This document shows positions 1 to 64,000 of a DNA stretch of 64,000 nucleotides, piece by piece. Both the position numbers and the translations under genes were made by a program. The notes beneath the pieces were generated by a model that was not told the origin of the DNA, made no database searches, and was given only the letters and a program-made list of their open reading frames with translations. The stretch is from Hyphomicrobium sp. GTDB lineage: Bacteria > Pseudomonadota > Alphaproteobacteria > Rhizobiales > Hyphomicrobiaceae. Within the stretch, counting starts at the first letter, position 1. Each line of letters opens with the position of its first letter. The stretch covers positions 7,021-71,020 of the forward strand of contig NZ_DATNBA010000133.1 in NCBI RefSeq assembly GCF_035572195.1. Reading direction: 5' to 3'.

Positions 1-157
1 CCTTGAGGCCGCCGAGTTCGAAATGAACTTCGTGGCCCTCGAGATCTTCGCGGCGATTGCGGATTGCCGTTTGCTCGAAACGGTAGGCGCGGCCGTCCTC
101 GGCGTAGATCACGCCGACTCCGAGATCGCGGCGGAATTTTTTGATTTCTCCGTACAT
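1..157 (-). CDS. Divergent cold-shock-domain-like small protein (5' part; runs off the window edge)
   Basis: Not in ORF track. Translated by hand: MYGEIKKFRRDLGVGVIYAEDGRAYRFEQTAIRNRREDLEGHEVHFELGGLK...; AGGAGA RBS upstream of ATG 157; spacing pattern matches CSD (G-x-I-K-x-F, G-x-G-x-I, D-G, L-E-G-x-x-V-x-F-E). Confidence 0.6.
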   Translation of the reverse strand, partial: MYGEIKKFRRDLGVGVIYAEDGRAYRFEQTAIRNRREDLEGHEVHFELGGLK

Positions 158-501
158 GGGTCTCTCCTGAAGCAGCGGGTTGAGGACGTTTCCGTGTTCG
201 ATCGCTGCATCATGCTCGGAGGTGCGCGGAGCCGCTGTTCCGATGGGCACAGGAGATTGTGTGAGGAATGGAAAGTGCGCTGCGATGCCGGTTGAGGTTC
301 GCGCAACGCCTCTGAAACGGCAGCGGGGAGGAGCGTGGAACGGAGCCGCATGTCCGCATCCGCGCATCCTCCCCGCACCAGGACCGGTGGCGGCTCGGCT
401 AAGGAGGAAGCTCGCCGCCACTGGCCCATTGGGGCTCCGCTGGAAATTGCGCCTCCCGCATCAGCCGAGGGCACGCTCCGAGCAGAGTATTGCTGTCCGC
501 G

Positions 502-1584
502 TTACTTGAAAAAGGCGTCGGCCCTCATTCCAGGCAGCAACGGCGGATTGCCTTCGAGATCGACCGTCACCTCGAGAACCTCGACGTCGGTCGGACGGCG
601 CGCGCCGCGCAGAGCGAAGTGCGGCGATGACAATGTCGGCGCGAGTTCCGCTACGGTACCGGTGAACTCCTGGCCCGGATAAGCATTGCTCTTGACGACC
701 ACTTTGCCGCCGACCTTGATTTTCGAAACGTCGATCTCGTCGACTTCGGCTTTGAGACGCACGACCGACATATCGCCGAGAACGACAAGGGCTTGCTCGG
801 GCGAAGGGGCGATCATCTCGCCGGCCTTCGCAGGAAGCTGCAGCACGGTGCCGTCGACGGGAGCGCGAATGCGGGTTTTTTCGAGCAGCGCTTCGGCGAC
901 CGATATGTCCGAGCGAGCCGCCTGAAGCGCCGATTCCAACCGATTTGGCGCCGGGACGTTACGCTTGGCCGAGGCAGTCGCATAACGGCCGCGCTCTTTC
1001 TTAAGATCTTCCTGGGCTTTTGTGACGTTACGGCGGGCGTCTGCAACGCGTTCGGCGCTGCCGGTACCCTGGCGTTTCGCTTGTAGTTCGTACTCGAGCA
1101 CGAAGCGGGAATTCGTCACCGCGCGCTCGGCCGAAAACACGTTGTCCTCCGCATCACGAAGATCGTCGCGTCCTTTGTCCAGCGACTGCGCATCACGCTC
1201 ACGCTTGCGCGATGCGGCTTCGGCTTCAGCCGCTTGCAAACGGGCGCGCGCCTCTTCGTCATCGAGCCGGATCAGAAGTTCGCCTTCTTCGACCTTGTCG
1301 TTCAGTTTTACGGTGACTTCGGCAATGCGCCCGAGAAGTTGTGCGCCGACGCGAACGAGGCCGGACTTCGGCTCGACGCGACCGGGCGCGGCGGCGATCC
1401 AGTCGATTCTTGGCGCTGCCGTCTCGACTTTCAAAGTTTCTTCGTCAGTGGACTTTGCGCCCACGAGATCGCTGCGCGAAATAGCGATTGCGCCGAACGC
1501 CGCCGCCCCAACGACCAGCGCGAGGAGGAGAAGTTTCGTCAAAAATCCCCTCTTAGGACGGCGGTTGCCTTCATCAGTGCTCAT
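502..1584 (-). CDS. HlyD-family periplasmic adaptor (membrane fusion protein)
   Basis: N-terminal TM anchor, PGRVEP and G-x-I-x-x-V-x-V...V-x-x-G-x-L-L lipoyl-like half motifs, long coiled coil, IRAPVDGTV second half motif. Confidence 0.88.
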   Translation of the reverse strand: MSTDEGNRRPKRGFLTKLLLLALVVGAAAFGAIAISRSDLVGAKSTDEETLKVETAAPRIDWIAAAPGRVEPKSGLVRVGAQLLGRIAEVTVKLNDKVEEGELLIRLDDEEARARLQAAEAEAASRKRERDAQSLDKGRDDLRDAEDNVFSAERAVTNSRFVLEYELQAKRQGTGSAERVADARRNVTKAQEDLKKERGRYATASAKRNVPAPNRLESALQAARSDISVAEALLEKTRIRAPVDGTVLQLPAKAGEMIAPSPEQALVVLGDMSVVRLKAEVDEIDVSKIKVGGKVVVKSNAYPGQEFTGTVAELAPTLSSPHFALRGARRPTDVEVLEVTVDLEGNPPLLPGMRADAFFK

Positions 1585-1741
1585 GTCATAATCCTCCTTA
1601 AGAATTCAATCGCGAGCCGGCGCCTTTGCGCCTTCCCACAACACGAGCGACGCTAGCGATCCTAATCCTCATTGACTGTTTCCGGTGGAACAGCTCATCG
1701 GGCCGCTGAAAAAAAGTCCGTACGCGGAGACGGCATCAGGC

Positions 1742-1778
1742 AAAAAAGAAAAAAGGCCTCGGGAATTTCCCGAAGCCT
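1742..1778 (-). terminator. Rho-independent terminator of the 1827-2102 gene
   Basis: Stem 1754-1778 with a G-U pair on the minus strand, followed by a long U tract (A run 1742-1753 on plus). Confidence 0.7.
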
Positions 1779-1826
1779 CAGATTTCTCGATATTCGATGA
1801 AGGGCTGAACGGCGTTTTGCAAATTC

Positions 1827-2102
1827 CTATTGGCACATCTCGCGGAGTGTCCAACCGACGATCTTGCAGCTCTCGCGGCCGCTGCTATTGACCGTGCACC
1901 TGCGGTCCGGCAGGCGCTGATAATCACAGAAATAATTGCCGGAATGGCCGGAATAACCGTGCATCGGCTTGGCGAATTTATAGTCTTGAACGAAGACTTC
2001 TTTGCCCCCACGAGCTTCGGCAGGCGAGCCGTTGAAAAGCGCCGCACCGGCAATCGTCGAGAAAGCAATGGCGATTGCCAACGTGTTGCTGAGAGTTGTC
2101 AT
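1827..2102 (-). CDS. Small secreted protein, 4 Cys, unknown function
   Basis: AAGGAGG RBS; Sec-type signal peptide ending in AEA; own terminator downstream. Confidence 0.75.
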   Translation of the reverse strand: MTTLSNTLAIAIAFSTIAGAALFNGSPAEARGGKEVFVQDYKFAKPMHGYSGHSGNYFCDYQRLPDRRCTVNSSGRESCKIVGWTLREMCQ

Positions 2103-2350
2103 TTATGGGTCCTCCTTAGGTGGGCCGGCGGCCCGGGTTTATTTCGATGGAGGCAGATTTAGCGACAGCCGTGCTTGGCCGCTGTTCCCGTTGGAACAGG
2201 GGTGTCGGTGCGGAAGAAATTGAGGTGCTTCACGGACGTCATTTCAATATATGCCGCAGCGTGAGAACCTCACATCAGTCGCCGGCCGCGGTACTTAAAA
2301 GTGGCGCGCTCAATATCGATATAGACTATGCGAAATGCGGTGGGGTGGAA

Positions 2351-2944
2351 ATGACAAAACTCTGGGCGACGGTGGCAGGTCTTATCGCGATGTGGACGGG
2401 AGCGCCTAGTGTTGGGCCATCAAAAGTCGTGACGGGTACGGCTTACGATTTCGCGTTCTCAGGGATAGACGGTAAGCCGCTGCAGCTGGCCGACTGGCGG
2501 GGCAAGGTTCTGCTCGTCGTTAACACGGCATCGTTCTGCGGCTACACCAAGCAGTACGCCGGACTGCAAGAACTGTGGACGCGCTACGAGAAGGCCGGGC
2601 TCGTTGTGATCGGCGTGCCATCAAACGATTTTGGTGGCCAGGAACCGAAATCCGAAGGCGAAATAAAATCGTTCTGTCAGGGTGCATTCGGCGTCACCTT
2701 TCCTCTGACGTCGAAGCAGGTGGTGATTGGATCAGAGGCGCACCCCTTCTACAAATGGGCCGCCGATGCGATAGGCCCCAAGGGCCTGCCGAACTGGAAT
2801 TTCCATAAGTATTTGATTGGACGCGATGGGCGATTGCTGCGGTCGCTTTCGACGCGATTAGCGCCAGCGTCGGAGGAAGTTACCAGCTGGATCGAAAAGG
2901 CGCTCGCCGAACACGCCTCGCAAGGTGCGGCTCTTCAAAATTGA
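2351..2944 (+). CDS. Glutathione peroxidase family protein (Cys type), possible signal peptide
   Basis: VNTASFCGYT, PSNDFGGQEP and WNFHKYLI motifs; start moved to ATG 2351. Confidence 0.9.
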   Translation: MTKLWATVAGLIAMWTGAPSVGPSKVVTGTAYDFAFSGIDGKPLQLADWRGKVLLVVNTASFCGYTKQYAGLQELWTRYEKAGLVVIGVPSNDFGGQEPKSEGEIKSFCQGAFGVTFPLTSKQVVIGSEAHPFYKWAADAIGPKGLPNWNFHKYLIGRDGRLLRSLSTRLAPASEEVTSWIEKALAEHASQGAALQN

Positions 2945-3099
2945 ACCGCAATCGCTGTCGAGCGTTTGCTTTGGGTGCGAGCACGATTCTCCGCTCAACG
3001 GTGCCAAAGCTCTCCGCTTTGACTGTCGCCTGAATTCGGCTCCGCAGACCGTGGTTTCAATTGCGTCAGCCGCGCAATTGGCCGGCGGCAGAGCAACAC

Positions 3100-4722
3100 A
3101 TGACAGGCACATCAAACATGTTTCGAAATTTCGCACCGAACCGCCGTCAGGTCTTGCGGGGTACCGGTGGGGTCGTTCTGTCTTCATGTCTTTTTGAAGC
3201 AGCCGGCGAAGCTCATGCGTTCGCGGGCGTCAGCAACGACGAACTTGGGCCGCAGGTCCCGTTTTCGTTCGATGACGTCACAAGGCAGGCCGAGGAACTT
3301 GCCAAGAAACCGTACGAGGAGCCGACCGTGCCGTCGCCCGGCGTCTTGGCCGAGATCACCTATGACGAATATCAGCGCATCCGCTATCTCGCCGATAAAA
3401 GCCTTCGCCTTGACCGTGACGGGCACTACCCGGTGCAACTCTTCCACCTTGGCAAATATGCAACCCATCCCGTTCGCATTCATGTCGTCGAGGGCACGGC
3501 CGCCCGCGAAGTGATCTACAGTCCGAAGCTATTTGACATCCCGGAGGACAGTCCGGCGCGCAAACTTTCTGCCGGAACGGGCTTCGCCGGCTTTCGCGTC
3601 ATGGCGGACGACCTCAAGACGGATTGGTTCGCCGCAATGGGCGCTTCCTACTTCCGCACGTCCGGACCGTTCAATCAGTATGGCCTCTCGGCGCGCGGCA
3701 TCGCAATCGATACGGCGATGCCGAAGCCCGAAGAGTTTCCCCGGTTCACTCACTACTGGCTCGAAGGTCCGCACGAGGCCCAAGGGCCTCTGACGATCTA
3801 CGGACTGCTTGAGGGACCAAGTGTTACCGGCGCATATCGGATGCGTACCGAGCGGTCGACCAACGCCAAGGGCATCGCTCGCATCGTCATGGACATCGAG
3901 GCGCGGCTCTTTGCGCGCCAAGATATTGATCGCATCGGTATCGCGCCATTCTCCAGCATGTTCTGGTACGGAGAGGCGAACCGAAAGCAGGCGACGGACT
4001 GGCATCCGGAAATTCACGACAGCGACGGTCTTGCCATTCTCACGGGTACGGGCGAGCGGATTTGGCGACCGCTCAACAATCCACCGCGCGTTATGACCAG
4101 CGTTTTCGTGGACCGCGACGTCAAGGGTTTCGGACTGCTACAGCGCGATCGCGAATTCGGCCACTACTTGGATGACGGCATCTTCTACGAACGACGCCCG
4201 TCGGTGTGGGTCGAGCCGCTCGATCCGTGGGGTGAAGGCGCGGTGCAGCTGGTAGAAATTCAGACGACCGATGAGACCTTTGACAACATCGTCGCTTACT
4301 GGGCGCCGAAAGACGACTTCAAATCCGGGCAGCGGCGGACTTGGCGATATCGGCTTTCATGGCTGGACGAAATTCCGTTCCCGGAGGGGATCGCACGCTC
4401 TATAGGAACATGGACGGGTCTCGGCGGCCGCCCCGGACAAGAACGCCCGGCGGACGTTCGCAAGTTCGTCATCGATTTTGAGGGGAAGGCTTTCGAGGGC
4501 CTCGGCCGCAACGACGGTGTCGAACTCATCGTCGACGCGTCTCACGGGATCGCGTCGGGCGTCTACAACCATCCGGTTGTCGATCAGAAACAACGCTGGC
4601 GGGCCATTTTCGACATCAAAGCCATTGGCGCCGGCCCGGTCGATCTCAGGGTGTTCCTTCGCAAGGACAAGCAGGCGCTGACGGAAACTTGGATTTACCA
4701 GTATTTCCCCAACGAGACGTGA
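3100..4722 (+). CDS. opgD: Periplasmic glucan biosynthesis protein, OpgD/MdoD-like, Tat-exported
   Basis: NRRQVL twin-arginine signal; GASYFR, YGLSARG, PEIHDSDGL, ETFDNIVAYW motifs. Start 3100 or 3118. Confidence 0.85.
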   Translation: MTGTSNMFRNFAPNRRQVLRGTGGVVLSSCLFEAAGEAHAFAGVSNDELGPQVPFSFDDVTRQAEELAKKPYEEPTVPSPGVLAEITYDEYQRIRYLADKSLRLDRDGHYPVQLFHLGKYATHPVRIHVVEGTAAREVIYSPKLFDIPEDSPARKLSAGTGFAGFRVMADDLKTDWFAAMGASYFRTSGPFNQYGLSARGIAIDTAMPKPEEFPRFTHYWLEGPHEAQGPLTIYGLLEGPSVTGAYRMRTERSTNAKGIARIVMDIEARLFARQDIDRIGIAPFSSMFWYGEANRKQATDWHPEIHDSDGLAILTGTGERIWRPLNNPPRVMTSVFVDRDVKGFGLLQRDREFGHYLDDGIFYERRPSVWVEPLDPWGEGAVQLVEIQTTDETFDNIVAYWAPKDDFKSGQRRTWRYRLSWLDEIPFPEGIARSIGTWTGLGGRPGQERPADVRKFVIDFEGKAFEGLGRNDGVELIVDASHGIASGVYNHPVVDQKQRWRAIFDIKAIGAGPVDLRVFLRKDKQALTETWIYQYFPNET

Positions 4723-4738
4723 CAACAGGGCCTGGCAC

Positions 4739-5626
4739 CTAGTGCGCCGCGCCCGTCTCAACCGGCAAACCGTTGTCCTGGCCCCACTCGGCCCAACTGC
4801 CATCGTAGACGGCAGCGTTCGTCTGGCCCAGCACTGCAAGCGCCAATGCGAGCATTGAGGCGGTGACGCCCGAGCCGCACGTCGTCACGACCGACTTCGA
4901 CACGTCGATGCCGACGCTCTTGAACAACGCGCTGAGTTCAGCCGGCGATTTGAACGTGCCGTCGGGATTCAACAGCTGCTGCGACGGGACGTTCTTGGCA
5001 CCCGGAATATGACCCGAGCGCAGGCCCGGCCGAGGTTCGGCCTCGCGCCCCTCGAAACGGCCGGCGGGACGCGCATCGACGATTTGCGTGCCGGACTTCT
5101 TCAGAAGCGCCTTCATTTCTTCGAGGTCGCGAATGATTTCGGTGTTCTGCAACGGCGTGTAATGCCGTTCCGAGCGCTGGGCGGGACGGCCGTCTTCCAG
5201 CGGCCGGCCCTCGGCCTTCCATTTCCTTAGACCGCCATTCAATACGGCCACGTCCTGGTGCCCCATGGCGCGGAACGTCCACCACACGCGCGCTGCTGAA
5301 AAGATGCCATTGGTGTCGTAGACGACGATTCGCGCACCGTCGCCAATGCCCATTTTCTTCATGCGCGACGCGAACTTAACCGTCGACGGCAGCATATGGG
5401 GAAGCGACGATTTCTCGTCCGAAAGATCGTCGATATCGAAGAACAGGGCGCCTGGAATGTGCTCGGCGAGATATTCCTTCTTTGCGTCGCGGCCTGCTGT
5501 CGGAAGATGCCAGCTGCCGTCGAGCACGATAAGGTCGGGAGAGGATAGATGGCTCGCGAGCCAGTCCGTTTCGACGATCCAGTTCTTAGCGGTCTTTGGC
5601 AAGAGGTTCCCCACGCTCGAAGTCAT
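4739..5626 (-). CDS. sseA: 3-mercaptopyruvate sulfurtransferase (tandem rhodanese)
   Basis: EHIPGALFFDID, GHIPGA, active-site CGSGVTA, YDGSWAEW. Start 5626 (ATG) or 5602 (TTG). Confidence 0.9.
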   Translation of the reverse strand: MTSSVGNLLPKTAKNWIVETDWLASHLSSPDLIVLDGSWHLPTAGRDAKKEYLAEHIPGALFFDIDDLSDEKSSLPHMLPSTVKFASRMKKMGIGDGARIVVYDTNGIFSAARVWWTFRAMGHQDVAVLNGGLRKWKAEGRPLEDGRPAQRSERHYTPLQNTEIIRDLEEMKALLKKSGTQIVDARPAGRFEGREAEPRPGLRSGHIPGAKNVPSQQLLNPDGTFKSPAELSALFKSVGIDVSKSVVTTCGSGVTASMLALALAVLGQTNAAVYDGSWAEWGQDNGLPVETGAAH

Positions 5627-5951
5627 TGCGGAAATTACGGCTGACAGCACATAGGCAAAACTCCCCTGCGTCGCAAGTTGGCGAAAGTGCCTTCTGACAG
5701 CGCCGATGTCGTTCTGCTGGCTGGTCCTTGAACAAAGTTTATCGTGCTCGTTCCATACGATCTGCAAGCTCCCGCGATGTCGGTTCCGCCGCGCCGATGA
5801 GGCCGCTCAGATCCACCACCGCAGCACATCTTTCGTTATTCATACATAATCGCATCCGTTGACGAGTTTCGCTTGTCGCGAGAAACTGTACCATTAGTGT
5901 ATTTCACGTCGTCTCCGTTTCGCCGGGGGCGGGCCCAAAAGTGATTTTATC

Positions 5952-6095
5952 ATGTTTTTCAAAGCCATTGCTTTGCTGATCGCCGCCATCGTCGGCTACT
6001 ACTTATTCGACACCGGCTCTGAACAAGGCGCCATTTTCCTTGCGCTGCCGGTTTCGGCAATCGCGGTCGTACTGCTGCTTGGGTGGTCAAGCTGA
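5952..6095 (+). CDS. Putative 47-aa two-helix membrane protein
   Basis: Below ORF-track cutoff. MFFKAIALLIAAIVGYYLFDTGSEQGAIFLALPVSAIAVVLLLGWSS; two hydrophobic stretches joined by a polar turn. Confidence 0.55.
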   Translation: MFFKAIALLIAAIVGYYLFDTGSEQGAIFLALPVSAIAVVLLLGWSS

Positions 6096-6335
6096 CGGTT
6101 CCGCCCGCTTTGGCCGTTTGGGCGGCCTAGGGCCGTTCCCGCGCTTGCGATTTGCGCATTGTTTTCGGAACCGCTCCCGCGTATGAAAGCGGCTCCCCAG
6201 CCTTGTGTGCCGGACGCCTCCTGATAATAGCAGGACGACTAGCGCCATTCGGTGCAGGAGTGAACGATTGCGCCGGATTTTGCCGGCCGATCGTGTTGAA
6301 GGTTAAGCGGCGGAAGGCAAAGACGGACTTCGGAC

Positions 6336-6420
6336 GCGGGCGTGGCGGAACTGGTAGACGCACTTGGTTTAGGTCCAAGCGGCGAAAGTCGTGGGGGTTC
6401 AAATCCCTCCGCCCGCACCA
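6336..6420 (+). tRNA. tRNA-Leu (TAG)
   Basis: Acceptor GCGGGCG/CGCCCGC, anticodon arm CTTGG-TTTAGGT-CCAAG, long variable arm, TTCAAAT loop, encoded CCA. Confidence 0.97.
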
Positions 6421-6528
6421 GTGCGCCTTTGGGGGCCGCCGGGATAGAAGATTTGTAGACAGACAGACGACTTCCCAGACTATTGGTCGATCGATGAGAC
6501 CAACGGGTCTCCAATCAGGAAACGGACG

Positions 6529-7887
6529 ATGCAGGTTACGGAAACGGCACGAGACGGATTGAAGCGCACCCTGCAAGTGGTCGTCGCGCAGGCTGAGTTG
6601 AGCGAGCGCTTCACAGAGCGTCTCGATGAACTCAAGGACCGGGTACAAATCAAAGGCTTCCGTCGCGGCAAGGTCCCGCTGACGCATCTGAAAAAGCTCT
6701 ACGGCAAATCGTTGATGCAGGAAGTGATGGAGCAGACGCTCAACGATACGAGCGCCAAGGTCATCAAGGATCGCAACGAACGTCCCGCGCAGCAGCCGAA
6801 AGTCGAGCTCGTCGAGGCTAACGAGGAAACATTCGAACGCATCGTCAATGGCGAGGCGGACCTCGCCTATAACATGTCGTTTGAGGTTTTGCCGCCGATT
6901 CCCGTCGCCGACCTCAAGACATTGAAGCTCGAGCGGCTCGTCGCCGACGTCGATGATGCGGCGATCGACAAGGCGCTGTCGGATCTTGCGGAGCGGAACA
7001 CGTCATTTGAACCCGAGGACGGCCGCGCCGCAGGCGAAGGCGATCTCGTGACCATGAACTTTGTCGGCCGCGTCGATGGAGAAACGTTCGAGGGCGGCTC
7101 GGGAGAGGGCGCCAGTCTCGTCATCGGCAAAAAGCAGTTCATACCGGGCTTCGAAGAAGGCGTAACGGGCCTGAAGGCAGGAGACAAAAAGGTCGTTACG
7201 GCGACCTTCCCGGACGACTATCCGATGAAGCAGCTGGCCGGCAAGACGGCCGATTTCGACGTCGAGGTAACGGCCGTCGCCAAACCGAAAAAGCCCGAAA
7301 TCGACGAAGATTTTGCCAAGGGCCTCGGCGCGGAAACCCTCGAAAAGCTTCGCGGCTTCGTTTCCGAGCAGATCAAGCGCGAGTACGACCAGGCGTCGCG
7401 CGCCAAGCTGAAGCGCGAGATTCTGGACGCGCTCGACGCCGAACACAAATTTGAGTTGCCGGCATCCCTTGTCGATTTCGAATTCAACAATATATGGACG
7501 CAACTCGAGAACAATCTCAAAGCCACGAACAAAAGCTTCGCCGACGAAGGCAAAACCGAGGATGAAGCGCGTGCCGAATATCGCGGCATCGCCGAGCGGC
7601 GGGTCCGGCTCGGGCTCGTGATCGGCGAGATCGGTGAGAAGAACAAGTTGCAGGTTTCACAGGAAGAAATGCGCCGCGCCCTCGTCGAGCAGGCCCGCCG
7701 CTATCCCGGCCACGAGAAGCAGGTTTACGAGTACTACGAAAAGACGCCGGGAGCGCTCACCGAGCTTCGCGCCCCGATTTTCGAAGACAAGGTCATCGAT
7801 CACGTGATTGCACAGGCAACTCCAACGGAAAAGAAAGTATCACGAGACGAACTCTTGAAAGCAGTGGAAGAAGCGACCGAGAGCTGA
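6529..7887 (+). CDS. tig: Trigger factor
   Basis: GFRRGKVP signature, FKBP domain (FIPGFEEG), conserved position after tRNA-Leu. Confidence 0.97.
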
Positions 7888-7999
7888 GCCGGCCGGGTTC
7901 TCAAGGCCATCCCGGCGGCGCAATCTCTGCGAGCTAGAATATGCGACTCTGACCGCCGGCCGAGACGGCCGTGCGGCTGAAACGAGGAAAGACGAAGCA

Positions 8000-8650
8000 A
8001 TGCGCGATCCTGTCAACACCGTGACGAACACGTTCTGGCCTATGGTGGTCGAACAGACGACGCGCGGCGAGCGCGGATACGACCTGCCGTCGCGCCTGCT
8101 GAAAGAGCGCATCATCTTCGTCACCGGTCCGGTCGAGGACCACATGGCGGCATCGATCTGCATGCAGCTTCTGTTTCTCGAGTCCGAGAACCCGAAGAAA
8201 GAAATTTCGATGTACATCAATACGCCGGGCGGTGTCGTCACGGCGGGCATGGCGATCTACGACACCATGCAGTTCGTGAAGCCTGCGGTTGCGACGTTGT
8301 GCATCGGTCAGGCGGCGTCGATGGGGTCGTTGCTTCTTTGCGCTGGTGAGAAGGGCATGCGCTACGCGCTGCCGAACGCCCGCGTCATGGTGCATCAGCC
8401 CTCGGGCGGTTTCTCCGGTCAGGCTTCCGATATCGAACGCCACGCCGAGGACATCATCAAGATGAAGCGGCGGCTCAACGAAGCGTACGTCAAGCACACC
8501 GGCCAGACCTACGAGATGATCGAGAAGACGCTCGATCGCGACTACTTCCTCACGGCGGAGCAGGCGTGTGACTTCGGACTCATCGATAAGGTTCTGCAAA
8601 GCCGGGATGAAACCGAAGCGGGCGTGTTCGATATCAAGGCGGCGACTTGA
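8000..8650 (+). CDS. clpP: ATP-dependent Clp protease proteolytic subunit
   Basis: YINTPGG, AASMG (catalytic Ser), [14 protein letters not shown]. Confidence 0.98.
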
Positions 8651-8985
8651 TAGGTGCAGCAGCAACGCAATTGTCGCACCGCGGCAGATTGCAACGCTGC
8701 GCCGCCGTCGATCAATAACGAGAACAAATGCCCAACACCCGCCGCCGCCGTTTGGTGAATTTTAAGCGTGAATTGCGGTGTTGCCTGCACGTCCGCCTGA
8801 CTGTGGCAATACCGCCGCTTGCGAGGTGCGGCCGGGTGCGTTCCATTAATCCAATGTTGATCTGCTGAACGGTAGCGTGCTGATGTTCGTTCGGAGTTTT
8901 CTAGTCGCCGAACGTTGGCAGTGAACAGCGGGCCAAAGCAAGAACATCGAAGAAGCGATGGATCTTGCATTGAAGGTGAGAAGAA

Positions 8986-10236
<1,251 letters not shown>

Positions 10237-10514
10237 TGCGGGAAGCGACTGCCGGCCCTTCCGGAGGGGCCGGTCCCGACACTTGCGAAGCGGGGCGATG
10301 GTCCCCATTTGTTCGAAGGGTGGCGTTAAGCGGCCGACCGGGGATTTATTCACAGTTCCGGAATTTGGCTCTTGAGTTCCCCCACGCTCGCGCTCACGAG
10401 CACGCCAACGTCGCCACAAAAGGGGCGGGAAGCGTGGCTCCTAAAGTGGAACGATGCGTGCAATGCGTTGGTAGGCTTTGAAAAGAGTTTCAGCGCTCGG
10501 CGATAGGTATTGAA

Positions 10515-12941
<2,427 letters not shown>

Positions 12942-12987
12942 CGTTGCGCCGATCTGAAATCGGTCACCGATTGGTGAACGGAAATTG

Positions 12988-13018
12988 CCCCTGCGCATGC
13001 TCTGCGCAGGGGTTTTTT
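12988..13018 (+). terminator. Rho-independent terminator after lon
   Basis: CCCCTGCGCA-TGCTC-TGCGCAGGGG followed by TTTTTT. Confidence 0.85.
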
Positions 13019-13203
13019 GTTGTGGCGATTGCGAGCATTTTGACGCGCATTTATGCGGAAATACGGGCGATTTGCGCTTGACGGACGATGCGTTTGAGCG
13101 CTTTTAGCCGGTCATGCGCGGCCGGTGTTTCCCCCGATGTGGCCGCCTCGGGCTTCGCGCCCTGAGCTGAAGCCCACTCTCCCAAATTAGAGGACCGATT
13201 CAC

Positions 13204-13476
13204 ATGAGCAAAAAAGATTTGATTGATGCCGTCGCCAGGGAGTGCGAACTCACGAAGGAAAAGGCGAGCGTTGCCGTCGACGCTGTGCTTGCGCATATTC
13301 GCGCAGCAATGAAGGACGGCCACGAAGTACGCATTCCGGATTTTGGAACATTCAAGGTCGCCGACCGCAAGGCGCGCGAGGGGCGTAACCCGGCAACCGG
13401 TATGACGATCCAGATCCCGGCGTCGCGCGTGCCGAAGTTCACCCCTGCGAAGGGCCTGAAGGACGCGCTGAACTGA
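13204..13476 (+). CDS. hupB: HU family DNA-binding protein
   Basis: MSKKDLI, FGTF, REGRNPATG, PKFTP; conserved position after lon. Confidence 0.93.
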   Translation: MSKKDLIDAVARECELTKEKASVAVDAVLAHIRAAMKDGHEVRIPDFGTFKVADRKAREGRNPATGMTIQIPASRVPKFTPAKGLKDALN

Positions 13477-13500
13477 TTGTTCTGCTTTGATGTCTAGCCG

Positions 13501-13537
13501 GACGCGCGCAGCGACAAGCCGCGCGCGTCTTTGTTTT
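13501..13537 (+). terminator. Terminator after hupB
   Basis: GACGCGCGC / GCGCGCGTC stem followed by TTTGTTTT. Confidence 0.65.
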
Positions 13538-13564
13538 GACAGTCTGCGATTGAGCGACTAGCAG
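13536..13564 (+). promoter_or_regulatory. Candidate sigma70 promoter for tRNA-Val
   Basis: TTGACA-N17-TAGCAG ending 11 nt before the tRNA; weak -10. Confidence 0.45.
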
Positions 13565-13575
13565 AAAGTTGCTTC

Positions 13576-13650
13576 GGGCGGTTAGCTCAGCGGTAGAGCG
13601 CCTCGTTTACACCGAGGATGTCGGGGGTTCGATCCCCTCACCGCCCACCA
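13576..13650 (+). tRNA. tRNA-Val (TAC)
   Basis: GGGCGGT/ACCGCCC acceptor, CCTCG-TTTACAC-CGAGG anticodon arm, TTCGAT loop, CCA. Confidence 0.97.
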
Positions 13651-13812
13651 TCTCTGATTGGCGCTGGCGACTCCCCTGCGGGGAGCCGGCCGCCAGTGCC
13701 GAAGAATCGCGGTGGCCGCTCCGCTCGGCGCGGATATCCGCATCGCGTACGGTACCTAGCCGTCTCACCGACCGTCATCGCTCCACACATCATTCCGAGG
13801 GAAATAAAGACC

Positions 13813-14316
13813 ATGGCCGTCTCGATGTATGCTATCGCCGTACCGACGTTTCAGAAGCAACTGACCGCGCTCGACGCGATTCTCGACAAGGCGACGGAAT
13901 ACGCCGCCGCGAAAAAGATCGATATCTCGGTGCTGCTCGCGGCCCGGCTTTACCCGGATATGTTCAATCTCACCCGTCAGGTGCAGTTGGCGACGGACTT
14001 TGCTAAGGCCGCTCCGGCGCGACTTGCCGGAACTCCGGTTCCGAGCTTCCCGGACACCGAGACGACAATGCCCGAGATCAAACAGCGTATCGCCAAGACA
14101 CTCGCACTTCTTGCGGATGTGAAGCCGGAACAGCTGAATGGATCGGAGACGAAACAGCTGACGGTAAATGTCGGAGGCAAGGAGGTGACGCTTACCGGGC
14201 AGGACTATCTGCTGCACGTGTCGTTCCCGAATTTTTATTTCCATTGCGCAACCGCTTACGACATCCTGCGGCACAACGGCCTTGAGATTGGCAAGCGCGA
14301 CTTCGTTCGCGGGTAA
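13813..14316 (+). CDS. DUF1993 family protein (DinB-like fold)
   Basis: LAARLYPDMFNLTRQVQLATD and PNFYFHCATAYDILRHNGLEIGKRDF motifs; start moved to ATG 13813. Confidence 0.88.
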   Translation: MAVSMYAIAVPTFQKQLTALDAILDKATEYAAAKKIDISVLLAARLYPDMFNLTRQVQLATDFAKAAPARLAGTPVPSFPDTETTMPEIKQRIAKTLALLADVKPEQLNGSETKQLTVNVGGKEVTLTGQDYLLHVSFPNFYFHCATAYDILRHNGLEIGKRDFVRG

Positions 14317-14439
14317 AGCAGATAGGCTGGGCGTTCGCGCCTCAGCGGCCGATCTGCAGCTTGACGGACGGGCGGGCATCACGTATTCCGACGCCTGTGA
14401 CAACGGGCGCTCCAAGTGGCGCCCGTCGCTTTCTGGATT

Positions 14440-14516
14440 GCGGGAGTAGCTCAGTTGGTTAGAGCGCCGCCCTGTCACGGCGGAGGCCGCGGGTTCAAGT
14501 CCCGTCTCTCGCGCCA
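14440..14516 (+). tRNA. tRNA-Asp (GTC)
   Basis: GCGGGAG/CTCTCGC acceptor, CCGCC-CTGTCAC-GGCGG anticodon arm, TTCAAGT loop, CCA. Confidence 0.97.
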
Positions 14517-15044
14517 TTTTCCTCAGACAAAGTCAATCTGGCAGGAATTTGCTGCGTTCCCTCGCTTCCGGAAAGACGGCCGGCAGGGCTAGGGAAGCAA
14601 ACGCGCGAACCGCGAAACCCTCACAAGGGTCCGCGACGCCACGCCGGCGGAGAAACAAGGAAAACGGTATACCGCTGCGCTGCGGCCGGCTCTCAGGCGG
14701 TCGTCGCAATGGAGCGTATGCTTGGGAAAGCCGAGGGCGAATTCATCCAGCTGGTGATGCTCGCGAAATCCAATTCCGTGCTCGCAAGGCGGCGCACGAT
14801 CGTCTCGGCCACGATATAGCTCGGAAGCCAGCCCGGCATCGCGAACATCCGTTATCGCGTGGTCGTCTGCTTTCAATTGTTGAGAATATTCCGGCCACCT
14901 TTGGTGCCCGGCCCCACTGGTGAACGAGGTGATCGCCGGTGCGCTGACCTTGTGCGGCGATCGTTGGGCGCCGGTGTCGATGATTCGTTGGGGCATTGTT
15001 TCCCAACGGCGGAGGACAGTTCGTTTCCACTACGTGATGCTTGT

Positions 15045-15069
15045 CGGTCGGCCTCCTAGAGGCCGACCG
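15045..15069 (-). terminator. Hairpin just downstream of gmaS
   Basis: Perfect 11-bp stem CGGTCGGCCTC-CTA-GAGGCCGACCG; no clear U tract. Confidence 0.5.
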
Positions 15070-15078
15070 TACGAGCCA

Positions 15079-16461
15079 TCAGATATCGAGCGTGTTGTCA
15101 CGCTCCCACTGCGTCAGATGCGAACAATACGCGTTCCACTCGGTCCTCTTCATCTTCAGATAGGCGTTGGAAAATTCTTCGCCGAGCATCTCCTTCAGCT
15201 CTGCATCGTTGTCGAAGTTCCGAAGGGCATCGAGCAGATTGAGCGGTAGTTTCGGCGCATCCGTCACCGTATGACCGTGCTGGTACATATCGATATCGAG
15301 CCGCTTGCCGGGGTCGGCCTTTTTATGGATGCCGCTGAGGCCAGCAGCAATGATCACGGCTTGCAGAAGGTATGGATTCGCCGCGCCGTCAGGCAGCCGA
15401 AGTTCAAAGCGACCCTTGCCCGGCACGCGTACCATGTGCGTGCGATTGTTGCCCGTCCAGGTGACGGAGTTTGGCGCCCACGTCGCGCCCGAGATTGTGC
15501 GCGGCGCATTGATCCGCTTGTAGGAGTTGACGGTGGGGTTGGTGATGGCCGAGAGCGACTCGGCGTGCCTCATGATGCCGCCGAGGAAATGGTAGCCCTG
15601 CTGCGACAGGCCCATCTCATCGCTGGGATCGTAGAACATATTTGTCTTGCCGGTCTTGTCCCAGACCGAGATGTGCGCGTGGCAACCGTTGCCGGTTAGC
15701 CCCATGAACGGCTTGGGCATAAACGTCGCGCGCAAGCCGTGCTTCTCAGCAATTGCCTTCGCCATGAATTTGAAAAACGCATGACGATCTGCGGTGATGA
15801 GGCTGTCGTCGAAGTTCCAGTTCATCTCCCACTGGCCGTTGGCGTCCTCGTGGTCGTTCTGGTAGGGGCCCCATCCGAGCTCCAGCATGCAGTCGCAAAT
15901 TTCGGAGATGACGTCGAAGCGGCGCATCAGTGCCTGCTGATCGTAGCAGGACTTCGTTGCGGTATCCGCGTCGTCCGAGATCATGGTTCCGCATGGTTTC
16001 GTCAGGAAGAATTCGCACTCCACGCCGGTCTTGATATAGAGACCTTCTTTGGCCGCATCGGCCATGAGCTTCTTGAGTACGACGCGCGGCGCCTGGTCGA
16101 CGTACTTATCTTCCATCATGCAGTCGGCCGCGACCCAGGCGACTTCTTTTCTCCACGGAAGCTGGATGAAGGACGAAGGATCCGGCATGCCGAATAGATC
16201 CGGATGGGCTGGTGTCAGGTCGAGCCACGTCGCAAAACCTGCGAAACCAGCGCCATCCTTCTGCATATCGGCGATGGCCACAGCCGGAACGAGCTTTGCA
16301 CGCTGACTGCCGAAGAGGTCCGTGTAGGAAATCATAAAATACTTGATGCCGCGCTCTTTCGCCAGCGTAGCGAGATCCTGAGACATGGGCGTCTCCCCGG
16401 GGGTTTTGAGATTTTTCGCTTTTTCGGCTTCCTTAAAGATCGTTGCGAGGTCCTGAGTCAT
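15079..16461 (-). CDS. gmaS: Gamma-glutamylmethylamide synthetase (GlnT / type III GS-like); two possible starts, 16461 and 16386
   Basis: GS motifs (TGVECEFF, DHEDANGQWE, TFMPKPF, GNGCHAHIS, NRTHMVR, RFELR); directly downstream of mgsABC. Confidence 0.88.
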   Translation of the reverse strand: MTQDLATIFKEAEKAKNLKTPGETPMSQDLATLAKERGIKYFMISYTDLFGSQRAKLVPAVAIADMQKDGAGFAGFATWLDLTPAHPDLFGMPDPSSFIQLPWRKEVAWVAADCMMEDKYVDQAPRVVLKKLMADAAKEGLYIKTGVECEFFLTKPCGTMISDDADTATKSCYDQQALMRRFDVISEICDCMLELGWGPYQNDHEDANGQWEMNWNFDDSLITADRHAFFKFMAKAIAEKHGLRATFMPKPFMGLTGNGCHAHISVWDKTGKTNMFYDPSDEMGLSQQGYHFLGGIMRHAESLSAITNPTVNSYKRINAPRTISGATWAPNSVTWTGNNRTHMVRVPGKGRFELRLPDGAANPYLLQAVIIAAGLSGIHKKADPGKRLDIDMYQHGHTVTDAPKLPLNLLDALRNFDNDAELKEMLGEEFSNAYLKMKRTEWNAYCSHLTQWERDNTLDI

Positions 16462-16520
16462 GAGCATTTCCCTAGTTTTTTTGGAGAATTCTTGACTTCT
16501 TATTCAAAAAAAATCGGCGA

Positions 16521-17849
16521 TTAAAAACCGCCGTTTCCTGGAATCCATGTTGTTCCTGCCAACGGCACCCGTGCCATTGCCGCCGCTTCAAGTGTCAGGG
16601 CGACAAGATCTTCCGGCTCGAGATTGTGGACACTGTTATGTCCACACGCTCTTGCGATCGTCTGAACCTCGAGGTTCATGACTTTCAGGTAGTTTGCAAG
16701 GCGCCGACCGCCCTTGACCGCATCGAAGCGTGACATCAGTTCGGGATCCTGCGTCGTGATGCCTGCCGGATCTTTGCCCTCATGCCAGTCGTCGTAAGCG
16801 CCGGCCGTGGTGCCAAGTGCCTGGTACTCTTCCTCGTTGGCGGGATCGTTGTCGCCAAGTGCAACCAGAGCCGCGATGCCGATTGAAACTGCATCGGCGC
16901 CGAGTGCCAGTGCTTTTGCAACGTCTGCACCATTGCGGATGCCGCCCGATACAATGAGCTGCACCTTGCGATGCATGCCGAGATCCTGCAGCGCCTGCAC
17001 AGCAGGTCTGATGCACGCCAGCGTCGGCAGACCGACGTTCTCGATGAACACTTCCTGCGTTGCGGCGGTGCCGCCCTGCATGCCATCGAGCACGACAACG
17101 TCCGCGCCAGCCTTAACCGCCAGTGCAGTGTCATAGTACGGGCGCGTGCCGCCGATTTTCAGGTAGATGGGCTTTTCCCAGTCGGTGATCTCGCGAAGCT
17201 CCTGGATCTTGATCTCGAGATCGTCAGGCCCCGTCCAGTCCGGATGCCGGCAAGCGGACCGCTGGTCGATGCCCTTGGGAAGATTACGCATCGCGGCGAC
17301 GCGATCGGATATCTTCTGACCCAACAGCATACCGCCGCCGCCGGGCTTGGCGCCTTGACCGACGACGACTTCAATGGCGTCGGCTTTGCGCAGATCGTCA
17401 GGATTCATCCCGTAACGCGACGGCAGATATTGGTAGACGAGTGTCTTCGATTGCCCGCGCTCTTCAGGCGTCATGCCGCCGTCGCCGGTCGTCGTCGACG
17501 TTCCGGCGATCGAAGCGCCGCGGCCAAGTGCTTCCTTGGCATGGGCCGACAGAGCGCCGAAACTCATGCCCGCGATGGTGATCGGAATTTTGAGTTCGAT
17601 GGGCTTCTTGGCGAACCGCGTTCCCAAGACGACATTGCTGGTGCACTTCTCGCGATACCCTTCCAGCGGATACCGCGATATCGACGCGCCAAGGAAAAGC
17701 AAATCGTCGAAGTGGGGCACCCGGCGCTTGGCGCCGGCGCCGCGGATGTCGTAGATGCCTGTCTGCGCGGCGCGCCGGATCTCCGACAGCGTGTAATCGT
17801 CAAACGTCGCAGACTTACGAGGCGTCGTCGGGGGGTTATGATATGACAT
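16521..17849 (-). CDS. mgsC: N-methylglutamate synthase FMN-binding subunit (GlxD-like)
   Basis: IAGMSFGALS, TTGDGGM, GQGAKPGGGG, DGMQGGT glutamate-synthase FMN domain motifs. Confidence 0.9.
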   Translation of the reverse strand: MSYHNPPTTPRKSATFDDYTLSEIRRAAQTGIYDIRGAGAKRRVPHFDDLLFLGASISRYPLEGYREKCTSNVVLGTRFAKKPIELKIPITIAGMSFGALSAHAKEALGRGASIAGTSTTTGDGGMTPEERGQSKTLVYQYLPSRYGMNPDDLRKADAIEVVVGQGAKPGGGGMLLGQKISDRVAAMRNLPKGIDQRSACRHPDWTGPDDLEIKIQELREITDWEKPIYLKIGGTRPYYDTALAVKAGADVVVLDGMQGGTAATQEVFIENVGLPTLACIRPAVQALQDLGMHRKVQLIVSGGIRNGADVAKALALGADAVSIGIAALVALGDNDPANEEEYQALGTTAGAYDDWHEGKDPAGITTQDPELMSRFDAVKGGRRLANYLKVMNLEVQTIARACGHNSVHNLEPEDLVALTLEAAAMARVPLAGTTWIPGNGGF

Positions 17850-18535
17850 CAGTAAGCATCCGCGTTGTCGATGTTGAAGTTGTAGAGTTTGCGCGCTGAG
17901 CCGTAGCGCTTGAACTCGCTCGATTTGACGTCGGTAATTCCGGCCCGCTTCAGCAGCTTCTTGATGGCGTCATGATGCTCGGGGCGCATTTCCTTCTCGA
18001 TGCAATCGGCGCCGAGGCTTTTCACCTTTCCGCGCACGAACAACTTGGCTTCGTAGATGGAATCGCCGAGCGCATCGCCCGCGTCGCCGAGAACCACAAG
18101 GTGGCCGCTCTGCGCCATGAACGCCGACAAGTGGCCGATGTTGCCCTTGACGACGATGTCGATGCCCTTCATCGAAACACCGCAGCGCGACGCGGCGTTG
18201 CCTTCGATCAAAAGCATTCCGCCATGTCCCGTCGCGCCGGCGTATTGGCTGGCGTCTCCGGTTATCCGAACATTGCCCGACATCATATTTTCGGCGACGC
18301 CAGGTCCGGCCGATCCGTGCACGGTTATCGAGGCCTGCTTATTCATTCCTCCGCAGTAGTAGCCGACGCTACCCCGGATATTGATGTTGATCGGCGCGTC
18401 GACACCGGCAGCGACGGCGTGGAAGCCCATCGAATTGACGATCTCCCAGTCCGGCTCGTTCGTGCCCGCCGACTGGCGGTGTAGGTCTTGATTCAAATCG
18501 CGAAGGGGCGTCTTCGCTAGATCAATCTTGCGCAT
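17849..18535 (-). CDS. mgsB: N-methylglutamate synthase GXGXG subunit (GlxC-like)
   Basis: Repeated GxxG beta-helix motifs, ENMMSG; 1-nt overlap with mgsC. Confidence 0.9.
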   Translation of the reverse strand: MRKIDLAKTPLRDLNQDLHRQSAGTNEPDWEIVNSMGFHAVAAGVDAPININIRGSVGYYCGGMNKQASITVHGSAGPGVAENMMSGNVRITGDASQYAGATGHGGMLLIEGNAASRCGVSMKGIDIVVKGNIGHLSAFMAQSGHLVVLGDAGDALGDSIYEAKLFVRGKVKSLGADCIEKEMRPEHHDAIKKLLKRAGITDVKSSEFKRYGSARKLYNFNIDNADAY

Positions 18536-18557
18536 GGAGCGGTTTCCTAGATTTGTT

Positions 18558-19454
18558 TCAGCGTTCCCAGAAGTAGACGGTTGAAGGCTCCGGTTCCCAA
18601 ACCTTGGCCTTGTCGATGTCAGGCAAATTCACCAGCGCGCGAAATTCCGAGCCGAATGCAACGTACTGATCGGTTTCCGCCATGACTGCCGGCTTGCAGG
18701 CGATCGGATCGCGCAGAACGCCGAAGCCGTTCTTTGTACCAACGACGAATGTGAAGAAGCCGTCGAGATCGTCGAGGCTTTTGGTCAGAGCTTCGCCGAG
18801 GTTCATTCCCTGCTTCATGCGCGATGTGAGATAGGCTGCGGCAACCTCGGTGTCGTTTTGGGTCTCGAAGGTCATCCCTTCGCGACGAAGTTCACGGCGC
18901 AAATTGTTGTGGTTGGAAAGCGAGCCGTTGTGCACGAGGCACTGGTCGTATCCGGTCGAGAACGGATGCGAGCCGAGCGTCGTCACCGCCGACTCCGTCG
19001 CCATACGCGTATGGCCGATGGCGTGCGTACCCTTCATACCCGAAAGATCGAAGCGCTTCGCCACATCGGTCGGAAGACCGACTTCCTTGTAGATCTCGAT
19101 CGAAGCACCGGTAGCCATCACGCTCACCGAGGGGCGCAGCGCCCGGATTGCAGCCACGGCCTCGTCAGCTTTCTGCTCGGGAACCGTCAGCACGGCGTGC
19201 GTCGACTTCACCGACAAGCTGACGTTGCCGCCGATCGCTTTGGAGATCGAAGCTTCGATGTCCTTGAAGTCTGCGTCGGGATTGGGCGACTGCAATGTGA
19301 TTTTCACTTTGCCGTCGGTGGGGGTTCCATAGACCGCGAACCCAGCCGAGTCCGGCCCCCGATCACACATCGTCGTCAGCATTTGATTGGTGAGAGCGCC
19401 GAGCCGCGGTTCTAACGCTTTGTCTTTTAAGAAAAGACCGACAATTCCACACAT
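18558..19454 (-). CDS. mgsA: N-methylglutamate synthase class II amidotransferase subunit (GlxB-like)
   Basis: MCGIVG Ntn-hydrolase start, DRGPDSAG, GHTRMAT, HNG, DTEV. Confidence 0.9.
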   Translation of the reverse strand: MCGIVGLFLKDKALEPRLGALTNQMLTTMCDRGPDSAGFAVYGTPTDGKVKITLQSPNPDADFKDIEASISKAIGGNVSLSVKSTHAVLTVPEQKADEAVAAIRALRPSVSVMATGASIEIYKEVGLPTDVAKRFDLSGMKGTHAIGHTRMATESAVTTLGSHPFSTGYDQCLVHNGSLSNHNNLRRELRREGMTFETQNDTEVAAAYLTSRMKQGMNLGEALTKSLDDLDGFFTFVVGTKNGFGVLRDPIACKPAVMAETDQYVAFGSEFRALVNLPDIDKAKVWEPEPSTVYFWER

Positions 19455-19489
19455 TTTGGCCTGCCCATCTGTTGCTTCCAGTTGCAGAC

Positions 19490-19518
19490 AAACTATCGCA
19501 GGCGAAATTCACTGTCAA
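19490..19518 (-). promoter_or_regulatory. Sigma70 promoter of mgsABC-gmaS
   Basis: Minus strand TTGACA (19518-19513)-N17-TAGTTT (19495-19490), 35 nt before the mgsA ATG. Confidence 0.7.
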
Positions 19519-19811
19519 TCATTGAGAAACAAATTTTCTTCCTGCTCAACAAAATTTTGCGCCGCAATAAGCCGTCTCGGATACGATTGCGAACGTGACG
19601 GAATGAAGACAATCGGTTCTTGCTCACGCGAGCAAGATTGCTGGGATGGCCGTCGGTGCGCGCCTAAATTCCGGACGAAGAGCGTAACCGGTCGATCGCA
19701 GAACACTGCGTAAATCAGAATTGGCACCGACTGGCGCGTCGTCGCAAAGCGCCCGGCGTTCAGCGGAACGGCGGGCGCTGTCGAAGTCGACGTCCTCGTA
19801 TCTGCAATCCG

Positions 19812-20459
19812 CTACCTTCTTTGATAAACAATAATAGAGAGGTACGTCGCCGGAAGTTTGGTCAGCGTTTCAGGGCCGTGAAATTCGGCAGAGTCGAACA
19901 GCATGCAGTCACCCGGCTCCATGCGATAACTGTTCTCTCCGTGAAGATAGTTGACTTCGCCGGTAAGCATATAAATGAGTTCGAGACCTTCATGCCGAAA
20001 CTGCGTGTAGGGCACGGCATCCTTGCTCAGGGTGATCAGGTAAGGCTCGAAGGCGATCGTTCCGCTGACAGACTGACCTAACTGTTGGTACTCATGCCCA
20101 ACCTTCGTGCCCCTCCGTTTGATGATGGGCCCCTTGCCCTTCTTTACAAACGAGCATCCCCGACGGCCTTCGAAAGACGCGAGAAGCATTGTCAGCGGCA
20201 AATTCAGAGCTGCAGCCAGTTGATGCAAAACGGAAAGCGACGCCGAAATTTGCCCGTTCTCAATTTTTGACACCATCGCGGTTGAAATTTCGGCGGCTGC
20301 GCCGAGCTCGGAAACCGTCAGTCCGGCAGCCTTTCTGAAATCGCGCACCTGGGCGCCAATGGCATCCTCGAGGGTGCGCGCACCGGCCTCCGGAGCCCCC
20401 GATCCGGTTGCCAGAGATTTTTGCGACGGTTGAGTTTGAGGTTTAGCCTTCTGAACCAT
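19812..20459 (-). CDS. XRE-family HTH plus cupin transcriptional regulator
   Basis: IGAQVRDFRKAAGLTVSELG...SKIENGQISASL HTH; C-terminal cupin (HEGLELIYMLTG...GDCMLFDS...HG); start moved to ATG 20459. Confidence 0.9.
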   Translation of the reverse strand: MVQKAKPQTQPSQKSLATGSGAPEAGARTLEDAIGAQVRDFRKAAGLTVSELGAAAEISTAMVSKIENGQISASLSVLHQLAAALNLPLTMLLASFEGRRGCSFVKKGKGPIIKRRGTKVGHEYQQLGQSVSGTIAFEPYLITLSKDAVPYTQFRHEGLELIYMLTGEVNYLHGENSYRMEPGDCMLFDSAEFHGPETLTKLPATYLSIIVYQRR

Positions 20460-20830
20460 TCGTCGCCCATCCCGATTTTTGATTGCAACCAACGCCTTGC
20501 CCCACGCTAACGGCACCTCCCGCTTACCGCATTCGCTCAACAGCCTGAATGCAAAACTTTCAAGGCTGGGGGGCGGGGCATGAGACGTCCTTGGATAAAA
20601 AATATTTCTTGACAATGGCAGTCATCAACAGCCGGTTTGCCAACGGGCCGGCACTCCAAGTCGCCGGCGGCAAGCGGCTGCGCAAGTGACTATAACACAT
20701 TGTTTATCGAGCTAAAGGTGCTTGATCAAATCGCCTTTCTTCCGCTCGCTTCTCATTCGATGGAGGATCGTCGGACACGTCAAAAACCCGGCTACTCAGC
20801 CGCAACATTTTTTCTTTAGAAGCAAATTTG

Positions 20831-20858
20831 TTGACTCTGACAAAATGTCGCGTATTTT
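20831..20858 (+). promoter_or_regulatory. Candidate sigma70 promoter of the small-membrane-protein/permease operon
   Basis: TTGACT-N16-TATTTT. Confidence 0.5.
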
Positions 20859-21000
20859 CTGCGACGGTCGCGAACCTCAGTCAAGTCACTGAGCGAAGGG
20901 CTCGTATCCAATCTGATGGTGTCTGACCGCAGATGGAACAATGACCCGCCAGAAGGTCATTTCGGAACGGGGTAAAAAAACGAGGAGACGGAGGATGGCA

Positions 21001-21297
21001 ATGCAGCAACGTCAGATTGATCCAAGAATAGCAGGCTTGTTTTCGGGCGACAGATTTTGGTCGTTGGCCGCACTCGGGCTGCTGTGGCTCCTATACGCAT
21101 TCGTGTTTTATGAAGTCTATCCGTACACGTCGACCCCCGAGGTCACTTGGGCGCTGGCGATTGGCGGCGGACTGGTTCTTCTCTTCAATACGGCCTCCAT
21201 TTTCGCCATGGTCGCGCATTTGAGTGAGGACCGGCATGAGATCTACGGCCTCGATTTGCACTATCTCGATCTTGCACAGAAGCAATCCAGCAAATAG
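21001..21297 (+). CDS. Small two-TM membrane protein, unknown function
   Basis: GGAGG RBS before ATG 21001; two hydrophobic helices; acidic/aromatic tail EDRHEIYGLDLHYLD. Confidence 0.8.
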   Translation: MQQRQIDPRIAGLFSGDRFWSLAALGLLWLLYAFVFYEVYPYTSTPEVTWALAIGGGLVLLFNTASIFAMVAHLSEDRHEIYGLDLHYLDLAQKQSSK

Positions 21298-21308
21298 CGG
21301 AGCGTCCC

Positions 21309-21695
21309 ATGGCAGATTCACACTATGAGCCGCCGACGCAATCCGCGATCGGCCAATTCTTCGATAGTCTCTTCCTTTTGGCTTTGGTTCTAATTGCCCT
21401 CTTTGCGCCGCTCTACTTGGGTTTGGCCGGCGGCGGTAAGACGGAACTCGCCGTTGCAGACAAGACGACCTGGATAGGCCTGGGTCAGAATGCTGTGCAA
21501 CAGGGTCAGTGGGAAAAGCTCGGGTTCACTCCCGAGACCGCCGCAAGCATGATCACATCGCGGTTTGATTACAGCTTCAGCGTCATTGAACTCGTCATCA
21601 CAGCGCTCGTCGTTGTCGGCTACTTCGTACTCCTCTTTCGATTTTCGAAAACTGAGTACGCCGACGTCATATCTGAACGCTTCGGCAAGAAGTGA
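21309..21695 (+). CDS. Small two-TM membrane protein with central soluble loop
   Basis: GGAG RBS; two hydrophobic helices flanking a ~50-aa loop; 11-nt gap from previous gene. Confidence 0.8.
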   Translation: MADSHYEPPTQSAIGQFFDSLFLLALVLIALFAPLYLGLAGGGKTELAVADKTTWIGLGQNAVQQGQWEKLGFTPETAASMITSRFDYSFSVIELVITALVVVGYFVLLFRFSKTEYADVISERFGKK

Positions 21696-21704
21696 GGCAC
21701 GGGA

Positions 21705-21890
21705 ATGAACAATTTTCAAATGCTCGAATACGCCGCGTGGGGCATATCTGTGCTTCTCGGCCTCTACATGCTGATCGATTTGATCAAGACAAATCGTGCT
21801 TATTCGGAAGACGTTCTCACGTCTTCGAAAGAAGGTGAGATCGAGGAGGCGCTCGTCATCGATCCAGACCACCAGGGGGGACATCGATGA
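21705..21890 (+). CDS. 61-aa single-TM protein with acidic tail
   Basis: One hydrophobic helix; stop overlaps the permease start (ATGA). Confidence 0.78.
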   Translation: MNNFQMLEYAAWGISVLLGLYMLIDLIKTNRAYSEDVLTSSKEGEIEEALVIDPDHQGGHR

Positions 21891-23272
21891 GCCAGACAAC
21901 AGTCGTACACGGCGAGAAGATCTCGCTACTCCGCGTCCTTGGTCCCGCTCACATCTGGGCCCTCGGTGTCGGTATCGTTCTCGTCGGCGAATACATGGGT
22001 TGGAATTTCGCGGTCGGAAAGGGCGGTGCAATAGCGGCCCTTATTGCCTGCTGGTTCGCAGGTCTTCTCTACACGTGCGTCGCCATGATCGATTCCGAGG
22101 TCACGTCGACGGTCGCCGCGGCAGGCGGCCAATATGCCCAGGCCAAACACATCGTTGGCCCGGTCATGGCCTTCAATGTCGGTCTGTATCTTGTGTTTGC
22201 CTACACCATGCTCGAAGCGGCCAACGCCATCACGCTTGGCTACCTTGTGCAAACAGTGGGCAGCATGGCGGGCTTTGAGAATGTCCATGACAAGCCATTC
22301 ATCGTGCTCACGATCATGTTCTTGGCATGGCTTAACTACCGGGGCGTCTACGCGACGTTGACGTTCAACCTCGTCCTCACGGCAATTGCATTTGTCGCCA
22401 TCATAATTTTGTTCGCATGGGTGAGGCCATGGTCGACGGAAATGCTCAAGCACAGCGACCTTCTAAACGGACTGCCGTATGGCTTCATCGGCGTCATAGC
22501 CTCGCTGCACTTCGGTCTTTGGTACTACCTCGGCATAGAGGGTACGTGCCAAGCGGCCGAAGAAGTGCGGTCTCCCGCTAGGTCTCTGCCGCTCGGCACG
22601 ATGTCAGGCATCATCACGCTGCTTCTGGCGGCCACAATGACTTGGTACGTTTGCACCGGGTTGATGCCGTGGGAATATCTCGGGCAGGCGATTACGCCAT
22701 TGTTTGATGCCGCTCGACTGACTGACTCGAAGCTGTTGATGATCCTCCTGTTTGTCGGCACCATGTTCTCAACGATGGCGTCGGCCAACGGCTGCATCAA
22801 CGATGCCTCCCGGGCATGGTTCTCGATGGGGCGCGACCGGTATCTCCCGACTTGGTTCGGTGCTGTTCATCCAAAAAACAGAACGCCGTTCCGGTCGATC
22901 GTGTTCCTTGTTCCTGTGGCGCTGATATTCGCGTACTTCGCACCACTCGATCAGGTCATCACGTTCTCGATCCTGTCGGGCCTGCTCGGCTACACGTACA
23001 TGTCCTTCAATGTGATCATGTTCCGTAAGAAGTGGCCGCTTGATAGGATCAAACGCGGGTATATTCATCCGTTCCACCCGCTGCCGGCTCTCGTGCTGCT
23101 CCTTCTCTGCTCGGTCACGTACTTTGCCGTGTTCCTGGGCTACGGAACGCAGCTCGTCGCGATGATGTTGTTCTTTGCGGTCGCCTCAATATGGTTCCAC
23201 TTCCATCGCTACCGCTTCGTTCGCCGTGGCGATCAGTTCTCGATGCAGTGGCCTCGCCCTGTGGGCTACTGA
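21887..23272 (+). CDS. APC-superfamily permease, ethanolamine permease (Eat)-like; candidate methylamine transporter
   Basis: LGPAHIWALGVGIVLVGEYMGWNF resembles the Eat N-terminus; GIEG...AEEV..P motif; about 12 hydrophobic segments. Confidence 0.85.
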   Translation: MSQTTVVHGEKISLLRVLGPAHIWALGVGIVLVGEYMGWNFAVGKGGAIAALIACWFAGLLYTCVAMIDSEVTSTVAAAGGQYAQAKHIVGPVMAFNVGLYLVFAYTMLEAANAITLGYLVQTVGSMAGFENVHDKPFIVLTIMFLAWLNYRGVYATLTFNLVLTAIAFVAIIILFAWVRPWSTEMLKHSDLLNGLPYGFIGVIASLHFGLWYYLGIEGTCQAAEEVRSPARSLPLGTMSGIITLLLAATMTWYVCTGLMPWEYLGQAITPLFDAARLTDSKLLMILLFVGTMFSTMASANGCINDASRAWFSMGRDRYLPTWFGAVHPKNRTPFRSIVFLVPVALIFAYFAPLDQVITFSILSGLLGYTYMSFNVIMFRKKWPLDRIKRGYIHPFHPLPALVLLLLCSVTYFAVFLGYGTQLVAMMLFFAVASIWFHFHRYRFVRRGDQFSMQWPRPVGY

Positions 23273-23282
23273 GTTCAAAATT

Positions 23283-23318
23283 CGAAGCGGCGGGACTCGC
23301 GTCCCGCCGCTTCGTTTT
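23283..23318 (+). terminator. Rho-independent terminator of the permease operon
   Basis: Perfect 14-bp stem CGAAGCGGCGGGAC-TCGC-GTCCCGCCGCTTCG plus TTTT. Confidence 0.85.
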
Positions 23319-23385
23319 GTTACATTCTGTTTTTCGAAGCTAGCAGACTGAGACTCTGGCCAATCAACAATGAGCGGATAATTCC

Positions 23386-24066
23386 TTGCTATCGATCGCC
23401 TCGATTTTTGTAGGGGTGCTGGGCTTAGCCCTCATCGCGTTCATGGGCATGCGGGACCATGCCAAACTTCGAGAAAAGCGACGCGATCTCCTCGATCAAA
23501 GCGCCGGGTTGCTCGAACGGAGCAGCATCAATCATTGCGGCGATGGATTTCCCAACCTCGAGGGCCGTCACCTGGGCCGCTACGTTCGTGCCGAACTCAT
23601 TCCGGACACGATGACGATCAAGCGGTTGCCGCAACTCTGGCTCTCCTTAAGCCGGATCGAGCCCCGGCCTGACAATTCCGAATTTGCCGTCCTTGTGCGG
23701 CCATCAGGAACGGAATTCTATTCACTGACGACGGGCTACGAACATCGGTTGGAGCCACCGGCGGGACTACCTGCTGAAATCCTGGTACGGGGTAACAGCC
23801 CGTCTGCGCAGCGACATCTCGATCGCGTCGGCCCGATCATCGGAAAAATTCTCGCCGATCCCAAAGTAAAGGAAGTCGGTGTCACGAAAAAAGGCCTGCG
23901 CCTCGTTTGGCAAGCCAGCGAAGGTCGCCGCGGCGAGCACTTGATTTTGCGCCAGTGCGTATTCGACGATGCGCGCGTGACTCGTTCGGACTTTGCGAGA
24001 CTTCTCGCCTATCTCGATGAGTTGAGCCTCGCCCTCACCGGCTCGGCTGAGGCTCCTGCCGCATGA
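23386..24066 (+). CDS. N-terminally anchored hypothetical protein
   Basis: 226-aa ORF, single N-terminal hydrophobic helix, TTG start, ATGA overlap with next gene. Confidence 0.75.
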   Translation: MLSIASIFVGVLGLALIAFMGMRDHAKLREKRRDLLDQSAGLLERSSINHCGDGFPNLEGRHLGRYVRAELIPDTMTIKRLPQLWLSLSRIEPRPDNSEFAVLVRPSGTEFYSLTTGYEHRLEPPAGLPAEILVRGNSPSAQRHLDRVGPIIGKILADPKVKEVGVTKKGLRLVWQASEGRRGEHLILRQCVFDDARVTRSDFARLLAYLDELSLALTGSAEAPAA

Positions 24067-24356
24067 GCAACTCCAATGACCGGCCGCCGATCAATCCCTA
24101 CGTCGTTCTCGTGTTGGCAATTTTGTTTCCGGGCGCTGGCCATGTTGCGGTAGGGCAGCCGCAGAGAGGCTTGGGCTTCGCATTCTTCACCCTGCTTCTT
24201 GCTCTTGTGACCTGGTATACGACCACGCCCGAGCGCTCGTTCATCGGGCGCGCTGCCGGCGGCCTGTTCGTCTGGGCATTGTCGATCCCCGATGCCTACA
24301 AGCTCGCCAGAATCCAGTACACCGCCTGGATGAGGCGCCATCCGTCCAATCGATGA
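24063..24356 (+). CDS. Small membrane protein with PGAGH motif
   Basis: LAILFPGAGHVAVGQ..RG and SIPDAY motifs; three hydrophobic segments. Confidence 0.75.
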   Translation: MSNSNDRPPINPYVVLVLAILFPGAGHVAVGQPQRGLGFAFFTLLLALVTWYTTTPERSFIGRAAGGLFVWALSIPDAYKLARIQYTAWMRRHPSNR

Positions 24357-24389
24357 TGGACGCGTTCCCGAACGCGGACGGCTGCCGCG

Positions 24390-25337
24390 TCATTCGCCGA
24401 TCGTCAATCCGCTGATACCCGTCCCGGCCATCACCTTCCTCACGGCATCTGCGAGATCGCGCGGGATGTTTCCAAGCTCCCTGTAGCGCGCCACCATCGT
24501 CAGTTTGCGATTGATCTGGGGACCCGGCAGCCGCGCAATTTGAAGGCCTTTGCTTGAAACCTGGGATTCGGCAAAGCAAACAGGTGTCGTAATCGCAAAA
24601 CCAAGCCCGGCCGCGACCATCGCCGCGACTGCGTAAGGACTATCAAACTCGAACGAATTCGGAATATCGACGCCGAGCCGCCGTAAATGGCGTTCGATTT
24701 CCAGTCCTGTCTGCGACCGGCCGCTGAAGCGAATGAGCGGAACGGCATTGGCCAGTTTTTTGAGCTCCGAAACGCTGCGAACGGCGCCGTTCCGGCTGCT
24801 CATGAGCAGCACGTAGGGCTCCCTGAAGAGTTCCCATCTTTCAAGTCCCGGCAATTCTTCCAAATCGTCGACGCCGAGAAACAGATCGAGCCGGCGCGTT
24901 AGAAGCTCGCTCGCATGCGTGGCGGTCAGGCCGGAGAGGATCGAAACCTCATCGGCGCGCGAGGCAAGATACTGGGAGAGCGGCACGGTGAGGGCGCGGC
25001 TGAGAGAATCCACCAGTCCCACTCGGATCAACGGAACCTTGCCGTGCTTGGTCTCACGCAAGAGTGGCGCGATTTGTCGAGCATCGGCAATGAGCGCGCT
25101 TGCCCGCTGACGCATCAGTCCCCCAGCCAATGTCAGGGCCAGGGGGCGGACGGTCCGATCAAAAAGGCTGGTGCCGGTTTTCCGCTCTAGCTCGGCGATG
25201 GCAAGCGAGACCGCTGGTTGGGTCAGCCCCAGCTCGCGCGCCGCCGCCGCCATGGCTCCGGCCTCGCAAACCGCCAGGAAGATTTCTAGCGATCGCAGAT
25301 CAAACGGCAGATTGTGGGATTTGTCGCTCATCGCCAT
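24390..25337 (-). CDS. LysR-family regulator divergent from mgdABCD
   Basis: DLRSLEIFLAVCEAGAMAAAARELGLTQPAVSLAIAELE HTH; start moved to ATG 25337 (or 25331). Confidence 0.92.
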   Translation of the reverse strand: MAMSDKSHNLPFDLRSLEIFLAVCEAGAMAAAARELGLTQPAVSLAIAELERKTGTSLFDRTVRPLALTLAGGLMRQRASALIADARQIAPLLRETKHGKVPLIRVGLVDSLSRALTVPLSQYLASRADEVSILSGLTATHASELLTRRLDLFLGVDDLEELPGLERWELFREPYVLLMSSRNGAVRSVSELKKLANAVPLIRFSGRSQTGLEIERHLRRLGVDIPNSFEFDSPYAVAAMVAAGLGFAITTPVCFAESQVSSKGLQIARLPGPQINRKLTMVARYRELGNIPRDLADAVRKVMAGTGISGLTIGE

Positions 25338-25339
25338 AG

Positions 25340-25356
25340 TATAAGTAAGACTTATA
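25340..25356. promoter_or_regulatory. LysR recognition site
   Basis: Perfect palindrome TATAAGT-AAG-ACTTATA containing T-N11-A (25342-25354), between the divergent lysR and mgdA starts. Confidence 0.75.
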
Positions 25357-25418
25357 TATACTACAATCCGCCGGTCTCTAAATTCTAGGTCACAAGCTGC
25401 CGCCAAGGAGCGAATTGG

Positions 25419-26678
25419 ATGCCGACCAATCGTTACTCTATCTTTTCAGTGCTCCGCGAGACCCTGCGCGGCCACACCGGCTGGGGTCCGGCTTGGCGGG
25501 ATGCCCAACCGAAATCGGACTACGACATCGTAATCATCGGCGGCGGCGGACACGGCCTAGCGACTGCTTATTACCTTGCCAAGAATTTTGGACTGTCGCG
25601 AATTGCGGTCGTCGAGAAGGGCTGGATCGGTGGCGGCAACGTTGGCCGCAACACGACGATCGTCCGGTCGAACTACATGCTGCCCGGCAATATCCCATTC
25701 TACGAGCAGGCTTTGAAGCTCTGGGAAGGCCTCGAGCAAGACATCAATTACAACGCCATGGTCAGCCAGCGTGGCGTGCTCAATCTTTACCACTCCGACG
25801 GCCAGCGCGATGTTTTCGCCCGGCGAGGCAACGCGATGCGCATACACGGCGTTGACGCCGAACTTCTCGACGAACAAGCCGTCCGCAAGATGGTGCCGTT
25901 TCTGAACTTCGACAATGCACGCTTCCCGGTTCGCGGCGGACTGCTGCAAAGGCGGGGCGGTACGGTTCGTCATGATGCCGTGGCGTGGGGCTACGCGCGC
26001 GCTGCAGACCAGCACGGCGTTGATATCATTCAGAACTGCGAAGTGAAGGGTTTCAGGCGAGAAGGCGGCCGCGTAACCGGTATCGAGACATCCCGAGGGT
26101 TTATCGGCGCCAAGAAGATCGGAATGGCGGTCGCCGGAAACTCTTCGCGCGTCGCCGCCATGGCCGGCCTGAGATTGCCGATCGAAAGTCATGTCTTGCA
26201 GGCTTTCGTCACGGAATCGATCAAGCCGTTCATCGATGGCGTCGTGACCTTCGGCGCCGGGCATTTCTACATCAGCCAGTCCGACAAGGGCGGTTTGGTG
26301 TTTGGCGGCGATCTCGACGGCTACAACAGCTACGCGCAACGCGGCAACCTTCCGGTCGTCGAGGACGTCTGCGAAGGTGGCATGGCGCTGATGCCCCGAA
26401 TTGGCCGCGTGCGTCTTCTGCGCGGATGGGGCGGCCTGATGGATATGTCGATGGACGGCAGTCCGATCATCGACCGCACGCCGATCGACGGTCTCTATTT
26501 CAATGGCGGCTGGTGCTACGGCGGCTTCAAAGCCACCCCGGCCTCCGGGTTGTGCTTTGCGCATCTGATCGCGCGTGATGAACCTCATCCCGTCGCCGTC
26601 CCATATCGCCTCGACAGGTTCGCAACCGGACACGCCATCGACGAAAAGGGCGTGGGACCGCATCCCAACCTCCACTGA
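25419..26678 (+). CDS. mgdA: N-methylglutamate dehydrogenase, SoxB-like flavoprotein subunit
   Basis: GGGGHG FAD motif, GRNTTIVRSNY, covalent-FMN His region RHDAVAWG; mgd rather than sox assignment rests on the gmaS/mgs context. Confidence 0.85.
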   Translation: MPTNRYSIFSVLRETLRGHTGWGPAWRDAQPKSDYDIVIIGGGGHGLATAYYLAKNFGLSRIAVVEKGWIGGGNVGRNTTIVRSNYMLPGNIPFYEQALKLWEGLEQDINYNAMVSQRGVLNLYHSDGQRDVFARRGNAMRIHGVDAELLDEQAVRKMVPFLNFDNARFPVRGGLLQRRGGTVRHDAVAWGYARAADQHGVDIIQNCEVKGFRREGGRVTGIETSRGFIGAKKIGMAVAGNSSRVAAMAGLRLPIESHVLQAFVTESIKPFIDGVVTFGAGHFYISQSDKGGLVFGGDLDGYNSYAQRGNLPVVEDVCEGGMALMPRIGRVRLLRGWGGLMDMSMDGSPIIDRTPIDGLYFNGGWCYGGFKATPASGLCFAHLIARDEPHPVAVPYRLDRFATGHAIDEKGVGPHPNLH

Positions 26679-26706
26679 ACAGACTTCGACGAAAGGGCTT
26701 CGGACG

Positions 26707-27003
26707 ATGCGAATCAACTGTCCGTGCTGCGGCGAACGCGGCCTCGATGAATTCGTTTATCACGGTGATGCCTCGGTCACGCGGCCGGACGCTCTTGCTC
26801 CCGACGCGATGAACGACTTTGTCAAATATGTTTACGAGCGGACAAACACACCGGGCCTGCACCGTGAGCTTTGGTTTCACGCGGCAGGGTGCCACGCCTG
26901 GCTCGTCGTCACTCGGGGCATCGCAACCCACGCGATCACATCGGTTGAACTCGCACGCGAGGTTGCCCGCAAACGCGATCTCGTAACAGAGGAGAACGCA
27001 TGA
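26707..27003 (+). CDS. mgdB: N-methylglutamate dehydrogenase, SoxD-like Zn subunit
   Basis: INCPCCGER...EF and ELWFHAAGC Zn ligands; start ATG 26707. Confidence 0.85.
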   Translation: MRINCPCCGERGLDEFVYHGDASVTRPDALAPDAMNDFVKYVYERTNTPGLHRELWFHAAGCHAWLVVTRGIATHAITSVELAREVARKRDLVTEENA

Positions 27004-29984
27004 TGGCGTCGCAACAATATCGTTTGCCGTCGGGTGGTCTCGTCGACAGAAGCCGCACGATCTGGTTCGAGTTTGACGGCCAGAATTTTACCGGCCACCC
27101 CGGCGATACACTTGCCTCGGCGTTGCTCGCCAACGGCATCAGGCTGACCGGCCGCTCGTTCAAGTACCATCGGCCGCGCGGAATTTTGAGCGCAGGCTCG
27201 GAAGAGCCGAACGCATTGGTTGAGTTGCGCACTGGCGCGCGCCGGGAAGCCAACACCAAGTCGACGATGGTCGAGCTCTACGATGGCCTCGAAGCCTCGA
27301 GCCAGAACCGTTGGCCGTCGTTGAATTTCGACGTGATGGCGATCAACTCGCTGCTCTCACCCGTCTTTGTCGCGGGCTTCTACTACAAGACGTTTATGTG
27401 GCCGGCGGCTTTCTGGGAGAAACTTTACGAGCCCGCCATCCGCCGGGCCGCGGGTCTCGGCCGCGCATCCGATGCGGCCGATCCCGACACCTACGAGAAG
27501 GCGAATGCATTCTGTGACGTGTTGGTCATCGGCGGTGGCCCTGCCGGACTGGCGGCGGCCTTAAGCGCAGCCAAGTCTGGCGCCCGCGTGATTTTGGCCG
27601 ACGAGAATTTCGCACTCGGCGGCCGCGCCATCGACGACAACGCCCCGATCAACGACAAGGCGCCGGCCGAATGGGTGGCTGCTGTCGAAGCCGAACTCGC
27701 CGCAATGAAAGACGTGCGCATCCTGCGCCGCACGACCGTTTTCGGTACCTACGACGGCGGCACCTATGGCGCCGTTGAGCGTGTTAGCGATCATCTTGCA
27801 ACAGCGCCGTCAGGCCAGCCGCGCCAACGGCTCTGGCGCATCGTCGCCAAGCACGCGGTACTCGCTTCTGGCGCTACGGAGCGGCCGATTGTTTTCGGCG
27901 GCAATGATCGTCCGGGCGTCATGCTGGCGGGTGCGGTTCGTACCTACCTCAATCGGTATGGCGTCCTACCGGGGCAGAAAGCCGTGGTCTTCGCCAACAA
28001 TGACTACGCGGCGACGACGGTCACGGAACTCGATCGCGCCGGCGTTGAAGTCGTTGCGCTGGTCGATTCTCGCCCGCAACCGTCCGAGCTGATCAGCGGA
28101 ATTGCGAGCGCCGCCGAAACGCGGTTGATTTCGGGCGGCGTCGTTACGGACGCCATCGGCAAAAAACATGTAACCGGCGCCGTCATTCGTACGCGCAGCG
28201 GCGAAGAGGTGAAATTGGACTGCGATCTGATCGCGGTTTCTGGAGGCTGGAACCCAAATATCCAGCTGACGACGCATCTGGGCGGCAAGCCCGTTTGGAA
28301 TGACGAACTTTCGACTTTCACGCCGGGCGTGCTCCCGGCAGGTATGTCCGTAGCTGGATCTGCCGGGGGCACATTCGGGCTGAGAAGCGCTCTTGAGTTA
28401 GGCTCGGCAGCCGGCTCCACCGCGGCCACGGCGGCTGGATTCAAGGCCGCTGCAACTTCTGTTCCGCGCGCCAAGGACGAAGGCGTCAGCATTTCGCCGC
28501 TCTGGCGCGTGCCCGCGACGCGCGGCAAGGCTTTCGTCGATCAGCAGAACGACGTCACGGCGTCCGACATCGAACTGTCGGAGCGTGAGGGCTTCCGCTC
28601 CGTCGAACACTTGAAGCGTTACACGACCCTTGGCATGGCGACCGACCAGGGCAAGACCGCCAACGTCAACGCTCTCGCGATCATGGCTGAGCTGACAAAG
28701 AAGTCGATTCCGGAAACCGGAATGACGATGGCCAGGCCGCCCTATACACCGGTTGCGCTTGGCGCCTTCGCGGGACATCACCGGGGCAAGGAATTCAAGG
28801 CGACGCGTCTGCCGCCGTCTTATGCCTGGACGAAAGAGCAGGGCGGAAACGTCGTCGAAACGGGCTTGTGGCTTCGCCCAAGCTATTTCCCGCGGCCTAG
28901 TGATGCCGATTGGCTCGCATCGGTGACGCGCGAGGTCAACACTGTGCGAAGCGCAGTCGGCATTTGCGACGTCTCGACGCTCGGAAAGATCGATGTGCAA
29001 GGGGCCGATGCCGGAGCGTTCCTTGATAAGGTCTACATGAACGGCATGAAGACGCTGGCGGTCGGCAAGGCCCGTTACGGCGGCATGCTGCGCGAGGACG
29101 GCATCTTCATGGACGACGGCACCGTCGCCCGATTTGATGAGAACCATTACTTCGTCACCACCACGACGGCGAACGCGGTGAAGGTGTTCCAGCACATGCA
29201 GTATTGCCACCAGTGGCTGTGGCCGGAACTCGACGTGCACATGATTTCGGCGACCGAGCAGTGGGCGCAATATGCCGTCGCGGGTCCGAAATCGCGCGAT
29301 CTGCTGCGCAAGATCGTTGATCCCGAGTTCGATATTTCCGACGCCGGCTTCCCCTACATGAAGGTTGGGAAGATCAAGGTTTGCGGCGGCGTCAAGGCGC
29401 GTCTCTATCGGATCTCTTTCTCCGGCGAGCGCGCTTACGAGATCGGCGTTCCCGCGCGATACGGTGACTCGATGATCCGCCGGCTTATGGAAGCGGGTCA
29501 GGAATTCGGCGCATGTGCTTATGGAAGCGAAGCGCTGGGCATCATGCGCATCGAAAAGGGCCACGTCAGCGGCCCTGAGCTGAACGGCACGACGACACCG
29601 AGAGATCTGGGACTCGGCGGCATGGTCTCCACGAAGAAGGACTTCATTGGTCGCGTACTGGGAACTCGCCCAGGACTTCTCGACCCCAATCGACCATCGC
29701 TTACCGGCTTCCGCCCTGTCGATCGATCGGAACGTCTCAGATCAGGCGCTCATTTCGTCGCGCGCGACGTCGAAGTAAAGCCGAGCACCGACGACGGGCA
29801 TATGACGTCCGTCGCTTACTCCCCAACGTTGGGGCACTGGGTCGGCCTTGGCTTGCTGAAGCGTGCACCGGAGCGCCTGGGCGAAATTCTTCGCGCTTAT
29901 GATCCCTTGCGTGGCGAGGACACGCTTGTCGAAGTCATCTCTCCTTGCTTCGTTGATCCAGAAGGAACGAAAGTCCGTGGTTAG
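27000..29984 (+). CDS. mgdC: N-methylglutamate dehydrogenase, SoxA-like subunit
   Basis: GDTLASALLANG, SFKYHRPRG, GGGPAG NAD motif, EHLKRYTTLGM, C-terminal GcvT-like folate domain. Confidence 0.87.
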   Translation: MMASQQYRLPSGGLVDRSRTIWFEFDGQNFTGHPGDTLASALLANGIRLTGRSFKYHRPRGILSAGSEEPNALVELRTGARREANTKSTMVELYDGLEASSQNRWPSLNFDVMAINSLLSPVFVAGFYYKTFMWPAAFWEKLYEPAIRRAAGLGRASDAADPDTYEKANAFCDVLVIGGGPAGLAAALSAAKSGARVILADENFALGGRAIDDNAPINDKAPAEWVAAVEAELAAMKDVRILRRTTVFGTYDGGTYGAVERVSDHLATAPSGQPRQRLWRIVAKHAVLASGATERPIVFGGNDRPGVMLAGAVRTYLNRYGVLPGQKAVVFANNDYAATTVTELDRAGVEVVALVDSRPQPSELISGIASAAETRLISGGVVTDAIGKKHVTGAVIRTRSGEEVKLDCDLIAVSGGWNPNIQLTTHLGGKPVWNDELSTFTPGVLPAGMSVAGSAGGTFGLRSALELGSAAGSTAATAAGFKAAATSVPRAKDEGVSISPLWRVPATRGKAFVDQQNDVTASDIELSEREGFRSVEHLKRYTTLGMATDQGKTANVNALAIMAELTKKSIPETGMTMARPPYTPVALGAFAGHHRGKEFKATRLPPSYAWTKEQGGNVVETGLWLRPSYFPRPSDADWLASVTREVNTVRSAVGICDVSTLGKIDVQGADAGAFLDKVYMNGMKTLAVGKARYGGMLREDGIFMDDGTVARFDENHYFVTTTTANAVKVFQHMQYCHQWLWPELDVHMISATEQWAQYAVAGPKSRDLLRKIVDPEFDISDAGFPYMKVGKIKVCGGVKARLYRISFSGERAYEIGVPARYGDSMIRRLMEAGQEFGACAYGSEALGIMRIEKGHVSGPELNGTTTPRDLGLGGMVSTKKDFIGRVLGTRPGLLDPNRPSLTGFRPVDRSERLRSGAHFVARDVEVKPSTDDGHMTSVAYSPTLGHWVGLGLLKRAPERLGEILRAYDPLRGEDTLVEVISPCFVDPEGTKVRG

Positions 29985-30558
29985 CCAAACACTGGCGGCA
30001 CGCTCCGCCTTCACAAACTGGAAGCCGGTAAAGACGTCCGAGCTGGCCATTGATGTGCGCGAGACTCTGACGTTGGCGAGCTTCGCAGCCTTCAAAGGCA
30101 AGAAGGATCAACTGAAAGCGGCGATCCGCGAGCGGTATGGCGTCGATCTTCCCGACACCCCTCAGCGCGTTGAAGGCAAGGACATTGCGTTCGTTTGGGC
30201 CGGCCCGGATCAGTGGATGGCGATCGCCGAGCGCGGACAGAGCCGCGATATCGAAGTCGAGCTCAAGCCGTTGCTCGATGGTTTGAGTTCGGTCGTCGAC
30301 CAATCTGATGCGCGCGCCGTCGTTAGAATATCCGGTCCGCGTTCCAGGGATGTGCTGGCCAAGGGCGTGCCGATAGATTTGCATCCGCGCGCTTTCAAAG
30401 GCAACGGGGTTGCGATCACGCATGCCAATCACGTCGGCATCATCCTTTGGCAGATCGACGATGCCCCGACCTATGAGATCGCAATGTTTCGCGGCTTTGC
30501 CGACAGCTTCGCGCACTGGCTGCTTGAGTCGGCGGAAGAGTTCACACATCAACGGTGA
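29977..30558 (+). CDS. mgdD: N-methylglutamate dehydrogenase, SoxG-like subunit
   Basis: WAGPDQW, VDQSDAR, VLAKGVPIDLHP motifs; GTG 29977 overlaps the mgdC stop. Confidence 0.85.
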   Translation: MVSQTLAARSAFTNWKPVKTSELAIDVRETLTLASFAAFKGKKDQLKAAIRERYGVDLPDTPQRVEGKDIAFVWAGPDQWMAIAERGQSRDIEVELKPLLDGLSSVVDQSDARAVVRISGPRSRDVLAKGVPIDLHPRAFKGNGVAITHANHVGIILWQIDDAPTYEIAMFRGFADSFAHWLLESAEEFTHQR

Positions 30559-30622
30559 CCGCTTCTCTGGGTCGCGAAGCCTGTCCAACCCAGATCAAGA
30601 AAACTTCGAAAGAAATCTCGTC

Positions 30623-30979
30623 ATGACAACGCAACCCGTCACCAAGCTTCCCCCTACCGGTGAGCAGCCGATAACAACCGACCTCGAAGGATGGAAAGTC
30701 GTTTCCGGCAAGCCGACAATGAAGACGTGGATATTGAACACCTCATCGGACGGCCGAATGATATCTGGCGTCTGGGAAGCAACCCCTGGCACCTACCACG
30801 CCACATACGACAAGTATGAATTTGTCCACCTCATTGCCGGCAAGATTACGATTACACCCGATGGTGGCCAGCCCGTTCACGTGGCAGCCGGCGATGCATT
30901 CGCAGTGGAAGCCGGCTTCAAAGGTCAGTGGGTCATTGAAGAAAAAGTCCGGAAACACTTTGCAATACGCGTGGCCTGA
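30623..30979 (+). CDS. DUF861 / EutQ-like cupin
   Basis: SGVWEATPG, EFVHLIAG, GDAFAVEAGFKGQW, RKHF; start moved to ATG 30623. Confidence 0.85.
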   Translation: MTTQPVTKLPPTGEQPITTDLEGWKVVSGKPTMKTWILNTSSDGRMISGVWEATPGTYHATYDKYEFVHLIAGKITITPDGGQPVHVAAGDAFAVEAGFKGQWVIEEKVRKHFAIRVA

Positions 30980-31066
30980 GATTTCTCAGGTCCCGGCCTC
31001 GACGTCCCGCATCCTCAACCGATAACGCGGGATTCCTTCACATAACCAGCATTGGAACAGCTAGCG

Positions 31067-31639
31067 ATGACGGCAGAAAATCAGTTGCAACGACCGGGTC
31101 GAATTGGCATTCGCGTCGGAGAGGCTCTTGTCGCCGGCGGACCGCCGGGAACCGCCGCAGAACCCGAAGTCGCAATTGGCGAGATGGACGGGCCGTTCGG
31201 TACGGCGTTCGCGAACTTGCTCGGTGATCAGACGGTAGGTCACAGCCGCGTATTGGCGCTGCTCAATACCGACGTCATGGTCCGGCCGCCGACACTCTGC
31301 GTCAGCAAAGTGACGGTCACGGACGAAAGATACACCAACATTCTGATGGGTACCGTGCAGTATGCTACGGCTATGGGCGTGCTGGATGCCGTGCGCTCCG
31401 GCGACATTCCCAGGGACAAGGCCGACGAATTGGGAATCATCGTTTCGGTCTGGCTGAACCCTTCCGTGGCAACCATCAAGGATCTCGATCACAAGATCCT
31501 GTTCGACATTCATCGCAAGGCGACGACGCTGGCCATTCATAAAGCGATGGCCTTCCAGCCGTCGATCGATTGGCTGCTGGAAAACCAGGATAAGGTCATC
31601 CACAAATACTTCGAGAAGGGTCTCAAGGGAGAAATTTGA
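31067..31639 (+). CDS. fae: Divergent formaldehyde-activating enzyme (Fae) paralogue
   Basis: VGEALV, TAFAN, KVT, AMGVLDAVRSGDIP.D.ADEL.IIVSVW match the Fae family; canonical AHIDL is AEPEV here. Confidence 0.8.
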   Translation: MTAENQLQRPGRIGIRVGEALVAGGPPGTAAEPEVAIGEMDGPFGTAFANLLGDQTVGHSRVLALLNTDVMVRPPTLCVSKVTVTDERYTNILMGTVQYATAMGVLDAVRSGDIPRDKADELGIIVSVWLNPSVATIKDLDHKILFDIHRKATTLAIHKAMAFQPSIDWLLENQDKVIHKYFEKGLKGEI

Positions 31640-31777
31640 GACGCGCGCAATCGCTCGGCGTTTGTCGGGTGATTGGGTCAACGCGTCGATGAACGAAAGA
31701 ACTTCGCATGTAATCTCCGGCTCAACGATTGGGCCGGAGATGATTTTAAGCCGCGAAATGCCTGGGTTTTCCGGCAG

Positions 31778-32170
31778 CTAGGGGCGGTTTTGCAAGCCTG
31801 CTGCTACGGCGCGAAAATGCCTCATTAATTTCTTGCCGACATCCTTGTCCAAGCCGACGCGGTCAATGGCGATGGACATGCAATTCAACCAATCGTCGTG
31901 GGCCTTCCGGTCGATCTCTATATGCACGTGCATTTCCCGTACGTTCGTGTGGCCGTGTTTTTCGGCATACAATTTCGGACCACCGAGAAAGTCGGACAAG
32001 AAAGCGAATTGCTCGATCCTCGAATGGGCAACACCCATTCCTCTGAGATGCAGCATTTTGAGATCCGTGCCCTCGGGCTCGAACTCGATGACGTCATAAA
32101 AAGTCTCGACTAGGTTTCGAAGACCAGTTTCACCTCCAACAAGTGCATAGAGCGACGTATTCCCAGACAT
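31778..32170 (-). CDS. Group II truncated hemoglobin
   Basis: LY..VGG, FY (B10 Tyr), FLGGPKLY, REMH (proximal His), DW (G8 Trp). Confidence 0.9.
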   Translation of the reverse strand: MSGNTSLYALVGGETGLRNLVETFYDVIEFEPEGTDLKMLHLRGMGVAHSRIEQFAFLSDFLGGPKLYAEKHGHTNVREMHVHIEIDRKAHDDWLNCMSIAIDRVGLDKDVGKKLMRHFRAVAAGLQNRP

Positions 32171-32173
32171 TTC

Positions 32174-33628
32174 TCATTTTCCTCCTGGCGCATGATTGGG
32201 CTTGCGGCGGTCGCGGCTGACAAGGTCAGTGCGAAACGCGCACGCCCGGGGCACGTGATCGCGGCTGGAGATGACCACGATCGGCACGCTTCGGCCCGGA
32301 TGGGTCGAGCCTTCCGTCTCGCAATCGACGCGAACACTTCCCAAATGCGACGGTAGTGCCGTGTTGCTCCATTCGCCCGCGATAAAACTGTCGAAGTCGT
32401 GGCCGTTCTCGATGCCGCCCGCCATAGCAACGAGTTCGTCTACCGTCCGCCCCGCGGCGGCTTTGTAGACGCCGGGCGAGATGACGCGGCCGGCGATCGA
32501 ATACAACATCGGAGCGCCGTCGACGTCGCCATCCTGGCCGCAAAAACTGTCGATCCCCATGGACAGAATTTCAGGGATCCAACGCAACAATTCGGGCCGA
32601 ACGAGAAGGACCGAGGCAGGCGTTAGCGACGCCGCTTCACATCTTTGCGTTTCGCCCGCCCTTCTTTGTAGCGAGCTGCGGCACAAACTTTGGAGGAGGT
32701 GAACGTCATCGCTGTGGGTGTCCGGTGAAAATTCCGAAAAGGTGAAGCTGACATGGCGATCGAAACCGTAGGCGCTGAGTACCGTCAATTCTCGTTCGAG
32801 GCTGCACCGCAATGACGAGTACCGGTTGTTGCAATGAACAAGGATCTCCGGCGCACCAATGATCAAAGCCGTTATCAGCAGGCCCTCGAGCACCGAATGT
32901 GTATGGCGCTCGATAAGGTAAGTTTGGCTCATGACGCCCGGCGGCGCGTCGTCAACGAGCAGCAGAAGCTTGGCGACATCCCCCGTGTCGCGGAGCTCCC
33001 GCATCCGAATACCGATCGAAAGCTTCTCGCCTTCAAACGAGGCCAACGGCAATGCAGACAGCGCAGAAACGATGCTCTCGATGGAACGTCGCTTGGCGAG
33101 GCAACTCTTGAGAACGCCGTATCCGCCCGCATTCGTGTACGAGGAAAAGGTTTCTTGGCTCGAATCGGCGGCCTGTCCATCGCTATCGGCGTTCACCGTT
33201 CCGCCGTCGATGGCACCCGATATGACATCGTCGCCGATCGCCGCGACAGGCGCCATCCAGCAGCGGGCCATGCACGTTTCGCGAATGACGCGATGTCCCG
33301 ATCTTGCTGAAGTGATCTCATCACAAAATGCTTCGGCGCCGGCGAGAGCGCAGGGAAGCCCGACACACACCCTGATCGGAGCAGGATTTCGTTTGTCGGC
33401 GACGTTGTCCCGATCATCCATTGAGCCGCTTTTTACGGCCGCGCAGGGTTCTTCATCGTCGGCATCGATTAATGCGGATATTTCATAGCCCGGTATGTAA
33501 CCGCGCCAGCTCTGAATACTGCGCAACCATTCCGGTAGATTGTGGCACGACCTAAAGTTCAAACGCTGAGAAGCAGAAGGCACACCTTCATCATTCATCA
33601 CTAGCGAAAGGTCGGGTATGCTCACCAC
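32174..33628 (-). CDS. Degenerate NuoE-NuoF fusion (formate dehydrogenase beta-subunit-like)
   Basis: CVGLPC...CMARC [2Fe-2S] ligands, AGGY, LEGLLI, YSIAGRV..PGV SLBB region; FMN/NADH loops and the [4Fe-4S] domain are missing. GTG start with GGAG RBS. Confidence 0.75.
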   Translation of the reverse strand: MVSIPDLSLVMNDEGVPSASQRLNFRSCHNLPEWLRSIQSWRGYIPGYEISALIDADDEEPCAAVKSGSMDDRDNVADKRNPAPIRVCVGLPCALAGAEAFCDEITSARSGHRVIRETCMARCWMAPVAAIGDDVISGAIDGGTVNADSDGQAADSSQETFSSYTNAGGYGVLKSCLAKRRSIESIVSALSALPLASFEGEKLSIGIRMRELRDTGDVAKLLLLVDDAPPGVMSQTYLIERHTHSVLEGLLITALIIGAPEILVHCNNRYSSLRCSLERELTVLSAYGFDRHVSFTFSEFSPDTHSDDVHLLQSLCRSSLQRRAGETQRCEAASLTPASVLLVRPELLRWIPEILSMGIDSFCGQDGDVDGAPMLYSIAGRVISPGVYKAAAGRTVDELVAMAGGIENGHDFDSFIAGEWSNTALPSHLGSVRVDCETEGSTHPGRSVPIVVISSRDHVPRACAFRTDLVSRDRRKPNHAPGGK

Positions 33629-33702
33629 GTCTGCTCCACTTCCATTCCTTCCTCTCGTGAATACCTTTCATCGCCGTTCGACAATTGCGAGCAAGGTCAC
33701 TC

Positions 33703-33736
33703 AAGAGAAAAGAGGCTGGGAGCATTGCCCCCAGCC
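33703..33736 (-). terminator. Rho-independent terminator after dmmD
   Basis: Minus strand GGCTGGGGGC-AAT-GCTCCCAGCC (one G-U pair) followed by TCTTTTCTCTT. Confidence 0.7.
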
Positions 33737-33755
33737 AGTTCACACACGCGGAAGA

Positions 33756-34874
33756 TCACGTGCGCTCGGAAAGTGGATGCGTCTTTAGTCGCATCGGATC
33801 GTAAAACGGCATCTGGACTACAGTCGCTTTGAGGTCGCCGCCGTCATGAATGATGAGTTCGGTGCCGAGACGCGTCAAATCCGGATGAACCTGCGCCATC
33901 GCCAACGACTTCATCAGATGCCGGCTGAAGGTCGTGCTGGTAACGACCCCTACTTCTTTGCCGCCCGAAGTTATCTTCGACAGCGGAGTGACGGCGTCCG
34001 GATGGGCGACCTCGAGGCCGACAATGACCGACCGCTCTTTGCCCTTCTTATTGATTAACGCTTGCTTGCCGATGAAATCCGGTTTGGAAAGATCGACCGT
34101 CCAGTCGGCACGAACTTCCCAGGGCGTCGTATCTCCGTGCGTCATGTCAAACGGGAAGAACAGGAGGCCGCCTTCGACACGGACGATGTCGAGGCAGGAC
34201 CACGATACGGGCATCACGCCCTTGTCCTTTCCGGCGGCAAGAATGGAATCCCAGATGTGGTGCGCATCCGTGGCCGAGCAAAACACTTCGTAGCCACGCT
34301 CAGCCGAGTATCCACCGCGGGCGATCGATACCGGCTTTCCAAAAAGAGTTGTCTTTTCATGATGGAAATAGCCAAGAGAAGCCAGGTTCATAGGCGTGTG
34401 AGGCGCCAGCGTCTCCAGTGCCAAAGGTCCCTGCAGTGAAAGAATGTGAACGTTGTTATCGCGCTCGATCTCGACCTTGAAGCGCGATTTCGCGGCGTTG
34501 GCTGCTTCTTCGAAAATGCCGCCGCCATGCGACACGCGGTATTGGTTCGGACCGTCGACGTAGACCAGCACATCATCGATCAGCGCGCCGTCGGCGTTGA
34601 CGATATTGCTGATGTGAGAGTCGCCTGGCTTGGCCTTGGAAACATCGGTCGTGAGAAGATGATTCAGGAAAGCCTGGGCATCAGGCCCGCTGACCTTCAC
34701 GATTTTCAGTCCCGATACGTCGATCAGGCCGGCACGATATCGAACCGCTGCCGTTTCCTCATAAGGGCACGTCGAATAGTTCTGAGGCACGGGCATGTCA
34801 TTCCATGAGGATGACAGATCCGATCCCAATTTCCGATGGCGATCATTTAGCACCGATTGGCGTGAGGTAGACAT
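33756..34874 (-). CDS. dmmD: GcvT-like aminomethyltransferase, tetrahydrofolate-binding subunit of dimethylamine monooxygenase
   Basis: GLIDVSGL, GALIDD, LSLQGP, RGGYSAERGYE, RVEGG, FYDP; position in the dmm operon. Confidence 0.82.
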   Translation of the reverse strand: MSTSRQSVLNDRHRKLGSDLSSSWNDMPVPQNYSTCPYEETAAVRYRAGLIDVSGLKIVKVSGPDAQAFLNHLLTTDVSKAKPGDSHISNIVNADGALIDDVLVYVDGPNQYRVSHGGGIFEEAANAAKSRFKVEIERDNNVHILSLQGPLALETLAPHTPMNLASLGYFHHEKTTLFGKPVSIARGGYSAERGYEVFCSATDAHHIWDSILAAGKDKGVMPVSWSCLDIVRVEGGLLFFPFDMTHGDTTPWEVRADWTVDLSKPDFIGKQALINKKGKERSVIVGLEVAHPDAVTPLSKITSGGKEVGVVTSTTFSRHLMKSLAMAQVHPDLTRLGTELIIHDGGDLKATVVQMPFYDPMRLKTHPLSERT

Positions 34875-34936
34875 GAGCGTTTCCTTTTTCTCGTTTGCGA
34901 CGCGCTCTATCGAAAGGCGAGCGCGCCGTTGTGTTA

Positions 34937-35977
34937 TTATTTGTGCAGGAAGCCCGAAGGTGTGGGCTTGCCGTCATCGTATTTCTCGAGCCATTGCAGG
35001 GTCACGTCTCGGTACCGGGTGATCCCTTTGTAGTCGATGAGCTCTGGCGGGATCGACTTGAGCACTCGCGGGAGACGGCGAGCCCAGTCCGGCTGCGTAA
35101 CGAGTTCACGCATTTTTATAAGATAGGCGCGGATTGAAAAAAGCACCGCGTTGGATCGCGGGAGCCGCCACAACGCCTGCAGCTCGACACGCAAATGCAC
35201 TTTATCGCCGACGTTTTCCTCGGTGACGGAGGAACGGTCGATACCCCATTTGTCGTAATTTTCGGGGCTCGTATCCAGCCGCGGATTGATCGTCATCGTC
35301 CAGTTCAGGCGGCGCACCGGTTTTCCTTGCTGAAGATTGAGCAGATACTTCAGCGCGCGCTCGAAAACGCCGGCCTGATGCGCCAGCGGCACGGGGCCAT
35401 GCCATTCCATGAAATTCATGCCGACATCGAAATCGAGCGACCAATCCGCCTGCGAAGTCGCGATACCGGCATCCATCCAGAGATTGTTCTCTCTCTGATC
35501 CAGAATGGTGAAGTCGCCCTGGCACTGCCGCGTAATGTATTCCATAGGCTCGTACGGCAACGTCGACACCTCGCCGAACGTGAAGCTCTGTTCGATACCG
35601 AGAGGACGATTGATCCAATGCCACTGATTGCCATCCTGCTGCAGCGTGAAATGCTGAGGATAGTCTCGCGCCAGCGACGTCATGATCAGTTCGAGGACGT
35701 CCCACTGCGCCGTCATCATATGAGGCAGCGCTTGAACGCGACGCGGATCTGCCTTTAGGACCAGAGCCCGATCGCGCATGTCCGAGACATAGTGCTCATC
35801 TATGTCGAACGGAAATTCGTAGACCGAGCCTTTCTGTCCCGCCGTATGCGGTTCGATATTGACCGAATACATGTACTTGTCTTCCCAGAACGGGAAGGGA
35901 AACCGCTCCACTGCCGAAGGGCTGTTGGCGTACGTAAAGTCGTCGCGAAATGTTTCGTCTTTGAAGAATGTATTCAT
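34937..35977 (-). CDS. dmmC: Heme-dependent oxidative N-demethylase alpha subunit (DUF3445)
   Basis: FPFPF.EDKY.YSVN, QGDF, WHGPVP, RRLNWT, LRVELQ.L.RLPRSNA.LFSIR; AAGGAG RBS before ATG 35977. Confidence 0.87.
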   Translation of the reverse strand: MNTFFKDETFRDDFTYANSPSAVERFPFPFWEDKYMYSVNIEPHTAGQKGSVYEFPFDIDEHYVSDMRDRALVLKADPRRVQALPHMMTAQWDVLELIMTSLARDYPQHFTLQQDGNQWHWINRPLGIEQSFTFGEVSTLPYEPMEYITRQCQGDFTILDQRENNLWMDAGIATSQADWSLDFDVGMNFMEWHGPVPLAHQAGVFERALKYLLNLQQGKPVRRLNWTMTINPRLDTSPENYDKWGIDRSSVTEENVGDKVHLRVELQALWRLPRSNAVLFSIRAYLIKMRELVTQPDWARRLPRVLKSIPPELIDYKGITRYRDVTLQWLEKYDDGKPTPSGFLHK

Positions 35978-36011
35978 GAAGGCACTCCTTCCGTTCAATT
36001 GAGATTGAGGA

Positions 36012-36977
36012 TCAAAGATCCAAGGTGAGGCATCCGCCATCCATGCGCGATACGCATGTTGCGATCCTGTCTCCCTCCTTCTTCTCTTCATCCGTGAGAT
36101 AGTGATCGTTGTGATGCACGGCGCCGCCCTCGGTGTTCGTGATGCGCGTAATGCACTGTCCACAGGCGCCCCCGCGACAGAGGTAGGGCGCATCGACACC
36201 AGCCTGCTCGAGAGCTTCGAGAATGCTCTGATGTTCGCCGACGTGTATCTCTTTCCCGGATGTTGCGAGCTTGACGACAAACGGGTTTCCCGGCGTCGGC
36301 ACGCTGAAGTGCTCGGAATGGACGTTTTCATCCGGCCAGCCTTCCAGCTTCGCCGTCTCCAATGCCCAATCGATCATTCGTTGCGGACCACACACGTAGA
36401 CGTGCGTTCCGAGCCTTTGATTTTGTAGAATTGCGTTGAGCGCGATCCGCTCGCCCCGATCCGACCGGTAGAGACGGACCCCAGGCAATCCTTCTGCTTC
36501 CAGTGCTTTGAAATATGCCCCGTCTTCAGGCGACCTCACCGCATAGTGCAATTCAAAGTGCGACTTGTCGTTCCTGAATTGCGCCAGCATGGCCATGAAT
36601 GGCGTGATGCCGATGCCGCCCGCTATCAAGATGTGTTTGCGCGCGGTGTGGGCGATCGGAAAAAGATTAAGCGGATCGCTTATCTCCAGCACCTCTCCCA
36701 CTTCGACATTTTCATGCATATGGACGGAACCGCCGCGCGATTCCGCAACCCGAAGCACGCTTATAGAGTAGCGCCTGGGGTCCAAAGGCGAACTCATAAG
36801 CGAATAAGGGTTGCGGTAAACAGCGTCGCCTTTGCGCATCGTAACGATCACATGAGCTCCGGCCGAGAAGCAGGGCAAAGCCGCGTCGTCGATTGGCGCA
36901 AAATGAAATCGTTTGATCTGACTGGCGACGCGCTCGATGCTTTCAACACGCACGAGGCGCTGATTCCTCATGGTCAT
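36012..36977 (-). CDS. dmmB: PDR/VanB-type reductase (FMN plus 2Fe-2S)
   Basis: RNPYSL, GGS, AGGIGITPF, YVCGP, EHF, CRGGACGQC...C; ATGA overlap with dmmA. Confidence 0.88.
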   Translation of the reverse strand: MTMRNQRLVRVESIERVASQIKRFHFAPIDDAALPCFSAGAHVIVTMRKGDAVYRNPYSLMSSPLDPRRYSISVLRVAESRGGSVHMHENVEVGEVLEISDPLNLFPIAHTARKHILIAGGIGITPFMAMLAQFRNDKSHFELHYAVRSPEDGAYFKALEAEGLPGVRLYRSDRGERIALNAILQNQRLGTHVYVCGPQRMIDWALETAKLEGWPDENVHSEHFSVPTPGNPFVVKLATSGKEIHVGEHQSILEALEQAGVDAPYLCRGGACGQCITRITNTEGGAVHHNDHYLTDEEKKEGDRIATCVSRMDGGCLTLDL

Positions 36978-37579
36978 TGGAATTCTGCCTTCGTTTCTGG
37001 AATTTCTCCTGGAGCTTCTGCGTCGATGCGAACCCCCTGGAATGCTGCATACCGGCGCGAATAATGGTCCCGGACGATAAGAGTTAACCCGCAGTGGGCG
37101 CATTTCACCGGATTGGTCGTGACGTCTTCGGTCAGTCCCTTGCAGTGGACGCATTGCACGCGCCGCTTCAACGATCCTCTGTGCTCGGTGAAGACCGAAT
37201 TGTGCGCGATCCCATGCTCGAGCGCCGTTCGAATGACGGAACCGATCAGCGGTTCGCTGCCGGTCGCATAAAGTCTCGTGCTCATCAGCGCCGTGTTCAG
37301 CGCGGCGTTGAGGCGCGAAGTGGCGGTCTCGATCGTCGGAAACGACCAGATATTGGCAAATCCCAACGGATTGAGAACGTCCTGCGGGTCTTTGCCGTTG
37401 CCGCCCGTCCTGCAGAGCAAAATGGTGGTTCGCGCCGGAAAGCCCTCGTCGGCGAGCTTCATCATATCGAGGACGGCTTCACAGCCGGCGGCGTCGGTCA
37501 CGACGATATTCTGTTTTGCAAACAGGTCCGGTCGCAGTCCTCGATAGACCGGTCTGCTTTTGATTCCCGCTACAAGCAT
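36974..37579 (-). CDS. dmmA: Dimethylamine monooxygenase subunit DmmA family
   Basis: GIKSRPVY N-terminus; C-terminal RVQCVHCK...CAHCG...VRDHYSRR. Confidence 0.83.
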   Translation of the reverse strand: MLVAGIKSRPVYRGLRPDLFAKQNIVVTDAAGCEAVLDMMKLADEGFPARTTILLCRTGGNGKDPQDVLNPLGFANIWSFPTIETATSRLNAALNTALMSTRLYATGSEPLIGSVIRTALEHGIAHNSVFTEHRGSLKRRVQCVHCKGLTEDVTTNPVKCAHCGLTLIVRDHYSRRYAAFQGVRIDAEAPGEIPETKAEFQ

Positions 37580-37783
37580 AGCTCAGTGCTTCTCCGCTCT
37601 TGGCAATGTGAAAGGCCGCCCTTCCGCATTTGCGGTCATGGAGGCAAATTCACTTAAAGTTGGGTCAGGGCGAATAGGGAGGCTTCTTCCGCCCTGACCG
37701 TTTCACCGCAACAATCCGCTCAGAATGGCCTTACTGAGAACGAAGGACTGCTGCGATGAACGCTTCACGTCACAGCTTCGGCT

Positions 37784-39565
37784 TCATGCCGGAAGCGCGA
37801 AAAACCAGTTCGCAACGAGAACCACGACAATACCGGCAGCAAGTGTGAGATAGGGAAGGATGCCGGCCTTGCGCTGTTGCAGATCGTTAGCCGTCAGGTT
37901 CAAATCCTCAAGCATGTGGGCGGGAAACTTGCCCTTGTCCTGGACGTAGTGCCGGAACAGAAACACCGGGATGATGAGGGACGCAGCGATCGCGCCGGCC
38001 CACAACGCCATCGGGTTCCAGACCTTGGCTCCAGCACCCATGAAGGCGGCGTTGACGAACGCAAACATGGTGCCCAAGACCAACAGAATGGTAGGCGCTC
38101 GCCACGGTCTCTGGATGTGCCCATTGTCGATACGATGGATCCAGCCGGAGTTCAGGTTGAGGAAGTTGAAGATGATGTAGCAGCAGTTGGAAACCGCCAG
38201 AATGAAGAAGAAGCTGGTAGCGTCCGCGGCTGCGATCGCGAGAAGGCCCAGGTTGAATACCAGGTCCGTCCACATTGCTCTCGTCGGAGCGCCGTGCTCG
38301 TTCGCATGATCAAGATACCGAGGCAGCCAGCCGTCGACGGAACCCTGATAAAGCGTGCGAGACGATCCGGCCATCGCCGTCATGATCGACAGCATCAATG
38401 CCAGGATCATCAACATCACCATGATGTTGACCACAAAGCCCGAACCGCCGACCATCGTAGCCATCGCATTTGCGACGCCGGAGCCATCGACGATAGGCGT
38501 TGCCAGCATGCCGTTGAGGCCGAGGACGCCTTGGAACGTGAATGGCACCAAGGTGTAAAGCAACACGCACAAAAGGCCCGAGAAGAAGATGGCTTTGAAC
38601 GTGTCGGTCTTCGGATTCTTGAACTCGCTTGTGTAGCAAATGGCGGTTTCGAAAGCGTAGGTCGACCACGCCGCGATAAACATTCCGCCGAGAACCAGCG
38701 TCCAGCCGCCGACGTTCCACTCTCCCATCTCAGGAGCGTATGCGGCCTTCAGCGGAACCAACGGCGAATAGTTATCCCAATTGATCTGTCCAGTGAGGAT
38801 GGGAACCACACCGACGATCAACATCGGTATGATGACCAGCAGTCCGATATATTTCTGTACGCTGGCCGTGCCGAGGATGCCGCGATGCTGGATGGCGAAC
38901 GTGATCAGCATGAGCACCGCGCCGATAAAGAACACCCAATTCAGAGAGAAGGTGACCGGGCCGAGCGAATGCGTGAATAGAGTCCAATTGCGGAACGCCG
39001 GAGTCAGAGCTGCAACTCCGTCCTGAGCCAACAACGCGCTGACGCCTTCCGTTGCCGTATGGCCGGCGTTCGCCGCAAGCCATTCAGCAATGCGCGGACT
39101 ATCGAGCGGGATCGCACTCGCATGAGCTTGCACCCACGCCAATACATCCGGAGAGTCGGCCGCAGGAATCGGGCCGAGTGCATTTAAGATGTAAGCAGCG
39201 GCAATCGAACACCCGAGAGACAAGACCGGGGACCAGGCCAGCCAGTTGCACCACACCGATAGTGGCGCAATCAATTTGGAGTAACGCACCCAAGCAGCCG
39301 CGCCATAGATTGAAGCGCCGCCCGATTTATTTGGAAAGAGGCCTGCTATCTCGGCATAGGTGAAAGATTGGATGAAGCCCATGACCATGGACACCGCCCA
39401 AACAAGAAAGGCTACCTTTCCCGTCGTACCGGCAATGCCGCCGATTGAAAACAAAACGAGGGCCGGCACACCGCTGGCCACCCAAAAAGCACCCTTCCAG
39501 TCAATTGATCGCACTAATTCGCCGGACGATGATCGTCCCGACAATATTTGTGTTTCGACCGCCAT
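37784..39565 (-). CDS. APC-family permease, TmoP-like (methylated amine or amine oxide uptake)
   Basis: IDWKGAFWVASGVPALVLFSIG, EIAGLFPNKSGGAS, AFETAICYTSEF; immediately upstream of dmmA as tmoP is in Methylocella. Orthology not verified. Confidence 0.78.
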   Translation of the reverse strand: MAVETQILSGRSSSGELVRSIDWKGAFWVASGVPALVLFSIGGIAGTTGKVAFLVWAVSMVMGFIQSFTYAEIAGLFPNKSGGASIYGAAAWVRYSKLIAPLSVWCNWLAWSPVLSLGCSIAAAYILNALGPIPAADSPDVLAWVQAHASAIPLDSPRIAEWLAANAGHTATEGVSALLAQDGVAALTPAFRNWTLFTHSLGPVTFSLNWVFFIGAVLMLITFAIQHRGILGTASVQKYIGLLVIIPMLIVGVVPILTGQINWDNYSPLVPLKAAYAPEMGEWNVGGWTLVLGGMFIAAWSTYAFETAICYTSEFKNPKTDTFKAIFFSGLLCVLLYTLVPFTFQGVLGLNGMLATPIVDGSGVANAMATMVGGSGFVVNIMVMLMILALMLSIMTAMAGSSRTLYQGSVDGWLPRYLDHANEHGAPTRAMWTDLVFNLGLLAIAAADATSFFFILAVSNCCYIIFNFLNLNSGWIHRIDNGHIQRPWRAPTILLVLGTMFAFVNAAFMGAGAKVWNPMALWAGAIAASLIIPVFLFRHYVQDKGKFPAHMLEDLNLTANDLQQRKAGILPYLTLAAGIVVVLVANWFFALPA

Positions 39566-39670
39566 TTCGTTCCTCCGCGGATTTTATTTTTCTTATTCCC
39601 CAACCGTTCGCCTAAATTCAAAAAGCCTTTTGAAGTGAGCGCGCGGGATACAAAGGTCTGCGATTTGCTA

Positions 39671-39710
39671 TCGACCAAAATCAACCAAACTACACAATAT
39701 CCAACCATAT
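39671..39710 (+). repeat. Four 10-bp phased direct repeats
   Basis: TCGACCAAAA / TCAACCAAAC / TACACAATAT / CCAACCATAT; cores at 39674, 39684, 39694, 39704. Confidence 0.7.
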
Positions 39711-39886
39711 GCAGCTTGTGCGGACAGTATTCCGACATTGCGATTTCAACGCAAGCGAAAAAATCATTCTCTGCAGGAAAATATTTATCTCGACCTTGTC
39801 CGATTGCAGCGCACAAACGCTCGCTAAATCGGCGCAAAACGGCTTGCGACAATTGAATCCATGAGTAATTTTGGACGGCGCAAATT

Positions 39887-39913
39887 TTTGGTGGATTTTG
39901 GTTGATTATTGTC
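39887..39913 (-). repeat. Three 10-bp phased repeats, inverted relative to 39671-39710
   Basis: Minus strand GACAATAATCAACCAAAATCCACCAAA; 21/27 identical to 39673-39699. Confidence 0.7.
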
Positions 39914-40071
39914 GTTGATCGCGCTAGCTTGTTTTTATTGCAATGCAAACTTGCGGCGGCCAGATCTTGCGATGAGGCCGTCAAGTTTCCCGAGAAAGTT
40001 TCGCACCGTTATGCGGGCGTTATTTCGAGCAGCTGGGGATCGCTATTAACGCAGAGCGCTCAAACGATTGG

Positions 40072-40722
40072 TTGTCCTGCACATTGGCGGCATTTGCAGC
40101 CGAGCGTGAAAGGGAATTGGCGCGATCGGTTGGACTTTGGCGCCAATCCGCCGATTTCGTTTTGTCTTTCGCAGATAGCGATCCGAGGCGCGCCGCCGCC
40201 TATAGCAATGCAGGATTCGGTTGTTTGCTCGCAGGAGAACACCGCGAGGCCGAAAACTTTTTGCAAAATGCGGCCGCCCACTGGCGTCTTGCCGAGAGAC
40301 GCGTCGAGGTCGCCGAAGTCCCGCTTGCCGGAGCCGGAACGGCCTTTCATTTGTCGTTGGCGTCGCGACATGGGGAAACACTCACGCGCATTCGGCGCGA
40401 TAAGTACATCGGCATATGCAGGGGTGCCGCCGCCATTACGAACGCCGTGGCTCGACGTTTAGTACAGAGCCATAACATTTCGGAATTAAATGGCGCTGAC
40501 GTTCAAGAGGATATCACTGCACTGGAATCTGCTTTTGGTATCGACTGCGCCGAAGCACTGCTGCTGAAGCACGAGTCCTCCGAAAGCAACGCCACGCTGC
40601 CCTCGGACGAGCTGCGTTTCCTGCACGATCGCTGGCCCGCGGTAGCTCGCCAGACGCGGTCCGAGATGCGTCCCTTTGTTGATGCCGCCTATCTGACAGC
40701 GGGTTTGCATCGGACCGATTAG
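40072..40722 (+). CDS. Helical TPR-like hypothetical protein; start uncertain
   Basis: 216-aa Ala-rich helical ORF (DPRRAAAYSNAG...EAENFLQNAAAHW); frame is open upstream to 39976 without an ATG. Confidence 0.65.
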   Translation: MSCTLAAFAAERERELARSVGLWRQSADFVLSFADSDPRRAAAYSNAGFGCLLAGEHREAENFLQNAAAHWRLAERRVEVAEVPLAGAGTAFHLSLASRHGETLTRIRRDKYIGICRGAAAITNAVARRLVQSHNISELNGADVQEDITALESAFGIDCAEALLLKHESSESNATLPSDELRFLHDRWPAVARQTRSEMRPFVDAAYLTAGLHRTD

Positions 40723-40797
40723 TAGAAGTGGGAGCACGTCGCGCAAGCCGGCTAGCTTCCTGAATATATTGCTACTCACTGAGAACGAGACACCTGA

Positions 40798-41583
40798 ATG
40801 AATAACTTGATCACCCCTGTAGCTCCTTGGAATAGCGACAACGCAAATCAGCCGTTCGTCAAAGAAAAGGTCAAGGCTGCCGCTCACCAGATATTCATGC
40901 AAATTGCAACGGGCCGGTACTCGTTTGGGGCGCGCCTCGATGCAGAACGAAATCTGGCGGACGAGTTAGGCATCACGCGTACAACGATCCGGCAGGCTTT
41001 CGATTTTCTCGAGCACTATGATGTCGTGAAGCGGCGGCCGAACAGCGGGACCTTCGTGGTCTACCGTAGTCCTCGGCCCGGCTCGGAAGCTTCCGCAGGC
41101 GAGAATTCCGCCGATGTGTCGTCAGCCGATGCTCTGGACGTCAAGGCGATCGTGGAAACGGCGTCGCCATTTGAGATGAGCGTCGTGTGCTCGCTCATCG
41201 AGCCCGAAATGGCCAGACTCGCTACGCTCTACATGTCCGTCCGCGATCTCGTAAATTTGCGGAAGCTGCTGGAAGAAATCGATGTGATCGTCACCGATGC
41301 CGAACAGTTCGCCCATCTCGAAAAGCGGTTTTTGATGCAAGTCGCCGAAGGCACGCACAATCGGCTGCTGATCACCATGTATCGGATCATCTGCGAGGTT
41401 CGCAAACAGCCGCATTGGTGCGCCACGCGAATCCAGACGCTCTCGCCCGTACGCATTCGCGAAAGCCAAAAGAAATTGCGGTCGATTTACGAAGCTCTCG
41501 AAAGCCGGGATATTGAAGCGGCCGTCGAGTTCATGAAGCTTCTCGTCGCGAGCAATCAGGAAGATCTGATGTACCCGCTTTAG
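40798..41583 (+). CDS. GntR/FadR (FCD) transcriptional regulator
   Basis: L..ER.LADELGITRTTIRQA...L...VV.RRPNSGTFV wHTH; FCD-like C-terminus (IEPEMARLA, GTHNRLL). Confidence 0.88.
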   Translation: MNNLITPVAPWNSDNANQPFVKEKVKAAAHQIFMQIATGRYSFGARLDAERNLADELGITRTTIRQAFDFLEHYDVVKRRPNSGTFVVYRSPRPGSEASAGENSADVSSADALDVKAIVETASPFEMSVVCSLIEPEMARLATLYMSVRDLVNLRKLLEEIDVIVTDAEQFAHLEKRFLMQVAEGTHNRLLITMYRIICEVRKQPHWCATRIQTLSPVRIRESQKKLRSIYEALESRDIEAAVEFMKLLVASNQEDLMYPL

Positions 41584-41600
41584 GCGAGGAGCATCACCCG

Positions 41601-42881
41601 TCAGCGCCTTTCGACGAGCTTGGTTTGGCGCTGATCCCACATCAAATGCATTTCGCGCATATGCTTCAAGAGTAGGTCGCTGTGGGCCGCCCACCAGTCG
41701 AGGATTGATCCGAATTCAACGATCCGCGCCCGGCCATTCTGAATTGTGACGACCGGCCAGTAGCCGACCAAGGCGTTGTCGATTCCAAAAAGCTCGCGGC
41801 CCCACCAGGCTGCTTCTCCAAATACATGTTTTCCCGTGCCGCCGACTTTCATCATCGCCAAGACCGTTGACGGTTCAAACGTGCGCGCCCGCTCGACCGC
41901 GGTCTTCCAGAGTTCCAGTGTCGAAACATACTCCCAGGACACCGCACTCCAGGCGCCGGGATATCGCGAGCAGAATTCTTCGTAGAATGCGTTGGGATTC
42001 TCGAAATTGATCTGCGGCTCGTTCAGTCTCGGGTCATCGAAGTCGGGAAATTGGAATACGAACCCCTCCATGAAATCCATGCTCGTTTTGTCGATCAAGT
42101 CCACATAGTTGTCGCAAGTACAGGACAACAAACGTCCTTTGAAACCCAACCGGTAAGCCTCGATTGTGAGCGCATGGACGAACGGCTCGTAGGCCGTGTC
42201 CCAGCACAAAATGTCGGGCTGATGCGCCATCAGATCTCGAACGATGCCGGAGAACTCCGTGGTCTCGATGGGAAACAGCCGCTCCGCGACGACTTCAATT
42301 CCGGCAGCTTCGAAGGCCGCCCGGTATGTTGCTATGGAGGGGAGGCCGTGGGCGTCGTCTTGGGTGCACATCGCCACGGTTCTGAGCGTCGGCTCGTCAC
42401 GCTTCAGCCAATCAACTCCCGTTACGTTGTAAATTGGATGGACCTCGGACGGCGCGATCAACGTCCGCGCGTCCGGCGACAGATCGCTGGGTAGTAGTGT
42501 CGTAACGAGCGTCTTCTGTTGATTGACGAAATCGCGCACTTGTTCCGAAAAATCGTTGCCGCCGACCATGACCAACAACTTGGCGCCGTCCTCGAGGATC
42601 AGCTTTCGGGCGCCTTCCAACGCTTTTCCCGGCTTGAATTCGGTATCGAACGGAATGATGTCGATCAGGAACTGCCGGTCACGAACTTGTATGCCGCCTT
42701 GGGCATTGACCCTCTCTTTCCAGATCAAGCACCCGTGATACCCGGGCTCGGCCCAAGACTTCAGTTTTCCGGAGAGCGGAGCCAGGAAGCCGACCGTAAC
42801 ATCTTTCTTTGTCTCGATTCTCAATCGTGGCAGTGCCAGCGAAAGCGCCGACCCTAGCGAACTGCTTGACCGTAGAGCCAT
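41601..42881 (-). CDS. Type 1 (LivJ/AmiC-like) solute-binding protein without evident export signal
   Basis: VGFLAPLSG...VNAQGGI...DTEF..A...ARKLI..D PBP1 N-terminus; no adjacent ABC permease or ATPase. Confidence 0.8.
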   Translation of the reverse strand: MALRSSSSLGSALSLALPRLRIETKKDVTVGFLAPLSGKLKSWAEPGYHGCLIWKERVNAQGGIQVRDRQFLIDIIPFDTEFKPGKALEGARKLILEDGAKLLVMVGGNDFSEQVRDFVNQQKTLVTTLLPSDLSPDARTLIAPSEVHPIYNVTGVDWLKRDEPTLRTVAMCTQDDAHGLPSIATYRAAFEAAGIEVVAERLFPIETTEFSGIVRDLMAHQPDILCWDTAYEPFVHALTIEAYRLGFKGRLLSCTCDNYVDLIDKTSMDFMEGFVFQFPDFDDPRLNEPQINFENPNAFYEEFCSRYPGAWSAVSWEYVSTLELWKTAVERARTFEPSTVLAMMKVGGTGKHVFGEAAWWGRELFGIDNALVGYWPVVTIQNGRARIVEFGSILDWWAAHSDLLLKHMREMHLMWDQRQTKLVERR

Positions 42882-43034
42882 TAGAAGAGTTGATCCCCCG
42901 CGTTTCGTTTACGCAAGTCTTCGTCGCGTGCTGCAGCGCGGATGCTCGGTCTATCCCACCTTGCGACAACCTCTTGTTTGAACATGGTTTACCGCATTGA
43001 AGTACTGGCGTCCCAAAGTTGGTGAGTTTGCGTG

Positions 43035-43226
43035 ATGCCCAAAACAATTTCTCCGCCCATCGGACAAGATACGCCGAAGACGCTTTTGCCTGAACCGTTG
43101 ACGCCAGATGACATTGCCGAAATGCTGACGGAAGCCGCGGAAGTTGACGCGTTTTTTCAAACGGGAATTCCGGGTCGATCGCGCGCCTATCTCCAAGGTA
43201 GCATCACCGGCAAACCTTGCCGATAA
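43035..43226 (+). CDS. Possible small hypothetical protein (may be frameshifted)
   Basis: Short ORF with helical-looking middle LTPDDIAEMLTEAAEVDAFF; no family recognised. Confidence 0.3.
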   Translation: MPKTISPPIGQDTPKTLLPEPLTPDDIAEMLTEAAEVDAFFQTGIPGRSRAYLQGSITGKPCR

Positions 43227-43665
43227 CTCCACTCACGGATCTGACCGTCCGGCTTGGCCGCCGGAAGAGAGCCCTCGCTTGCAAATTTTGCGGCGGCAGA
43301 GCGACTTTCGATAAGCAAACCCATGCCGGTAGAACCGAACGGTTCAACGTCGCGAGACGCTACGTTATTAACGCTACATCGCGGCACTTTTAACTTTATC
43401 TGCAAAACCCGCGCCTGGCACGAAACCATTGTGTAGACTCGCCGGTAGTTCCGTTGATGACCGCGGTGTTCGCACCCCCTCATCATAGGTTCCAAAGAGT
43501 ACCTGTCTTCACAAACCCGCTTTTGCGGACTCTCCGGTACTTGTGAGGGGCCTAGAAATACCTGGTATGCCTGGGAGCCCCGGTCCTCTAGCATATTTGA
43601 GGCCGGGGCTTTCCGCTCGACTAAGCCGGATGTTGAGACGAACCATAATGAGATCGAGGCTTGAA

Positions 43666-43989
43666 ATGAGCCATTGTGCAAGCATGCTCACGATCCTCGT
43701 GGCTGGGTTAGCTCTGACGGCGTTCACACCGCTGGCTGACGCGACGTCACTGTACCACGCGCACCGAGGTCATATCACCGGCCACTCCAGCTATCACTCG
43801 AGCTATAACGTCCGCCTAAAAAGAGGCTATTCAAGACGGGGGCCGCCGTACGGACCAGGGTTTGGCTTTGCCACCTACGCCGGAGATCCATTCGCCTATG
43901 ACGACTATTATGACGGTCACCGATGCTATTACCTGCATCGCCGCGACGTTTGCCTCGGCTTGAACAGGCCGCTCGATCCTTTTGAATAA
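43666..43989 (+). CDS. Secreted His/Tyr/Gly-rich small protein
   Basis: Signal peptide ending in ADA; mature part rich in H, Y, G, R with two Cys. Confidence 0.65.
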   Translation: MSHCASMLTILVAGLALTAFTPLADATSLYHAHRGHITGHSSYHSSYNVRLKRGYSRRGPPYGPGFGFATYAGDPFAYDDYYDGHRCYYLHRRDVCLGLNRPLDPFE

Positions 43990-44168
43990 TGCGCGTCTCT
44001 CGGGCGAACCCTCTTTTTAAGCTCGCCCATGCGGTCCACCCCGGCAGGCTTTAAGCCTGCGTGCTGGAACTAAAGCAGCCAATAAAGCGTCAATGCTTGA
44101 GCGGGCCGGCGCTATACCGGTACACCGCTTTGGCCCTCGATCAAGGCGCCGTGAAGGGAGTTCCAGTC

Positions 44169-44621
44169 ATGCCGGAAAATCCCGACTTTCAAAGCTTTGG
44201 GAGATCTCTGGGAAGTCCGCTGCGGAATTGGCTCAATAACAGCGAAAAATGGACGTCGTTCTTGATCGCACTCGCCGTCCGCCATAGCCGGAAGCGGAGA
44301 GCGCCGGACGTGCCGAAAAGCGGAACCGTGTTAAGCCCGGCTAAAGCGGACGCGGCACCTAACTATCTGGGGCGATGCTCCGAGCAAGCGCTGGACGCCT
44401 ATACCGTCGAGGATGCAATCTTCTGGCATTGCGAGATTATTGGTGAACTCGCCGTGCAAATTCACGAAACACAATCGAAGCTATGGCCGGCGTCGGCAAA
44501 GGCGACCGTCATCGAGGCGCTGCGGGAACGACAGCAGGATCATGGCCGGGCCGTAGCGCGGTTGTACGGCATCGTGCGTCGCAACGAACAGCTGATTTGG
44601 CAACCCGGCGGGGTCGATTAA
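44169..44621 (+). CDS. Hypothetical protein
   Basis: AAGGGAG RBS before ATG 44169; helical C-terminal half; no family recognised. Confidence 0.5.
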   Translation: MPENPDFQSFGRSLGSPLRNWLNNSEKWTSFLIALAVRHSRKRRAPDVPKSGTVLSPAKADAAPNYLGRCSEQALDAYTVEDAIFWHCEIIGELAVQIHETQSKLWPASAKATVIEALRERQQDHGRAVARLYGIVRRNEQLIWQPGGVD

Positions 44622-44653
44622 ACGGGTCGCCGATCCTGCTACGAGCACGCCCG

Positions 44654-44682
44654 AAAAAAAACGCGGTTACGAGAACCGCGTT
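44654..44682 (-). terminator. Rho-independent terminator
   Basis: AACGCGGTT-ACGAG-AACCGCGTT stem with an A run on plus (U tract on minus). Confidence 0.7.
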
Positions 44683-44899
44683 ACGATCCGGGTCGGCGCC
44701 GTTGAGGTGATCCCTGCAATTTCCGGTGGACCCCATAGGCGTGGCCGGCGAGGCCAATGCCCCAGCCGATAAGCGGCCAATAAAACCATAAATGTTCAGG
44801 AGTTAGCGTGAGATTGATCACGATCAGAAGAATGTTGACCGCGGCGTACGCCATTGCGTGGATTTGAAAGCCGCGATCTTCAAAAATTTGACGCATCAC
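44681..44899 (-). CDS. 2TM domain protein
   Basis: GF.IH...Y..VN..L..IN......WF.WP..GWGIGL..H pattern. Confidence 0.85.
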   Translation of the reverse strand: MMRQIFEDRGFQIHAMAYAAVNILLIVINLTLTPEHLWFYWPLIGWGIGLAGHAYGVHRKLQGSPQRRRPGS

Positions 44900-45031
44900 T
44901 GAAAATTCCTTGGACAGCTAAGTGCCGGGCACAACGCCAACGCGGAGATACCACTCCATACCGTCTTCATCTACGGCGGCTTTGCGAACGCCCCATGCCT
45001 GGGGCGATCGCGTCTATGCCCGCCGTGGTTC

Positions 45032-45304
45032 TCACCTGCCTCGCCACAACCATAGCGTCAACGCGGCACCAATGATGGCGATGAGATAGAGCAGAGCTGA
45101 TGGCAGCAGGCCCAGGATGATGCCGACATGGTAACCCATGAACGAGCCCGCGATGCCGATAAGGCTGTAGGTAATATCGCCAACGCCGGTGGCATCGGCC
45201 ACTTGGCGACCCAGCCAGCCCCGGCCGTAACGGTTGAAGATCAGTCCGACAACGATACCGATCACGACGAGAATGATAAACGTCGACAACGCGCTTTCTG
45301 GCAT
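45032..45304 (-). CDS. GlsB/YeaQ/YmgE-like small membrane protein
   Basis: IGIVVGLI, IGIAGSFMG, AIIGAAL.LWL helical pattern. Confidence 0.75.
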   Translation of the reverse strand: MPESALSTFIILVVIGIVVGLIFNRYGRGWLGRQVADATGVGDITYSLIGIAGSFMGYHVGIILGLLPSALLYLIAIIGAALTLWLWRGR

Positions 45305-45533
45305 AGCGTCCTCCAGCCTAGGTGTGTCCCGCTCAGCGGTATTCTACCCGACTCGCGACCGCAAAAGTCAGAATATTCGACCGGGGACTGACGATTGCCC
45401 ACCCAAATCGAGCACCTTGGGGCGGGCGCGAAACCAAACGGCGATAAGCCTCCCGGGCGCCTGACCGGCGACGGGCTTGGGAACTCTTTGGCCCCGCCGT
45501 GCATCTTCTACTGTGACGAATTCCCGACGAGAT

Positions 45534-48197
45534 ATGGGACGGGATCAGCAAGGCGACGATGTCGAACTGCGCGAGTGGACCGACTCCATAGCGTCGGTTA
45601 TCGCCTTTGAAGGCACTGGCAGGGCCGACGACATCCTCGTGGAAGTGGTCAACGCTGCCCGGCGCGGCGGCGCTTATATCCCATTCGCCTCCAATACCGC
45701 CTACCGCAATACCATCTCCGTCGAGGACGCGCCGAAGCATCCCGGCGATCGCGAGATCGAGCATCGCATCGTCGCGGCCATCCGCTGGAACGCGGCGGCT
45801 ATCGTTCTGAAGGCCAATAAGGACTCATCCGAACTTGGCGGACACATTGCGAGCTATCAGTCCGCAGCCACGCTCTATGAGACGGGCTTCATGCATTTCT
45901 GGCATGCGCCGTCGGCGCATCATGGCGGCGACCTGATCATGATCCAGGGCCACTCGTCACCCGGCATCTACGCGCGCGCCTTCCTCGAAGGCCGATTGAC
46001 CGAATCCCAGATGCTGCATTTCAGACAGGAGGTGGGCGGCCGCGGATTGTCCTCTTACCCGCATCCCTGGCTGATGCCGGACTTCTGGCAGTTCCCGACC
46101 GTCTCGATGGGGCTCGGTCCGCTAATGGCGATCTATCAGGCGCGCTTCCTAAAGTATCTTCACAATCGCGGGCTGGCAGATACCGAAGATCGCCACGTAT
46201 GGGTGTTCTGCGGCGACGGCGAGATGGACGAGCCTGAAAGCCTTGGCGCGATCTCGCTCGCCGGACGCGAACGGCTCGACAATCTGATCTTCGTCATTAA
46301 CTGCAATCTGCAGCGCCTCGACGGCCCGGTGCGTGGCAACGGAAAAATCATTCAGGAACTCGAACGCAACTTCCGCGGCGCTGGTTGGAACGTCATCAAG
46401 GTCGTTTGGGGCTACCAGTGGGACGAACTCTTCGCGCGCGATACGACCGGCAAGCTGGCGCAGTTGATGGAAGAATGCGTTGACGGCGAATACCAGGATT
46501 TCAAGTCGAAAGACGGCGCCTACATTCGTGAGAAATTCTTCGGCCGCTATCCCGAGACGGCTGCGCTCGTCGCCGACTGGTCGGACGAAAAGATCTGGCG
46601 GTTGACGCGCGGCGGCCATGACCCGTCGAAGGTCTATGCCGCCTACGCCGCCGCCGTCCGCCACAAAGATCAGCCGACGTGCATCCTCGCCAAGACAGTG
46701 AAGGGCTACGGCATGGGGCCGGCCGGCGAAGCGACGATGCTGGCACATCAATCGAAGAAAATGGACATCGAGGCTCTTAAGCATTTCCGCGACAAGTTTC
46801 GTGTTCCTATCGCCGATGCTGATCTCATCGACCTGCCGCTGATACGCTTTGCGCCGGATTCGCCTGAAGCAAACTATCTCCGCAAGACGCGCGAAGCCCT
46901 CGGCGGTTCATTGCCGGTTCGGCGGCGAAAAGCTGAGCCGCTCGAAGTTCCGCCGCTGTCAAGTTTTGAAACGCAATTGAAGGGCACGGAGGGCCGGGAA
47001 ATCTCGACGACGATGGCGTTCGTCCGGATTTTGACGACCCTGATGCGCGACCCGACGGTCGGCAAACGCATCGTTCCGATCGTGCCTGACGAAGCGCGCA
47101 CATTCGGCATGGAGGGCATGTTCCGGCAGTTCGGGATCTTCAGCTTAACGGGCCAGCTTTACCGGCCGCAGGATGCCGATCAGCTGATGTTTTATAAAGA
47201 AGACAAGACCGGCCAGATGCTGCAGGAAGGCATCAACGAAGCCGGCGCGATGGCGTCGTGGATGGCGGCGGCGACGAGTTACTCGACGTCGAATGTCGAA
47301 ATGGTGCCATTCTACATCTTCTATTCGATGTTCGGCTTTCAGCGCGTCGGCGACCTTGCATGGGCGGCCGGCGACATGCGGGCGAGGGGCTTTCTTCTCG
47401 GCGGTACGTCCGGCCGCACGACGCTTAACGGCGAAGGGCTGCAACACGAAGATGGCCACAGCCACGTCCTTTCGGCGACCATTCCTAATTGCGTCTCCTA
47501 CGATCCGACCTTTGCCTATGAAGTCGCGGTCCTGATCCAGCACGGCCTGAAGCGCATGCTGATCGACCAGGAAGACGTATTTTTCTATCTGACGCTTTTG
47601 AATGAAAGCTACGAACACCCGCCGATGCCGCCCGGCGTCGAGGACGGTATCGTGCGCGGCATGTATCTCTTCCGCGAAGCACCCAAAGCCGCGGGCCGCC
47701 ATAAGGTTCAGCTTCTGGGCTCCGGCGCGATCCTGAGAGAAGTCATCGCCGCGGCCGAGCTGCTTGCGAACGATTGGGATGTGTCGGCCGAAATCTGGAG
47801 TGTCACCAGTTTCACGGAACTTGCCCGCGAGGCGCGCGACGTCGAACGCTGGAACATGCTGCACCCTACCGAAACACCGCGCGCGCCTTACGTTACGGAA
47901 CGGCTTTCCGAATTTGGAGAGGGCCCCGTTATCGCGTCGACCGACTACATGAAGCTCTTCGCCGAACAGATCCGTTCGTACGTGCCCGGCCGCTACCGCG
48001 TCTTGGGAACGGACGGCTTTGGCCGTTCGGATTACCGAAAAGCTTTGCGATCGTTCTTCGAGGTCGATCGCCACTTCGTCACGGTTGCGGCGTTGAAAAC
48101 TCTCGCCGACGAAAACAGAATTCCGTCCGTCAAGGTCGCCGAAGCGATCCGCAAATACGGCATCGACCCCGAAAAGCAAAATCCCGCGCACAGCTAA
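45534..48197 (+). CDS. aceE: Homodimeric (AceE/MdeB-type) 2-oxoacid dehydrogenase E1
   Basis: [35 protein letters not shown] motif, [19 protein letters not shown]; start moved to ATG 45534. Confidence 0.9.
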
Positions 48198-48226
48198 TCA
48201 GGCAGCTCATCAGGCAGGGACCGGCC

Positions 48227-49507
48227 ATGTCCGTCGTCGACGTCAAGGTGCCGAATATCGGCGACTTCAAAGATGTTCCGGTCATCGAAGTTCTCGTCGG
48301 TCCGGGCGATCAGGTCAAAGCCGACGACCCGCTCATCACGCTCGAGAGCGACAAGGCGGCAATGGAAGTTCCTGCGCCGTTTCCGGGAAGAGTATCGGCG
48401 GTCCTGATTGCAATCGGCGATAAGGTGAGCGAAGGCAGCGCCATCTTGAAGCTCGATGTTGATGGGACTCAGGAGCCTGAAAAGCAGTCGCGTAAAGTGG
48501 AAGAGCAGCGTCAACCGGAGGGCCTCGCGGAGCCTGCACCGGCCGCGCCTTCCGGCACCAGAGCCGAGGCGCCATCTTCCAGTGAACCGAGCCCGCCTGC
48601 ACCCATTGAGTTCGATGGCGTCCACGCCAGCCCATCGGTACGCAGGACGGCCCGCGAGCTTGATGTCGATCTGACCAAAGTCACCGGCACCGGCGAGAAA
48701 GGCCGGATCACCAAGGACGATGTCAAGCGTTACATCGCCAAAAGTGCGCGCGGCGAGGCCGGTGTTACGACTGGCATCCCGGAAATCCCGGCGCAGGATT
48801 TTTCGAAATTCGGAACAATCGAGTCAAAACCGCTATCTCGATTGAGGAAGCTTGCCGGCCCGCATTTGCATCGCGCCTGGCTGAATATTCCGCATGTCAC
48901 GAATTCGGACGAGGCGGACATCACTGATCTCGATGGATATCGCCGGAAACTGGACGAGGATGCGAGGGCGAAAGGCTATCGAGTCACGCTCGTATCGTTT
49001 CTGCTGAAGGCCAGCGTCATGGCGCTGAAGGAGCACCCCGACCTCAACGCCTCGTTGGCACCGGCAAAGGACGCGCTGATACTGAAGAAATATTACAATT
49101 TCGGCGTCGCCGTGGATACGCCAGACGGTCTCGTCGTGCCGGTGATCAAGGACGTCGATCGCAAAGGCATCCTTGAGCTTAGCCAGGAGCTTAGCTCCGT
49201 ATCGGCACGAATGCGCGAAGGCCGCATTACGCCAGAGGATATCCAGGGCGGAACGTTTTCGATCTCAAGTCTCGGCGGCATCGGCGGCACGAATTTCACG
49301 CCAATCATCAATGCGCCGGAGGTGGCAATTCTCGGTGCTATGCGGGCCAGCATCAAGCCAGTGTGGGACGGCGCGACGTTCAAGCCGCGGTTGATATTGC
49401 CGCTTTGTGTTTCCTACGATCACCGCGCGGTCGATGGTGTCCTTGCCGCGCGCTTCCTTCGAACGCTGGCTGATGCGCTCGGCGATATCCGCCAGCTCGT
49501 CCTGTAG
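48227..49507 (+). CDS. aceF: Dihydrolipoamide acetyltransferase E2, single lipoyl domain
   Basis: LESDKAAM lipoyl Lys, HASPSVRR E3-binding domain, DHRAVDG catalytic motif; start ATG 48227. Confidence 0.92.
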   Translation: MSVVDVKVPNIGDFKDVPVIEVLVGPGDQVKADDPLITLESDKAAMEVPAPFPGRVSAVLIAIGDKVSEGSAILKLDVDGTQEPEKQSRKVEEQRQPEGLAEPAPAAPSGTRAEAPSSSEPSPPAPIEFDGVHASPSVRRTARELDVDLTKVTGTGEKGRITKDDVKRYIAKSARGEAGVTTGIPEIPAQDFSKFGTIESKPLSRLRKLAGPHLHRAWLNIPHVTNSDEADITDLDGYRRKLDEDARAKGYRVTLVSFLLKASVMALKEHPDLNASLAPAKDALILKKYYNFGVAVDTPDGLVVPVIKDVDRKGILELSQELSSVSARMREGRITPEDIQGGTFSISSLGGIGGTNFTPIINAPEVAILGAMRASIKPVWDGATFKPRLILPLCVSYDHRAVDGVLAARFLRTLADALGDIRQLVL

Positions 49508-49516
49508 GTAACGGCG

Positions 49517-50995
49517 ATGACAGCACAAAACGCTTTTTCGCCGATCGCAGGAACCGCGGAATTTACCGCTGATGGAGAGACTGTTCTTGCGTGCCAACTG
49601 CTGGTTCTAGGCGCAGGCCCAGGCGGCTACTCTGCGGCCTTCCGCGCCAGCGATCTCGGTATCGCGACGGTTCTCGTCGATCAAAGGCCGACGCTTGGCG
49701 GCGTGTGCCTGAACGTCGGATGCATCCCTTCCAAGGCCTTGCTTCACACGATGGCCGTTGTCGACGCCGCCAACGCTCTATCGGCCCAAGGCATTGCGTT
49801 TGGCGCGCCGCAGATCGACGCGACGAAACTCGCGGCCCATAAGGACGCCGTTGTCAAAAAGCTGACGGACGGTCTCGCTGCGATGGCCAAAGCACGCAAG
49901 GTGCGGGTCATTCAAGGAACCGGACGCTTTCGCGATCCGCATCATCTCGAGGTGGCAGCCGCCGATGGCGATGCCCCCAAAATCGTCCGCTTCGAGTCCG
50001 CCATCATCGCCGCCGGTTCCGAAGCTGCAACCTTGCCCTTTGTTCCGAGCGATCCGCGCATCGTCGATTCGACCGGCGCCCTCGAGTTGCGGGCCGTCCC
50101 GAAGAAAATGCTGGTTCTTGGTGGCGGCATCATCGGGCTTGAAATGGCGACCGTCTATTCCGTCTTGGGCGCGCGGGTTGACGTCGTCGAGATGCTCGAC
50201 GGCCTGATGCCGGGCGCCGATCGCGATCTCGTCGCCGTCTGGCAAAAAATGAATGCGTCGCGTTTCGATAGGATCATGCTGAAGACGAAGGCGGTCGCAA
50301 TTGATGCGAAATTGGATGGCATCCATGTAGAATTCGCAGGCGAAGCGGCGCCCGAGCAGCCGCAGCGCTACGATCTGATTTTGGTGGCCGTCGGCAGGCA
50401 GCCGAACGGCAAGCGAATCGCCGCAGAAAAGGCTGGCGTCGATATTAGCGACAAGGGCTTCATCGCCGTAGACCGGCAGATGCGCACGAACGCCCACCAC
50501 ATCTACGCGATCGGCGACATCGTCGGCGAGCCGATGCTCGCACACAAGGCCGTGCATCAAGGACACGTGGCCGCCGAGAACGCCGCCGGAGGAAAAAGCT
50601 TTTTCGATGCGCGCCAAATTCCGTCCGTTGCCTACACCGATCCGGAAATCGCCTGGACGGGTCTGACGGAGCAGGACGCCAAGGCCCGCAATGTCGCTTT
50701 CAAGAAAGCCGTCTTCCCGTGGGTGGCGTCGGGGCGCGCACTGGCCAACGGCCGTGCGGAAGGATTGACCAAACTTCTTTTCGATCCCGAAACGCACCGG
50801 CTGCTGGGCGGAGCCATCGTAGGGACGCATGCGGGCGATTTGATCGCCGAAATCTGCTTGGGGCTGGAACTTGGAGCAGACGCCACCGACATCGGTAGGA
50901 CGATCCTGCCTCATCCGACGCTATCGGAAACGATTGGTATGTCCGCTGAAGCCTTCGAGGGGGTATGTACGGATTTGCTGCCAGCTTCGCGATAA
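49517..50995 (+). CDS. lpdA: Dihydrolipoamide dehydrogenase E3
   Basis: GAGPGG, GGVCLNVGCIPSK, GGGIIG, HPTLSE. Confidence 0.95.
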   Translation: MTAQNAFSPIAGTAEFTADGETVLACQLLVLGAGPGGYSAAFRASDLGIATVLVDQRPTLGGVCLNVGCIPSKALLHTMAVVDAANALSAQGIAFGAPQIDATKLAAHKDAVVKKLTDGLAAMAKARKVRVIQGTGRFRDPHHLEVAAADGDAPKIVRFESAIIAAGSEAATLPFVPSDPRIVDSTGALELRAVPKKMLVLGGGIIGLEMATVYSVLGARVDVVEMLDGLMPGADRDLVAVWQKMNASRFDRIMLKTKAVAIDAKLDGIHVEFAGEAAPEQPQRYDLILVAVGRQPNGKRIAAEKAGVDISDKGFIAVDRQMRTNAHHIYAIGDIVGEPMLAHKAVHQGHVAAENAAGGKSFFDARQIPSVAYTDPEIAWTGLTEQDAKARNVAFKKAVFPWVASGRALANGRAEGLTKLLFDPETHRLLGGAIVGTHAGDLIAEICLGLELGADATDIGRTILPHPTLSETIGMSAEAFEGVCTDLLPASR

Positions 50996-51192
50996 TTTGC
51001 CGGAGTGGTGCAGGATCGTCGCACAGGGAGAGTGCGCCGCTGCTACAAATTCAGCCAATTTTATGGGCTAACCCTCTTTGACTCGGCCGCTGTGACACGG
51101 AGTTGCGCTGCACAACGGTGTGGGCTAACACCGTGCCCGTATGCTGCGTATATAATGTGTCAGCGGGTCCGCTGCCGTCCGGACGAGATGCG

Positions 51193-51561
51193 ATGAACGA
51201 CCTTCTCACTACGCAATACCTGCCGATCGCGATTTTCATCGGCGTCGCGCTGTTCATCGGCGCAGCCCTGATGGTCGCGCCGTTCCTCGTCGCCGTCAGA
51301 AATCCCGATCCCGAAAAGGTTTCGGCCTACGAATGCGGCTTCAACGCCTTTGACGATGCGCGCATGAAGTTCGACGTACGCTACTATCTCGTGTCGATCC
51401 TGTTCATCATTTTCGACCTCGAGATCGCGTTTCTCTTTCCCTGGGCGGTTGCGTTCAAGGAAGTCGGCCTCTTTGGTTTCTGGTCGATGATGGCCTTCCT
51501 GGGCGTGCTCACCATCGGCTTTATCTACGAATGGAAGAAGGGCGCCCTTGAATGGGAGTGA
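51193..51561 (+). CDS. nuoA: NADH-quinone oxidoreductase subunit A
   Basis: [26 protein letters not shown]; start ATG 51193. Confidence 0.96.
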
Positions 51562-52145
51562 TCCGCGCTGATGAAGGATTTGGCGGTCTGGTGTTCGACC
51601 GGGCGCGCGAAGGTATGCCAGGTGGAGCTTTGCCCGCGGAGCGTAGCGCCGACGATCCATTCTTAACCGGCGTCTCCAACGAGCTTGCCGACAAGGGTTT
51701 TCTTGTCACCACGACGGACGATCTGATCAACTGGGCACGGACCGGGTCCCTCATGTGGATGACGTTCGGCCTGGCGTGCTGCGCGGTCGAAATGATGCAG
51801 GCTTCGATGCCGCGCTACGATCTAGAGAGATTCGGGTTCGCGCCGCGCGCCTCGCCCCGCCAATCTGACGTGATGATCGTCGCCGGCACGCTGACCAACA
51901 AGATGGCCCCGGCCTTGCGGAAGGTCTATGACCAGATGCCTGAGCCCCGCTACGTCATTTCGATGGGGAGCTGCGCCAACGGCGGCGGCTACTATCATTA
52001 TTCCTACGCCGTCGTACGCGGATGCGACCGTATCGTGCCGGTCGATGTCTACGTGCCGGGTTGCCCGCCGACCGCAGAGGCGCTGGTTTATGGCGTGCTG
52101 CTGTTGCAGCGGAAAATCCGCAGGACGGGTACGATCGAGCGTTAG
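51552..52145 (+). CDS. nuoB: NADH-quinone oxidoreductase subunit B
   Basis: [22 protein letters not shown]. Confidence 0.97.
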
Positions 52146-52183
52146 GCGAGGGTAAGCGGTCTCGAAACATCGGATACGACAAC

Positions 52184-52789
52184 ATGCCGGCTGCGCTGAA
52201 CGATCTTGCTGCACACATTTCAGATCGCCTCGGGTCGAGCGTCACATCGACGTCGTGTGCGTATGATCAGCTGACACTGACGGTTGCGCGCGACAGTATC
52301 GTCGAAGTGCTGACCCTGCTGCGCGACGATCCCGGCTGCAAATTCGAAGTGCTGATCGATATCTGCGGCGTCGACTATCCCGAACGCAAAGAGCGCTTCG
52401 ACGTCGTCTACCACCTCCTGTCGCCGCGCCTCAATCAGCGGGTGCGAGTCAAAATCACGACTGACGAGGCGACTCCCGTTGCGAGCGTCAACAACGTGTT
52501 TCCGGCGGCGAACTGGTATGAGCGCGAGGCCTACGACCTCTACGGAATCCGCTTCACCGGACACCCCGACCTTCGCCGCATCCTGACCGATTACGGCTTT
52601 CAGGGCTATCCGATGCGAAAGGACTTTCCGCTGACCGGCTACGTCGAGGTGCGATATGACGACGAGAAGAAACGCGTCGTCTACGAGCCGGTCAAGCTGA
52701 CCCAGGAATTTCGCGAATTTGATTTCGAAAGCCCGTGGGAAGGTCCGAACTACGTGCTTCCGGGGGACGAGAAAGCTGGTCGCGCGTAA
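52184..52789 (+). CDS. nuoC: NADH-quinone oxidoreductase subunit C
   Basis: [34 protein letters not shown]; start ATG 52184. Confidence 0.96.
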
Positions 52790-52875
52790 TGCCAGCCGCG
52801 CGGCGCTGCTGATCGACGATCTTTTCGTGCGCGACCTGTCGAAAGCTAAAATTGAATCTTAAATCCGGGGCAGGA

Positions 52876-53175
52876 ATGGAATTCGAAGCCGGGCTGGTGG
52901 TCTCGTTCGTGCTGATGATCGCCGCATTCGTGGTCGATTGGCCGCGAGCGCTCGCGGGTTTGGCATTCGGCGCAATCAGCCGTTACTTGCCCTATGGGAC
53001 GATCGTCGTTCCGACGGGCGTGATCGTCCTGGCGGCGGCAGGAGAATTCATTTACCCGGAGATCGGGCGCACCGCGCACCCAAGCCTCTACTCGTTCGCG
53101 ATTGGGCTCTTTTCGGTCGCCGCGACGGCTTCAAATATCTATATAACGATACGCAACTTTAAGGACAGGCTGTGA
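52876..53175 (+). CDS. Small hydrophobic membrane protein inserted in the nuo operon
   Basis: 99-aa hydrophobic ORF; stop abuts the thioesterase gene. Confidence 0.7.
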   Translation: MEFEAGLVVSFVLMIAAFVVDWPRALAGLAFGAISRYLPYGTIVVPTGVIVLAAAGEFIYPEIGRTAHPSLYSFAIGLFSVAATASNIYITIRNFKDRL

Positions 53176-53186
53176 GGGCCTCGCCG

Positions 53187-53636
53187 GTGAAACCTACGCT
53201 CCGTGCAGGTGCCAGCACGCAGTTTTCGTTTCGCGTTCCCGCGACGAAGACGGTGCCGCATCTCTTTCCCGAGGCGCGCGAGTTCCAGCTGATGCCGACC
53301 GTCTTCGCGACCGGCTTCATGGTGGGACTGATGGAATGGACGTGCCTCAATCTCGTGGCGCCGCATCTCGACGAGGGCGAGGGATCTCTCGGCGTCCACA
53401 TCAACGTGTCGCATATTGCCGCGACCGTTCCGGGCCAGACCGTGACGGTCGATGCCGAATGTACCAAGGTCGAAGGCCGCCGGCTCTACTTCCATGTTAA
53501 AGCGCACGATGGCATAGACCTCATCGGCGAAGGCGAGCATCAGCGCATGGTCGTCGAGTGGGACAAGTACGAACAGCGCGTCAATGAAAAGGCCAAGAAG
53601 GCGCGGCTCGCTCCAATCACACGCGGAACAGTTTAA
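53187..53636 (+). CDS. Hot-dog-fold thioesterase (fluoroacetyl-CoA thioesterase FlK-like)
   Basis: VFATGFMVGLME (Thr, Glu), SLGVHINVSHIAAT (His), IGEGEHQR; GTG start 53187 or 53172. Confidence 0.85.
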   Translation: MKPTLRAGASTQFSFRVPATKTVPHLFPEAREFQLMPTVFATGFMVGLMEWTCLNLVAPHLDEGEGSLGVHINVSHIAATVPGQTVTVDAECTKVEGRRLYFHVKAHDGIDLIGEGEHQRMVVEWDKYEQRVNEKAKKARLAPITRGTV

Positions 53637-54827
53637 ATGGCCGAAACCGAAATTCGTAATTTCAACATCAACTTTGGGCCGCAGCATCCGGCGGCGCATG
53701 GCGTGTTGCGTCTCGTGCTCGAGCTCGATGGCGAAGTTGTCGAGCGCGTCGATCCGCATATTGGCCTGTTGCATCGCGGCACCGAAAAGCTGATCGAGCA
53801 CAAGACCTATCTGCAGGCGATCGGGTATTTCGACCGGCTCGACTACGTCGCGCCGATGAACCAGGAACACGCGTTCTGCCTGGCGGCTGAAAAGCTGTTG
53901 GAACTCGACGTTCCGCGCCGTGCCCAGCTCATCCGCGTGCTCTATTCGGAAATCGGACGCATCCTGTCGCATCTTTTGAACGTTACGACGCAGGCGATGG
54001 ACGTCGGTGCTCTGACCCCGCCGCTTTGGGGCTTTGAAGAGCGCGAGAAGCTGATGGTATTTTACGAGCGCGCGTCGGGCTCGCGAATGCACGCGAAATA
54101 TTTCCGCATGGGCGGCGTGCACCAGGATTTGCCGCCGAAGCTCATCGACGACATTTACGCGTGGTGCGATCCGTTTCTGAAGGTCGTCGAGGACATTGAC
54201 ATCCTTCTGACGGAGAACCGCATTTTTAAGCAGCGCAATGTCGACATCGGCGTCGTGTCGCTCGATGACGCGTTCGCGCTGGGCTTTTCCGGCGTGATGG
54301 TGCGCGGCTCCGGTGCGGCATGGGATCTGCGCAAGGCGCAGCCCTATGAGTGCTATGCCGATCTCGACTTCGACATTCCGATCGGTAAGAACGGCGATTG
54401 CTATGATCGCTACCTGATCCGCATGCAGGAAATGCGCGAATCCACGAAGATCATGAAGCAGTGCTGCGAACGATTGAGATCCGCCGAGGGTCAGGGCCCG
54501 CATGTCACGGAAAACAAGAAGATCGTTCCGCCGAAGCGGGCCGAGATGAAGCGCTCGATGGAAGCGCTGATCCACCACTTCAAGCTCTATACCGAAGGCT
54601 TCCACGTTCCGGCAGGAGAGGTCTACGCCGCAGTCGAAGCACCGAAGGGGGAATTCGGCGTCTATCTCGTCGCTGATGGGTCAAACAAGCCCTATCGCTG
54701 CAAAATCCGCGCGCCCGGATTTCCACACCTCGCCGCAATGGACTTCATCAATCGCGGCCACATGCTGGCCGACGTCTCGGCCATTCTTGGCTCCCTCGAC
54801 ATCGTTTTTGGCGAAATCGACCGGTAG
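53637..54827 (+). CDS. nuoD: NADH-quinone oxidoreductase subunit D
   Basis: [38 protein letters not shown]. Confidence 0.98.
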
Positions 54828-54939
54828 GGGCGCCGCGCGGGAGGCCAAAGCTATCTTCAACCGTGTCTAGCGCCCGCCACGAAGTCCTGGCAGAAGTGTG
54901 CCCTGGTCCTCCGGTTCGCTGGCTTTGGAGAGGCAACGC

Positions 54940-55419
54940 ATGGTGCCCGGTGCTGCCCCGATGGTCGACAATTTGTTCCTGCTGGCCGTTGCGGCGCTCG
55001 GCTGGGGCCTGAGCCTCGCCACGTACCGCCTGTTTGCGCGGTCGAAAGGCTGGCCGATGGGTGCGCTTCAGACCGACTTGCCCTTCGTCCCGGTTCTGAT
55101 CGGACTTGCCGGCCTCTTCTCCGGATTGCTTTTTGCGACGGCACGGGGCGCCGGCGATGGCGGCTGGATGATTATCGCGCTGGGTCTCGTCTTCGCCGCT
55201 GTCTGGACAGGGTTTCTGCGCGTCGGCTCGCAACTCGCACTGTTCCTGGCCCCCATCGCGACGTTCCTGTTGCTGCTCGGGTGGCTTGCGGGCCCCCTTG
55301 GTTTCTCCGAACGCCAGTGGGCGACCGAGCGCGCGTCGGAAGCGCCGCAGCGTCGCGGGATTATGAACCCCGAACCAACTCTCCCGTCGACTGGTGCTAC
55401 GGCTGGAACCACACCATGA
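54940..55419 (+). CDS. Membrane protein inserted between nuoD and nuoE
   Basis: GGAGAGG RBS before ATG 54940; about four hydrophobic helices and a polar tail. Confidence 0.72.
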   Translation: MVPGAAPMVDNLFLLAVAALGWGLSLATYRLFARSKGWPMGALQTDLPFVPVLIGLAGLFSGLLFATARGAGDGGWMIIALGLVFAAVWTGFLRVGSQLALFLAPIATFLLLLGWLAGPLGFSERQWATERASEAPQRRGIMNPEPTLPSTGATAGTTP

Positions 55420-55659
55420 GTGCAATGTGAGCCGAGTGCACGAAGGTCGCGCTTTTCGTCGCACGTGACCATTGATTTCCGCCGTGGCTTGCGGCTTTCT
55501 CCGGATCACTAAAACCTTGCTCAGCTGTCATGTTCCACGTACTGGACCGTGTTGATGCCGGAGGGTTAATGTCCTGCCGCAGAGTCGATGTGGGCGTAAC
55601 GGACTGACGTGGCCGCGTTATGATTCGCTGCGACACGACTGACGTTCGAGGAGCCATAG

Positions 55660-56868
55660 ATGGCCGTTCGCCGATTGCATCCCGATCAGCCTCCGCAGTT
55701 CGCTTTCACGGCGGAAAATCTTGCGTGGGCGCATGCGACGATTGCCAAGTATCCGCCCGGCAAAGAAGCGTCCGCCGTTCTTCCGCTGATGTGGCGCGCT
55801 CAAGAGCAGTGCGGCGGCTGGCTTCCCGAGCCCGCAATCCGTGCCGTCTGCGATCTGCTCGACATGGCCTATATTCGCGGCATCGAAATCGCGACGTTCT
55901 ATACGATGTTTCAACTTGCGCCGGTCGGCAGCAAGGCCCACGTGCAGGTGTGTGGCACCACGCCGTGCATGTTGCGTGGTTCGCGCGATCTGGTCGCTGT
56001 CTGCAAACGGCGCATCGGGGAGCATCAGCACGTTCCGAGCGCCGACGGCACGCTCTCTTGGGAAGAGGTCGAGTGCATCGGCGTCTGCGCCAATGCGCCG
56101 GTCGTTCAGATCGGCAGCGACACGTTTGAGGATTTGACGCCGAAACAGCTCGAGGTCGTGCTGAACGGCTTCGTATCGGGCAAGCCGCCGAAGCCAGGGT
56201 CTCAGATCGGGCGCAAGGCATCGTGCCCCGAGACAGGTCCGACGACATTGACTGACGAAACGCTCTATGACGGATCGACGATCGGCGCCTGGAAAAAGCG
56301 CTTCGAAGAAACGTCGGGAGGCGGCGACGGTGCCGCCGAAACGACGCCGCCCTCGGCGCTGGCATCTCCGGCGCACAAAGCTGCCGTCGCCGAAGGCGTA
56401 TCGCCGTCGTCGCCTGGTCAAGCCGCCAAGCCGCAGCCTCATCCCGCGGCTCTTACAGCAATGGCCAACGCCGGCCTCATCAAAGACCTCGAGGCAAGAG
56501 GCACGGGCAAGCCGCTCTCGGCCGGCGAACTCGACAAGATCAAAGCCGACATGCGCCGCGGCAAGGTCGTGACTGCGCCCGGCACGCATCGTCAGCCCGA
56601 GCTGTTGAAACAGCCGCGCGGCGGCAAGGCCGACGATCTGTCGTTGATCTGGGGCGTCGCCGATAAGTTGGCCGAAAAGCTCAATACCATGGGCATCTGG
56701 CACTTCGAGCAGATCGCGAAGTGGACGCCCGAGGAGATCGCGTGGTTCGAAAGCCAAAACGATGGCTTCAAGGGCCGCGTCGCCCGCGACAAATGGATCG
56801 AGCAGGCACAGAAGCTGGCCTCGGGCTGGCGTCCGGACAGCAAAGCCGGTGAAAGGCCGAAGGGTTAG
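55660..56868 (+). CDS. nuoE: NADH-quinone oxidoreductase subunit E with long C-terminal extension
   Basis: CGTTPC...CIGVC [2Fe-2S] ligands; Ala/Pro linker and a terminal DDLSLIWGV...WIEQA domain. Confidence 0.95.
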
Positions 56869-56873
56869 GGCGC

Positions 56874-58160
56874 ATGCTGCACGATCGCGATCGCATCTTC
56901 CGTAATATCTACGGATTCCATGACGTGAGCCTCAAGGGCGCGCGGCAGCGCGGCGCATGGGATGGCACGAAGTTTTTCATCGACAAGGGCCACGACTACA
57001 TCATCGACGAGGTCAAGAAATCGGGATTGCGGGGCCGTGGCGGCGCCGGGTTTCCGACGGGTCTCAAGTGGTCGTTCATGCCGAAGGCCGATTCTCGGCC
57101 GAGCTATGTCGTCATCAATGCCGATGAATCGGAGCCCGGTTCCTGCAAGGATCGAGAAATTCTACGCCACGATCCGCATCTGCTCATCGAAGGAGCGCTG
57201 CTCGCGTCCTTCGCGATGCGGGCGCATACAAGCTATGTCTACGTGCGCGGCGAATACATCCGCGAGCGCCAGGCGCTGCAACGCGCCATCGACGAAGCGT
57301 ATGATGCAAAGCTCATCGGCAAGGACAACATCCACGGCTGGGATTTTGATCTCGTCGTGCATCACGGCGCCGGCGCCTACATCTGCGGCGAAGAAACCGC
57401 GATGCTCGAAAGCCTTGAAGGCAAGAAGGGCCAGCCGCGTCTGAAGCCGCCGTTTCCGGCGAACGTCGGTCTCTACGGTGCACCGACGACGGTCAATAAC
57501 GTCGAAAGCATTGCGGTGGCCGGTGATATTCTGCGCCGCGGCTCGAGCTGGTTCGCGGCTCTCGGTCTTCCGAACAACACCGGCACGAAGCTGTTTCAGA
57601 TTTCCGGCCACGTCGAGCGTCCGTGCGTCGTCGAAGAGGAAATGGGTATTCCTCTGAAAGACCTGATCGACAAGCACTGCGGCGGTATTCGCGGCGGCTG
57701 GGACAACCTGCTCGCCGTCATTCCCGGCGGCTCGTCTGTTCGTTGCATCACGGCGGAACAGGCGATGGACGTCACGATGGATTTCGACGCGCTGGGCAAG
57801 CTCGGTTCGGGCCTCGGCACCGCAGCCGTTATAGTCATGGATAAATCGACCGACATCATCGGCGCGATCCGCCGCATCGCCTATTTCTACAAGCACGAGA
57901 GCTGCGGCCAGTGCACGCCGTGCCGTGAAGGCACCGGCTGGATGTGGCGCGTGCTCGAACGGATGGAACGTGGCGAGGCCGAAAAACGCGAGATCGATTT
58001 GTTGCTCGACGTGACGAAACAGGTCGAAGGTCACACGATCTGCGCTCTCGGCGACGCGGCGGCGTGGCCGGTGCAGGGCTTGATCAAGAACTTCCGTCCG
58101 GTCATCGAAGCGCGCATCGATCAGTATCAAGCAAAGCACACGCGCGAGGCGGCAGAGTAG
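56874..58160 (+). CDS. nuoF: NADH-quinone oxidoreductase subunit F
   Basis: [43 protein letters not shown]...C. Confidence 0.98.
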
Positions 58161-58162
58161 AC

Positions 58163-60256
58163 ATGCCAAAGCAACTCATCGTCGACGGCAAGACCATAGA
58201 GGTCGAGGATGGCACGACCCTGATGCATGCTTGCGAGATGGCGGGCGCGGTCATTCCGCGTTTCTGCTATCACGAGCGCCTGTCGATCGCCGGCAACTGC
58301 CGCATGTGCCTCGTCGAGGTCCAGGGATCGCCGAAGCCGATTGCGAGCTGCGCGATGCTCGTCAACGATCTGCCACCGAACAGGGACGGCAGCCCGAAAA
58401 TCGTCAACACCACGACGCCGCTCGTCAAAAAAGCGCGCGAAGGGGTGATGGAGTTTCTGCTCATCAATCACCCGCTCGATTGCCCTATTTGCGATCAGGG
58501 CGGTGAGTGCGATCTGCAGGATCAGGCCATTGCCTTCGGCATGGGAGGCTCGCGCTACCGCGAGAACAAGCGCGCCGTCGAAGAAAAGTACATCGGTCCG
58601 CTGATCAAGACGATCATGACACGCTGCATCCATTGCACGCGCTGCGTTCGCTACATGACGGAAGTCGCAGGCGTCGAAGAGCTTGGCCTCATCGGGCGCG
58701 GCGAAGATGCCGAGATCACGACCTATCTTGATCGCGGCATTTTCTCGGAAATGAGCGCCAACGTCGTCGATCTCTGTCCCGTCGGGGCGTTGACGCATCG
58801 GCCGTGGGCCTTTGCCGCGCGCCCTTGGGAAATGGACTCGACTGAAACCATTGACGTCATGGACGCGCTCGGCTCTGCCATCCGCGTCGATACCCGCGGC
58901 AGCGCCGTCATGCGCATCCTGCCACGCAACAACGATGCGGTGAACGAGGAATGGATTTCCGACAAGACGCGCCACGTTGCTGACGGCCTCAAGATCCAAA
59001 GGCTCGATCAGCCGTACGTGCGCAACGGCGGCCGGCTGGAGCCGGCAAGCTGGGATCAGGCGCTGACCCTTGTCGCCGGGAGGCTCAAAGCCGCCAAGCC
59101 CGAAAAGATCGGTGCCATTGCAGGCGATCTTGCTGGTGCCGAGGAAATGTTCGCGGTCAAGGATTTGCTCGGCCGCTTCGGCGCCACATCGTTCGACTGC
59201 CGGCAGGCCGGTGAAAAGCTCGATCCGAAGCTCGGGCGCGCCGGCTATCTTTTCAATTCATCGATCGAAGGCATCGAGCAGGCCGACGCGATTTTGATCG
59301 TCGGCTCCAATCCTAAACTTGAAGCGCCGGTTCTCAATGCTCGCATCCGCAAGCGTTGGCGCGCTGCAGACATAAAAATCGCCCTCATCGGCGCCAAGGT
59401 CGATCTTGCCTACCCCTACGAATATTTGGGTGCCGGGCCGGATACCCTTGAACAGATCGCAAACGGCAAGCACGCGTTCGCGAATGTATTGAAGGGCGTT
59501 GCCCATCCGATGGTGATCGTGGGACAAGGCGCACACGCGCGCTCCGACGGTCTCGCCATACTGTCGCTCGCCGCGCGTCTTCTGCTCGCGGCTTCTGCGG
59601 GCAAGGAAGCGTCGTGGAACGGCTTCAACATTCTCCACACCGCGGCCGCACGGGTCGCAGGACTTGATCTCGGGTTCGTGCCGGGTAAGGGCGGCAAGGA
59701 CGTCGCCGGCATTCTGGGCTCCGGCATGGATTTCGTGTATCTGCTCGGCGCCGACGAGTGCGATCTCTCGCGGCTCGGTTCTGCTTTCGTCGTCTATCAG
59801 GGAAGTAACGGCGACCGGGGCGCGGAGCGCGCCGACGTCGTCTTTCCGGCTGCCGCCTATACGGAAAAGAGCGCCACGTACGTCAACACTGAAGGGCGCG
59901 CGCAGCAGACGGTGAGGGCCGTCTATCCGCCCGGCAGCGCCAAGGAAGACTGGAAAATCCTCAGAGAATTGTCGCAGCGCGCCGGCAATACATTACCCTA
60001 TGATACAATTACCGAGCTTCGAGCGGCGATGTATCGCTCCGCCCCGCAACTCGCCGCCCTCAATACCGTCGAGGCGCGCGCGGCGTCCGGATTGGAGACG
60101 CTCGCCAAACTGTCGGGCCGGCCGGGACCGGAACCTTTTGCGTCGGTCATCGCCGACTTCTATCTGACGAACCCGATCGCTCGCGCCTCCGCTGTAATGG
60201 CCGGTATGAGCGCGCTCAGAAGCTCACACGAACAGAAACTCAGCGCAGCGGAATAG
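58163..60256 (+). CDS. nuoG: NADH-quinone oxidoreductase subunit G
   Basis: RFCYH...GNCRMC, HPLDCPICDQGGEC, CIHCTRC, CPVGAL; start ATG 58163. Confidence 0.97.
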   Translation: MPKQLIVDGKTIEVEDGTTLMHACEMAGAVIPRFCYHERLSIAGNCRMCLVEVQGSPKPIASCAMLVNDLPPNRDGSPKIVNTTTPLVKKAREGVMEFLLINHPLDCPICDQGGECDLQDQAIAFGMGGSRYRENKRAVEEKYIGPLIKTIMTRCIHCTRCVRYMTEVAGVEELGLIGRGEDAEITTYLDRGIFSEMSANVVDLCPVGALTHRPWAFAARPWEMDSTETIDVMDALGSAIRVDTRGSAVMRILPRNNDAVNEEWISDKTRHVADGLKIQRLDQPYVRNGGRLEPASWDQALTLVAGRLKAAKPEKIGAIAGDLAGAEEMFAVKDLLGRFGATSFDCRQAGEKLDPKLGRAGYLFNSSIEGIEQADAILIVGSNPKLEAPVLNARIRKRWRAADIKIALIGAKVDLAYPYEYLGAGPDTLEQIANGKHAFANVLKGVAHPMVIVGQGAHARSDGLAILSLAARLLLAASAGKEASWNGFNILHTAAARVAGLDLGFVPGKGGKDVAGILGSGMDFVYLLGADECDLSRLGSAFVVYQGSNGDRGAERADVVFPAAAYTEKSATYVNTEGRAQQTVRAVYPPGSAKEDWKILRELSQRAGNTLPYDTITELRAAMYRSAPQLAALNTVEARAASGLETLAKLSGRPGPEPFASVIADFYLTNPIARASAVMAGMSALRSSHEQKLSAAE

Positions 60257-60262
60257 AGGCAA

Positions 60263-61330
60263 ATGGTCGAGACGCTGCAAATCTTCATGTCCACATACGG
60301 CTGGAACCTGCTGGCGCTCGTCGGCTGGTCGCTGCTCGTGATTGTCGGCCTGCTCATCGTCGTCGCCTATCTTCTGCTGATGGACCGCAAAGTCTGGGCG
60401 GCGGTGCAACTCCGCCGTGGGCCGAACGTCGTCGGACCCTTTGGCCTGTTGCAGTCGTTCGCCGATCTTTTGAAGTTCGTGTTCAAGGAACCGCTGATCC
60501 CTGCGGGCTCCGACAAGGTTGTGTTCCTGCTGGCGCCGCTGGCGACGGCAACGTGCGCTCTGGCCGCGTGGGCGGTGATTCCGATCAATGAAAACAGCTG
60601 GGGTAGGTGGGTCGTTTCCGACATGAACGTCGGAATCCTTTACCTGCTCGCGATTTCCTCGCTCGCCGTCTACGGCATCATCATGGGAGGTTGGGCCTCC
60701 AACTCGAAGTACCCGTTCATGGGCAGCCTCAGGTCGGCGGCGCAGATGGTGTCGTATGAGGTTTCAATCGGCTTCGTCATCATTAGTGTGCTGCTTTGCG
60801 TCGGGTCGCTCAACATCACCGATATCGTGAATGCGCAGAAATCGGGCATCGGTACGCGGCTAGGGCTGACGAACTCGTTGCTCGACTGGCATTGGCTGGC
60901 GCTCTTTCCGATGTTCATCGTGTTCTTTATTTCGGCGCTGGCCGAAACCAATCGCACGCCCTTCGACCTTATCGAAGCCGAATCGGAACTCGTTGCCGGT
61001 TTCATGGTCGAGTACTCGTCGACCCCGTATCTTCTCTATATGCTCGGTGAGTACGTCTCGATCACTACGATGTGCGCGCTGACGACGATCCTGTTTCTCG
61101 GCGGCTGGCTGCCGCCGCTCGATGTCTGGCCGCTGAATGCGATCCCGGGCGTCGTCTGGTTCCTGCTCAAAGTCGTTTTCGTTTTCTTGATGTTCGCGAT
61201 GGCTAAGGCCGTATTACCGCGATATCGCTACGACCAGTTGATGCGACTTGGGTGGAAAGTTTTCCTGCCGCTGTCGCTTGCAATGGTGGTGCTGACGGCC
61301 GCCGTTCTTCAATTCGGAGGTTTCGTATAA
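60263..61330 (+). CDS. nuoH: NADH-quinone oxidoreductase subunit H
   Basis: [41 protein letters not shown]. Confidence 0.97.
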
Positions 61331-61819
61331 ATGAGCCTCGCAACTGCCGGTAAATCTCTACTTCTGACGGAAATCGTGGCGGCATTTCTCCTGTCGTTCC
61401 GCTATTTCTTTTCGCCGAAGAAAACACTGAATTATCCCTATGAAAAAGGTCCGCTGTCGCCCCGGTTCCGTGGTGAGCATGCGCTACGCCGCTACCCGAA
61501 CGGCGAAGAGCGCTGCATCGCCTGCAAGCTCTGCGAAGCCATATGTCCGGCGCTGGCAATCACCATCGAGGCCGGGCCCCGTCGTAACGACGGCACGCGG
61601 CGCACGACGCGCTACGACATCGACATGACCAAATGCATTTACTGCGGGCTCTGCCAGGAGGCATGCCCGGTGGATGCCATCGTTGAAGGACCGAATTTCG
61701 AATTCGCGACCGAAACGCGGGAAGAGCTGTTTTACGACAAGGATCGGTTGCTCGCCAACGGCGACCGGTGGGAGCGCGAGATCGCCAAGAATATTGAGCT
61801 CGACGCGAAATATCGATAA
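61331..61819 (+). CDS. nuoI: NADH-quinone oxidoreductase subunit I
   Basis: [12 protein letters not shown] and [12 protein letters not shown]. Confidence 0.98.
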
Positions 61820-61873
61820 TTCGCACTCCGCGCGAAGGACGGGGCGGGGGATAGCAAGAAAGAACGAAGGACA

Positions 61874-62533
61874 ATGGCGTCGGCGGGTTTCTTTTATCTT
61901 TTTGCGGTGCTCGCAGTCGCTGCGGGCGCGATGGTCGTGCTCGCGAAAAATCCCGTGCATGCCGTGCTGTTTCTGATCCTGGCGTTCTTCAATTCGGCCG
62001 GCCTCTTTGTTCTGCTCGGCGCCGAGTTCCTGGCAATGGTGCTCGTCGTCGTCTACGTCGGCGCCGTATCTGTCCTCTTCCTGTTTGTCGTGATGATGCT
62101 CGACGTTGATTTCGCGGCGCTGAAAGCCGGTTTCATCAAGAATGCCAAGGTCGGAGCACTGGTCGGTGGCATCGTGCTTGCGGAACTCGTTCTATTGTTC
62201 ACGTACCGCGGGCTGACGGTCGCGCCGATGTCGAACGCCGCTTCTCCGATGCCCGCCGCCGGGTCCGCAGTGACCAACACCGAGGCTCTCGGACTGATCC
62301 TCTATACGAAGTACATCTACTTCTTCCAGGGCGCTGGTATGATCCTGCTCGTCGCGATGATCGGCGCGATCGTGCTGACCCTCAAGCATCGCGAAAACGT
62401 CAAACGGCAGTCTGTTGCGGAACAAGTTGCGCGCACTCCGAAGACGACGCTTGAGGTGATCAAGGTCCCGAGTGGCGGCTCGGTCATCCCCGTGGCCGCC
62501 AAGCGGTCAAAACGGACGGAGGCAGCGGAATGA
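61874..62533 (+). CDS. nuoJ: NADH-quinone oxidoreductase subunit J
   Basis: [30 protein letters not shown]. Confidence 0.96.
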
Positions 62534-62838
62534 CCATCGGACTCGGGCACTATCTGACGGTGGCCGCGTGCCTCTTCACGCTCGGCATCTTCGGTATTTT
62601 CATCAATCGCAAGAACGTCATCGTCATTTTGATGTCGATCGAGCTGATTTTGCTGGCCGTCAATATCAACCTCGTCGCGTTTTCGCATTTCAACAACGAC
62701 CTCGTCGGGCAGGTATTCGCGCTCTTCATTCTGACGGTTGCGGCAGCCGAGGCGGCAATCGGGCTTGCGATCATCGTCGTCTACTATCGCAATCGCGGAT
62801 CGATCGCGGTCGAAGACATCAACATGATGAAGGGCTGA
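62530..62838 (+). CDS. nuoK: NADH-quinone oxidoreductase subunit K
   Basis: [21 protein letters not shown]. Confidence 0.97.
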
Positions 62839-62845
62839 TCGGGGC

Positions 62846-64000
62846 ATGATCTACGCCGCCATTGTTCTCCTGCCGCTTGCGGGTGCGCTGATCGCGGGCC
62901 TGTTCGGCCGCATCATCGGCGACCGGCCGAGCGAAGTCATCACGACATCGTTGCTGATGGCTGCGGCCGTGCTGTCGTGGATCGTTTTCGTGCAAATCGC
63001 CTTCGGGCACGAGACGCAGAATGTCACTCTGATGCGCTGGATCACGTCGGGCGAGCTCGACGCATCGTGGTCGCTCAAGATCGATACACTGACGGCCGTC
63101 ATGCTGGTCGTCGTGACGACGGTCTCGGCACTCGTCCATCTCTATTCCATCGGCTACATGCACGATGACGATAGCCGGCCGCGCTTTTTCGCCTATCTCT
63201 CACTCTTCACTTTCGCGATGCTGACGCTGGTGACGAGCGACAATCTCCTGCAGATGTTCTTCGGCTGGGAGGGCGTCGGGCTCGCCTCCTATCTGCTCAT
63301 CGGCTTTTGGTACAAAAGACCCGCGGCCAACGCGGCGGCGATCAAGGCGTTCGTCGTCAATCGCGTCGGCGACTTCGGTTTCGCGCTCGGCATCTTCGGG
63401 CTGTTCTTCGTATTCCGCACCGTCAATTTCGATGCGATATTCGCGGCCGCGCCCGGCGTCGCCGGCAAGACGTTCATGTTTGCCGGCCATGACGTCGACA
63501 TCCTGACGACGCTGTCGCTGCTCCTTTTCATGGGCGCGATGGGCAAGTCGGCGCAGTTTCTGCTGCACACATGGCTGCCGGATGCAATGGAAGGCCCTAC
63601 GCCGGTTTCGGCGCTGATCCACGCTGCCACGATGGTGACGGCGGGTGTGTTCATGGTGGCGCGCCTGTCGCCGATCTTTGAACTAGCGCCGGACGCCTTG
63701 GCGTTCGTGACGCTGATCGGGGCGGTTACGGCATTCTTCGCCGCGACCGTCGCGCTCGTGCAGAACGACATCAAACGCGTCATCGCCTATTCGACATGTT
63801 CGCAGCTTGGCTACATGTTCGTCGCCTGCGGTATCGGAGCGTACGGCGCGGGAATATTCCACCTCTTCACGCATGCCTTCTTCAAGGCCCTGCTGTTCCT
63901 CGGTTCCGGCTCCGTCATCCATGCGATGCATCACGAGCAGGACATGCGGCTCATGGGCGGCCTGCGGAACAAGATACCGTTGACGTTCGCGGCAATGCTG
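62846..64000 (+). CDS. nuoL: NADH-quinone oxidoreductase subunit L (partial, runs off the window)
   Basis: Not in ORF track; translated from ATG 62846: [54 protein letters not shown]. Confidence 0.96.

Follow-up and report, generated by a model that had tools for sequence, protein, structure and literature searches.

How does methylamine enter bacteria that break it down through the N-methylglutamate (NMG) pathway? To our knowledge, this question has no genetic settlement yet. Amt proteins also move methylammonium, an analogue of ammonium, and the usual assumption is that channels of this type serve for methylamine uptake, while older uptake studies favoured a separate inducible system. In some NMG clusters, amt genes are annotated as methylamine transporter (PMC8292978). 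In soils and oceans, methylated amines supply significant amounts of carbon and nitrogen, and a gene that marks their uptake would accordingly be of use. The locus described here lies in a 64,000-nt stretch of Hyphomicrobium sp. DNA (assembly GCF_035572195.1, contig NZ_DATNBA010000133.1, positions 7,021 to 71,020 of the forward strand), referred to as the window, whose positions are used for all coordinates. It holds a permease gene and five genes for small proteins among methylamine-breakdown genes, and offers a concrete and widespread candidate for methylamine uptake.

A six-gene cassette between methylamine genes

The core of the locus is a tight block of four genes on the plus strand (A-B-C-D, 20995-23272), with a promoter-like site on its 5' side and a 14-bp hairpin on its 3' side. 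Gene A (20995 or 21001..21297) encodes 98-100 aa; a GGAGG at 20990-20994, 6 nt ahead of the ATG at 21001, favours the 98-aa start given in the preliminary description of this DNA. Gene B (21309..21695, 128 aa) follows after 11 nt and gene C (21705..21890, 61 aa) after another 9 nt, and the stop codon of C overlaps the start of gene D (21887..23272), which encodes a 461-aa permease, in an ATGA. These ORFs, gaps and overlap were found as previously described, but the count of four components was too low: the conserved cassette has six genes in the order A>B>C>D>E>F, with E (23386..24066, 226 aa, TTG start) and F (24063..24356, 97 aa) placed beyond the hairpin on the same strand and joined to each other by a second ATGA overlap.

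The placement between mgs/gmaS and mgd genes was confirmed on both flanks, with gmaS-mgsCBA and an XRE/cupin regulator on the left and a LysR regulator and mgdABCD on the right. The XRE-HTH/cupin gene (19812..20615, minus strand) is divergent from A and heads the mgsABC-gmaS genes, which share a divergent control region with the cassette; its product probably regulates this region. An XRE-type gene is divergent from A at many loci, and a GntR/FCD regulator occupies that position at the actinobacterial loci.

Comparison of related loci shows that the small ORFs are real genes, because they are homologous with intact frames at those loci, show dN/dS below 0.45 and are single-copy. A, B, C, E and F were each found solely at this locus in the window's genome, and their frames are undisrupted elsewhere, with one exception among 90 complete loci, a record with evident indel errors. 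Their dN/dS values are 0.25-0.42 against 0.14 for D, with dS partly saturated, and a ribosome-binding site lies ahead of each ORF. The proteins are short, hydrophobic and without a family match, C-sized genes are often omitted from annotation, and B and C are absent from the Sinorhizobium feature table, all of which would suit chance frames or annotation noise beside an ordinary single-polypeptide amino acid permease. That explanation has practically no probability left: it is refuted by the conservation data, which include HMM matches between phyla at the protein level (E-values 1e-12 to 1e-51).

Invariant association of the permease with five partners

The order A>B>C>D>E>F was kept at all 90 loci with adequate flanks, in two phyla; these are the 85 untruncated loci of a set of 87, three further Sinorhizobium loci and those of two actinobacterial genomes. 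A homologues lie upstream of D, and E lies after D, at every complete locus. Cassette hosts include Hyphomicrobium, Labrys, Aminobacter, Sinorhizobium, Mesorhizobium, Paracoccus and Paraburkholderia and, among the actinobacteria, Pseudonocardia and Actinomycetospora. At the actinobacterial loci, all six families were confirmed by HMM (E-values 1e-12 to 1e-218; small ORFs 1e-12 to 1e-51), and five or all six genes have 4-nt overlaps. In the plasmid collection, B and a D orthologue were present in an identical set of 22 records and in no others. Carrier and partner genes therefore co-occur strictly and in a fixed order (90/90 loci; 22/22 plasmid records), and these sequence surveys showed the partners only with this permease subfamily. 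Absence of the small genes beside the permease in other genomes had been named beforehand as a refutation of the transporter reading; the opposite was found, in both phyla. A search of the accessible literature found no characterisation of the cassette.

D is a distinct APC permease subfamily

D belongs to a discrete, highly conserved subfamily, with 70-78% identity across Alpha- and Betaproteobacteria, 60-61% to the actinobacterial copies and less than 30% to the next APC paralogues. It falls within the APC superfamily, with 108.5 bits to Pfam AA_permease (PF00324, cut-off 24.6, residues 32-424) and 98.1 bits to AA_permease_2 (PF13520, cut-off 27). The top named family is the ethanolamine permease Eat (TIGR00908, EAT family of the APC superfamily), to which D aligns over nearly its full length (residues 15-438 against profile positions 6-427 of 442) with 178.3 bits, below the equivalog cut-off of 381.75. 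The label "Eat-like" thus holds in that Eat is the nearest named family and fails as family membership, D being no Eat equivalog. The two share the APC fold, and Eat transports a small primary amine that lacks a carboxylate, a similarity that we counted in favour of D as a methylamine carrier. Unlike Eat, D forms a tight subfamily of its own and is always accompanied by five partner genes, its further links being to methylamine genes and not to eut genes; no eut genes were present in the annotated or scanned flanks, where the neighbours were gmaS, mgs, mgd, dmm and regulators.

The solved structure nearest to D by sequence is GkApcT (5OQT, 6F34; E 2.5e-22), and the APC light chains LAT1 and b0,+AT are among its PDB sequence relatives. 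At least 564 stretches encoding a D relative were present in a one-genome-per-species collection. The window's genome has three distant APC paralogues of D, none of them with such small neighbour genes, and in two Hyphomicrobium genomes D by itself is tandemly duplicated, without the partners. TmoP, a TMAO permease of APC type, occurs in methylated-amine clusters, and an identification of D as TmoP was rejected: the TmoP-like permease is a separate gene of the window (37784-39565), which heads the dmm operon, has no small partners and shows no significant similarity to D (BLASTP E 0.099).

The small proteins A, B and C

A has two TM helices, and its C-terminal part carries the conserved motif E-D-x-x-x-I-Y-G-L-D. 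B has two TM helices around a loop of ~55 aa, with conserved motifs at its N-terminus (Y-x-P-P-x-Q-S-x-x-G-Q) and C-terminus (S-x-x-E-Y-x-x-V-I-x-E-R-F-G), and C has one TM helix followed by a conserved acidic tail, S-S-x-E-G-E. Profile searches of Pfam, NCBIfam and PDB sequences gave no match for A, B, C or E, and a Pfam scan of 69 B members gave no consistent match. The B family is small, with 224 clusters in 1.84 billion representatives. An apparent B-C-D fusion in S. meliloti Ak57, which as a natural fusion would have spoken for interaction, results from indel errors in the record, as shown by comparison with three other Sinorhizobium loci, and long B matches in the representative library are likewise frameshifted gene calls.

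A possible TtfA-like fold of E

Behind its N-terminal TM helix, E has a basic segment and then an alpha/beta domain of ~190 aa, which by the positive-inside rule is probably cytoplasmic. Its AlphaFold2 model (pLDDT 91, pTM 0.86) was matched by Foldseek to TtfA (6T84) and to a single chain from each of three multipass-translocon entries, with probabilities of 0.99-1.00, moderate TM-scores of 0.41-0.51 and E-values of 1.4e-3 to 5.9e-3. For TtfA itself, the probability was 0.99 and the target-normalised TM-score 0.51. The three matches ranked above TtfA are chains of ribosome-multipass-translocon entries, unnamed in the output, which we believe to be CCDC47. The predicted structure of E may thus resemble TtfA, at the fold level only, profile searches of PDB sequences and Pfam having given no sequence-level support for a TtfA/CCDC47-like fold.

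F is a three-helix membrane protein with a P-G-x-G-H motif, modelled with a pLDDT of 92. A PDB structure search with this model gave no significant match (best probability 0.23), leaving the idea of E-F as a counterpart of the CCDC47-Asterix pair unsupported for F. Similarity of F to DUF6677 (PF20382) falls short of the gathering threshold (18.6 against 24.3 bits); this sub-threshold similarity recurs in 69 of 79 F members and is restricted to the N-terminal P-G-x-G-H helix.

Promoter region and internal hairpin

The promoter of its own that had been ascribed to the block corresponds to a promoter-like TTGACT-16-TATTTT at 20831..20858 (plus strand), in the intergenic region common to the divergent XRE-mgsABC-gmaS genes. 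The one consensus match here does not exceed what shuffled sequence yields, and stronger promoter evidence therefore comes from conservation: the block GAAGCAAATTTGTTGACT (20819-20836), which contains the -35 element, is the sole long identical stretch in comparison with the closest relative (L027), the rest of the leader having diverged. There was no evidence for a structured leader or riboswitch, with no Rfam match in the leader and a folding z-score of -0.64.

Directly after D lies a GC-rich stem-loop of 14 pairs (11 GC) followed by a T-run (23283..23314, plus strand). The 14-bp terminator of the preliminary description is therefore present as a hairpin; it does not end the operon, being situated inside the conserved unit with E-F continuing after it, and it is probably a partial terminator or 3'-end stabiliser within the cassette. 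A comparably strong hairpin of other sequence follows D at most of the 10 examined loci with a D-E gap of more than 12 nt (in Hyphomicrobium, Aestuariivirga, Paracoccus onubensis and Aminobacter), where E-F resume 60-130 nt downstream, and is missing where D and E abut. Its presence here and in many lineages suggests that E-F may be expressed differently or separately. The lone Rfam match, to ar7 at 23210-23318 (30 bits against a gathering score of 60), spans this hairpin and is probably driven by it.

Recurrent linkage to methylamine genes

Roughly half of the loci carry gmaS, mgsABC or mgdABCD no more than 8 kb away, and roughly half lack methylamine genes over that distance. At least two of gmaS, mgs and mgd were present in the flanks at 44 of 87 proteobacterial loci; among the 68 whose flanks reach 5 kb or more in both directions, the count was 37. 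Some cassettes diverge from mgsA, others sit between mgd and mgs or follow mgdD, and the linkage recurs in unrelated lineages with at least four distinct arrangements; each of the two actinobacterial loci has gmaS, mgsABC and/or mgdABCD on its flanks. Other settings were also seen. The Sinorhizobium cassette lies between dmm-like genes and gmaS-mgs, the Paraburkholderia cassette continues into a GcvT-like gene and a TmoP-like permease, and two plasmid loci (Aminobacter pAA01 and Pseudohalocynthiibacter) are near homogentisate genes instead.

A candidate methylamine uptake system and its alternatives

A permease always accompanied by the same five genes in two phyla, and usually located by methylamine-breakdown genes, is a strong candidate for a multi-part methylamine uptake system. 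We consider it fairly probable that A-F are dedicated to methylamine uptake, with D as the carrier and the five partners serving its assembly, stability or regulation; the substrate, the direction of transport and the physical association of the partners with D are what we infer here. The six proteins would act as a single functional unit feeding substrate to the N-methylglutamate pathway. Methylamine would enter the cytoplasm as methylammonium through D, a LeuT-fold APC carrier, and would there be processed by GmaS, MgsABC and MgdABCD. A, B and C would be small integral membrane partners co-produced with D from one tightly coupled message. E would contribute a membrane-anchored cytoplasmic domain of TtfA-like fold; its translation would be coupled to that of F, and this second pair would aid assembly, stability or control of the carrier. 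Points that count against this reading are the loci with no methylamine genes nearby, the two plasmid loci close to homogentisate genes, the hairpin ahead of E-F, the moderate structural matches of E and the normal working of APC carriers as single polypeptides. The overall reading first proposed for this locus is supported in part: the co-occurrence of the small genes with the permease and the recurrent methylamine-gene link speak for it, while the gene number, the terminator position and the Eat label had to be revised.

The unit might instead handle another substrate or work in another direction, taking up dimethylamine, trimethylamine or ethanolamine, or exporting or retrieving ammonium, gamma-glutamylmethylamide or N-methylglutamate. 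Such a role, which we regard as unlikely, would fit the ethanolamine permease as nearest named family, the typical APC cargo of amino acids (both pathway intermediates are amino acids), the dmm-like and the GcvT- and TmoP-like neighbours in Sinorhizobium and Paraburkholderia, and the half of the loci without adjacent NMG genes. Against it, the commonest and most varied linkage, in both phyla, is to gmaS, mgs and mgd, which encode monomethylamine enzymes; the window's dmm operon is headed by its own permease, unrelated to D; and the pathway intermediates are produced and consumed intracellularly. It is less likely still that the five small proteins stand apart from the transporter as a membrane device of their own, such as an amine sensor or a signal relay to the neighbouring regulator, and share no more than regulation with the permease. 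The regulators adjoining A at many loci, the conserved and probably cytoplasmic motifs or domains of A, B, C and E, the hairpin between D and E-F and the partnerless tandem copies of D would be compatible with such a device; however, the partners are always accompanied by this permease subfamily and keep an invariant order, the overlaps at C/D and E/F, and between nearly all genes in actinobacteria, are typical of fixed-ratio subunits, and no signalling domain is recognisable in any of the five.

Within the preferred reading, methylamine uptake by A-F, a more specific version is tentative and, in our estimate, somewhat doubtful: A-C would be obligate subunits of a methylammonium carrier and E-F a dedicated TtfA/CCDC47-like chaperone or accessory pair, making this the first obligately hetero-oligomeric bacterial APC carrier. 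An APC carrier never found without five small proteins of unnamed families would, if true, be a new transporter architecture, and the hetero-oligomer version would also imply that TtfA/CCDC47-like transporter accessory factors are widespread outside mycobacteria.

Several known systems offer partial parallels. GkApcT, which transports amino acids, was reportedly crystallised with the small single-helix membrane protein MgtS bound, which gives an example of such a partner on a bacterial APC carrier; this MgtS is said to have come from the expression host, with no genetic linkage to the carrier. In heteromeric amino acid transporters (LAT1-4F2hc, b0,+AT-rBAT, xCT-4F2hc), the APC light chains, related to D in sequence, depend on a single-pass partner for their stability and trafficking. 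These are, however, eukaryotic systems with one large disulphide-linked glycoprotein partner, without homology to A, B, C, E or F, in place of five small proteins. In ActP-YjcH and other sodium:solute symporters, a gene for a small membrane protein directly precedes that of a secondary carrier in one operon, but there the carrier family is another one and the single partner belongs to a known family (DUF485), with no similarity to A, B or C found. AmtB/Mep proteins and TmoP would be functional analogues, the former with a fold unrelated to that of D. TtfA, an accessory factor of the mycolic-acid transporter MmpL3, is in complex with MmpL3 and needed for its function (PMC6593404). Its fold is moderately matched by the E model, whereas its sequence has no detectable similarity to E and MmpL3 belongs to the RND superfamily. 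As for physiology, work done decades ago on Hyphomicrobium X and 'Pseudomonas sp. MA' (Aminobacter) reportedly measured an inducible uptake specific for methylamine and distinct from ammonium transport, and both genera carry the cassette.

Organization of the cassette and the hairpin between D and E

The window belongs to a Hyphomicrobium genome, judging by how near-identical proteins are named and by its relatives at genus level. The APC-superfamily permease gene D lies on the + strand of the window, head to tail with three small partner genes: A (20995 or 21001 to 21297; 100 or 98 aa), B (21309-21695; 128 aa), C (21705-21890; 61 aa) and D itself (21887-23272; 461 aa). Gaps of 11 nt (A/B) and 9 nt (B/C) and an ATGA overlap at C/D separate the ORFs, and a purine-rich ribosome-binding site precedes every start. 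Upstream of A, a consensus scan returned one promoter-like site, TTGACT-16-TATTTT (20831-20858), with no excess of such matches over shuffled sequence; the block containing the -35 element is the sole long identical stretch in the leader alignment with the closest relative. The scan also placed a hairpin of 14 pairs (11 G-C) with a T-run directly after D (23283-23314). To the left, all on the minus strand, are gmaS, mgsC, mgsB, mgsA and an XRE/cupin regulator gene, and to the right a LysR regulator gene and four mgd genes. Since ORFs, gaps, promoter-like site, hairpin and neighbours were all present, the four-ORF layout between mgs/gmaS and mgd given in the preliminary description was confirmed. 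The four-gene unit that it proposed was, however, too small: E (23386-24066; 226 aa, TTG start), 3' of the hairpin, and F (24063-24356; 97 aa), joined to E by another ATGA overlap, are also conserved members, making six genes.

The terminator assigned after D thus exists as a hairpin but does not end the functional unit, as the conserved E and F follow it. A strong GC-rich stem-loop was found after D in most of 10 examined loci with a D-E gap >12 nt, including Hyphomicrobium, Aestuariivirga, Paracoccus onubensis and Aminobacter, where E-F start 60–130 nt later; its sequence is not conserved across loci. The hairpin is missing from loci in which E directly adjoins D, such as those of Labrys, Tianweitania, P. 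aminophilus and the actinobacteria. We read the structure as a partial terminator or 3'-end stabiliser, which would set the level of E-F below that of A-D. A sub-threshold match to the Rfam alphaproteobacterial sRNA ar7 (23210-23318, +; 30.4 bits, gathering score 60, E 0.0024) spans the 3' end of D and this hairpin, which probably drives it.

Conservation of the six genes

Searches of a plasmid collection (tblastn) with B and with D returned exactly the same 22 records, from Aminobacter, Sinorhizobium, Paracoccus, Pararhizobium, Rhizobium, Pseudohalocynthiibacter and Paraburkholderia. In annotated examples, three small hypothetical genes lie 5' of the permease gene and hypotheticals of ~220–250 aa and then ~90 aa lie 3', all of them homologues of the cassette genes by BLASTP. 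Across a collection with a single genome for each species, at least 564 stretches encode a relative of D, and the best 80 of these were fetched. When the six-frame ORFs from 87 loci were all searched with iterated HMMs, the five partners A, B, C, E and F turned up wherever a contig end did not truncate the locus, and the order A>B>C>D>E>F was invariant among untruncated loci, the related genomes among these loci being non-independent samples. Three further Sinorhizobium loci showed the same order. We therefore reject the reading of the small ORFs as chance ORFs; dN/dS was 0.14 for D and 0.25–0.42 for the other cassette genes, with dS partly saturated. In the window's own genome the five partners are single-copy and confined to the cassette, and of three distant APC paralogues of D, the one inspected is without such neighbours. 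Together, the data show that A-F form a fixed set of six genes, the five small ones being found only alongside this permease subfamily.

In Hyphomicrobium sulfonivorans S1 (L056:6556-9359) and Hyphomicrobium sp. D-2 (L057:6173-9359), D alone is tandemly duplicated (A-B-C-D1-D2-E-F), the copies being 93% identical and the partners remaining single. An apparent B-C-D fusion in S. meliloti Ak57 was rejected, as comparison with sister strains revealed indel errors; in this record (L026, CP090106.1) B and C lack stop codons because of indels missing in the sister strains. CP090106.1 is also labelled 'pSymB' yet at 3.7 Mb is as large as a chromosome, and these oddities look like an assembly or labelling problem.

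Cassettes in a second phylum

Among 1.84 billion representative proteins, a profile of B matched just 224 clusters, with members of ~125–170 aa or fragments that size; the few longer ones are frameshifted calls running into C and D. A divergent branch came from Pseudonocardia and Actinomycetospora. On two actinobacterial contigs the A-F products are 102/142/55/483/197/93 aa and 98/154/60/487/225/91 aa, nearly all genes overlap by 4 nt, and the flanks hold a GntR/FCD regulator gene, gmaS and mgsABC, with mgdABCD too in one locus. All six proteins were recognised by the proteobacterial HMMs (E-values 1e-12 to 1e-218), and identity to the window's proteins was 60–61% for D, 49–55% for F, 35% for E, 29–32% for A, 31–32% for B and 23–28% for C. 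E of Pseudonocardia acaciae as called (L110:11041-11634, 197 aa) is without the N-terminal membrane helix of Actinomycetospora and all proteobacterial E, its start codon probably being called too far downstream.

Linkage to the methylamine pathway and proposed function

At least two of gmaS, mgs and mgd lie in the fetched flanks of 44 of the 87 loci, and of 37 of the 68 with at least 5 kb on each side; in the rest of the 87, pathway genes were not found within those flanks. The cassette is divergent from mgsABC-gmaS (window, Paracoccus, Rhodobacter), between mgdDCBA and mgsABC-gmaS (many Hyphomicrobium), after mgdABCD (Mesorhizobium alhagi) or before gmaS-mgs (Sinorhizobium). In Paraburkholderia caribensis MBA4 (L023:12616-15494) it is followed by genes for an aminomethyltransferase of the GcvT type and for an AA_permease_2 protein of 546 aa that resembles the window's TmoP-like permease, which adds a betaproteobacterial case of linkage to methylated-amine genes. 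In both phyla, the data show the six-gene unit accompanying the methylamine pathway.

On the most economical reading, A-F would be a dedicated methylamine (methylammonium) uptake system, in which D would carry the substrate in and A, B, C, E and F would serve as subunits or as assembly and control factors; we infer the association of the partners with D, the substrate and the direction of transport. We consider it rather unlikely that the unit handles another substrate or acts in export. On Aminobacter aminovorans pAA01 (L022:12580-17890) and a 62-kb Pseudohalocynthiibacter plasmid (L024:14179-19837), the genes found a few kb from the cassette are those of the homogentisate pathway (hmgA and fumarylacetoacetate hydrolase at both, also hppD and maiA in Aminobacter) and not methylamine genes. 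Still less probable, in our judgement, is that the small proteins, confined as they are to the neighbourhood of this permease, make up a separate, co-regulated membrane device. A full-text literature search did not find a description of the cassette. The available part of the Paracoccus aminophilus methylotrophy paper covers the adjoining mgsABC-gmaS and mgd operons and does not mention the A-F genes there. For other clusters, some publications assign methylamine transport to amt.

Features of the encoded proteins

By hydropathy and conservation, A is a protein of two TM helices whose C-terminal part bears the conserved motif E-D-x-x-x-I-Y-G-L-D, B has a ~55-aa loop between two TM helices with conserved N- and C-terminal motifs, and C has a single TM helix with a conserved acidic S-S-x-E-G-E tail. 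A, B, C and E matched no Pfam or NCBIfam model. Some public annotations of B homologues (proteins P0009, P0037, P0280 and P0288) read 'FtsW', 'YphA (DoxX/SURF4)' or 'cytochrome oxidase subunit 3', names that found no support in any family search run. The model of E, built from 78 sequences (pLDDT 91, pTM 0.86), has an N-terminal helix and then a sheet-and-helix domain; given the basic stretch that follows the helix, this domain is probably cytoplasmic. Foldseek gave four PDB matches to it (probability 0.99–1.00), namely TtfA (6T84; target-normalised TM-score 0.51) and chains of the ribosome-multipass-translocon entries 7TM3, 9I78 and 6W6L, unnamed in the output, which we take to be CCDC47. This likeness is confined to the fold, without profile support. 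The model of F (pLDDT 92) consists of three helices with a kink at P-G-x-G-H in the first; F has no significant structural match and only sub-threshold similarity to DUF6677.

Pfam places D among the APC permeases (108.5 bits); its nearest named family is the ethanolamine permease (178 bits, far under the 381.75 cut-off) and its closest solved relative is GkApcT. D is not TmoP, as it has no significant similarity to the TmoP-like permease heading the window's dmm genes. That second APC permease (37784-39565, −; 593 aa, AA_permease_2 256 bits) is without small partner genes and heads the dmm-like genes.

Follow-up and report, generated by a model that had tools for sequence, protein, structure and literature searches.

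Sequence comparison places the gene at 31067-31639 of the window (the whole 64,000-nt stretch of Hyphomicrobium sp. DNA that was analysed) in the EPE clade, or Fae3, a group of relatives of the formaldehyde-activating enzyme Fae. This mgd-linked protein is not a local oddity, as Fae3 is already known, very widespread and highly conserved. Linkage of fae3 to genes of the N-methylglutamate (NMG) pathway recurs in unrelated bacteria and, as far as gene order can indicate, is a fresh clue to the role of Fae3. We tentatively favour, as a possibility that falls somewhat short of an even chance, that Fae3 is an enzyme linked to H4MPT, with an altered mode of acid catalysis, and feeds C1 units derived from amines into the H4MPT pool.

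Gene order in the window

The soxB-D-A-G order is present in the window, and we read these genes as mgdABCD because of their gmaS-mgsCBA context, which is clustered with them 6 kb upstream. The features of this region are as follows.

15079..19454, minus strand: gmaS-mgsC-mgsB-mgsA, the remaining NMG pathway (TIGR03105 type III glutamine synthetase-like, 671 bits; GltB-like, GXGXG and amidotransferase subunits)
24390..25406, minus strand: LysR-family regulator, divergent from mgdA (PF00126 and PF03466)
25419..26678, plus strand: mgdA, beta subunit (soxB-type) of N-methylglutamate dehydrogenase (TIGR01373, 709 bits, cut-off 529)
26575..27003 (listed ORF), plus strand: mgdB, soxD-type delta subunit (PF04267 SoxD over ORF residues 46-125)
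27000..29984, plus strand: mgdC, alpha subunit (soxA-type), which carries a GcvT-like folate-binding domain (TIGR01372, 1366 bits; PF01571 GCV_T, E 1.4e-64)
29977..30558, plus strand: mgdD, soxG-type gamma subunit (PF04268, TIGR01375)
30623 (ATG)..30979 (stop), plus strand: Cupin_3 gene, 118 aa (PF05899)
31067 (ATG)..31639 (stop), plus strand: Fae-family gene, Fae3-type, 190 aa (PF08714)
31713..31750, unstranded: GC-rich 13-bp hairpin, then GAUUUUAA; lies between fae3 and the globin gene, which converge
31778..32170, minus strand: truncated (bacterial-like) globin, convergent with fae3 (PF01152, E 1e-21)

The divergent lysR-mgdA pair recurs at six other loci (L036, L042, L049, L070, L077 and L078). 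The true start of mgdB is probably near 26710, inside the listed ORF, and mgdD, read from the sequence, starts with GTG and shares 8 nt with the end of mgdC. The gaps between mgdD and the cupin gene and between the cupin gene and fae3 measure 64 nt and 87 nt, and a hairpin with a U-tract was found in neither of them. Alternative starts of the Fae-family gene are TTG 31052 and TTG 31082. Downstream, RNA of positions 31636-31780 folds at -62 kcal/mol (z = -3.75), and the hairpin at 31713-31750 is likely a bidirectional terminator. A sigma-70 scan of 25000-32400 gave no promoter, a test that is uninformative for this organism, and no shared promoter or regulatory motif was visible upstream of 21 Hyphomicrobiaceae orthologues. 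From this arrangement we infer that mgdD, the cupin gene and fae3 are co-transcribed in the window.

The earlier note was right that a cupin and a Fae paralogue, both on the same strand, follow the soxBDAG-type mgdABCD genes, and also that they stand where folate genes might have been expected: purU and folD are absent downstream of the mgd operon. Across the whole genome, profile searches gave one FolD match and two FtfL matches, and no PurU match passed the cut-off.

The cupin

The cupin is DUF861/EutQ-like, matches PF05899 Cupin_3 with an E-value of 9.7e-22 (76.9 bits, cut-off 23.5) and is without the HxH metal motif; among PDB entries it is closest to the uncharacterised protein 3BCW (E 6.8e-13). 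Its orthologues end dmm (dimethylamine) operons or flank fae3 in Methylophilaceae, and it is missing from all 8 other mgdD-fae3 junctions. The cupin is a lineage-specific, secondary insertion and not a fixed partner of fae3. It would be best explained, judging from its neighbourhoods, as a small-molecule binder with an accessory role in methylated-amine gene islands. Unlike its solved Cupin_3/DUF861 relatives (3BCW and TM1112), which have no known function, the cupin is tied to such islands both in the window and in relatives.

The Fae-like protein

The Fae-family protein matches PF08714 over profile positions 1-158 of 159 (E 1.8e-56, 191 bits, cut-off 27), while the true Fae1 of the same genome reaches 224 bits on the same Pfam model. 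Its match to TIGR03126, the equivalog of canonical Fae, is borderline, its 118.3 bits exceeding the cut-off of 118.05 by 0.25 bits. In the HMMER alignment to PDB 1Y5Y the segment AAEPEVAIG stands opposite VAHIDLIIG, so that His22 is replaced by Glu32 and Asp24 by Glu34 (Methylorubrum Fae numbering for the original residues). The loss of the canonical histidine that had been proposed from the sequence is thus confirmed and extends to Asp24. At positions 22 and 24, 17 canonical sequences have His in 100% and Asp in 94%, whereas 106 clade members have Glu/Glu in 100%. We reject the reading as a degenerate pseudo-enzyme, since the substituted positions are invariant and not drifting.

The rest of the protein had been described as keeping the Fae fold, and this also stands: 28 positions, including Gln88, are invariant in canonical Fae and in the EPE clade alike, and the AF2 model (pLDDT 91.3, pTM 0.87) superposes on 1Y60, with Foldseek giving E 1e-17, TM 0.81/0.90-0.93 and an rmsd of 1.7 A against 1Y60/1Y5Y. 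A further 17 positions are fixed in the clade differently from Fae1, including a gained His149 and Arg150; in the cleft, Phe84 is changed to Met, Phe119 to Trp, Asn134 to His and Tyr135 to Arg, besides His22 and Asp24 to Glu. In the Fae structure paper, His22 is reportedly the proposed acid catalyst, and roles are said to be given to Gln88 and the C-terminal arm. A literature search on His22/Asp24 returned nothing relevant.

A three-copy model of self-association scored 0.82, with 0.00 for the best of 3 controls, contacts that agree by at least 93% between runs and a partner pLDDT of at least 86. Among 30 proteins whose solved structures are pairs of one chain, 20 attain the mark applied, as does 1 of 23 solved as single chains, a calibration unlike the present job with its three copies and own alignment; and as the pentamer of Fae, a homo-oligomer whose active-site cleft lies between subunits, is already solved, the pass may reflect likeness only. 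Residues 32, 34 and 94-96 are part of the modelled interface, along with the C-terminal arm (165-190).

Fae3 has the same fold as Fae1 of Methylorubrum extorquens AM1 (1Y5Y/1Y60; EC 4.2.1.147), to which it is ~31-33% identical; both occur in H4MPT-containing bacteria, and Fae3, by the model, may self-associate through a similar interface. It differs from Fae1 in the Glu residues for His22 and Asp24, in 15 further clade-fixed positions, in insertions of 2 and 5 residues, in a longer conserved C-terminal arm and in lying outside the H4MPT gene cluster. In the genome studied here, the canonical fae copy is on contig C43 (L001) among H4MPT-type ORFs, and the mgd-linked copy is not there.

The Fae3 clade

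The motif AAEPEV is invariant in the 106 clade sequences, which average 79% identity over Alpha-, Beta- and Gammaproteobacteria. The mgd-linked protein is 72-93% identical to the proteins of 80 clade loci from these three classes. At least 561 relatives are present in species genomes, with gamma- and betaproteobacterial members 72-79% identical; a search of representatives gave mostly fragments, with about 30 full-length entries usable. A homologue search from a Methylococcaceae copy showed the clade to be present in Methylococcales methanotrophs. The Fae phylogeny that the earlier note had called for, canonical versus fae2/fae3, places the clade on a separate branch with 99% support, which has Fae2 as its sister and lies apart from canonical Fae.

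We equate the EPE clade with the published "Fae3" by its distribution in Methylophilaceae rather than by a named reference sequence. Of 71 Methylophilaceae genomes, 63 have the AMPE type (Fae2) and 34 the EPE type, and this near-universal AMPE and sporadic EPE distribution fits the published table, where every genome has fae2 and some have fae3 (PMC4109929). The published Fae3 proteins (M. universalis FAM5 METUNv1_700516; M. alcaliphilum 20Z MEALZ_RS07105) are likewise distant Fae homologues, sporadic in Methylophilaceae and present in Methylococcales. Both are linked to growth on methylamine, the published proteins by induction and the EPE clade by synteny. The Hyphomicrobium fae3 lies inside the mgd operon with a cupin gene inserted, whereas FAM5 fae3, going by gene numbers, lies outside the NMG cluster.

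The sister Fae2 type (e.g. fae2 of Methylobacterium aquaticum 22A, on pMaq22A_1p) is 36-44% identical to Fae3 and is universal in Methylophilaceae, where Fae3 is sporadic. It also lacks His22, having Met at this position, and the loss of this residue is therefore not special to the gene in the window. The x-Pro-Glu signature is common to both, as AMPE in Fae2 and AEPE in Fae3, but Fae2 retains Asn134 and Tyr135 as in Fae1 and Fae3 does not. Fae2 also adjoins a methylated-amine enzyme with a GcvT-like domain, in the order tmm-tdm-fae2, in three Hyphomicrobiaceae.

Most fae3 copies stand alone among unrelated housekeeping neighbours. No universal conserved neighbour was found across 80 fae3 loci, and synteny exists only at the level of lineages (cNMP/rhodanese, DUF520, ApbE, PHP, bioF/bioB and shikimate dehydrogenase genes). 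Fae3 is best explained as an ancient, slowly evolving Fae paralogue that keeps the Fae fold, subunit interface and Gln88.

Linkage to the N-methylglutamate pathway

At least 4 distinct arrangements place fae3 next to NMG-pathway genes. In 9 Hyphomicrobiaceae genomes fae3 follows mgdD, as mgdABCD-fae3; in relatives the mgdD-fae3 gaps are 18, 24 and 33 nt, with a ribosome-binding site in three, and operonic coupling of fae3 to mgdD is near-certain where the gap is 18-33 nt. On the conjugative plasmid pLVM1 of Methylobacterium sp. DM1, IS elements flank an mgsABC-gmaS-fae3-globin segment, and a globin gene is also found next to fae3 in another genome (G100/L078). In 11 Methylophilaceae, fae3 and mgsC are 1.4-11 kb apart, in two architectures, with fae3 on one or the other side of the cluster. 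A gene of the N-formylglutamate-amidohydrolase family is tightly coupled to fae3, and an XRE-type regulator adjoins fae3 at six loci (L077, L095, L098 and L156-L158).

The table of Fae3 against MgsC in Methylophilaceae reads 24/10/9/28. Carriers of fae3 without MgsC make up 12 of 29 in Hyphomicrobiaceae and 10 of 34 in Methylophilaceae. In Hyphomicrobiaceae the presence of Fae3 does not track that of MgsC (17/29 vs 11/22), which counts against the role that we favour. Methanotroph carriers are generally without the NMG pathway, which requires a core function of Fae3 that goes beyond methylamine use.

The earlier note had read the region as a dedicated module that hands the C1 unit from Mgd to a pterin carrier, possibly H4F. 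Its view of a non-canonical Fae linked to mgd holds, as the link to the NMG pathway is recurrent and agrees with the induction reported in FAM5 (PMC5023235). The idea of a dedicated mgd-cupin-Fae module has to be given up, with Fae3 in at least 561 species genomes, mostly stand-alone, and the cupin absent from the 8 other junctions.

H4MPT and folate

H4MPT-pathway markers are present in 38 of 40 fae3 carriers, in 37 of them as Mch and in one more as fhcCDAB directly beside fae3; the other two, G207 (5.5 Mb) and G226, have neither Mch nor FhcD in their assemblies as they stand. The clade is thus essentially confined to bacteria with the H4MPT pathway. This distribution argues against a folate-only role, and the suggestion of H4F as the carrier is disfavoured. 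Folate is represented in the neighbourhoods by the GcvT-like domains of MgdC, DmmC and Tdm, and by a PurN-like folate formyltransferase gene that follows fae3 in one Methylococcaceae MAG.

Discussion

Proteins of the Fae2 and Fae3 types have long been listed from methylotroph genomes (PMC4109929, 2014), and their function was still stated as unknown in 2024 (PMC11748545). M. extorquens PA1 and M. universalis need H4MPT to grow on methylamine, yet the predicted product of the NMG pathway is methylene-H4F (PMC5023235). Methylamine induces the fae3 gene of M. universalis FAM5 11.7-fold, and because H4MPT is required for methylamine growth, Fae3 was proposed to shuttle C1 units from H4F to H4MPT (PMC5023235). 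Two deletions count against the role that we favour: the FAM5 fae3 mutant grows normally on methylamine and methanol (PMC5023235), and deletion of fae3 in 20Z gave no phenotype (PMC11748545). The many stand-alone copies and the two carriers that show neither Mch nor FhcD weigh in the same direction.

It is conceivable, though we hold it unlikely, that Fae3 is an ordinary second formaldehyde-activating isozyme, in which Glu32 serves as the acid in place of His22, formaldehyde is condensed with H4MPT and the benefit is extra detoxification during amine oxidation. The retained fold, Gln88 and shared invariant positions agree with this, as does the co-occurrence of Fae3 with the H4MPT pathway. Fae2, itself without His22, is the sole Fae-family gene found in ~11 small Methylophilaceae genomes, so His22 may be dispensable; named members of this family keep the H4MPT pathway (PMC4109929). 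However, fae3 of M. alcaliphilum gave the AM1 fae1 deletion neither methanol tolerance nor growth, and this failure to complement suggests that Fae3 is not simply a second Fae1 (PMC11748545). The fae1 deletion of FAM5 is also lethal on C1 substrates despite the fae3 gene being present and induced (PMC5023235), and the 17 clade-specific positions are more in keeping with an altered substrate or partner than with redundancy. A non-catalytic role, with Fae3 as a sensor or regulatory subunit for formaldehyde, H4MPT or C1 status, would account for the knock-outs without a growth phenotype (PMC5023235, PMC11748545), and sensing roles have been proposed for Fae-like proteins (PMC3728764, PMC11748545). 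Extreme conservation such as the mean identity of Fae3 across classes is frequent in partner-constrained proteins, and an XRE-type regulator is adjacent at several loci. Nevertheless, we rate this role as rather improbable: Fae3 has no domain for signalling or DNA binding, its loci share no constant regulator and mostly have none at all, its cleft residues are re-specified and invariant and not degenerate, and its tight coupling is to enzyme genes, namely mgdD and the N-formylglutamate-amidohydrolase-family gene.

Folate enzymes typically use carboxylate acid catalysts, and the glutamates of Fae3 could accordingly be taken as a sign of a tetrahydrofolate-specific formaldehyde-activating enzyme that forms CH2=H4F from formaldehyde and H4F, for which the GcvT-like domains of the neighbours and the PurN-like gene would also speak. 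We find this very hard to maintain, as H4F is universal, yet the clade occurs almost only alongside the H4MPT pathway; and the folate-mode proposal made for M. alcaliphilum concerns fae1-2 and not fae3 (PMC11748545).

According to the role that we favour, loading of H4MPT with amine-derived C1 units, fae3 would be expressed together with mgdABCD in this Hyphomicrobium-type methylotroph, and Fae3 would act on the C1 unit from N-methylglutamate dehydrogenase and load H4MPT for oxidation to formate. The C1 source may be free formaldehyde, methylene-H4F formed on the GcvT-like domain of MgdC, or a glutamate carbinolamine or imine. The acid for opening or closing the imidazolidine ring would be a carboxylate (Glu32/Glu34) in place of His22. 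Going further, one may speculate, with considerable doubt, that Fae3 bypasses free formaldehyde in delivering formaldehyde-level C1 to the H4MPT pool, with methylene-H4F or the N-methylene- or N-hydroxymethyl-glutamate of Mgd as donor. In such a scheme Glu32/Glu34 would be the acid and His149 and Arg150 would hold a carboxylate-bearing donor; the reaction would run in reverse in methanotrophs, giving CH2=H4F for biosynthesis; and in Methylophilaceae the cupin/HutD and N-formylglutamate-amidohydrolase-family proteins would clear glutamate-bound C1 side products.

The passage of carbon from the NMG pathway into H4MPT-dependent oxidation is a recognised gap in methylotrophy. The operon fusion with mgdD, the carriage on a plasmid, the flanking position in Betaproteobacteria, the confinement to H4MPT-containing bacteria and the re-specified cleft give Fae3 a testable placement at this junction. 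Hyphomicrobium, with fae3 inside the operon, would be a better genetic system for this than those used so far. The automatic "formaldehyde-activating enzyme" labels on members of the Fae3 clade are over-calls.

Gene order behind the mgd genes

The closest protein matches of the window are from Hyphomicrobium and Methyloceanibacter MAGs, and its source is a Hyphomicrobium-type methylotroph. Its soxBDAG-type genes are named mgdABCD (N-methylglutamate dehydrogenase) because they are clustered with gmaS and mgsABC, the rest of the N-methylglutamate (NMG) pathway. As the earlier note had described, a cupin gene and a Fae paralogue follow directly.

Features of the window around the Fae-family gene
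15079-19454, - strand: gmaS-mgsC-mgsB-mgsA
19812-20615: XRE-type regulator, upstream of mgsA
+ strand: Eat-like permease cassette
24390-25406: LysR regulator, divergent from the soxB-type gene
25419-30558, + strand: soxB-, soxD-, soxA- and soxG-type genes
30623-30979, + strand: Cupin_3 gene, 118 aa
31067-31639, + strand: Fae-family gene, 190 aa (PF08714, 191 bits)
31778-32170: truncated globin (PF01152), convergent with the fae gene
NuoF-like gene and dmm operon, convergent with the mgd-cupin-fae block

No hairpin with a U-tract was found in the mgdD-cupin (64 nt) or cupin-fae (87 nt) gap, and just 3' of the fae gene (31713-31750) stands a 13-bp hairpin with GAUUUUAA after it, an arrangement that would make a single transcript from mgdA to fae plausible. 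Upstream of this terminator-like hairpin, directly after the fae stop, is a second long imperfect hairpin with a 12-bp core stem (31640-31687). The 145-nt spacer 3' of the gene folds far below shuffled controls (z = -3.75).

Active site and fold

In the HMMER alignment to Fae of M. extorquens (PDB 1Y5Y), AAEPEVAIG of the window protein stands against VAHIDLIIG, bearing out the claimed exchange of His22 for Glu (Glu32) and adding that of Asp24 for Glu34. The Fae fold is kept, as had also been claimed: an AF2 model (pLDDT 91.3) matches 1Y60 with TM 0.81/0.90 and an rmsd of 1.7 Å, and 28 positions, Gln88 included, are common to canonical Fae and the clade of the window protein. Another 17 positions are fixed in both with differing residues (H22E, D24E, F84M, P86T, A87V, F119W, H121N, N134H, Y135R and eight others), a pattern that speaks for a re-specified and not a decaying site. 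The genome also encodes a canonical Fae with VAHIDLLIG, on another contig among ORFs of the tetrahydromethanopterin (H4MPT) type.

A three-copy model supports self-association (contact agreement at least 93%, partner pLDDT at least 86), with a score of 0.82 against 0.00 for the best of 3 controls; in the calibration, this mark was attained by 20 of 30 proteins whose structures are pairs of one chain and by 1 of 23 with a single-chain structure. Our job differed from the calibration in using three copies and our own alignment. The modelled interface includes residues 32, 34, 94-96 and the C-terminal arm 165-190. Because the Fae pentamer was already solved, the model may reflect likeness to it and is no independent proof.

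Membership of the Fae3 clade

When prokaryotic genomes, one for each species, were scanned with a pattern, at least 561 relatives were found; the top 80 of them (72-93% identical) come from Hyphomicrobiaceae, Methylocella, Methylobacillus, Novimethylophilus and other Methylophilaceae, Methylococcaceae, Thiotrichaceae, Ectothiorhodospiraceae and many gammaproteobacterial MAGs. Across 106 clade sequences (mean pairwise identity 79%), Glu32 and Glu34 are invariant. Phylogeny, proposed earlier as a means of separating canonical Fae from fae2/fae3 clades, places the window gene in a non-canonical clade with the motif EPE (maximum-likelihood support 99%), whose sister clade (98%) has AMPE at the same place; the two are joined at 96%, apart from bacterial and archaeal canonical Fae.

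The AMPE clade holds the sole Fae-family gene of the M. aquaticum 22A plasmid on which fae2 is placed by locus tag Maq22A_1p31155 (PMC7356819). Of 71 sampled Methylophilaceae genomes, 63 have the AMPE and 34 the EPE type, and a published inventory of nine gives fae2 in 9/9 and fae3 in 4/9 (PMC4109929); because the distributions match, we infer that the AMPE type is Fae2 and the EPE type Fae3. The window gene is a member of this known, uncharacterised and widespread Fae3 clade, no one-off variant. The dedicated module proposed for it is not supported.

About 11 Methylophilaceae genomes of small size (1.5-2.6 Mb; G128, G139, G143, G147, G149, G151, G154, G170, G179, G183, G193) have a Fae2-type protein as their sole Fae-family match (39-41% identity to the query), and canonical Fae was not found in them, in agreement with a published remark on one ecotype without 'true' Fae. 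These genomes suggest that His22 is possibly dispensable for the function of the family.

Gene neighbourhoods of fae3

Fae3 is genuinely linked to N-methylglutamate dehydrogenase, and independent arrangements show the link repeatedly. Only 4 of 21 Hyphomicrobiaceae orthologues, the window counted, lie after mgdD, the remainder standing among unrelated genes (e.g. bioA/fabH, ubiB, an aldo-keto reductase); 80 named loci gave six more mgdABCD-fae3 arrangements, one duplicating an earlier locus, for nine genomes in total. The mgdD stop is 18, 24 and 33 nt from the fae3 ATG in three genomes, each having a ribosome-binding site of the GGAG type. Methylobacterium sp. DM1 carries a 69%-identical fae3 on its conjugative plasmid pLVM1, where it comes after mgsA-mgsB-mgsC-gmaS and before a globin, with IS elements flanking the block. 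Eleven Methylophilaceae genomes have fae3 1.4-11 kb from mgsC, either downstream of mgdABCD-gmaS-mgsABC or upstream of an XRE regulator and mgdA. The Fae3 by MgsC two-by-two table for this family is 24/10/9/28, where relatedness would inflate any test; Hyphomicrobiaceae show no association (MgsC in 17/29 carriers versus 11/22 Fae1-bearing non-carriers), and in other groups the neighbours show lineage-level synteny with housekeeping genes only.

The cupin matches PF05899 and the uncharacterised 3BCW, and its sequence reads a single His at the place of the HxH of metal cupins. Orthologues end dmm operons in two Hyphomicrobiaceae (47-49% identical), are divergent from an adjoining fae3 in two Methylophilaceae (50-57%) and follow fae3 in a Methylocella MAG (34%); none was found at the other mgdD-fae3 junctions. 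The cupin is part of methylated-amine islands, inserted between mgdD and fae3 in the window lineage only.

Carrier and role

Tetrahydrofolate (H4F), suggested earlier as the possible carrier, is universal, and a folate-specific enzyme would therefore not show an H4MPT-restricted distribution. The clade is nearly confined to genomes with H4MPT markers, which speaks against H4F: Mch was present in 37 of 40 non-Hyphomicrobiaceae Fae3 carriers and in 0 bacterial control genomes, and in one of the three Mch-less carriers fhcB-fhcA-fhcD-fhcC directly adjoins fae3. Neither marker was found in 2 of the 40, whose genomes may be incomplete. The whole genome of the window has one FolD match and two FtfL matches; its best PurU score (103.9 bits) falls short of the family cut-off (286), so that classical FolD-PurU oxidation of methylene-H4F from the sox-type enzyme is unavailable.

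Methylamine induces fae3 of M. universalis FAM5 11.7-fold, and growth on this substrate requires the H4MPT pathway, though the NMG pathway should give methylene-H4F; the authors proposed fae3 as a candidate H4F-to-H4MPT shuttle, yet strains deleted for it showed no phenotype (PMC5023235). The fae3 of M. alcaliphilum did not complement an AM1 fae1 deletion, and the functions of non-canonical Fae groups are stated as unknown (PMC11748545). One may tentatively propose, as the likeliest role, an H4MPT-linked entry step in which the amine-derived C1 unit would pass into the H4MPT pool via Fae3, a carboxylate serving as acid catalyst in place of His22.

In the Methylococcaceae MAG UWMA-0325 (L130:7992-13930), the gene after fae3 on the same strand is a PurN-like member of the folate formyltransferase family (TIGR00639, 144.9 bits versus a cut-off of 150.1), a case unique among the loci compared; this fae3 is convergent with fhcC-fhcD-fhcA-fhcB.

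In three Hyphomicrobiaceae (loci L053, L054, L055 of G003, G109, G054; e.g. L054:973-8528), a Fae2-type paralogue directly follows tmoP, a dmmC-like gene, tmm and tdm, with fhcD and fhcC 5-6 kb beyond; the trimethylamine monooxygenase match of tmm scores 744 bits, and the TMAO demethylase match of tdm 1191 bits. Both non-canonical Fae clades therefore adjoin amine demethylases with GcvT-like folate domains.

Other neighbours of fae3

Immediately next to fae3, in three different arrangements, stands a truncated globin gene (PF01152; window 31778-32170; L060:12625-13032; L042/L078). The two genes converge in the window, as they do in Hyphomicrobium sp. LHD-15; on pLVM1 they run in the same direction, 85 nt apart. 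In two Methylophilaceae the globin gene comes after dmmB. Seven Methylophilaceae loci have an adjoining N-formylglutamate amidohydrolase-family gene (PF05013, E 1e-72 to 1e-75; L133:8715-9536, L135:8587-9360, L157:13297-14097, L158:4365-5168, L160:4307-5080, L161:2501-3274, L163:14210-14986), often co-directional with fae3 and about 50 nt away; three of the loci, from two genomes, have a HutD-family gene in between. Neither the window nor the alphaproteobacterial loci yielded a copy. Four Methylophilaceae NMG clusters (L154:8552-9310, L155, L164, L161) have, between mgsC and fae3, a class-I glutamine amidotransferase/peptidase C26-like gene that could encode a gamma-glutamyl-amide hydrolase. 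Several loci of alpha- and betaproteobacteria (L077:8624-9274, L095:5725-6333, L098:1696-2442, L156-L158) have a homologue of the XRE-type regulator of the window (19812-20615) directly beside fae3.

Follow-up and report, generated by a model that had tools for sequence, protein, structure and literature searches.

A remodelled paralogue of the formate dehydrogenase beta subunit, predicted to hold a [2Fe-2S] cluster, beside a truncated haemoglobin gene in Hyphomicrobium

FDH1 of Methylorubrum extorquens AM1 is a tungsten-dependent NAD-formate dehydrogenase. Its beta subunit, Fdh1B or MeFDH1-beta (7e5z, 7vw6, 8j83, 7xqw), joins a NuoE-like part, a NuoF-like part and an SLBB region in one chain, with four [2Fe-2S] cysteines in a thioredoxin-fold domain and a Rossmann-type NuoF-like domain. 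This subunit carries FMN, an on-path [4Fe-4S] cluster (B1) and an off-path [2Fe-2S] cluster (B2) (PMC10869683). The same fold family includes NuoE/NuoF (Nqo2/Nqo1) of complex I and FdsG/FdsB of the Cupriavidus/Rhodobacter-type formate dehydrogenases, in which two separate polypeptides bind FMN, NADH and [4Fe-4S]. Two further described systems are the group II (O-type) truncated haemoglobins and the DMA monooxygenase, the latter encoded by the dmmDABC cluster (Lidbury et al. 2017, ISME J, as cited in PMC13199381). Relatives of all three lie side by side in a 64,000-nt stretch of DNA from Hyphomicrobium sp., referred to here as the window.

The stretch 31778-33628 consists of two minus-strand ORFs. 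The first, at 32174-33628 (-), encodes a 484-aa NuoE/NuoF-like fusion, here called X; the second encodes a globin. The X ORF opens with GTG, and direct reading of the sequence places a Shine-Dalgarno motif, GGAG (33634-33637, minus strand), 5 nt 5' of it. An alternative ATG at codon 11 would give a protein of 474 aa, and one database entry starts X later, at 415 aa, a choice that loses the conserved N-terminal helix LPEWLRSIQSWRGY. The NuoE-like domain, at about 33209-33538 (-), holds the codons for four [2Fe-2S] cysteines (33260-33367, minus strand; C88, C93, C119 and C123, spaced C-x4-C-x25-C-x3-C). These cysteines (CVGLPC...CMARC in X) recur without exception in the 19 family members compared, and the distant members P0031 and P0032 have them too. 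The former FMN/NADH-binding, Complex1_51K-like domain was placed by column profile at 32594-33151 (-), and an SLBB-like beta-grasp region lies at 32264-32521 (-), where the AF2 model has strands (residues 374-453). Pfam scores for X are below threshold for 2Fe-2S_thioredx (PF01257; 19.2 bits, cut-off 24.8), Complex1_51K (PF01512; 21.2 bits, cut-off 31.2) and SLBB (24.2 bits, cut-off 27), and the NCBIfam nuoF model (TIGR01959) gives 60.5 bits with a cut-off of 558.65. The Pfam search returned no match to PF10589 in X. The original prediction of an uninterrupted 484-aa ORF with a good ribosome-binding site, all four NuoE-type cysteines and a retained SLBB region thus describes X well, with the SLBB assignment scoring under its Pfam cut-off. 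X is predicted, from the invariant cysteines only, to bind a [2Fe-2S] cluster.

Where does X come from? The best PDB match of the X family profile is the MeFDH1-beta chain 7e5z_B (E 8e-51, residues 49-489 of 572), and solved NuoE chains are matched at ~1e-10. An AF2 model of X (pLDDT 72, pTM 0.73) likewise finds MeFDH1-beta at the top of a Foldseek search (7vw6_B and 7e5z_B; E 1e-21), followed by HydB, NfnB and NuoF. The proposed resemblance to fused formate dehydrogenase beta subunits is therefore borne out by both sequence and fold, and X is a paralogue of the Fdh1B-type beta subunit (fused NuoE-NuoF), truncated and with remodelled cofactor sites. It shares with Fdh1B the single-chain order of domains and the four cysteines in a thioredoxin-fold domain next to a Rossmann-type NuoF-like domain. 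Unlike Fdh1B, it ends ~80 residues sooner, lacks the [4Fe-4S] domain, has its FMN loop, NADH-site loop and PPFP loop replaced or deleted, sits on a long separate branch and has no adjoining alpha subunit gene. Compared with NuoE/NuoF and FdsG/FdsB, X is fused and lacks their FMN, NADH and [4Fe-4S] sites. Canonical sets are also present in this genome, namely nuoF at 56874-58160 and fdsG-fdsB-fdsA on contig C95, where fdsA adjoins the canonical fdsB. As had been supposed, no alpha subunit gene lies near X: the only FDH-alpha-like matches in the window are weak and fall inside a 770-aa ORF (57944-60256) that is directly 3' of nuoF and is presumably nuoG.

Which cofactor sites have been lost? The window's true NuoF, aligned with X, served as the motif reference, and family columns were profiled over 19 members. 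The Gly-rich FMN loop of NuoF is replaced by PLASFEGEKLSIG in X; the sequence at the loop reads SFEGEKLSIG, the first Gly of the GG pair is Glu in every member (19/19), and a conserved FE...P.G.R motif stands where the loop was. NADESEPG of NuoF corresponds to VDDAPPG in X, with D226 and P230 of this DE..PG segment nearly invariant in the family, and the GEE position still has an acidic residue. X has no counterpart of the NADH-site loop of NuoF, and throughout the 19 members the columns of the NADH-site loops, PPFP among them, vary or are deleted. GGSS of NuoF has become G-[DE]-W-S, 3' of the SLBB-like region, and the C-terminal [4Fe-4S] domain (ESCGxCxPC...C) is absent, since X and all its homologues terminate before it. 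Each motif loss that had been noted against the true NuoF was reproduced in this alignment, as was the end of the chain upstream of ESCGQCTPC. With the NADH loops, the FMN loop and the [4Fe-4S] domain gone, X would no longer be a diaphorase or a formate dehydrogenase subunit. At the same time, the columns of the old FMN site are occupied by a Glu, an Arg, a Gly and a Trp that are each found in 19 of 19 members, and E199, R208 and W420 are invariant residues peculiar to the old pocket of X. These new invariant residues suggest that the cofactor sites have been remodelled, not decayed.

Such a pocket could belong to an active oxidoreductase of unspecified specificity, with a flavin, a nucleotide or some other cofactor still in place. 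A pocket with its own invariant E199, R208 and W420 is not what random decay would leave, the near-invariance of D226 and P230 and the acidic residue at the GEE position fit this reading, and flavin-related genes adjoin X in two loci from relatives, ribBA in L007 and an NADPH-dependent FMN reductase gene in L066. However, the loss of the Gly-rich loop, the deleted or variable NADH-site loops and the sub-threshold Complex1_51K score make retained activity of this kind improbable.

The X family comprises ~25 homologues at 35-60% identity, all with identical losses. In the tree it is monophyletic with full support (100/100) on a long stem. It is also rare, with 4 Hyphomicrobium-labelled genomes among ~185,000 species, ~8 representatives among 1.84 billion proteins and none in 550 sampled relatives; the family is confined to a few Hyphomicrobium-like lineages. 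A search of the literature on DMA monooxygenase, truncated haemoglobin partners and NuoF pseudoenzymes found no description of it. Pairs of X genes give dN/dS values of 0.14, 0.115, 0.10 and 0.08 (dS 0.4-1.9). Within one genome pair, the value for X is 5-8 times that for dmmD or the permease gene, and X is 41% identical where dmmD and the permease are 78-88% identical. This faster evolution fits a non-catalytic role, yet it makes that role hard to pin down. Outpacing all its neighbours, having lost its catalytic motifs and not being found in the other genomes sampled, X could be taken for a non-functional relic of a duplicated formate dehydrogenase beta gene. That explanation is disfavoured to the point of being very hard to credit, given a dN/dS of ~0.1, an intact ORF in every copy (including three near-identical metagenome copies with 3-7 nt differences), cysteines and new motifs that stay invariant across 35-60% identity, and a conserved X-globin gene order. 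The homologues with the same losses and the low dN/dS agree with the view that X was repurposed, and X is a conserved but rare protein of Hyphomicrobium-type methylotrophs, apparently functional, and not a decaying gene.

The gene downstream of X (31778-32170, minus strand) encodes a 130-aa group II truncated haemoglobin. It matches Pfam Bac_globin (PF01152) at 1e-21, with 77.8 bits against a cut-off of 21, and is the sole Bac_globin match in a genome-wide search. Its best PDB matches (2bkm, 1ux8, 2xyk and 1ngk) are all group II proteins, and it resembles B. subtilis YjbI, the G. stearothermophilus truncated haemoglobin, A. tumefaciens HbO and M. tuberculosis HbO at E values of 1e-9 to 4e-16. 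The Phe-Tyr of its TFYD and the Trp of its DDWL align to the same residues in the G. stearothermophilus and B. subtilis proteins; we take these to be the B9-B10 and G8 sites, and EMHVH is presumably the proximal-His region. Unlike these other group II proteins, the globin is encoded straight after DMA monooxygenase genes, an association of which no description was found in the literature. At the junction (32168-32186, minus strand), AGGAGG lies in the last codons of X and is followed by TGA, GAA and ATG, giving the 3-nt gap that the original prediction had reported. The two genes share a reading frame, such that reading the TGA as Trp would yield a 616-aa fusion. In a second, non-sister lineage (L010, L012, L055, L062 and L063) coupling recurs as a 4-nt ATGA overlap. 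This architecture predicts that X and the globin are co-translated.

Upstream lies the permease-dmmABCD cluster (33756-39565, minus strand; identified by Pfam), with the same synteny in the five loci just named. It comprises an APC permease gene (37784-39565), dmmA (36974-37579; PF22290/PF22289), dmmB (within 36012-37154; PF22290, Fer2 and NAD_binding_1), dmmC (within 34937-36331; PF11927, HODM_asu) and dmmD (33756-34874; PF01571/PF08669, GCV_T), all on the minus strand. The window shares DmmA, DmmB, DmmC and DmmD with the described dmmDABC cluster, each of them identified here by its Pfam domains, and the X-globin pair does follow DMA monooxygenase genes. The terminator proposed between dmmD and the pair is also present, as an intrinsic-terminator-like hairpin and T tract at 33704-33736 (-). 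The hairpin, at 33736-33714 (-), has 10 pairs, 8 of them G-C, and continues into the tail TCTTTTCTCT. Its position is conserved in all related dmm loci (L010, L012, L055, L011, L057 and L058), and in L011 the arms differ in sequence but still pair. The hairpin parts X from dmmD, an observation that counts against an accessory role. We know of no described dmm cluster with an X-like gene or a globin gene.

Does X serve the globin? The original prediction made X an electron shuttle or a sensor for the globin. Taken as a redox model, this makes X the globin's dedicated partner, either a shuttle or a reductase adaptor, and the pair would supply the DMA monooxygenase with O2 or clear NO from it. 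Co-translation is favoured by the gap of 3 nt together with the strong Shine-Dalgarno sequence inside X, the gene order with its ATGA overlap recurs in the non-sister lineage and, to our knowledge, the cognate reductases of group II truncated haemoglobins are largely unknown. The tight coupling in two lineages therefore stands. The exclusive partnership fares less well. The arrangement permease-dmmABCD-hairpin-globin, with no X between, is found in three genomes of our sample (G152, G153 and G062): Hyphomicrobium sp. GJ21, a further Hyphomicrobium MAG and, as G062, a genome from the window's genus. Most X lineages have no adjoining globin gene. In addition, no flavin site can be recognised in X, and without one the protein could not take electrons directly from NAD(P)H. 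A dedicated partnership with the globin is thus unlikely, although it is the alternative to which we give most weight. Because dmmABCD-globin occurs without X and X without the globin, the globin would be a dmm accessory in its own right.

The genomic settings of X across relatives point to a broader association. X comes after dmmABCD in the window, as in six further loci (the five with the ATGA overlap, and L011). It follows mgsABC-gmaS in L009, lies within an N-methylglutamate-pathway cluster in L007 and adjoins ETF and Usp genes in L001. A TMADH-like gene lies ~2-8 kb from X in L011, L013-15 and L056. One whole subclade adjoins catalase, MFS and LysR genes and not amine genes directly. The contexts are mostly those of methylated-amine catabolism, their common denominator, with dmm, the N-methylglutamate pathway, and TMADH-like or ETF genes. 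A TMADH-specific role for X was considered and rejected, since the genome that holds the window lacks a TMADH-like gene; the link is thus to amine catabolism in general and to no single enzyme. Where dmmABCD-globin lacks X, the picture varies: GJ21 and the Hyphomicrobium MAG carry X elsewhere in the genome, and X was not found in the genome from the window's genus. Among 150 sampled genomes of the family, dmmC is present in 20, and in contrast to the window none of these 20 has X. This distribution suggests that Dmm does not need X, a separate and optional module that travels with methylated-amine genes rather than specifically with the globin.

It is also conceivable that X delivers no net electrons at all and instead acts as a sensor of redox state, O2 or NO, its exposed or labile [2Fe-2S] cluster modulating a partner. 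The cluster that X retains is the off-path one of the parent enzyme, and genes for Usp proteins, a catalase, LysR regulators and an ECF sigma factor lie near X. Hyphomicrobium is also reported, in work by Meiberg and Harder, to switch between O2-dependent and O2-independent amine oxidation. However, Pfam and NCBIfam find no DNA-binding or signalling output domain in X, and no partner is conserved across its contexts. The FNR-type box TTGA-N6-TCAA has no match in the window; the GJ21-type loci alone showed FNR/FixK-type boxes, in front of the globin gene. A sensor therefore seems unlikely, and slightly less probable than the dedicated globin partner.

The reading we prefer, and to which we give about an even chance, is that X assists amine oxidation as an optional accessory redox protein with a [2Fe-2S] cluster. 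X would descend from a fused NuoE-NuoF (Fdh1B-type) beta subunit of NAD-dependent formate dehydrogenase. It would have kept the thioredoxin-like domain and the [2Fe-2S] cysteines, that is, the off-path cluster of the parent, while giving up both the NADH-binding loops and the C-terminal [4Fe-4S] domain through which beta and alpha subunits are wired together, and exchanging the FMN loop for different conserved residues. At this locus, X would have been inserted between the terminator behind dmmD and the dmm-accessory globin gene. The product may be a small one-electron [2Fe-2S] redox module. It would serve the haem and Fe-S enzymes that oxidise amines, as a carrier or as an adaptor of redox state, and would receive its electrons from a separate flavoprotein. 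The globin may be among its partners where the two genes adjoin. A bolder and more doubtful version, a long shot, is that X supplies single electrons that hold the haem of the group II globin, and perhaps the haem of DmmC as well, in the ferrous state, and so is the cognate partner that had been missing. Hyphomicrobium would thereby gain a unit for NO scavenging or O2 buffering that shields the haem-dependent DMA monooxygenase when cells grow by denitrification under micro-oxic conditions; X, once a diaphorase, would now be a flavin-free [2Fe-2S] adaptor, with the old FMN pocket (E199, R208, W420) as a docking or relay site.

What are the implications? The X family is small and limited to a few Hyphomicrobium-like lineages, and so its general impact is moderate. 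Within that range, X appears to be a NuoEF/FDH diaphorase unit that has been cut down to its off-path [2Fe-2S] cluster and is under purifying selection. With its flavin pocket rebuilt, it would be a clean natural case of a pseudo-diaphorase and a concrete candidate for asking what an off-path, N1a-type cluster does alone. Its repeated position next to genes of methylated-amine oxidation, and at this locus its predicted co-translation with the globin, likewise make X a candidate for one of the proteins on which group II truncated haemoglobins and the haem-dependent DMA monooxygenase rely as O2 and NO levels change.

X, the fused NuoE/NuoF-like ORF, and a group II truncated haemoglobin (trHb; here, the globin) are the two minus-strand ORFs of the range 31778-33628. 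X (32174-33628, minus strand; 484 aa) runs uninterrupted from a GTG start with GGAG 5 nt upstream, and the 130-aa globin ORF follows at 31778-32170 on the same strand. The 3' end of X reads ...CCA GGA GGA AAA TGA, then GAA ATG, with ATG the globin start; the gap is 3 nt, and AGGAGG lies within the last X codons. The open frame with its ribosome-binding site and the close spacing are both as originally predicted. The two genes share a reading frame (TGA GAA ATG; 32168-32176), and read-through of this one TGA would yield a 616-aa X-globin fusion. In five related loci (L010, L012, L055, L062 and L063), the end of X and the start of the globin share 4 nt; because this L010-type junction is an out-of-frame ATGA overlap, the frame match in the window is probably incidental. 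An alternative X start is the ATG at codon 11. A 415-aa version in one public record would drop the N-terminal helix LPEWLRSIQSWRGY, which is conserved family-wide and aligns with the start of NuoE-like domains.

What has X lost, and what has it kept? All of its Pfam matches fall below cut-off: 2Fe-2S_thioredx at residues 83-137 (19.2 bits; cut-off 24.8), Complex1_51K at 226-285 (21.2 bits; cut-off 31.2) and SLBB at 377-413 (24.2 bits; cut-off 27). For the NCBIfam nuoF model, the score is 60 bits (cut-off 558). Alignment with the window's true NuoF (56874-58160; Complex1_51K 160 bits) and a full-length fused relative reproduced each predicted loss or replacement: a 13-residue NuoF motif has become PLASFEGEKLSIG, NADESEPG has become VDDAPPG, a 10-residue NuoF loop and the PPFP loop have no counterpart, and X stops short of ESCGQCTPC. 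The four cysteines said to be retained are present (C88, C93, C119 and C123; C-x4-C-x25-C-x3-C). Cofactor-contact motif columns were then profiled one by one across 19 family members. The first Gly of GGAG is Glu and the Lys after PTG is Arg in 19/19, the Gly of PTG is likewise kept in 19/19, GGSS has become G-(D/E)-W-S with Trp in 19/19, and the stretch from the 10-residue loop to PPFP is variable or deleted. By this profile, a new conserved constellation occupies the FMN-proximal site and the NADH site is gone; judged from these columns, the pocket appears to have been rebuilt rather than eroded. Here, Glu, Arg and Trp may do no more than occupy the former pocket, or they may make up a docking or ligand site that is new. 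Such a constellation could also belong to an enzyme that is still active through a non-canonical cofactor site; with the NADH site gone, we regard this as quite unlikely.

X is a real gene, with specific losses and replacements shared family-wide. A search of 5.8 billion proteins returned ~25 homologues (386-464 aa, 35-60% identity), all with the same losses. Invariant across the family are the four cysteines and a set of family-specific motifs: RVCxGLxC; RETCxxxCWxxP; GGYxV...SC..(K/R)RR(S/T); HxVLEGLLI; WxPE; PGxY; AGG; (S/G)FxxGxW(S/D/N); and FPIxxxS..D...R...F. On a maximum-likelihood tree, the family forms one clade (100/100 support) with a stem of ~2.3 substitutions per site to canonical fused relatives. 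Nei-Gojobori dN/dS for X, from pairs with dS between 0.4 and 1.9, is 0.14 (L010/L012), 0.115 (L013/L015), 0.10 (L014/L015) and 0.08 (L013/L014). For L010/L012, it is 0.018 for dmmD, 0.029 for the permease, 0.048 for the globin and 0.092 for dmmA, placing X under purifying selection that is looser than on neighboring genes. From the window to L010/L012, X keeps 41% identity; the permease keeps 88%, dmmD 78% and the globin 61%. The window's locus recurs at >99% identity on three metagenome contigs, with the X ORF intact. Looser selection might suggest a relic; the shared losses and dN/dS of 0.08-0.14 make this highly improbable, in line with the claim that X is not a decaying pseudogene.

X derives from an Fdh1B-type subunit. 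The X-family profile finds 7e5z_B, the beta subunit of the tungsten-dependent FDH1 of Methylorubrum extorquens, at E 8e-51 (residues 49-489 of 572), with NuoF, HydB and FdsB far behind (1e-23 and weaker). Foldseek with an AlphaFold2 model of X (pLDDT 72, pTM 0.73) likewise places MeFDH1-beta first (E 1e-21), ahead of the B subunits of bifurcating hydrogenase and Nfn and of NuoF. Both searches bear out the fused formate dehydrogenase (FDH) beta architecture originally proposed. MeFDH1-beta carries FMN, an on-path [4Fe-4S] cluster (B1) and an off-pathway [2Fe-2S] cluster (B2) (PMC10869683), whereas X retains the ligands of the off-pathway cluster only. X is a derivative of the NuoEF/FDH-beta module without flavin or [4Fe-4S], a clean pseudo-diaphorase. 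The window's genome has a canonical fdsG-fdsB-fdsA cluster with LysR, all cofactor motifs intact (contig C95:4000-12079; L070, L050), as well as a normal nuoF, so X is an extra paralogue and not the organism's FDH subunit. The window's only FDH-alpha-like matches are weak and lie within a 770-aa ORF just downstream of nuoF (57944-60256), presumably nuoG, consistent with the reported lack of an alpha subunit near X. Fused 570-600-aa Fdh1B-type genes are frequent in the window's family (E 1e-60 to 1e-72) and were not found in the sampled genomes of its genus.

The X family is rare and restricted to a narrow lineage. A pattern scan covering ~185,000 species, with one genome each, found four true members, all labelled Hyphomicrobium sp., and four canonical 570-aa relatives. 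Among 150 family and 400 order genomes sampled, none had a member beyond the window's own genome, and the ~240-bit matches there are ordinary 570-600-aa beta subunits; X is absent from 5/5 sampled genomes of the window's genus. When 1.84 billion representatives at 50% identity were searched exhaustively with HMMER, about eight full-length members were listed, along with two other ~400-aa truncated forms, P0033 and P0041. The latter, relatives of fused FDH beta subunits, keep most of the FMN loop (GG.G.PTG, EPG.FKD) without the 4Fe-4S domain or PPFP loop; since they group with canonical proteins on the tree, theirs appears to be a separate truncation. Automatic public names for X homologues include "SLBB domain-containing protein", "ligand-binding protein", "formate dehydrogenase (beta subunit)" and "NADH:ubiquinone oxidoreductase subunit E/F"; nothing on the family was found in the literature searched.

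Methylated-amine catabolism is the theme common to the contexts of X, and the link is recurrent. In the window and the five loci with the 4-nt overlap, the order is permease-dmmA-B-C-D-X-globin. L011 has permease-dmmABC-D-D'-X and no globin, together with a response regulator and, nearby, a TMADH-like gene. X follows mgsABC-gmaS in L009, and in L007 it sits in a cluster for the N-methylglutamate pathway, with ribBA, a permease and Usp after it. Other arrangements are ETF-TetR-Usp-X (L001-4) and ECF sigma, catalase, MFS, X and LysR (L005, L013-15, L056 and L064), the latter with a PBP-GntR-TMADH-like block 7-8 kb downstream. In L066, X lies between a class-I GATase with a 115-aa ORF and a 117-aa ORF with an NADPH-FMN reductase. 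On the X tree, dmm-linked members fall in three separate lineages and globin-linked members in two non-sister lineages. The window itself is such an amine island: mgs/gmaS and dmm lie in it, as do mgd-like genes and a Fae-like gene. Since the window's genome has no TMADH-like gene and dmmC occurs without X in 20/150 sampled relatives, the link is not to one enzyme.

Class-I glutamine amidotransferase and flavin-related genes flank X in two loci (L066 70-3749; L007 6905-10539); the NADPH-dependent FMN reductase of L066 and the RibBA of L007 possibly hint at an external flavin or electron source. A Peripla_BP_6 and GntR/FCD regulator pair precedes permease-dmm in L010 (1-1690) and the TMADH-like gene in L056 (16254-18405), and a matching PBP and FadR-like pair lies upstream of dmm in the window (40072-42881). 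Recurring as it does, the pair looks to be an amine-responsive control module. In 34937-37154, dmmC and dmmB have longest ORFs of 464 aa and 380 aa that run into their upstream neighbors by ~320 and ~180 nt, respectively; because homologous loci have 346-aa and 306-320-aa genes, the true starts are probably internal.

The globin (Bac_globin, 77.8 bits) is the sole Bac_globin gene in the window's genome, and its closest solved relatives are group II trHbs from G. stearothermophilus, B. subtilis, A. tumefaciens, T. fusca and M. tuberculosis (HbO). A terminator had been predicted between dmmD and the X-globin pair, and a hairpin of 10 pairs with a T-rich tail is present there (33736-33714, to 33704 with the tail; minus strand). 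Its position is kept in all related loci (L010 ~7880-7915; L011 ~6945-6975; L057 ~8245-8275); the L011 arms differ yet still pair (GGCCGGGAAC...GTTCCCGGTC), and GJ21-type loci without X have it too. X and the globin therefore probably form their own unit or depend on read-through. Three genomes have the globin after permease-dmmA-B-C-D without an intervening X: Hyphomicrobium sp. GJ21 (G152; L057, G152:C1:608000-619000, 2522-8848), another Hyphomicrobium MAG (G153; L058, G153:C42, 1-4668) and a genome from the window's own genus that is 99% complete (G062:C4:2308637-2311176). The hairpin between dmmD and the globin was read in sequence for the first two, where X is on another contig; no X was found in G062. 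Thus, the globin is a dmm accessory in its own right, with X a separate module lying, in some genomes, between the dmmD terminator and the globin. This lineage seems to conserve a dmmABCD-trHb unit; no paper describing one was found in the literature searched. The X-less globin is preceded by an FNR/FixK-like palindrome (TTGACGGCCGTCAA in GJ21, ATGATCTGAGTCAA in the other MAG), and an inverted repeat, ATATCG-N5-CGATAT, is conserved just ahead of the ribosome-binding site (L057 ~8330-8345 and ~8420-8445; L058 ~4145-4160 and ~4245-4265). The window has no TTGA-N6-TCAA box.

What might X do? The original prediction was sound in what it observed and holds only in part in how it read this, as a shuttle or sensor for the globin. 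X is tightly coupled to the globin where both meet, by the 3-nt gap or 4-nt overlap, but is independent of it elsewhere, and dmm-globin units exist without X; a globin-specific role is rather unlikely. Going by its ligands, X would bind a [2Fe-2S] cluster, and with no flavin and no on-path [4Fe-4S] cluster it presumably cannot be a diaphorase or an FDH subunit. Instead, X may serve the haem and Fe-S enzymes of amine oxidation as a small one-electron redox module (a carrier, or else an adaptor or sensor of redox state) that would be reduced by a separate flavoprotein. Taken together, this proposal has about an even chance of being right. A pure sensor role would also fit the retained cluster but is considered unlikely. 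The role proposed for X is a prediction, and this pseudo-diaphorase can be tested for a connection with the biology of truncated haemoglobin and DMA monooxygenase.
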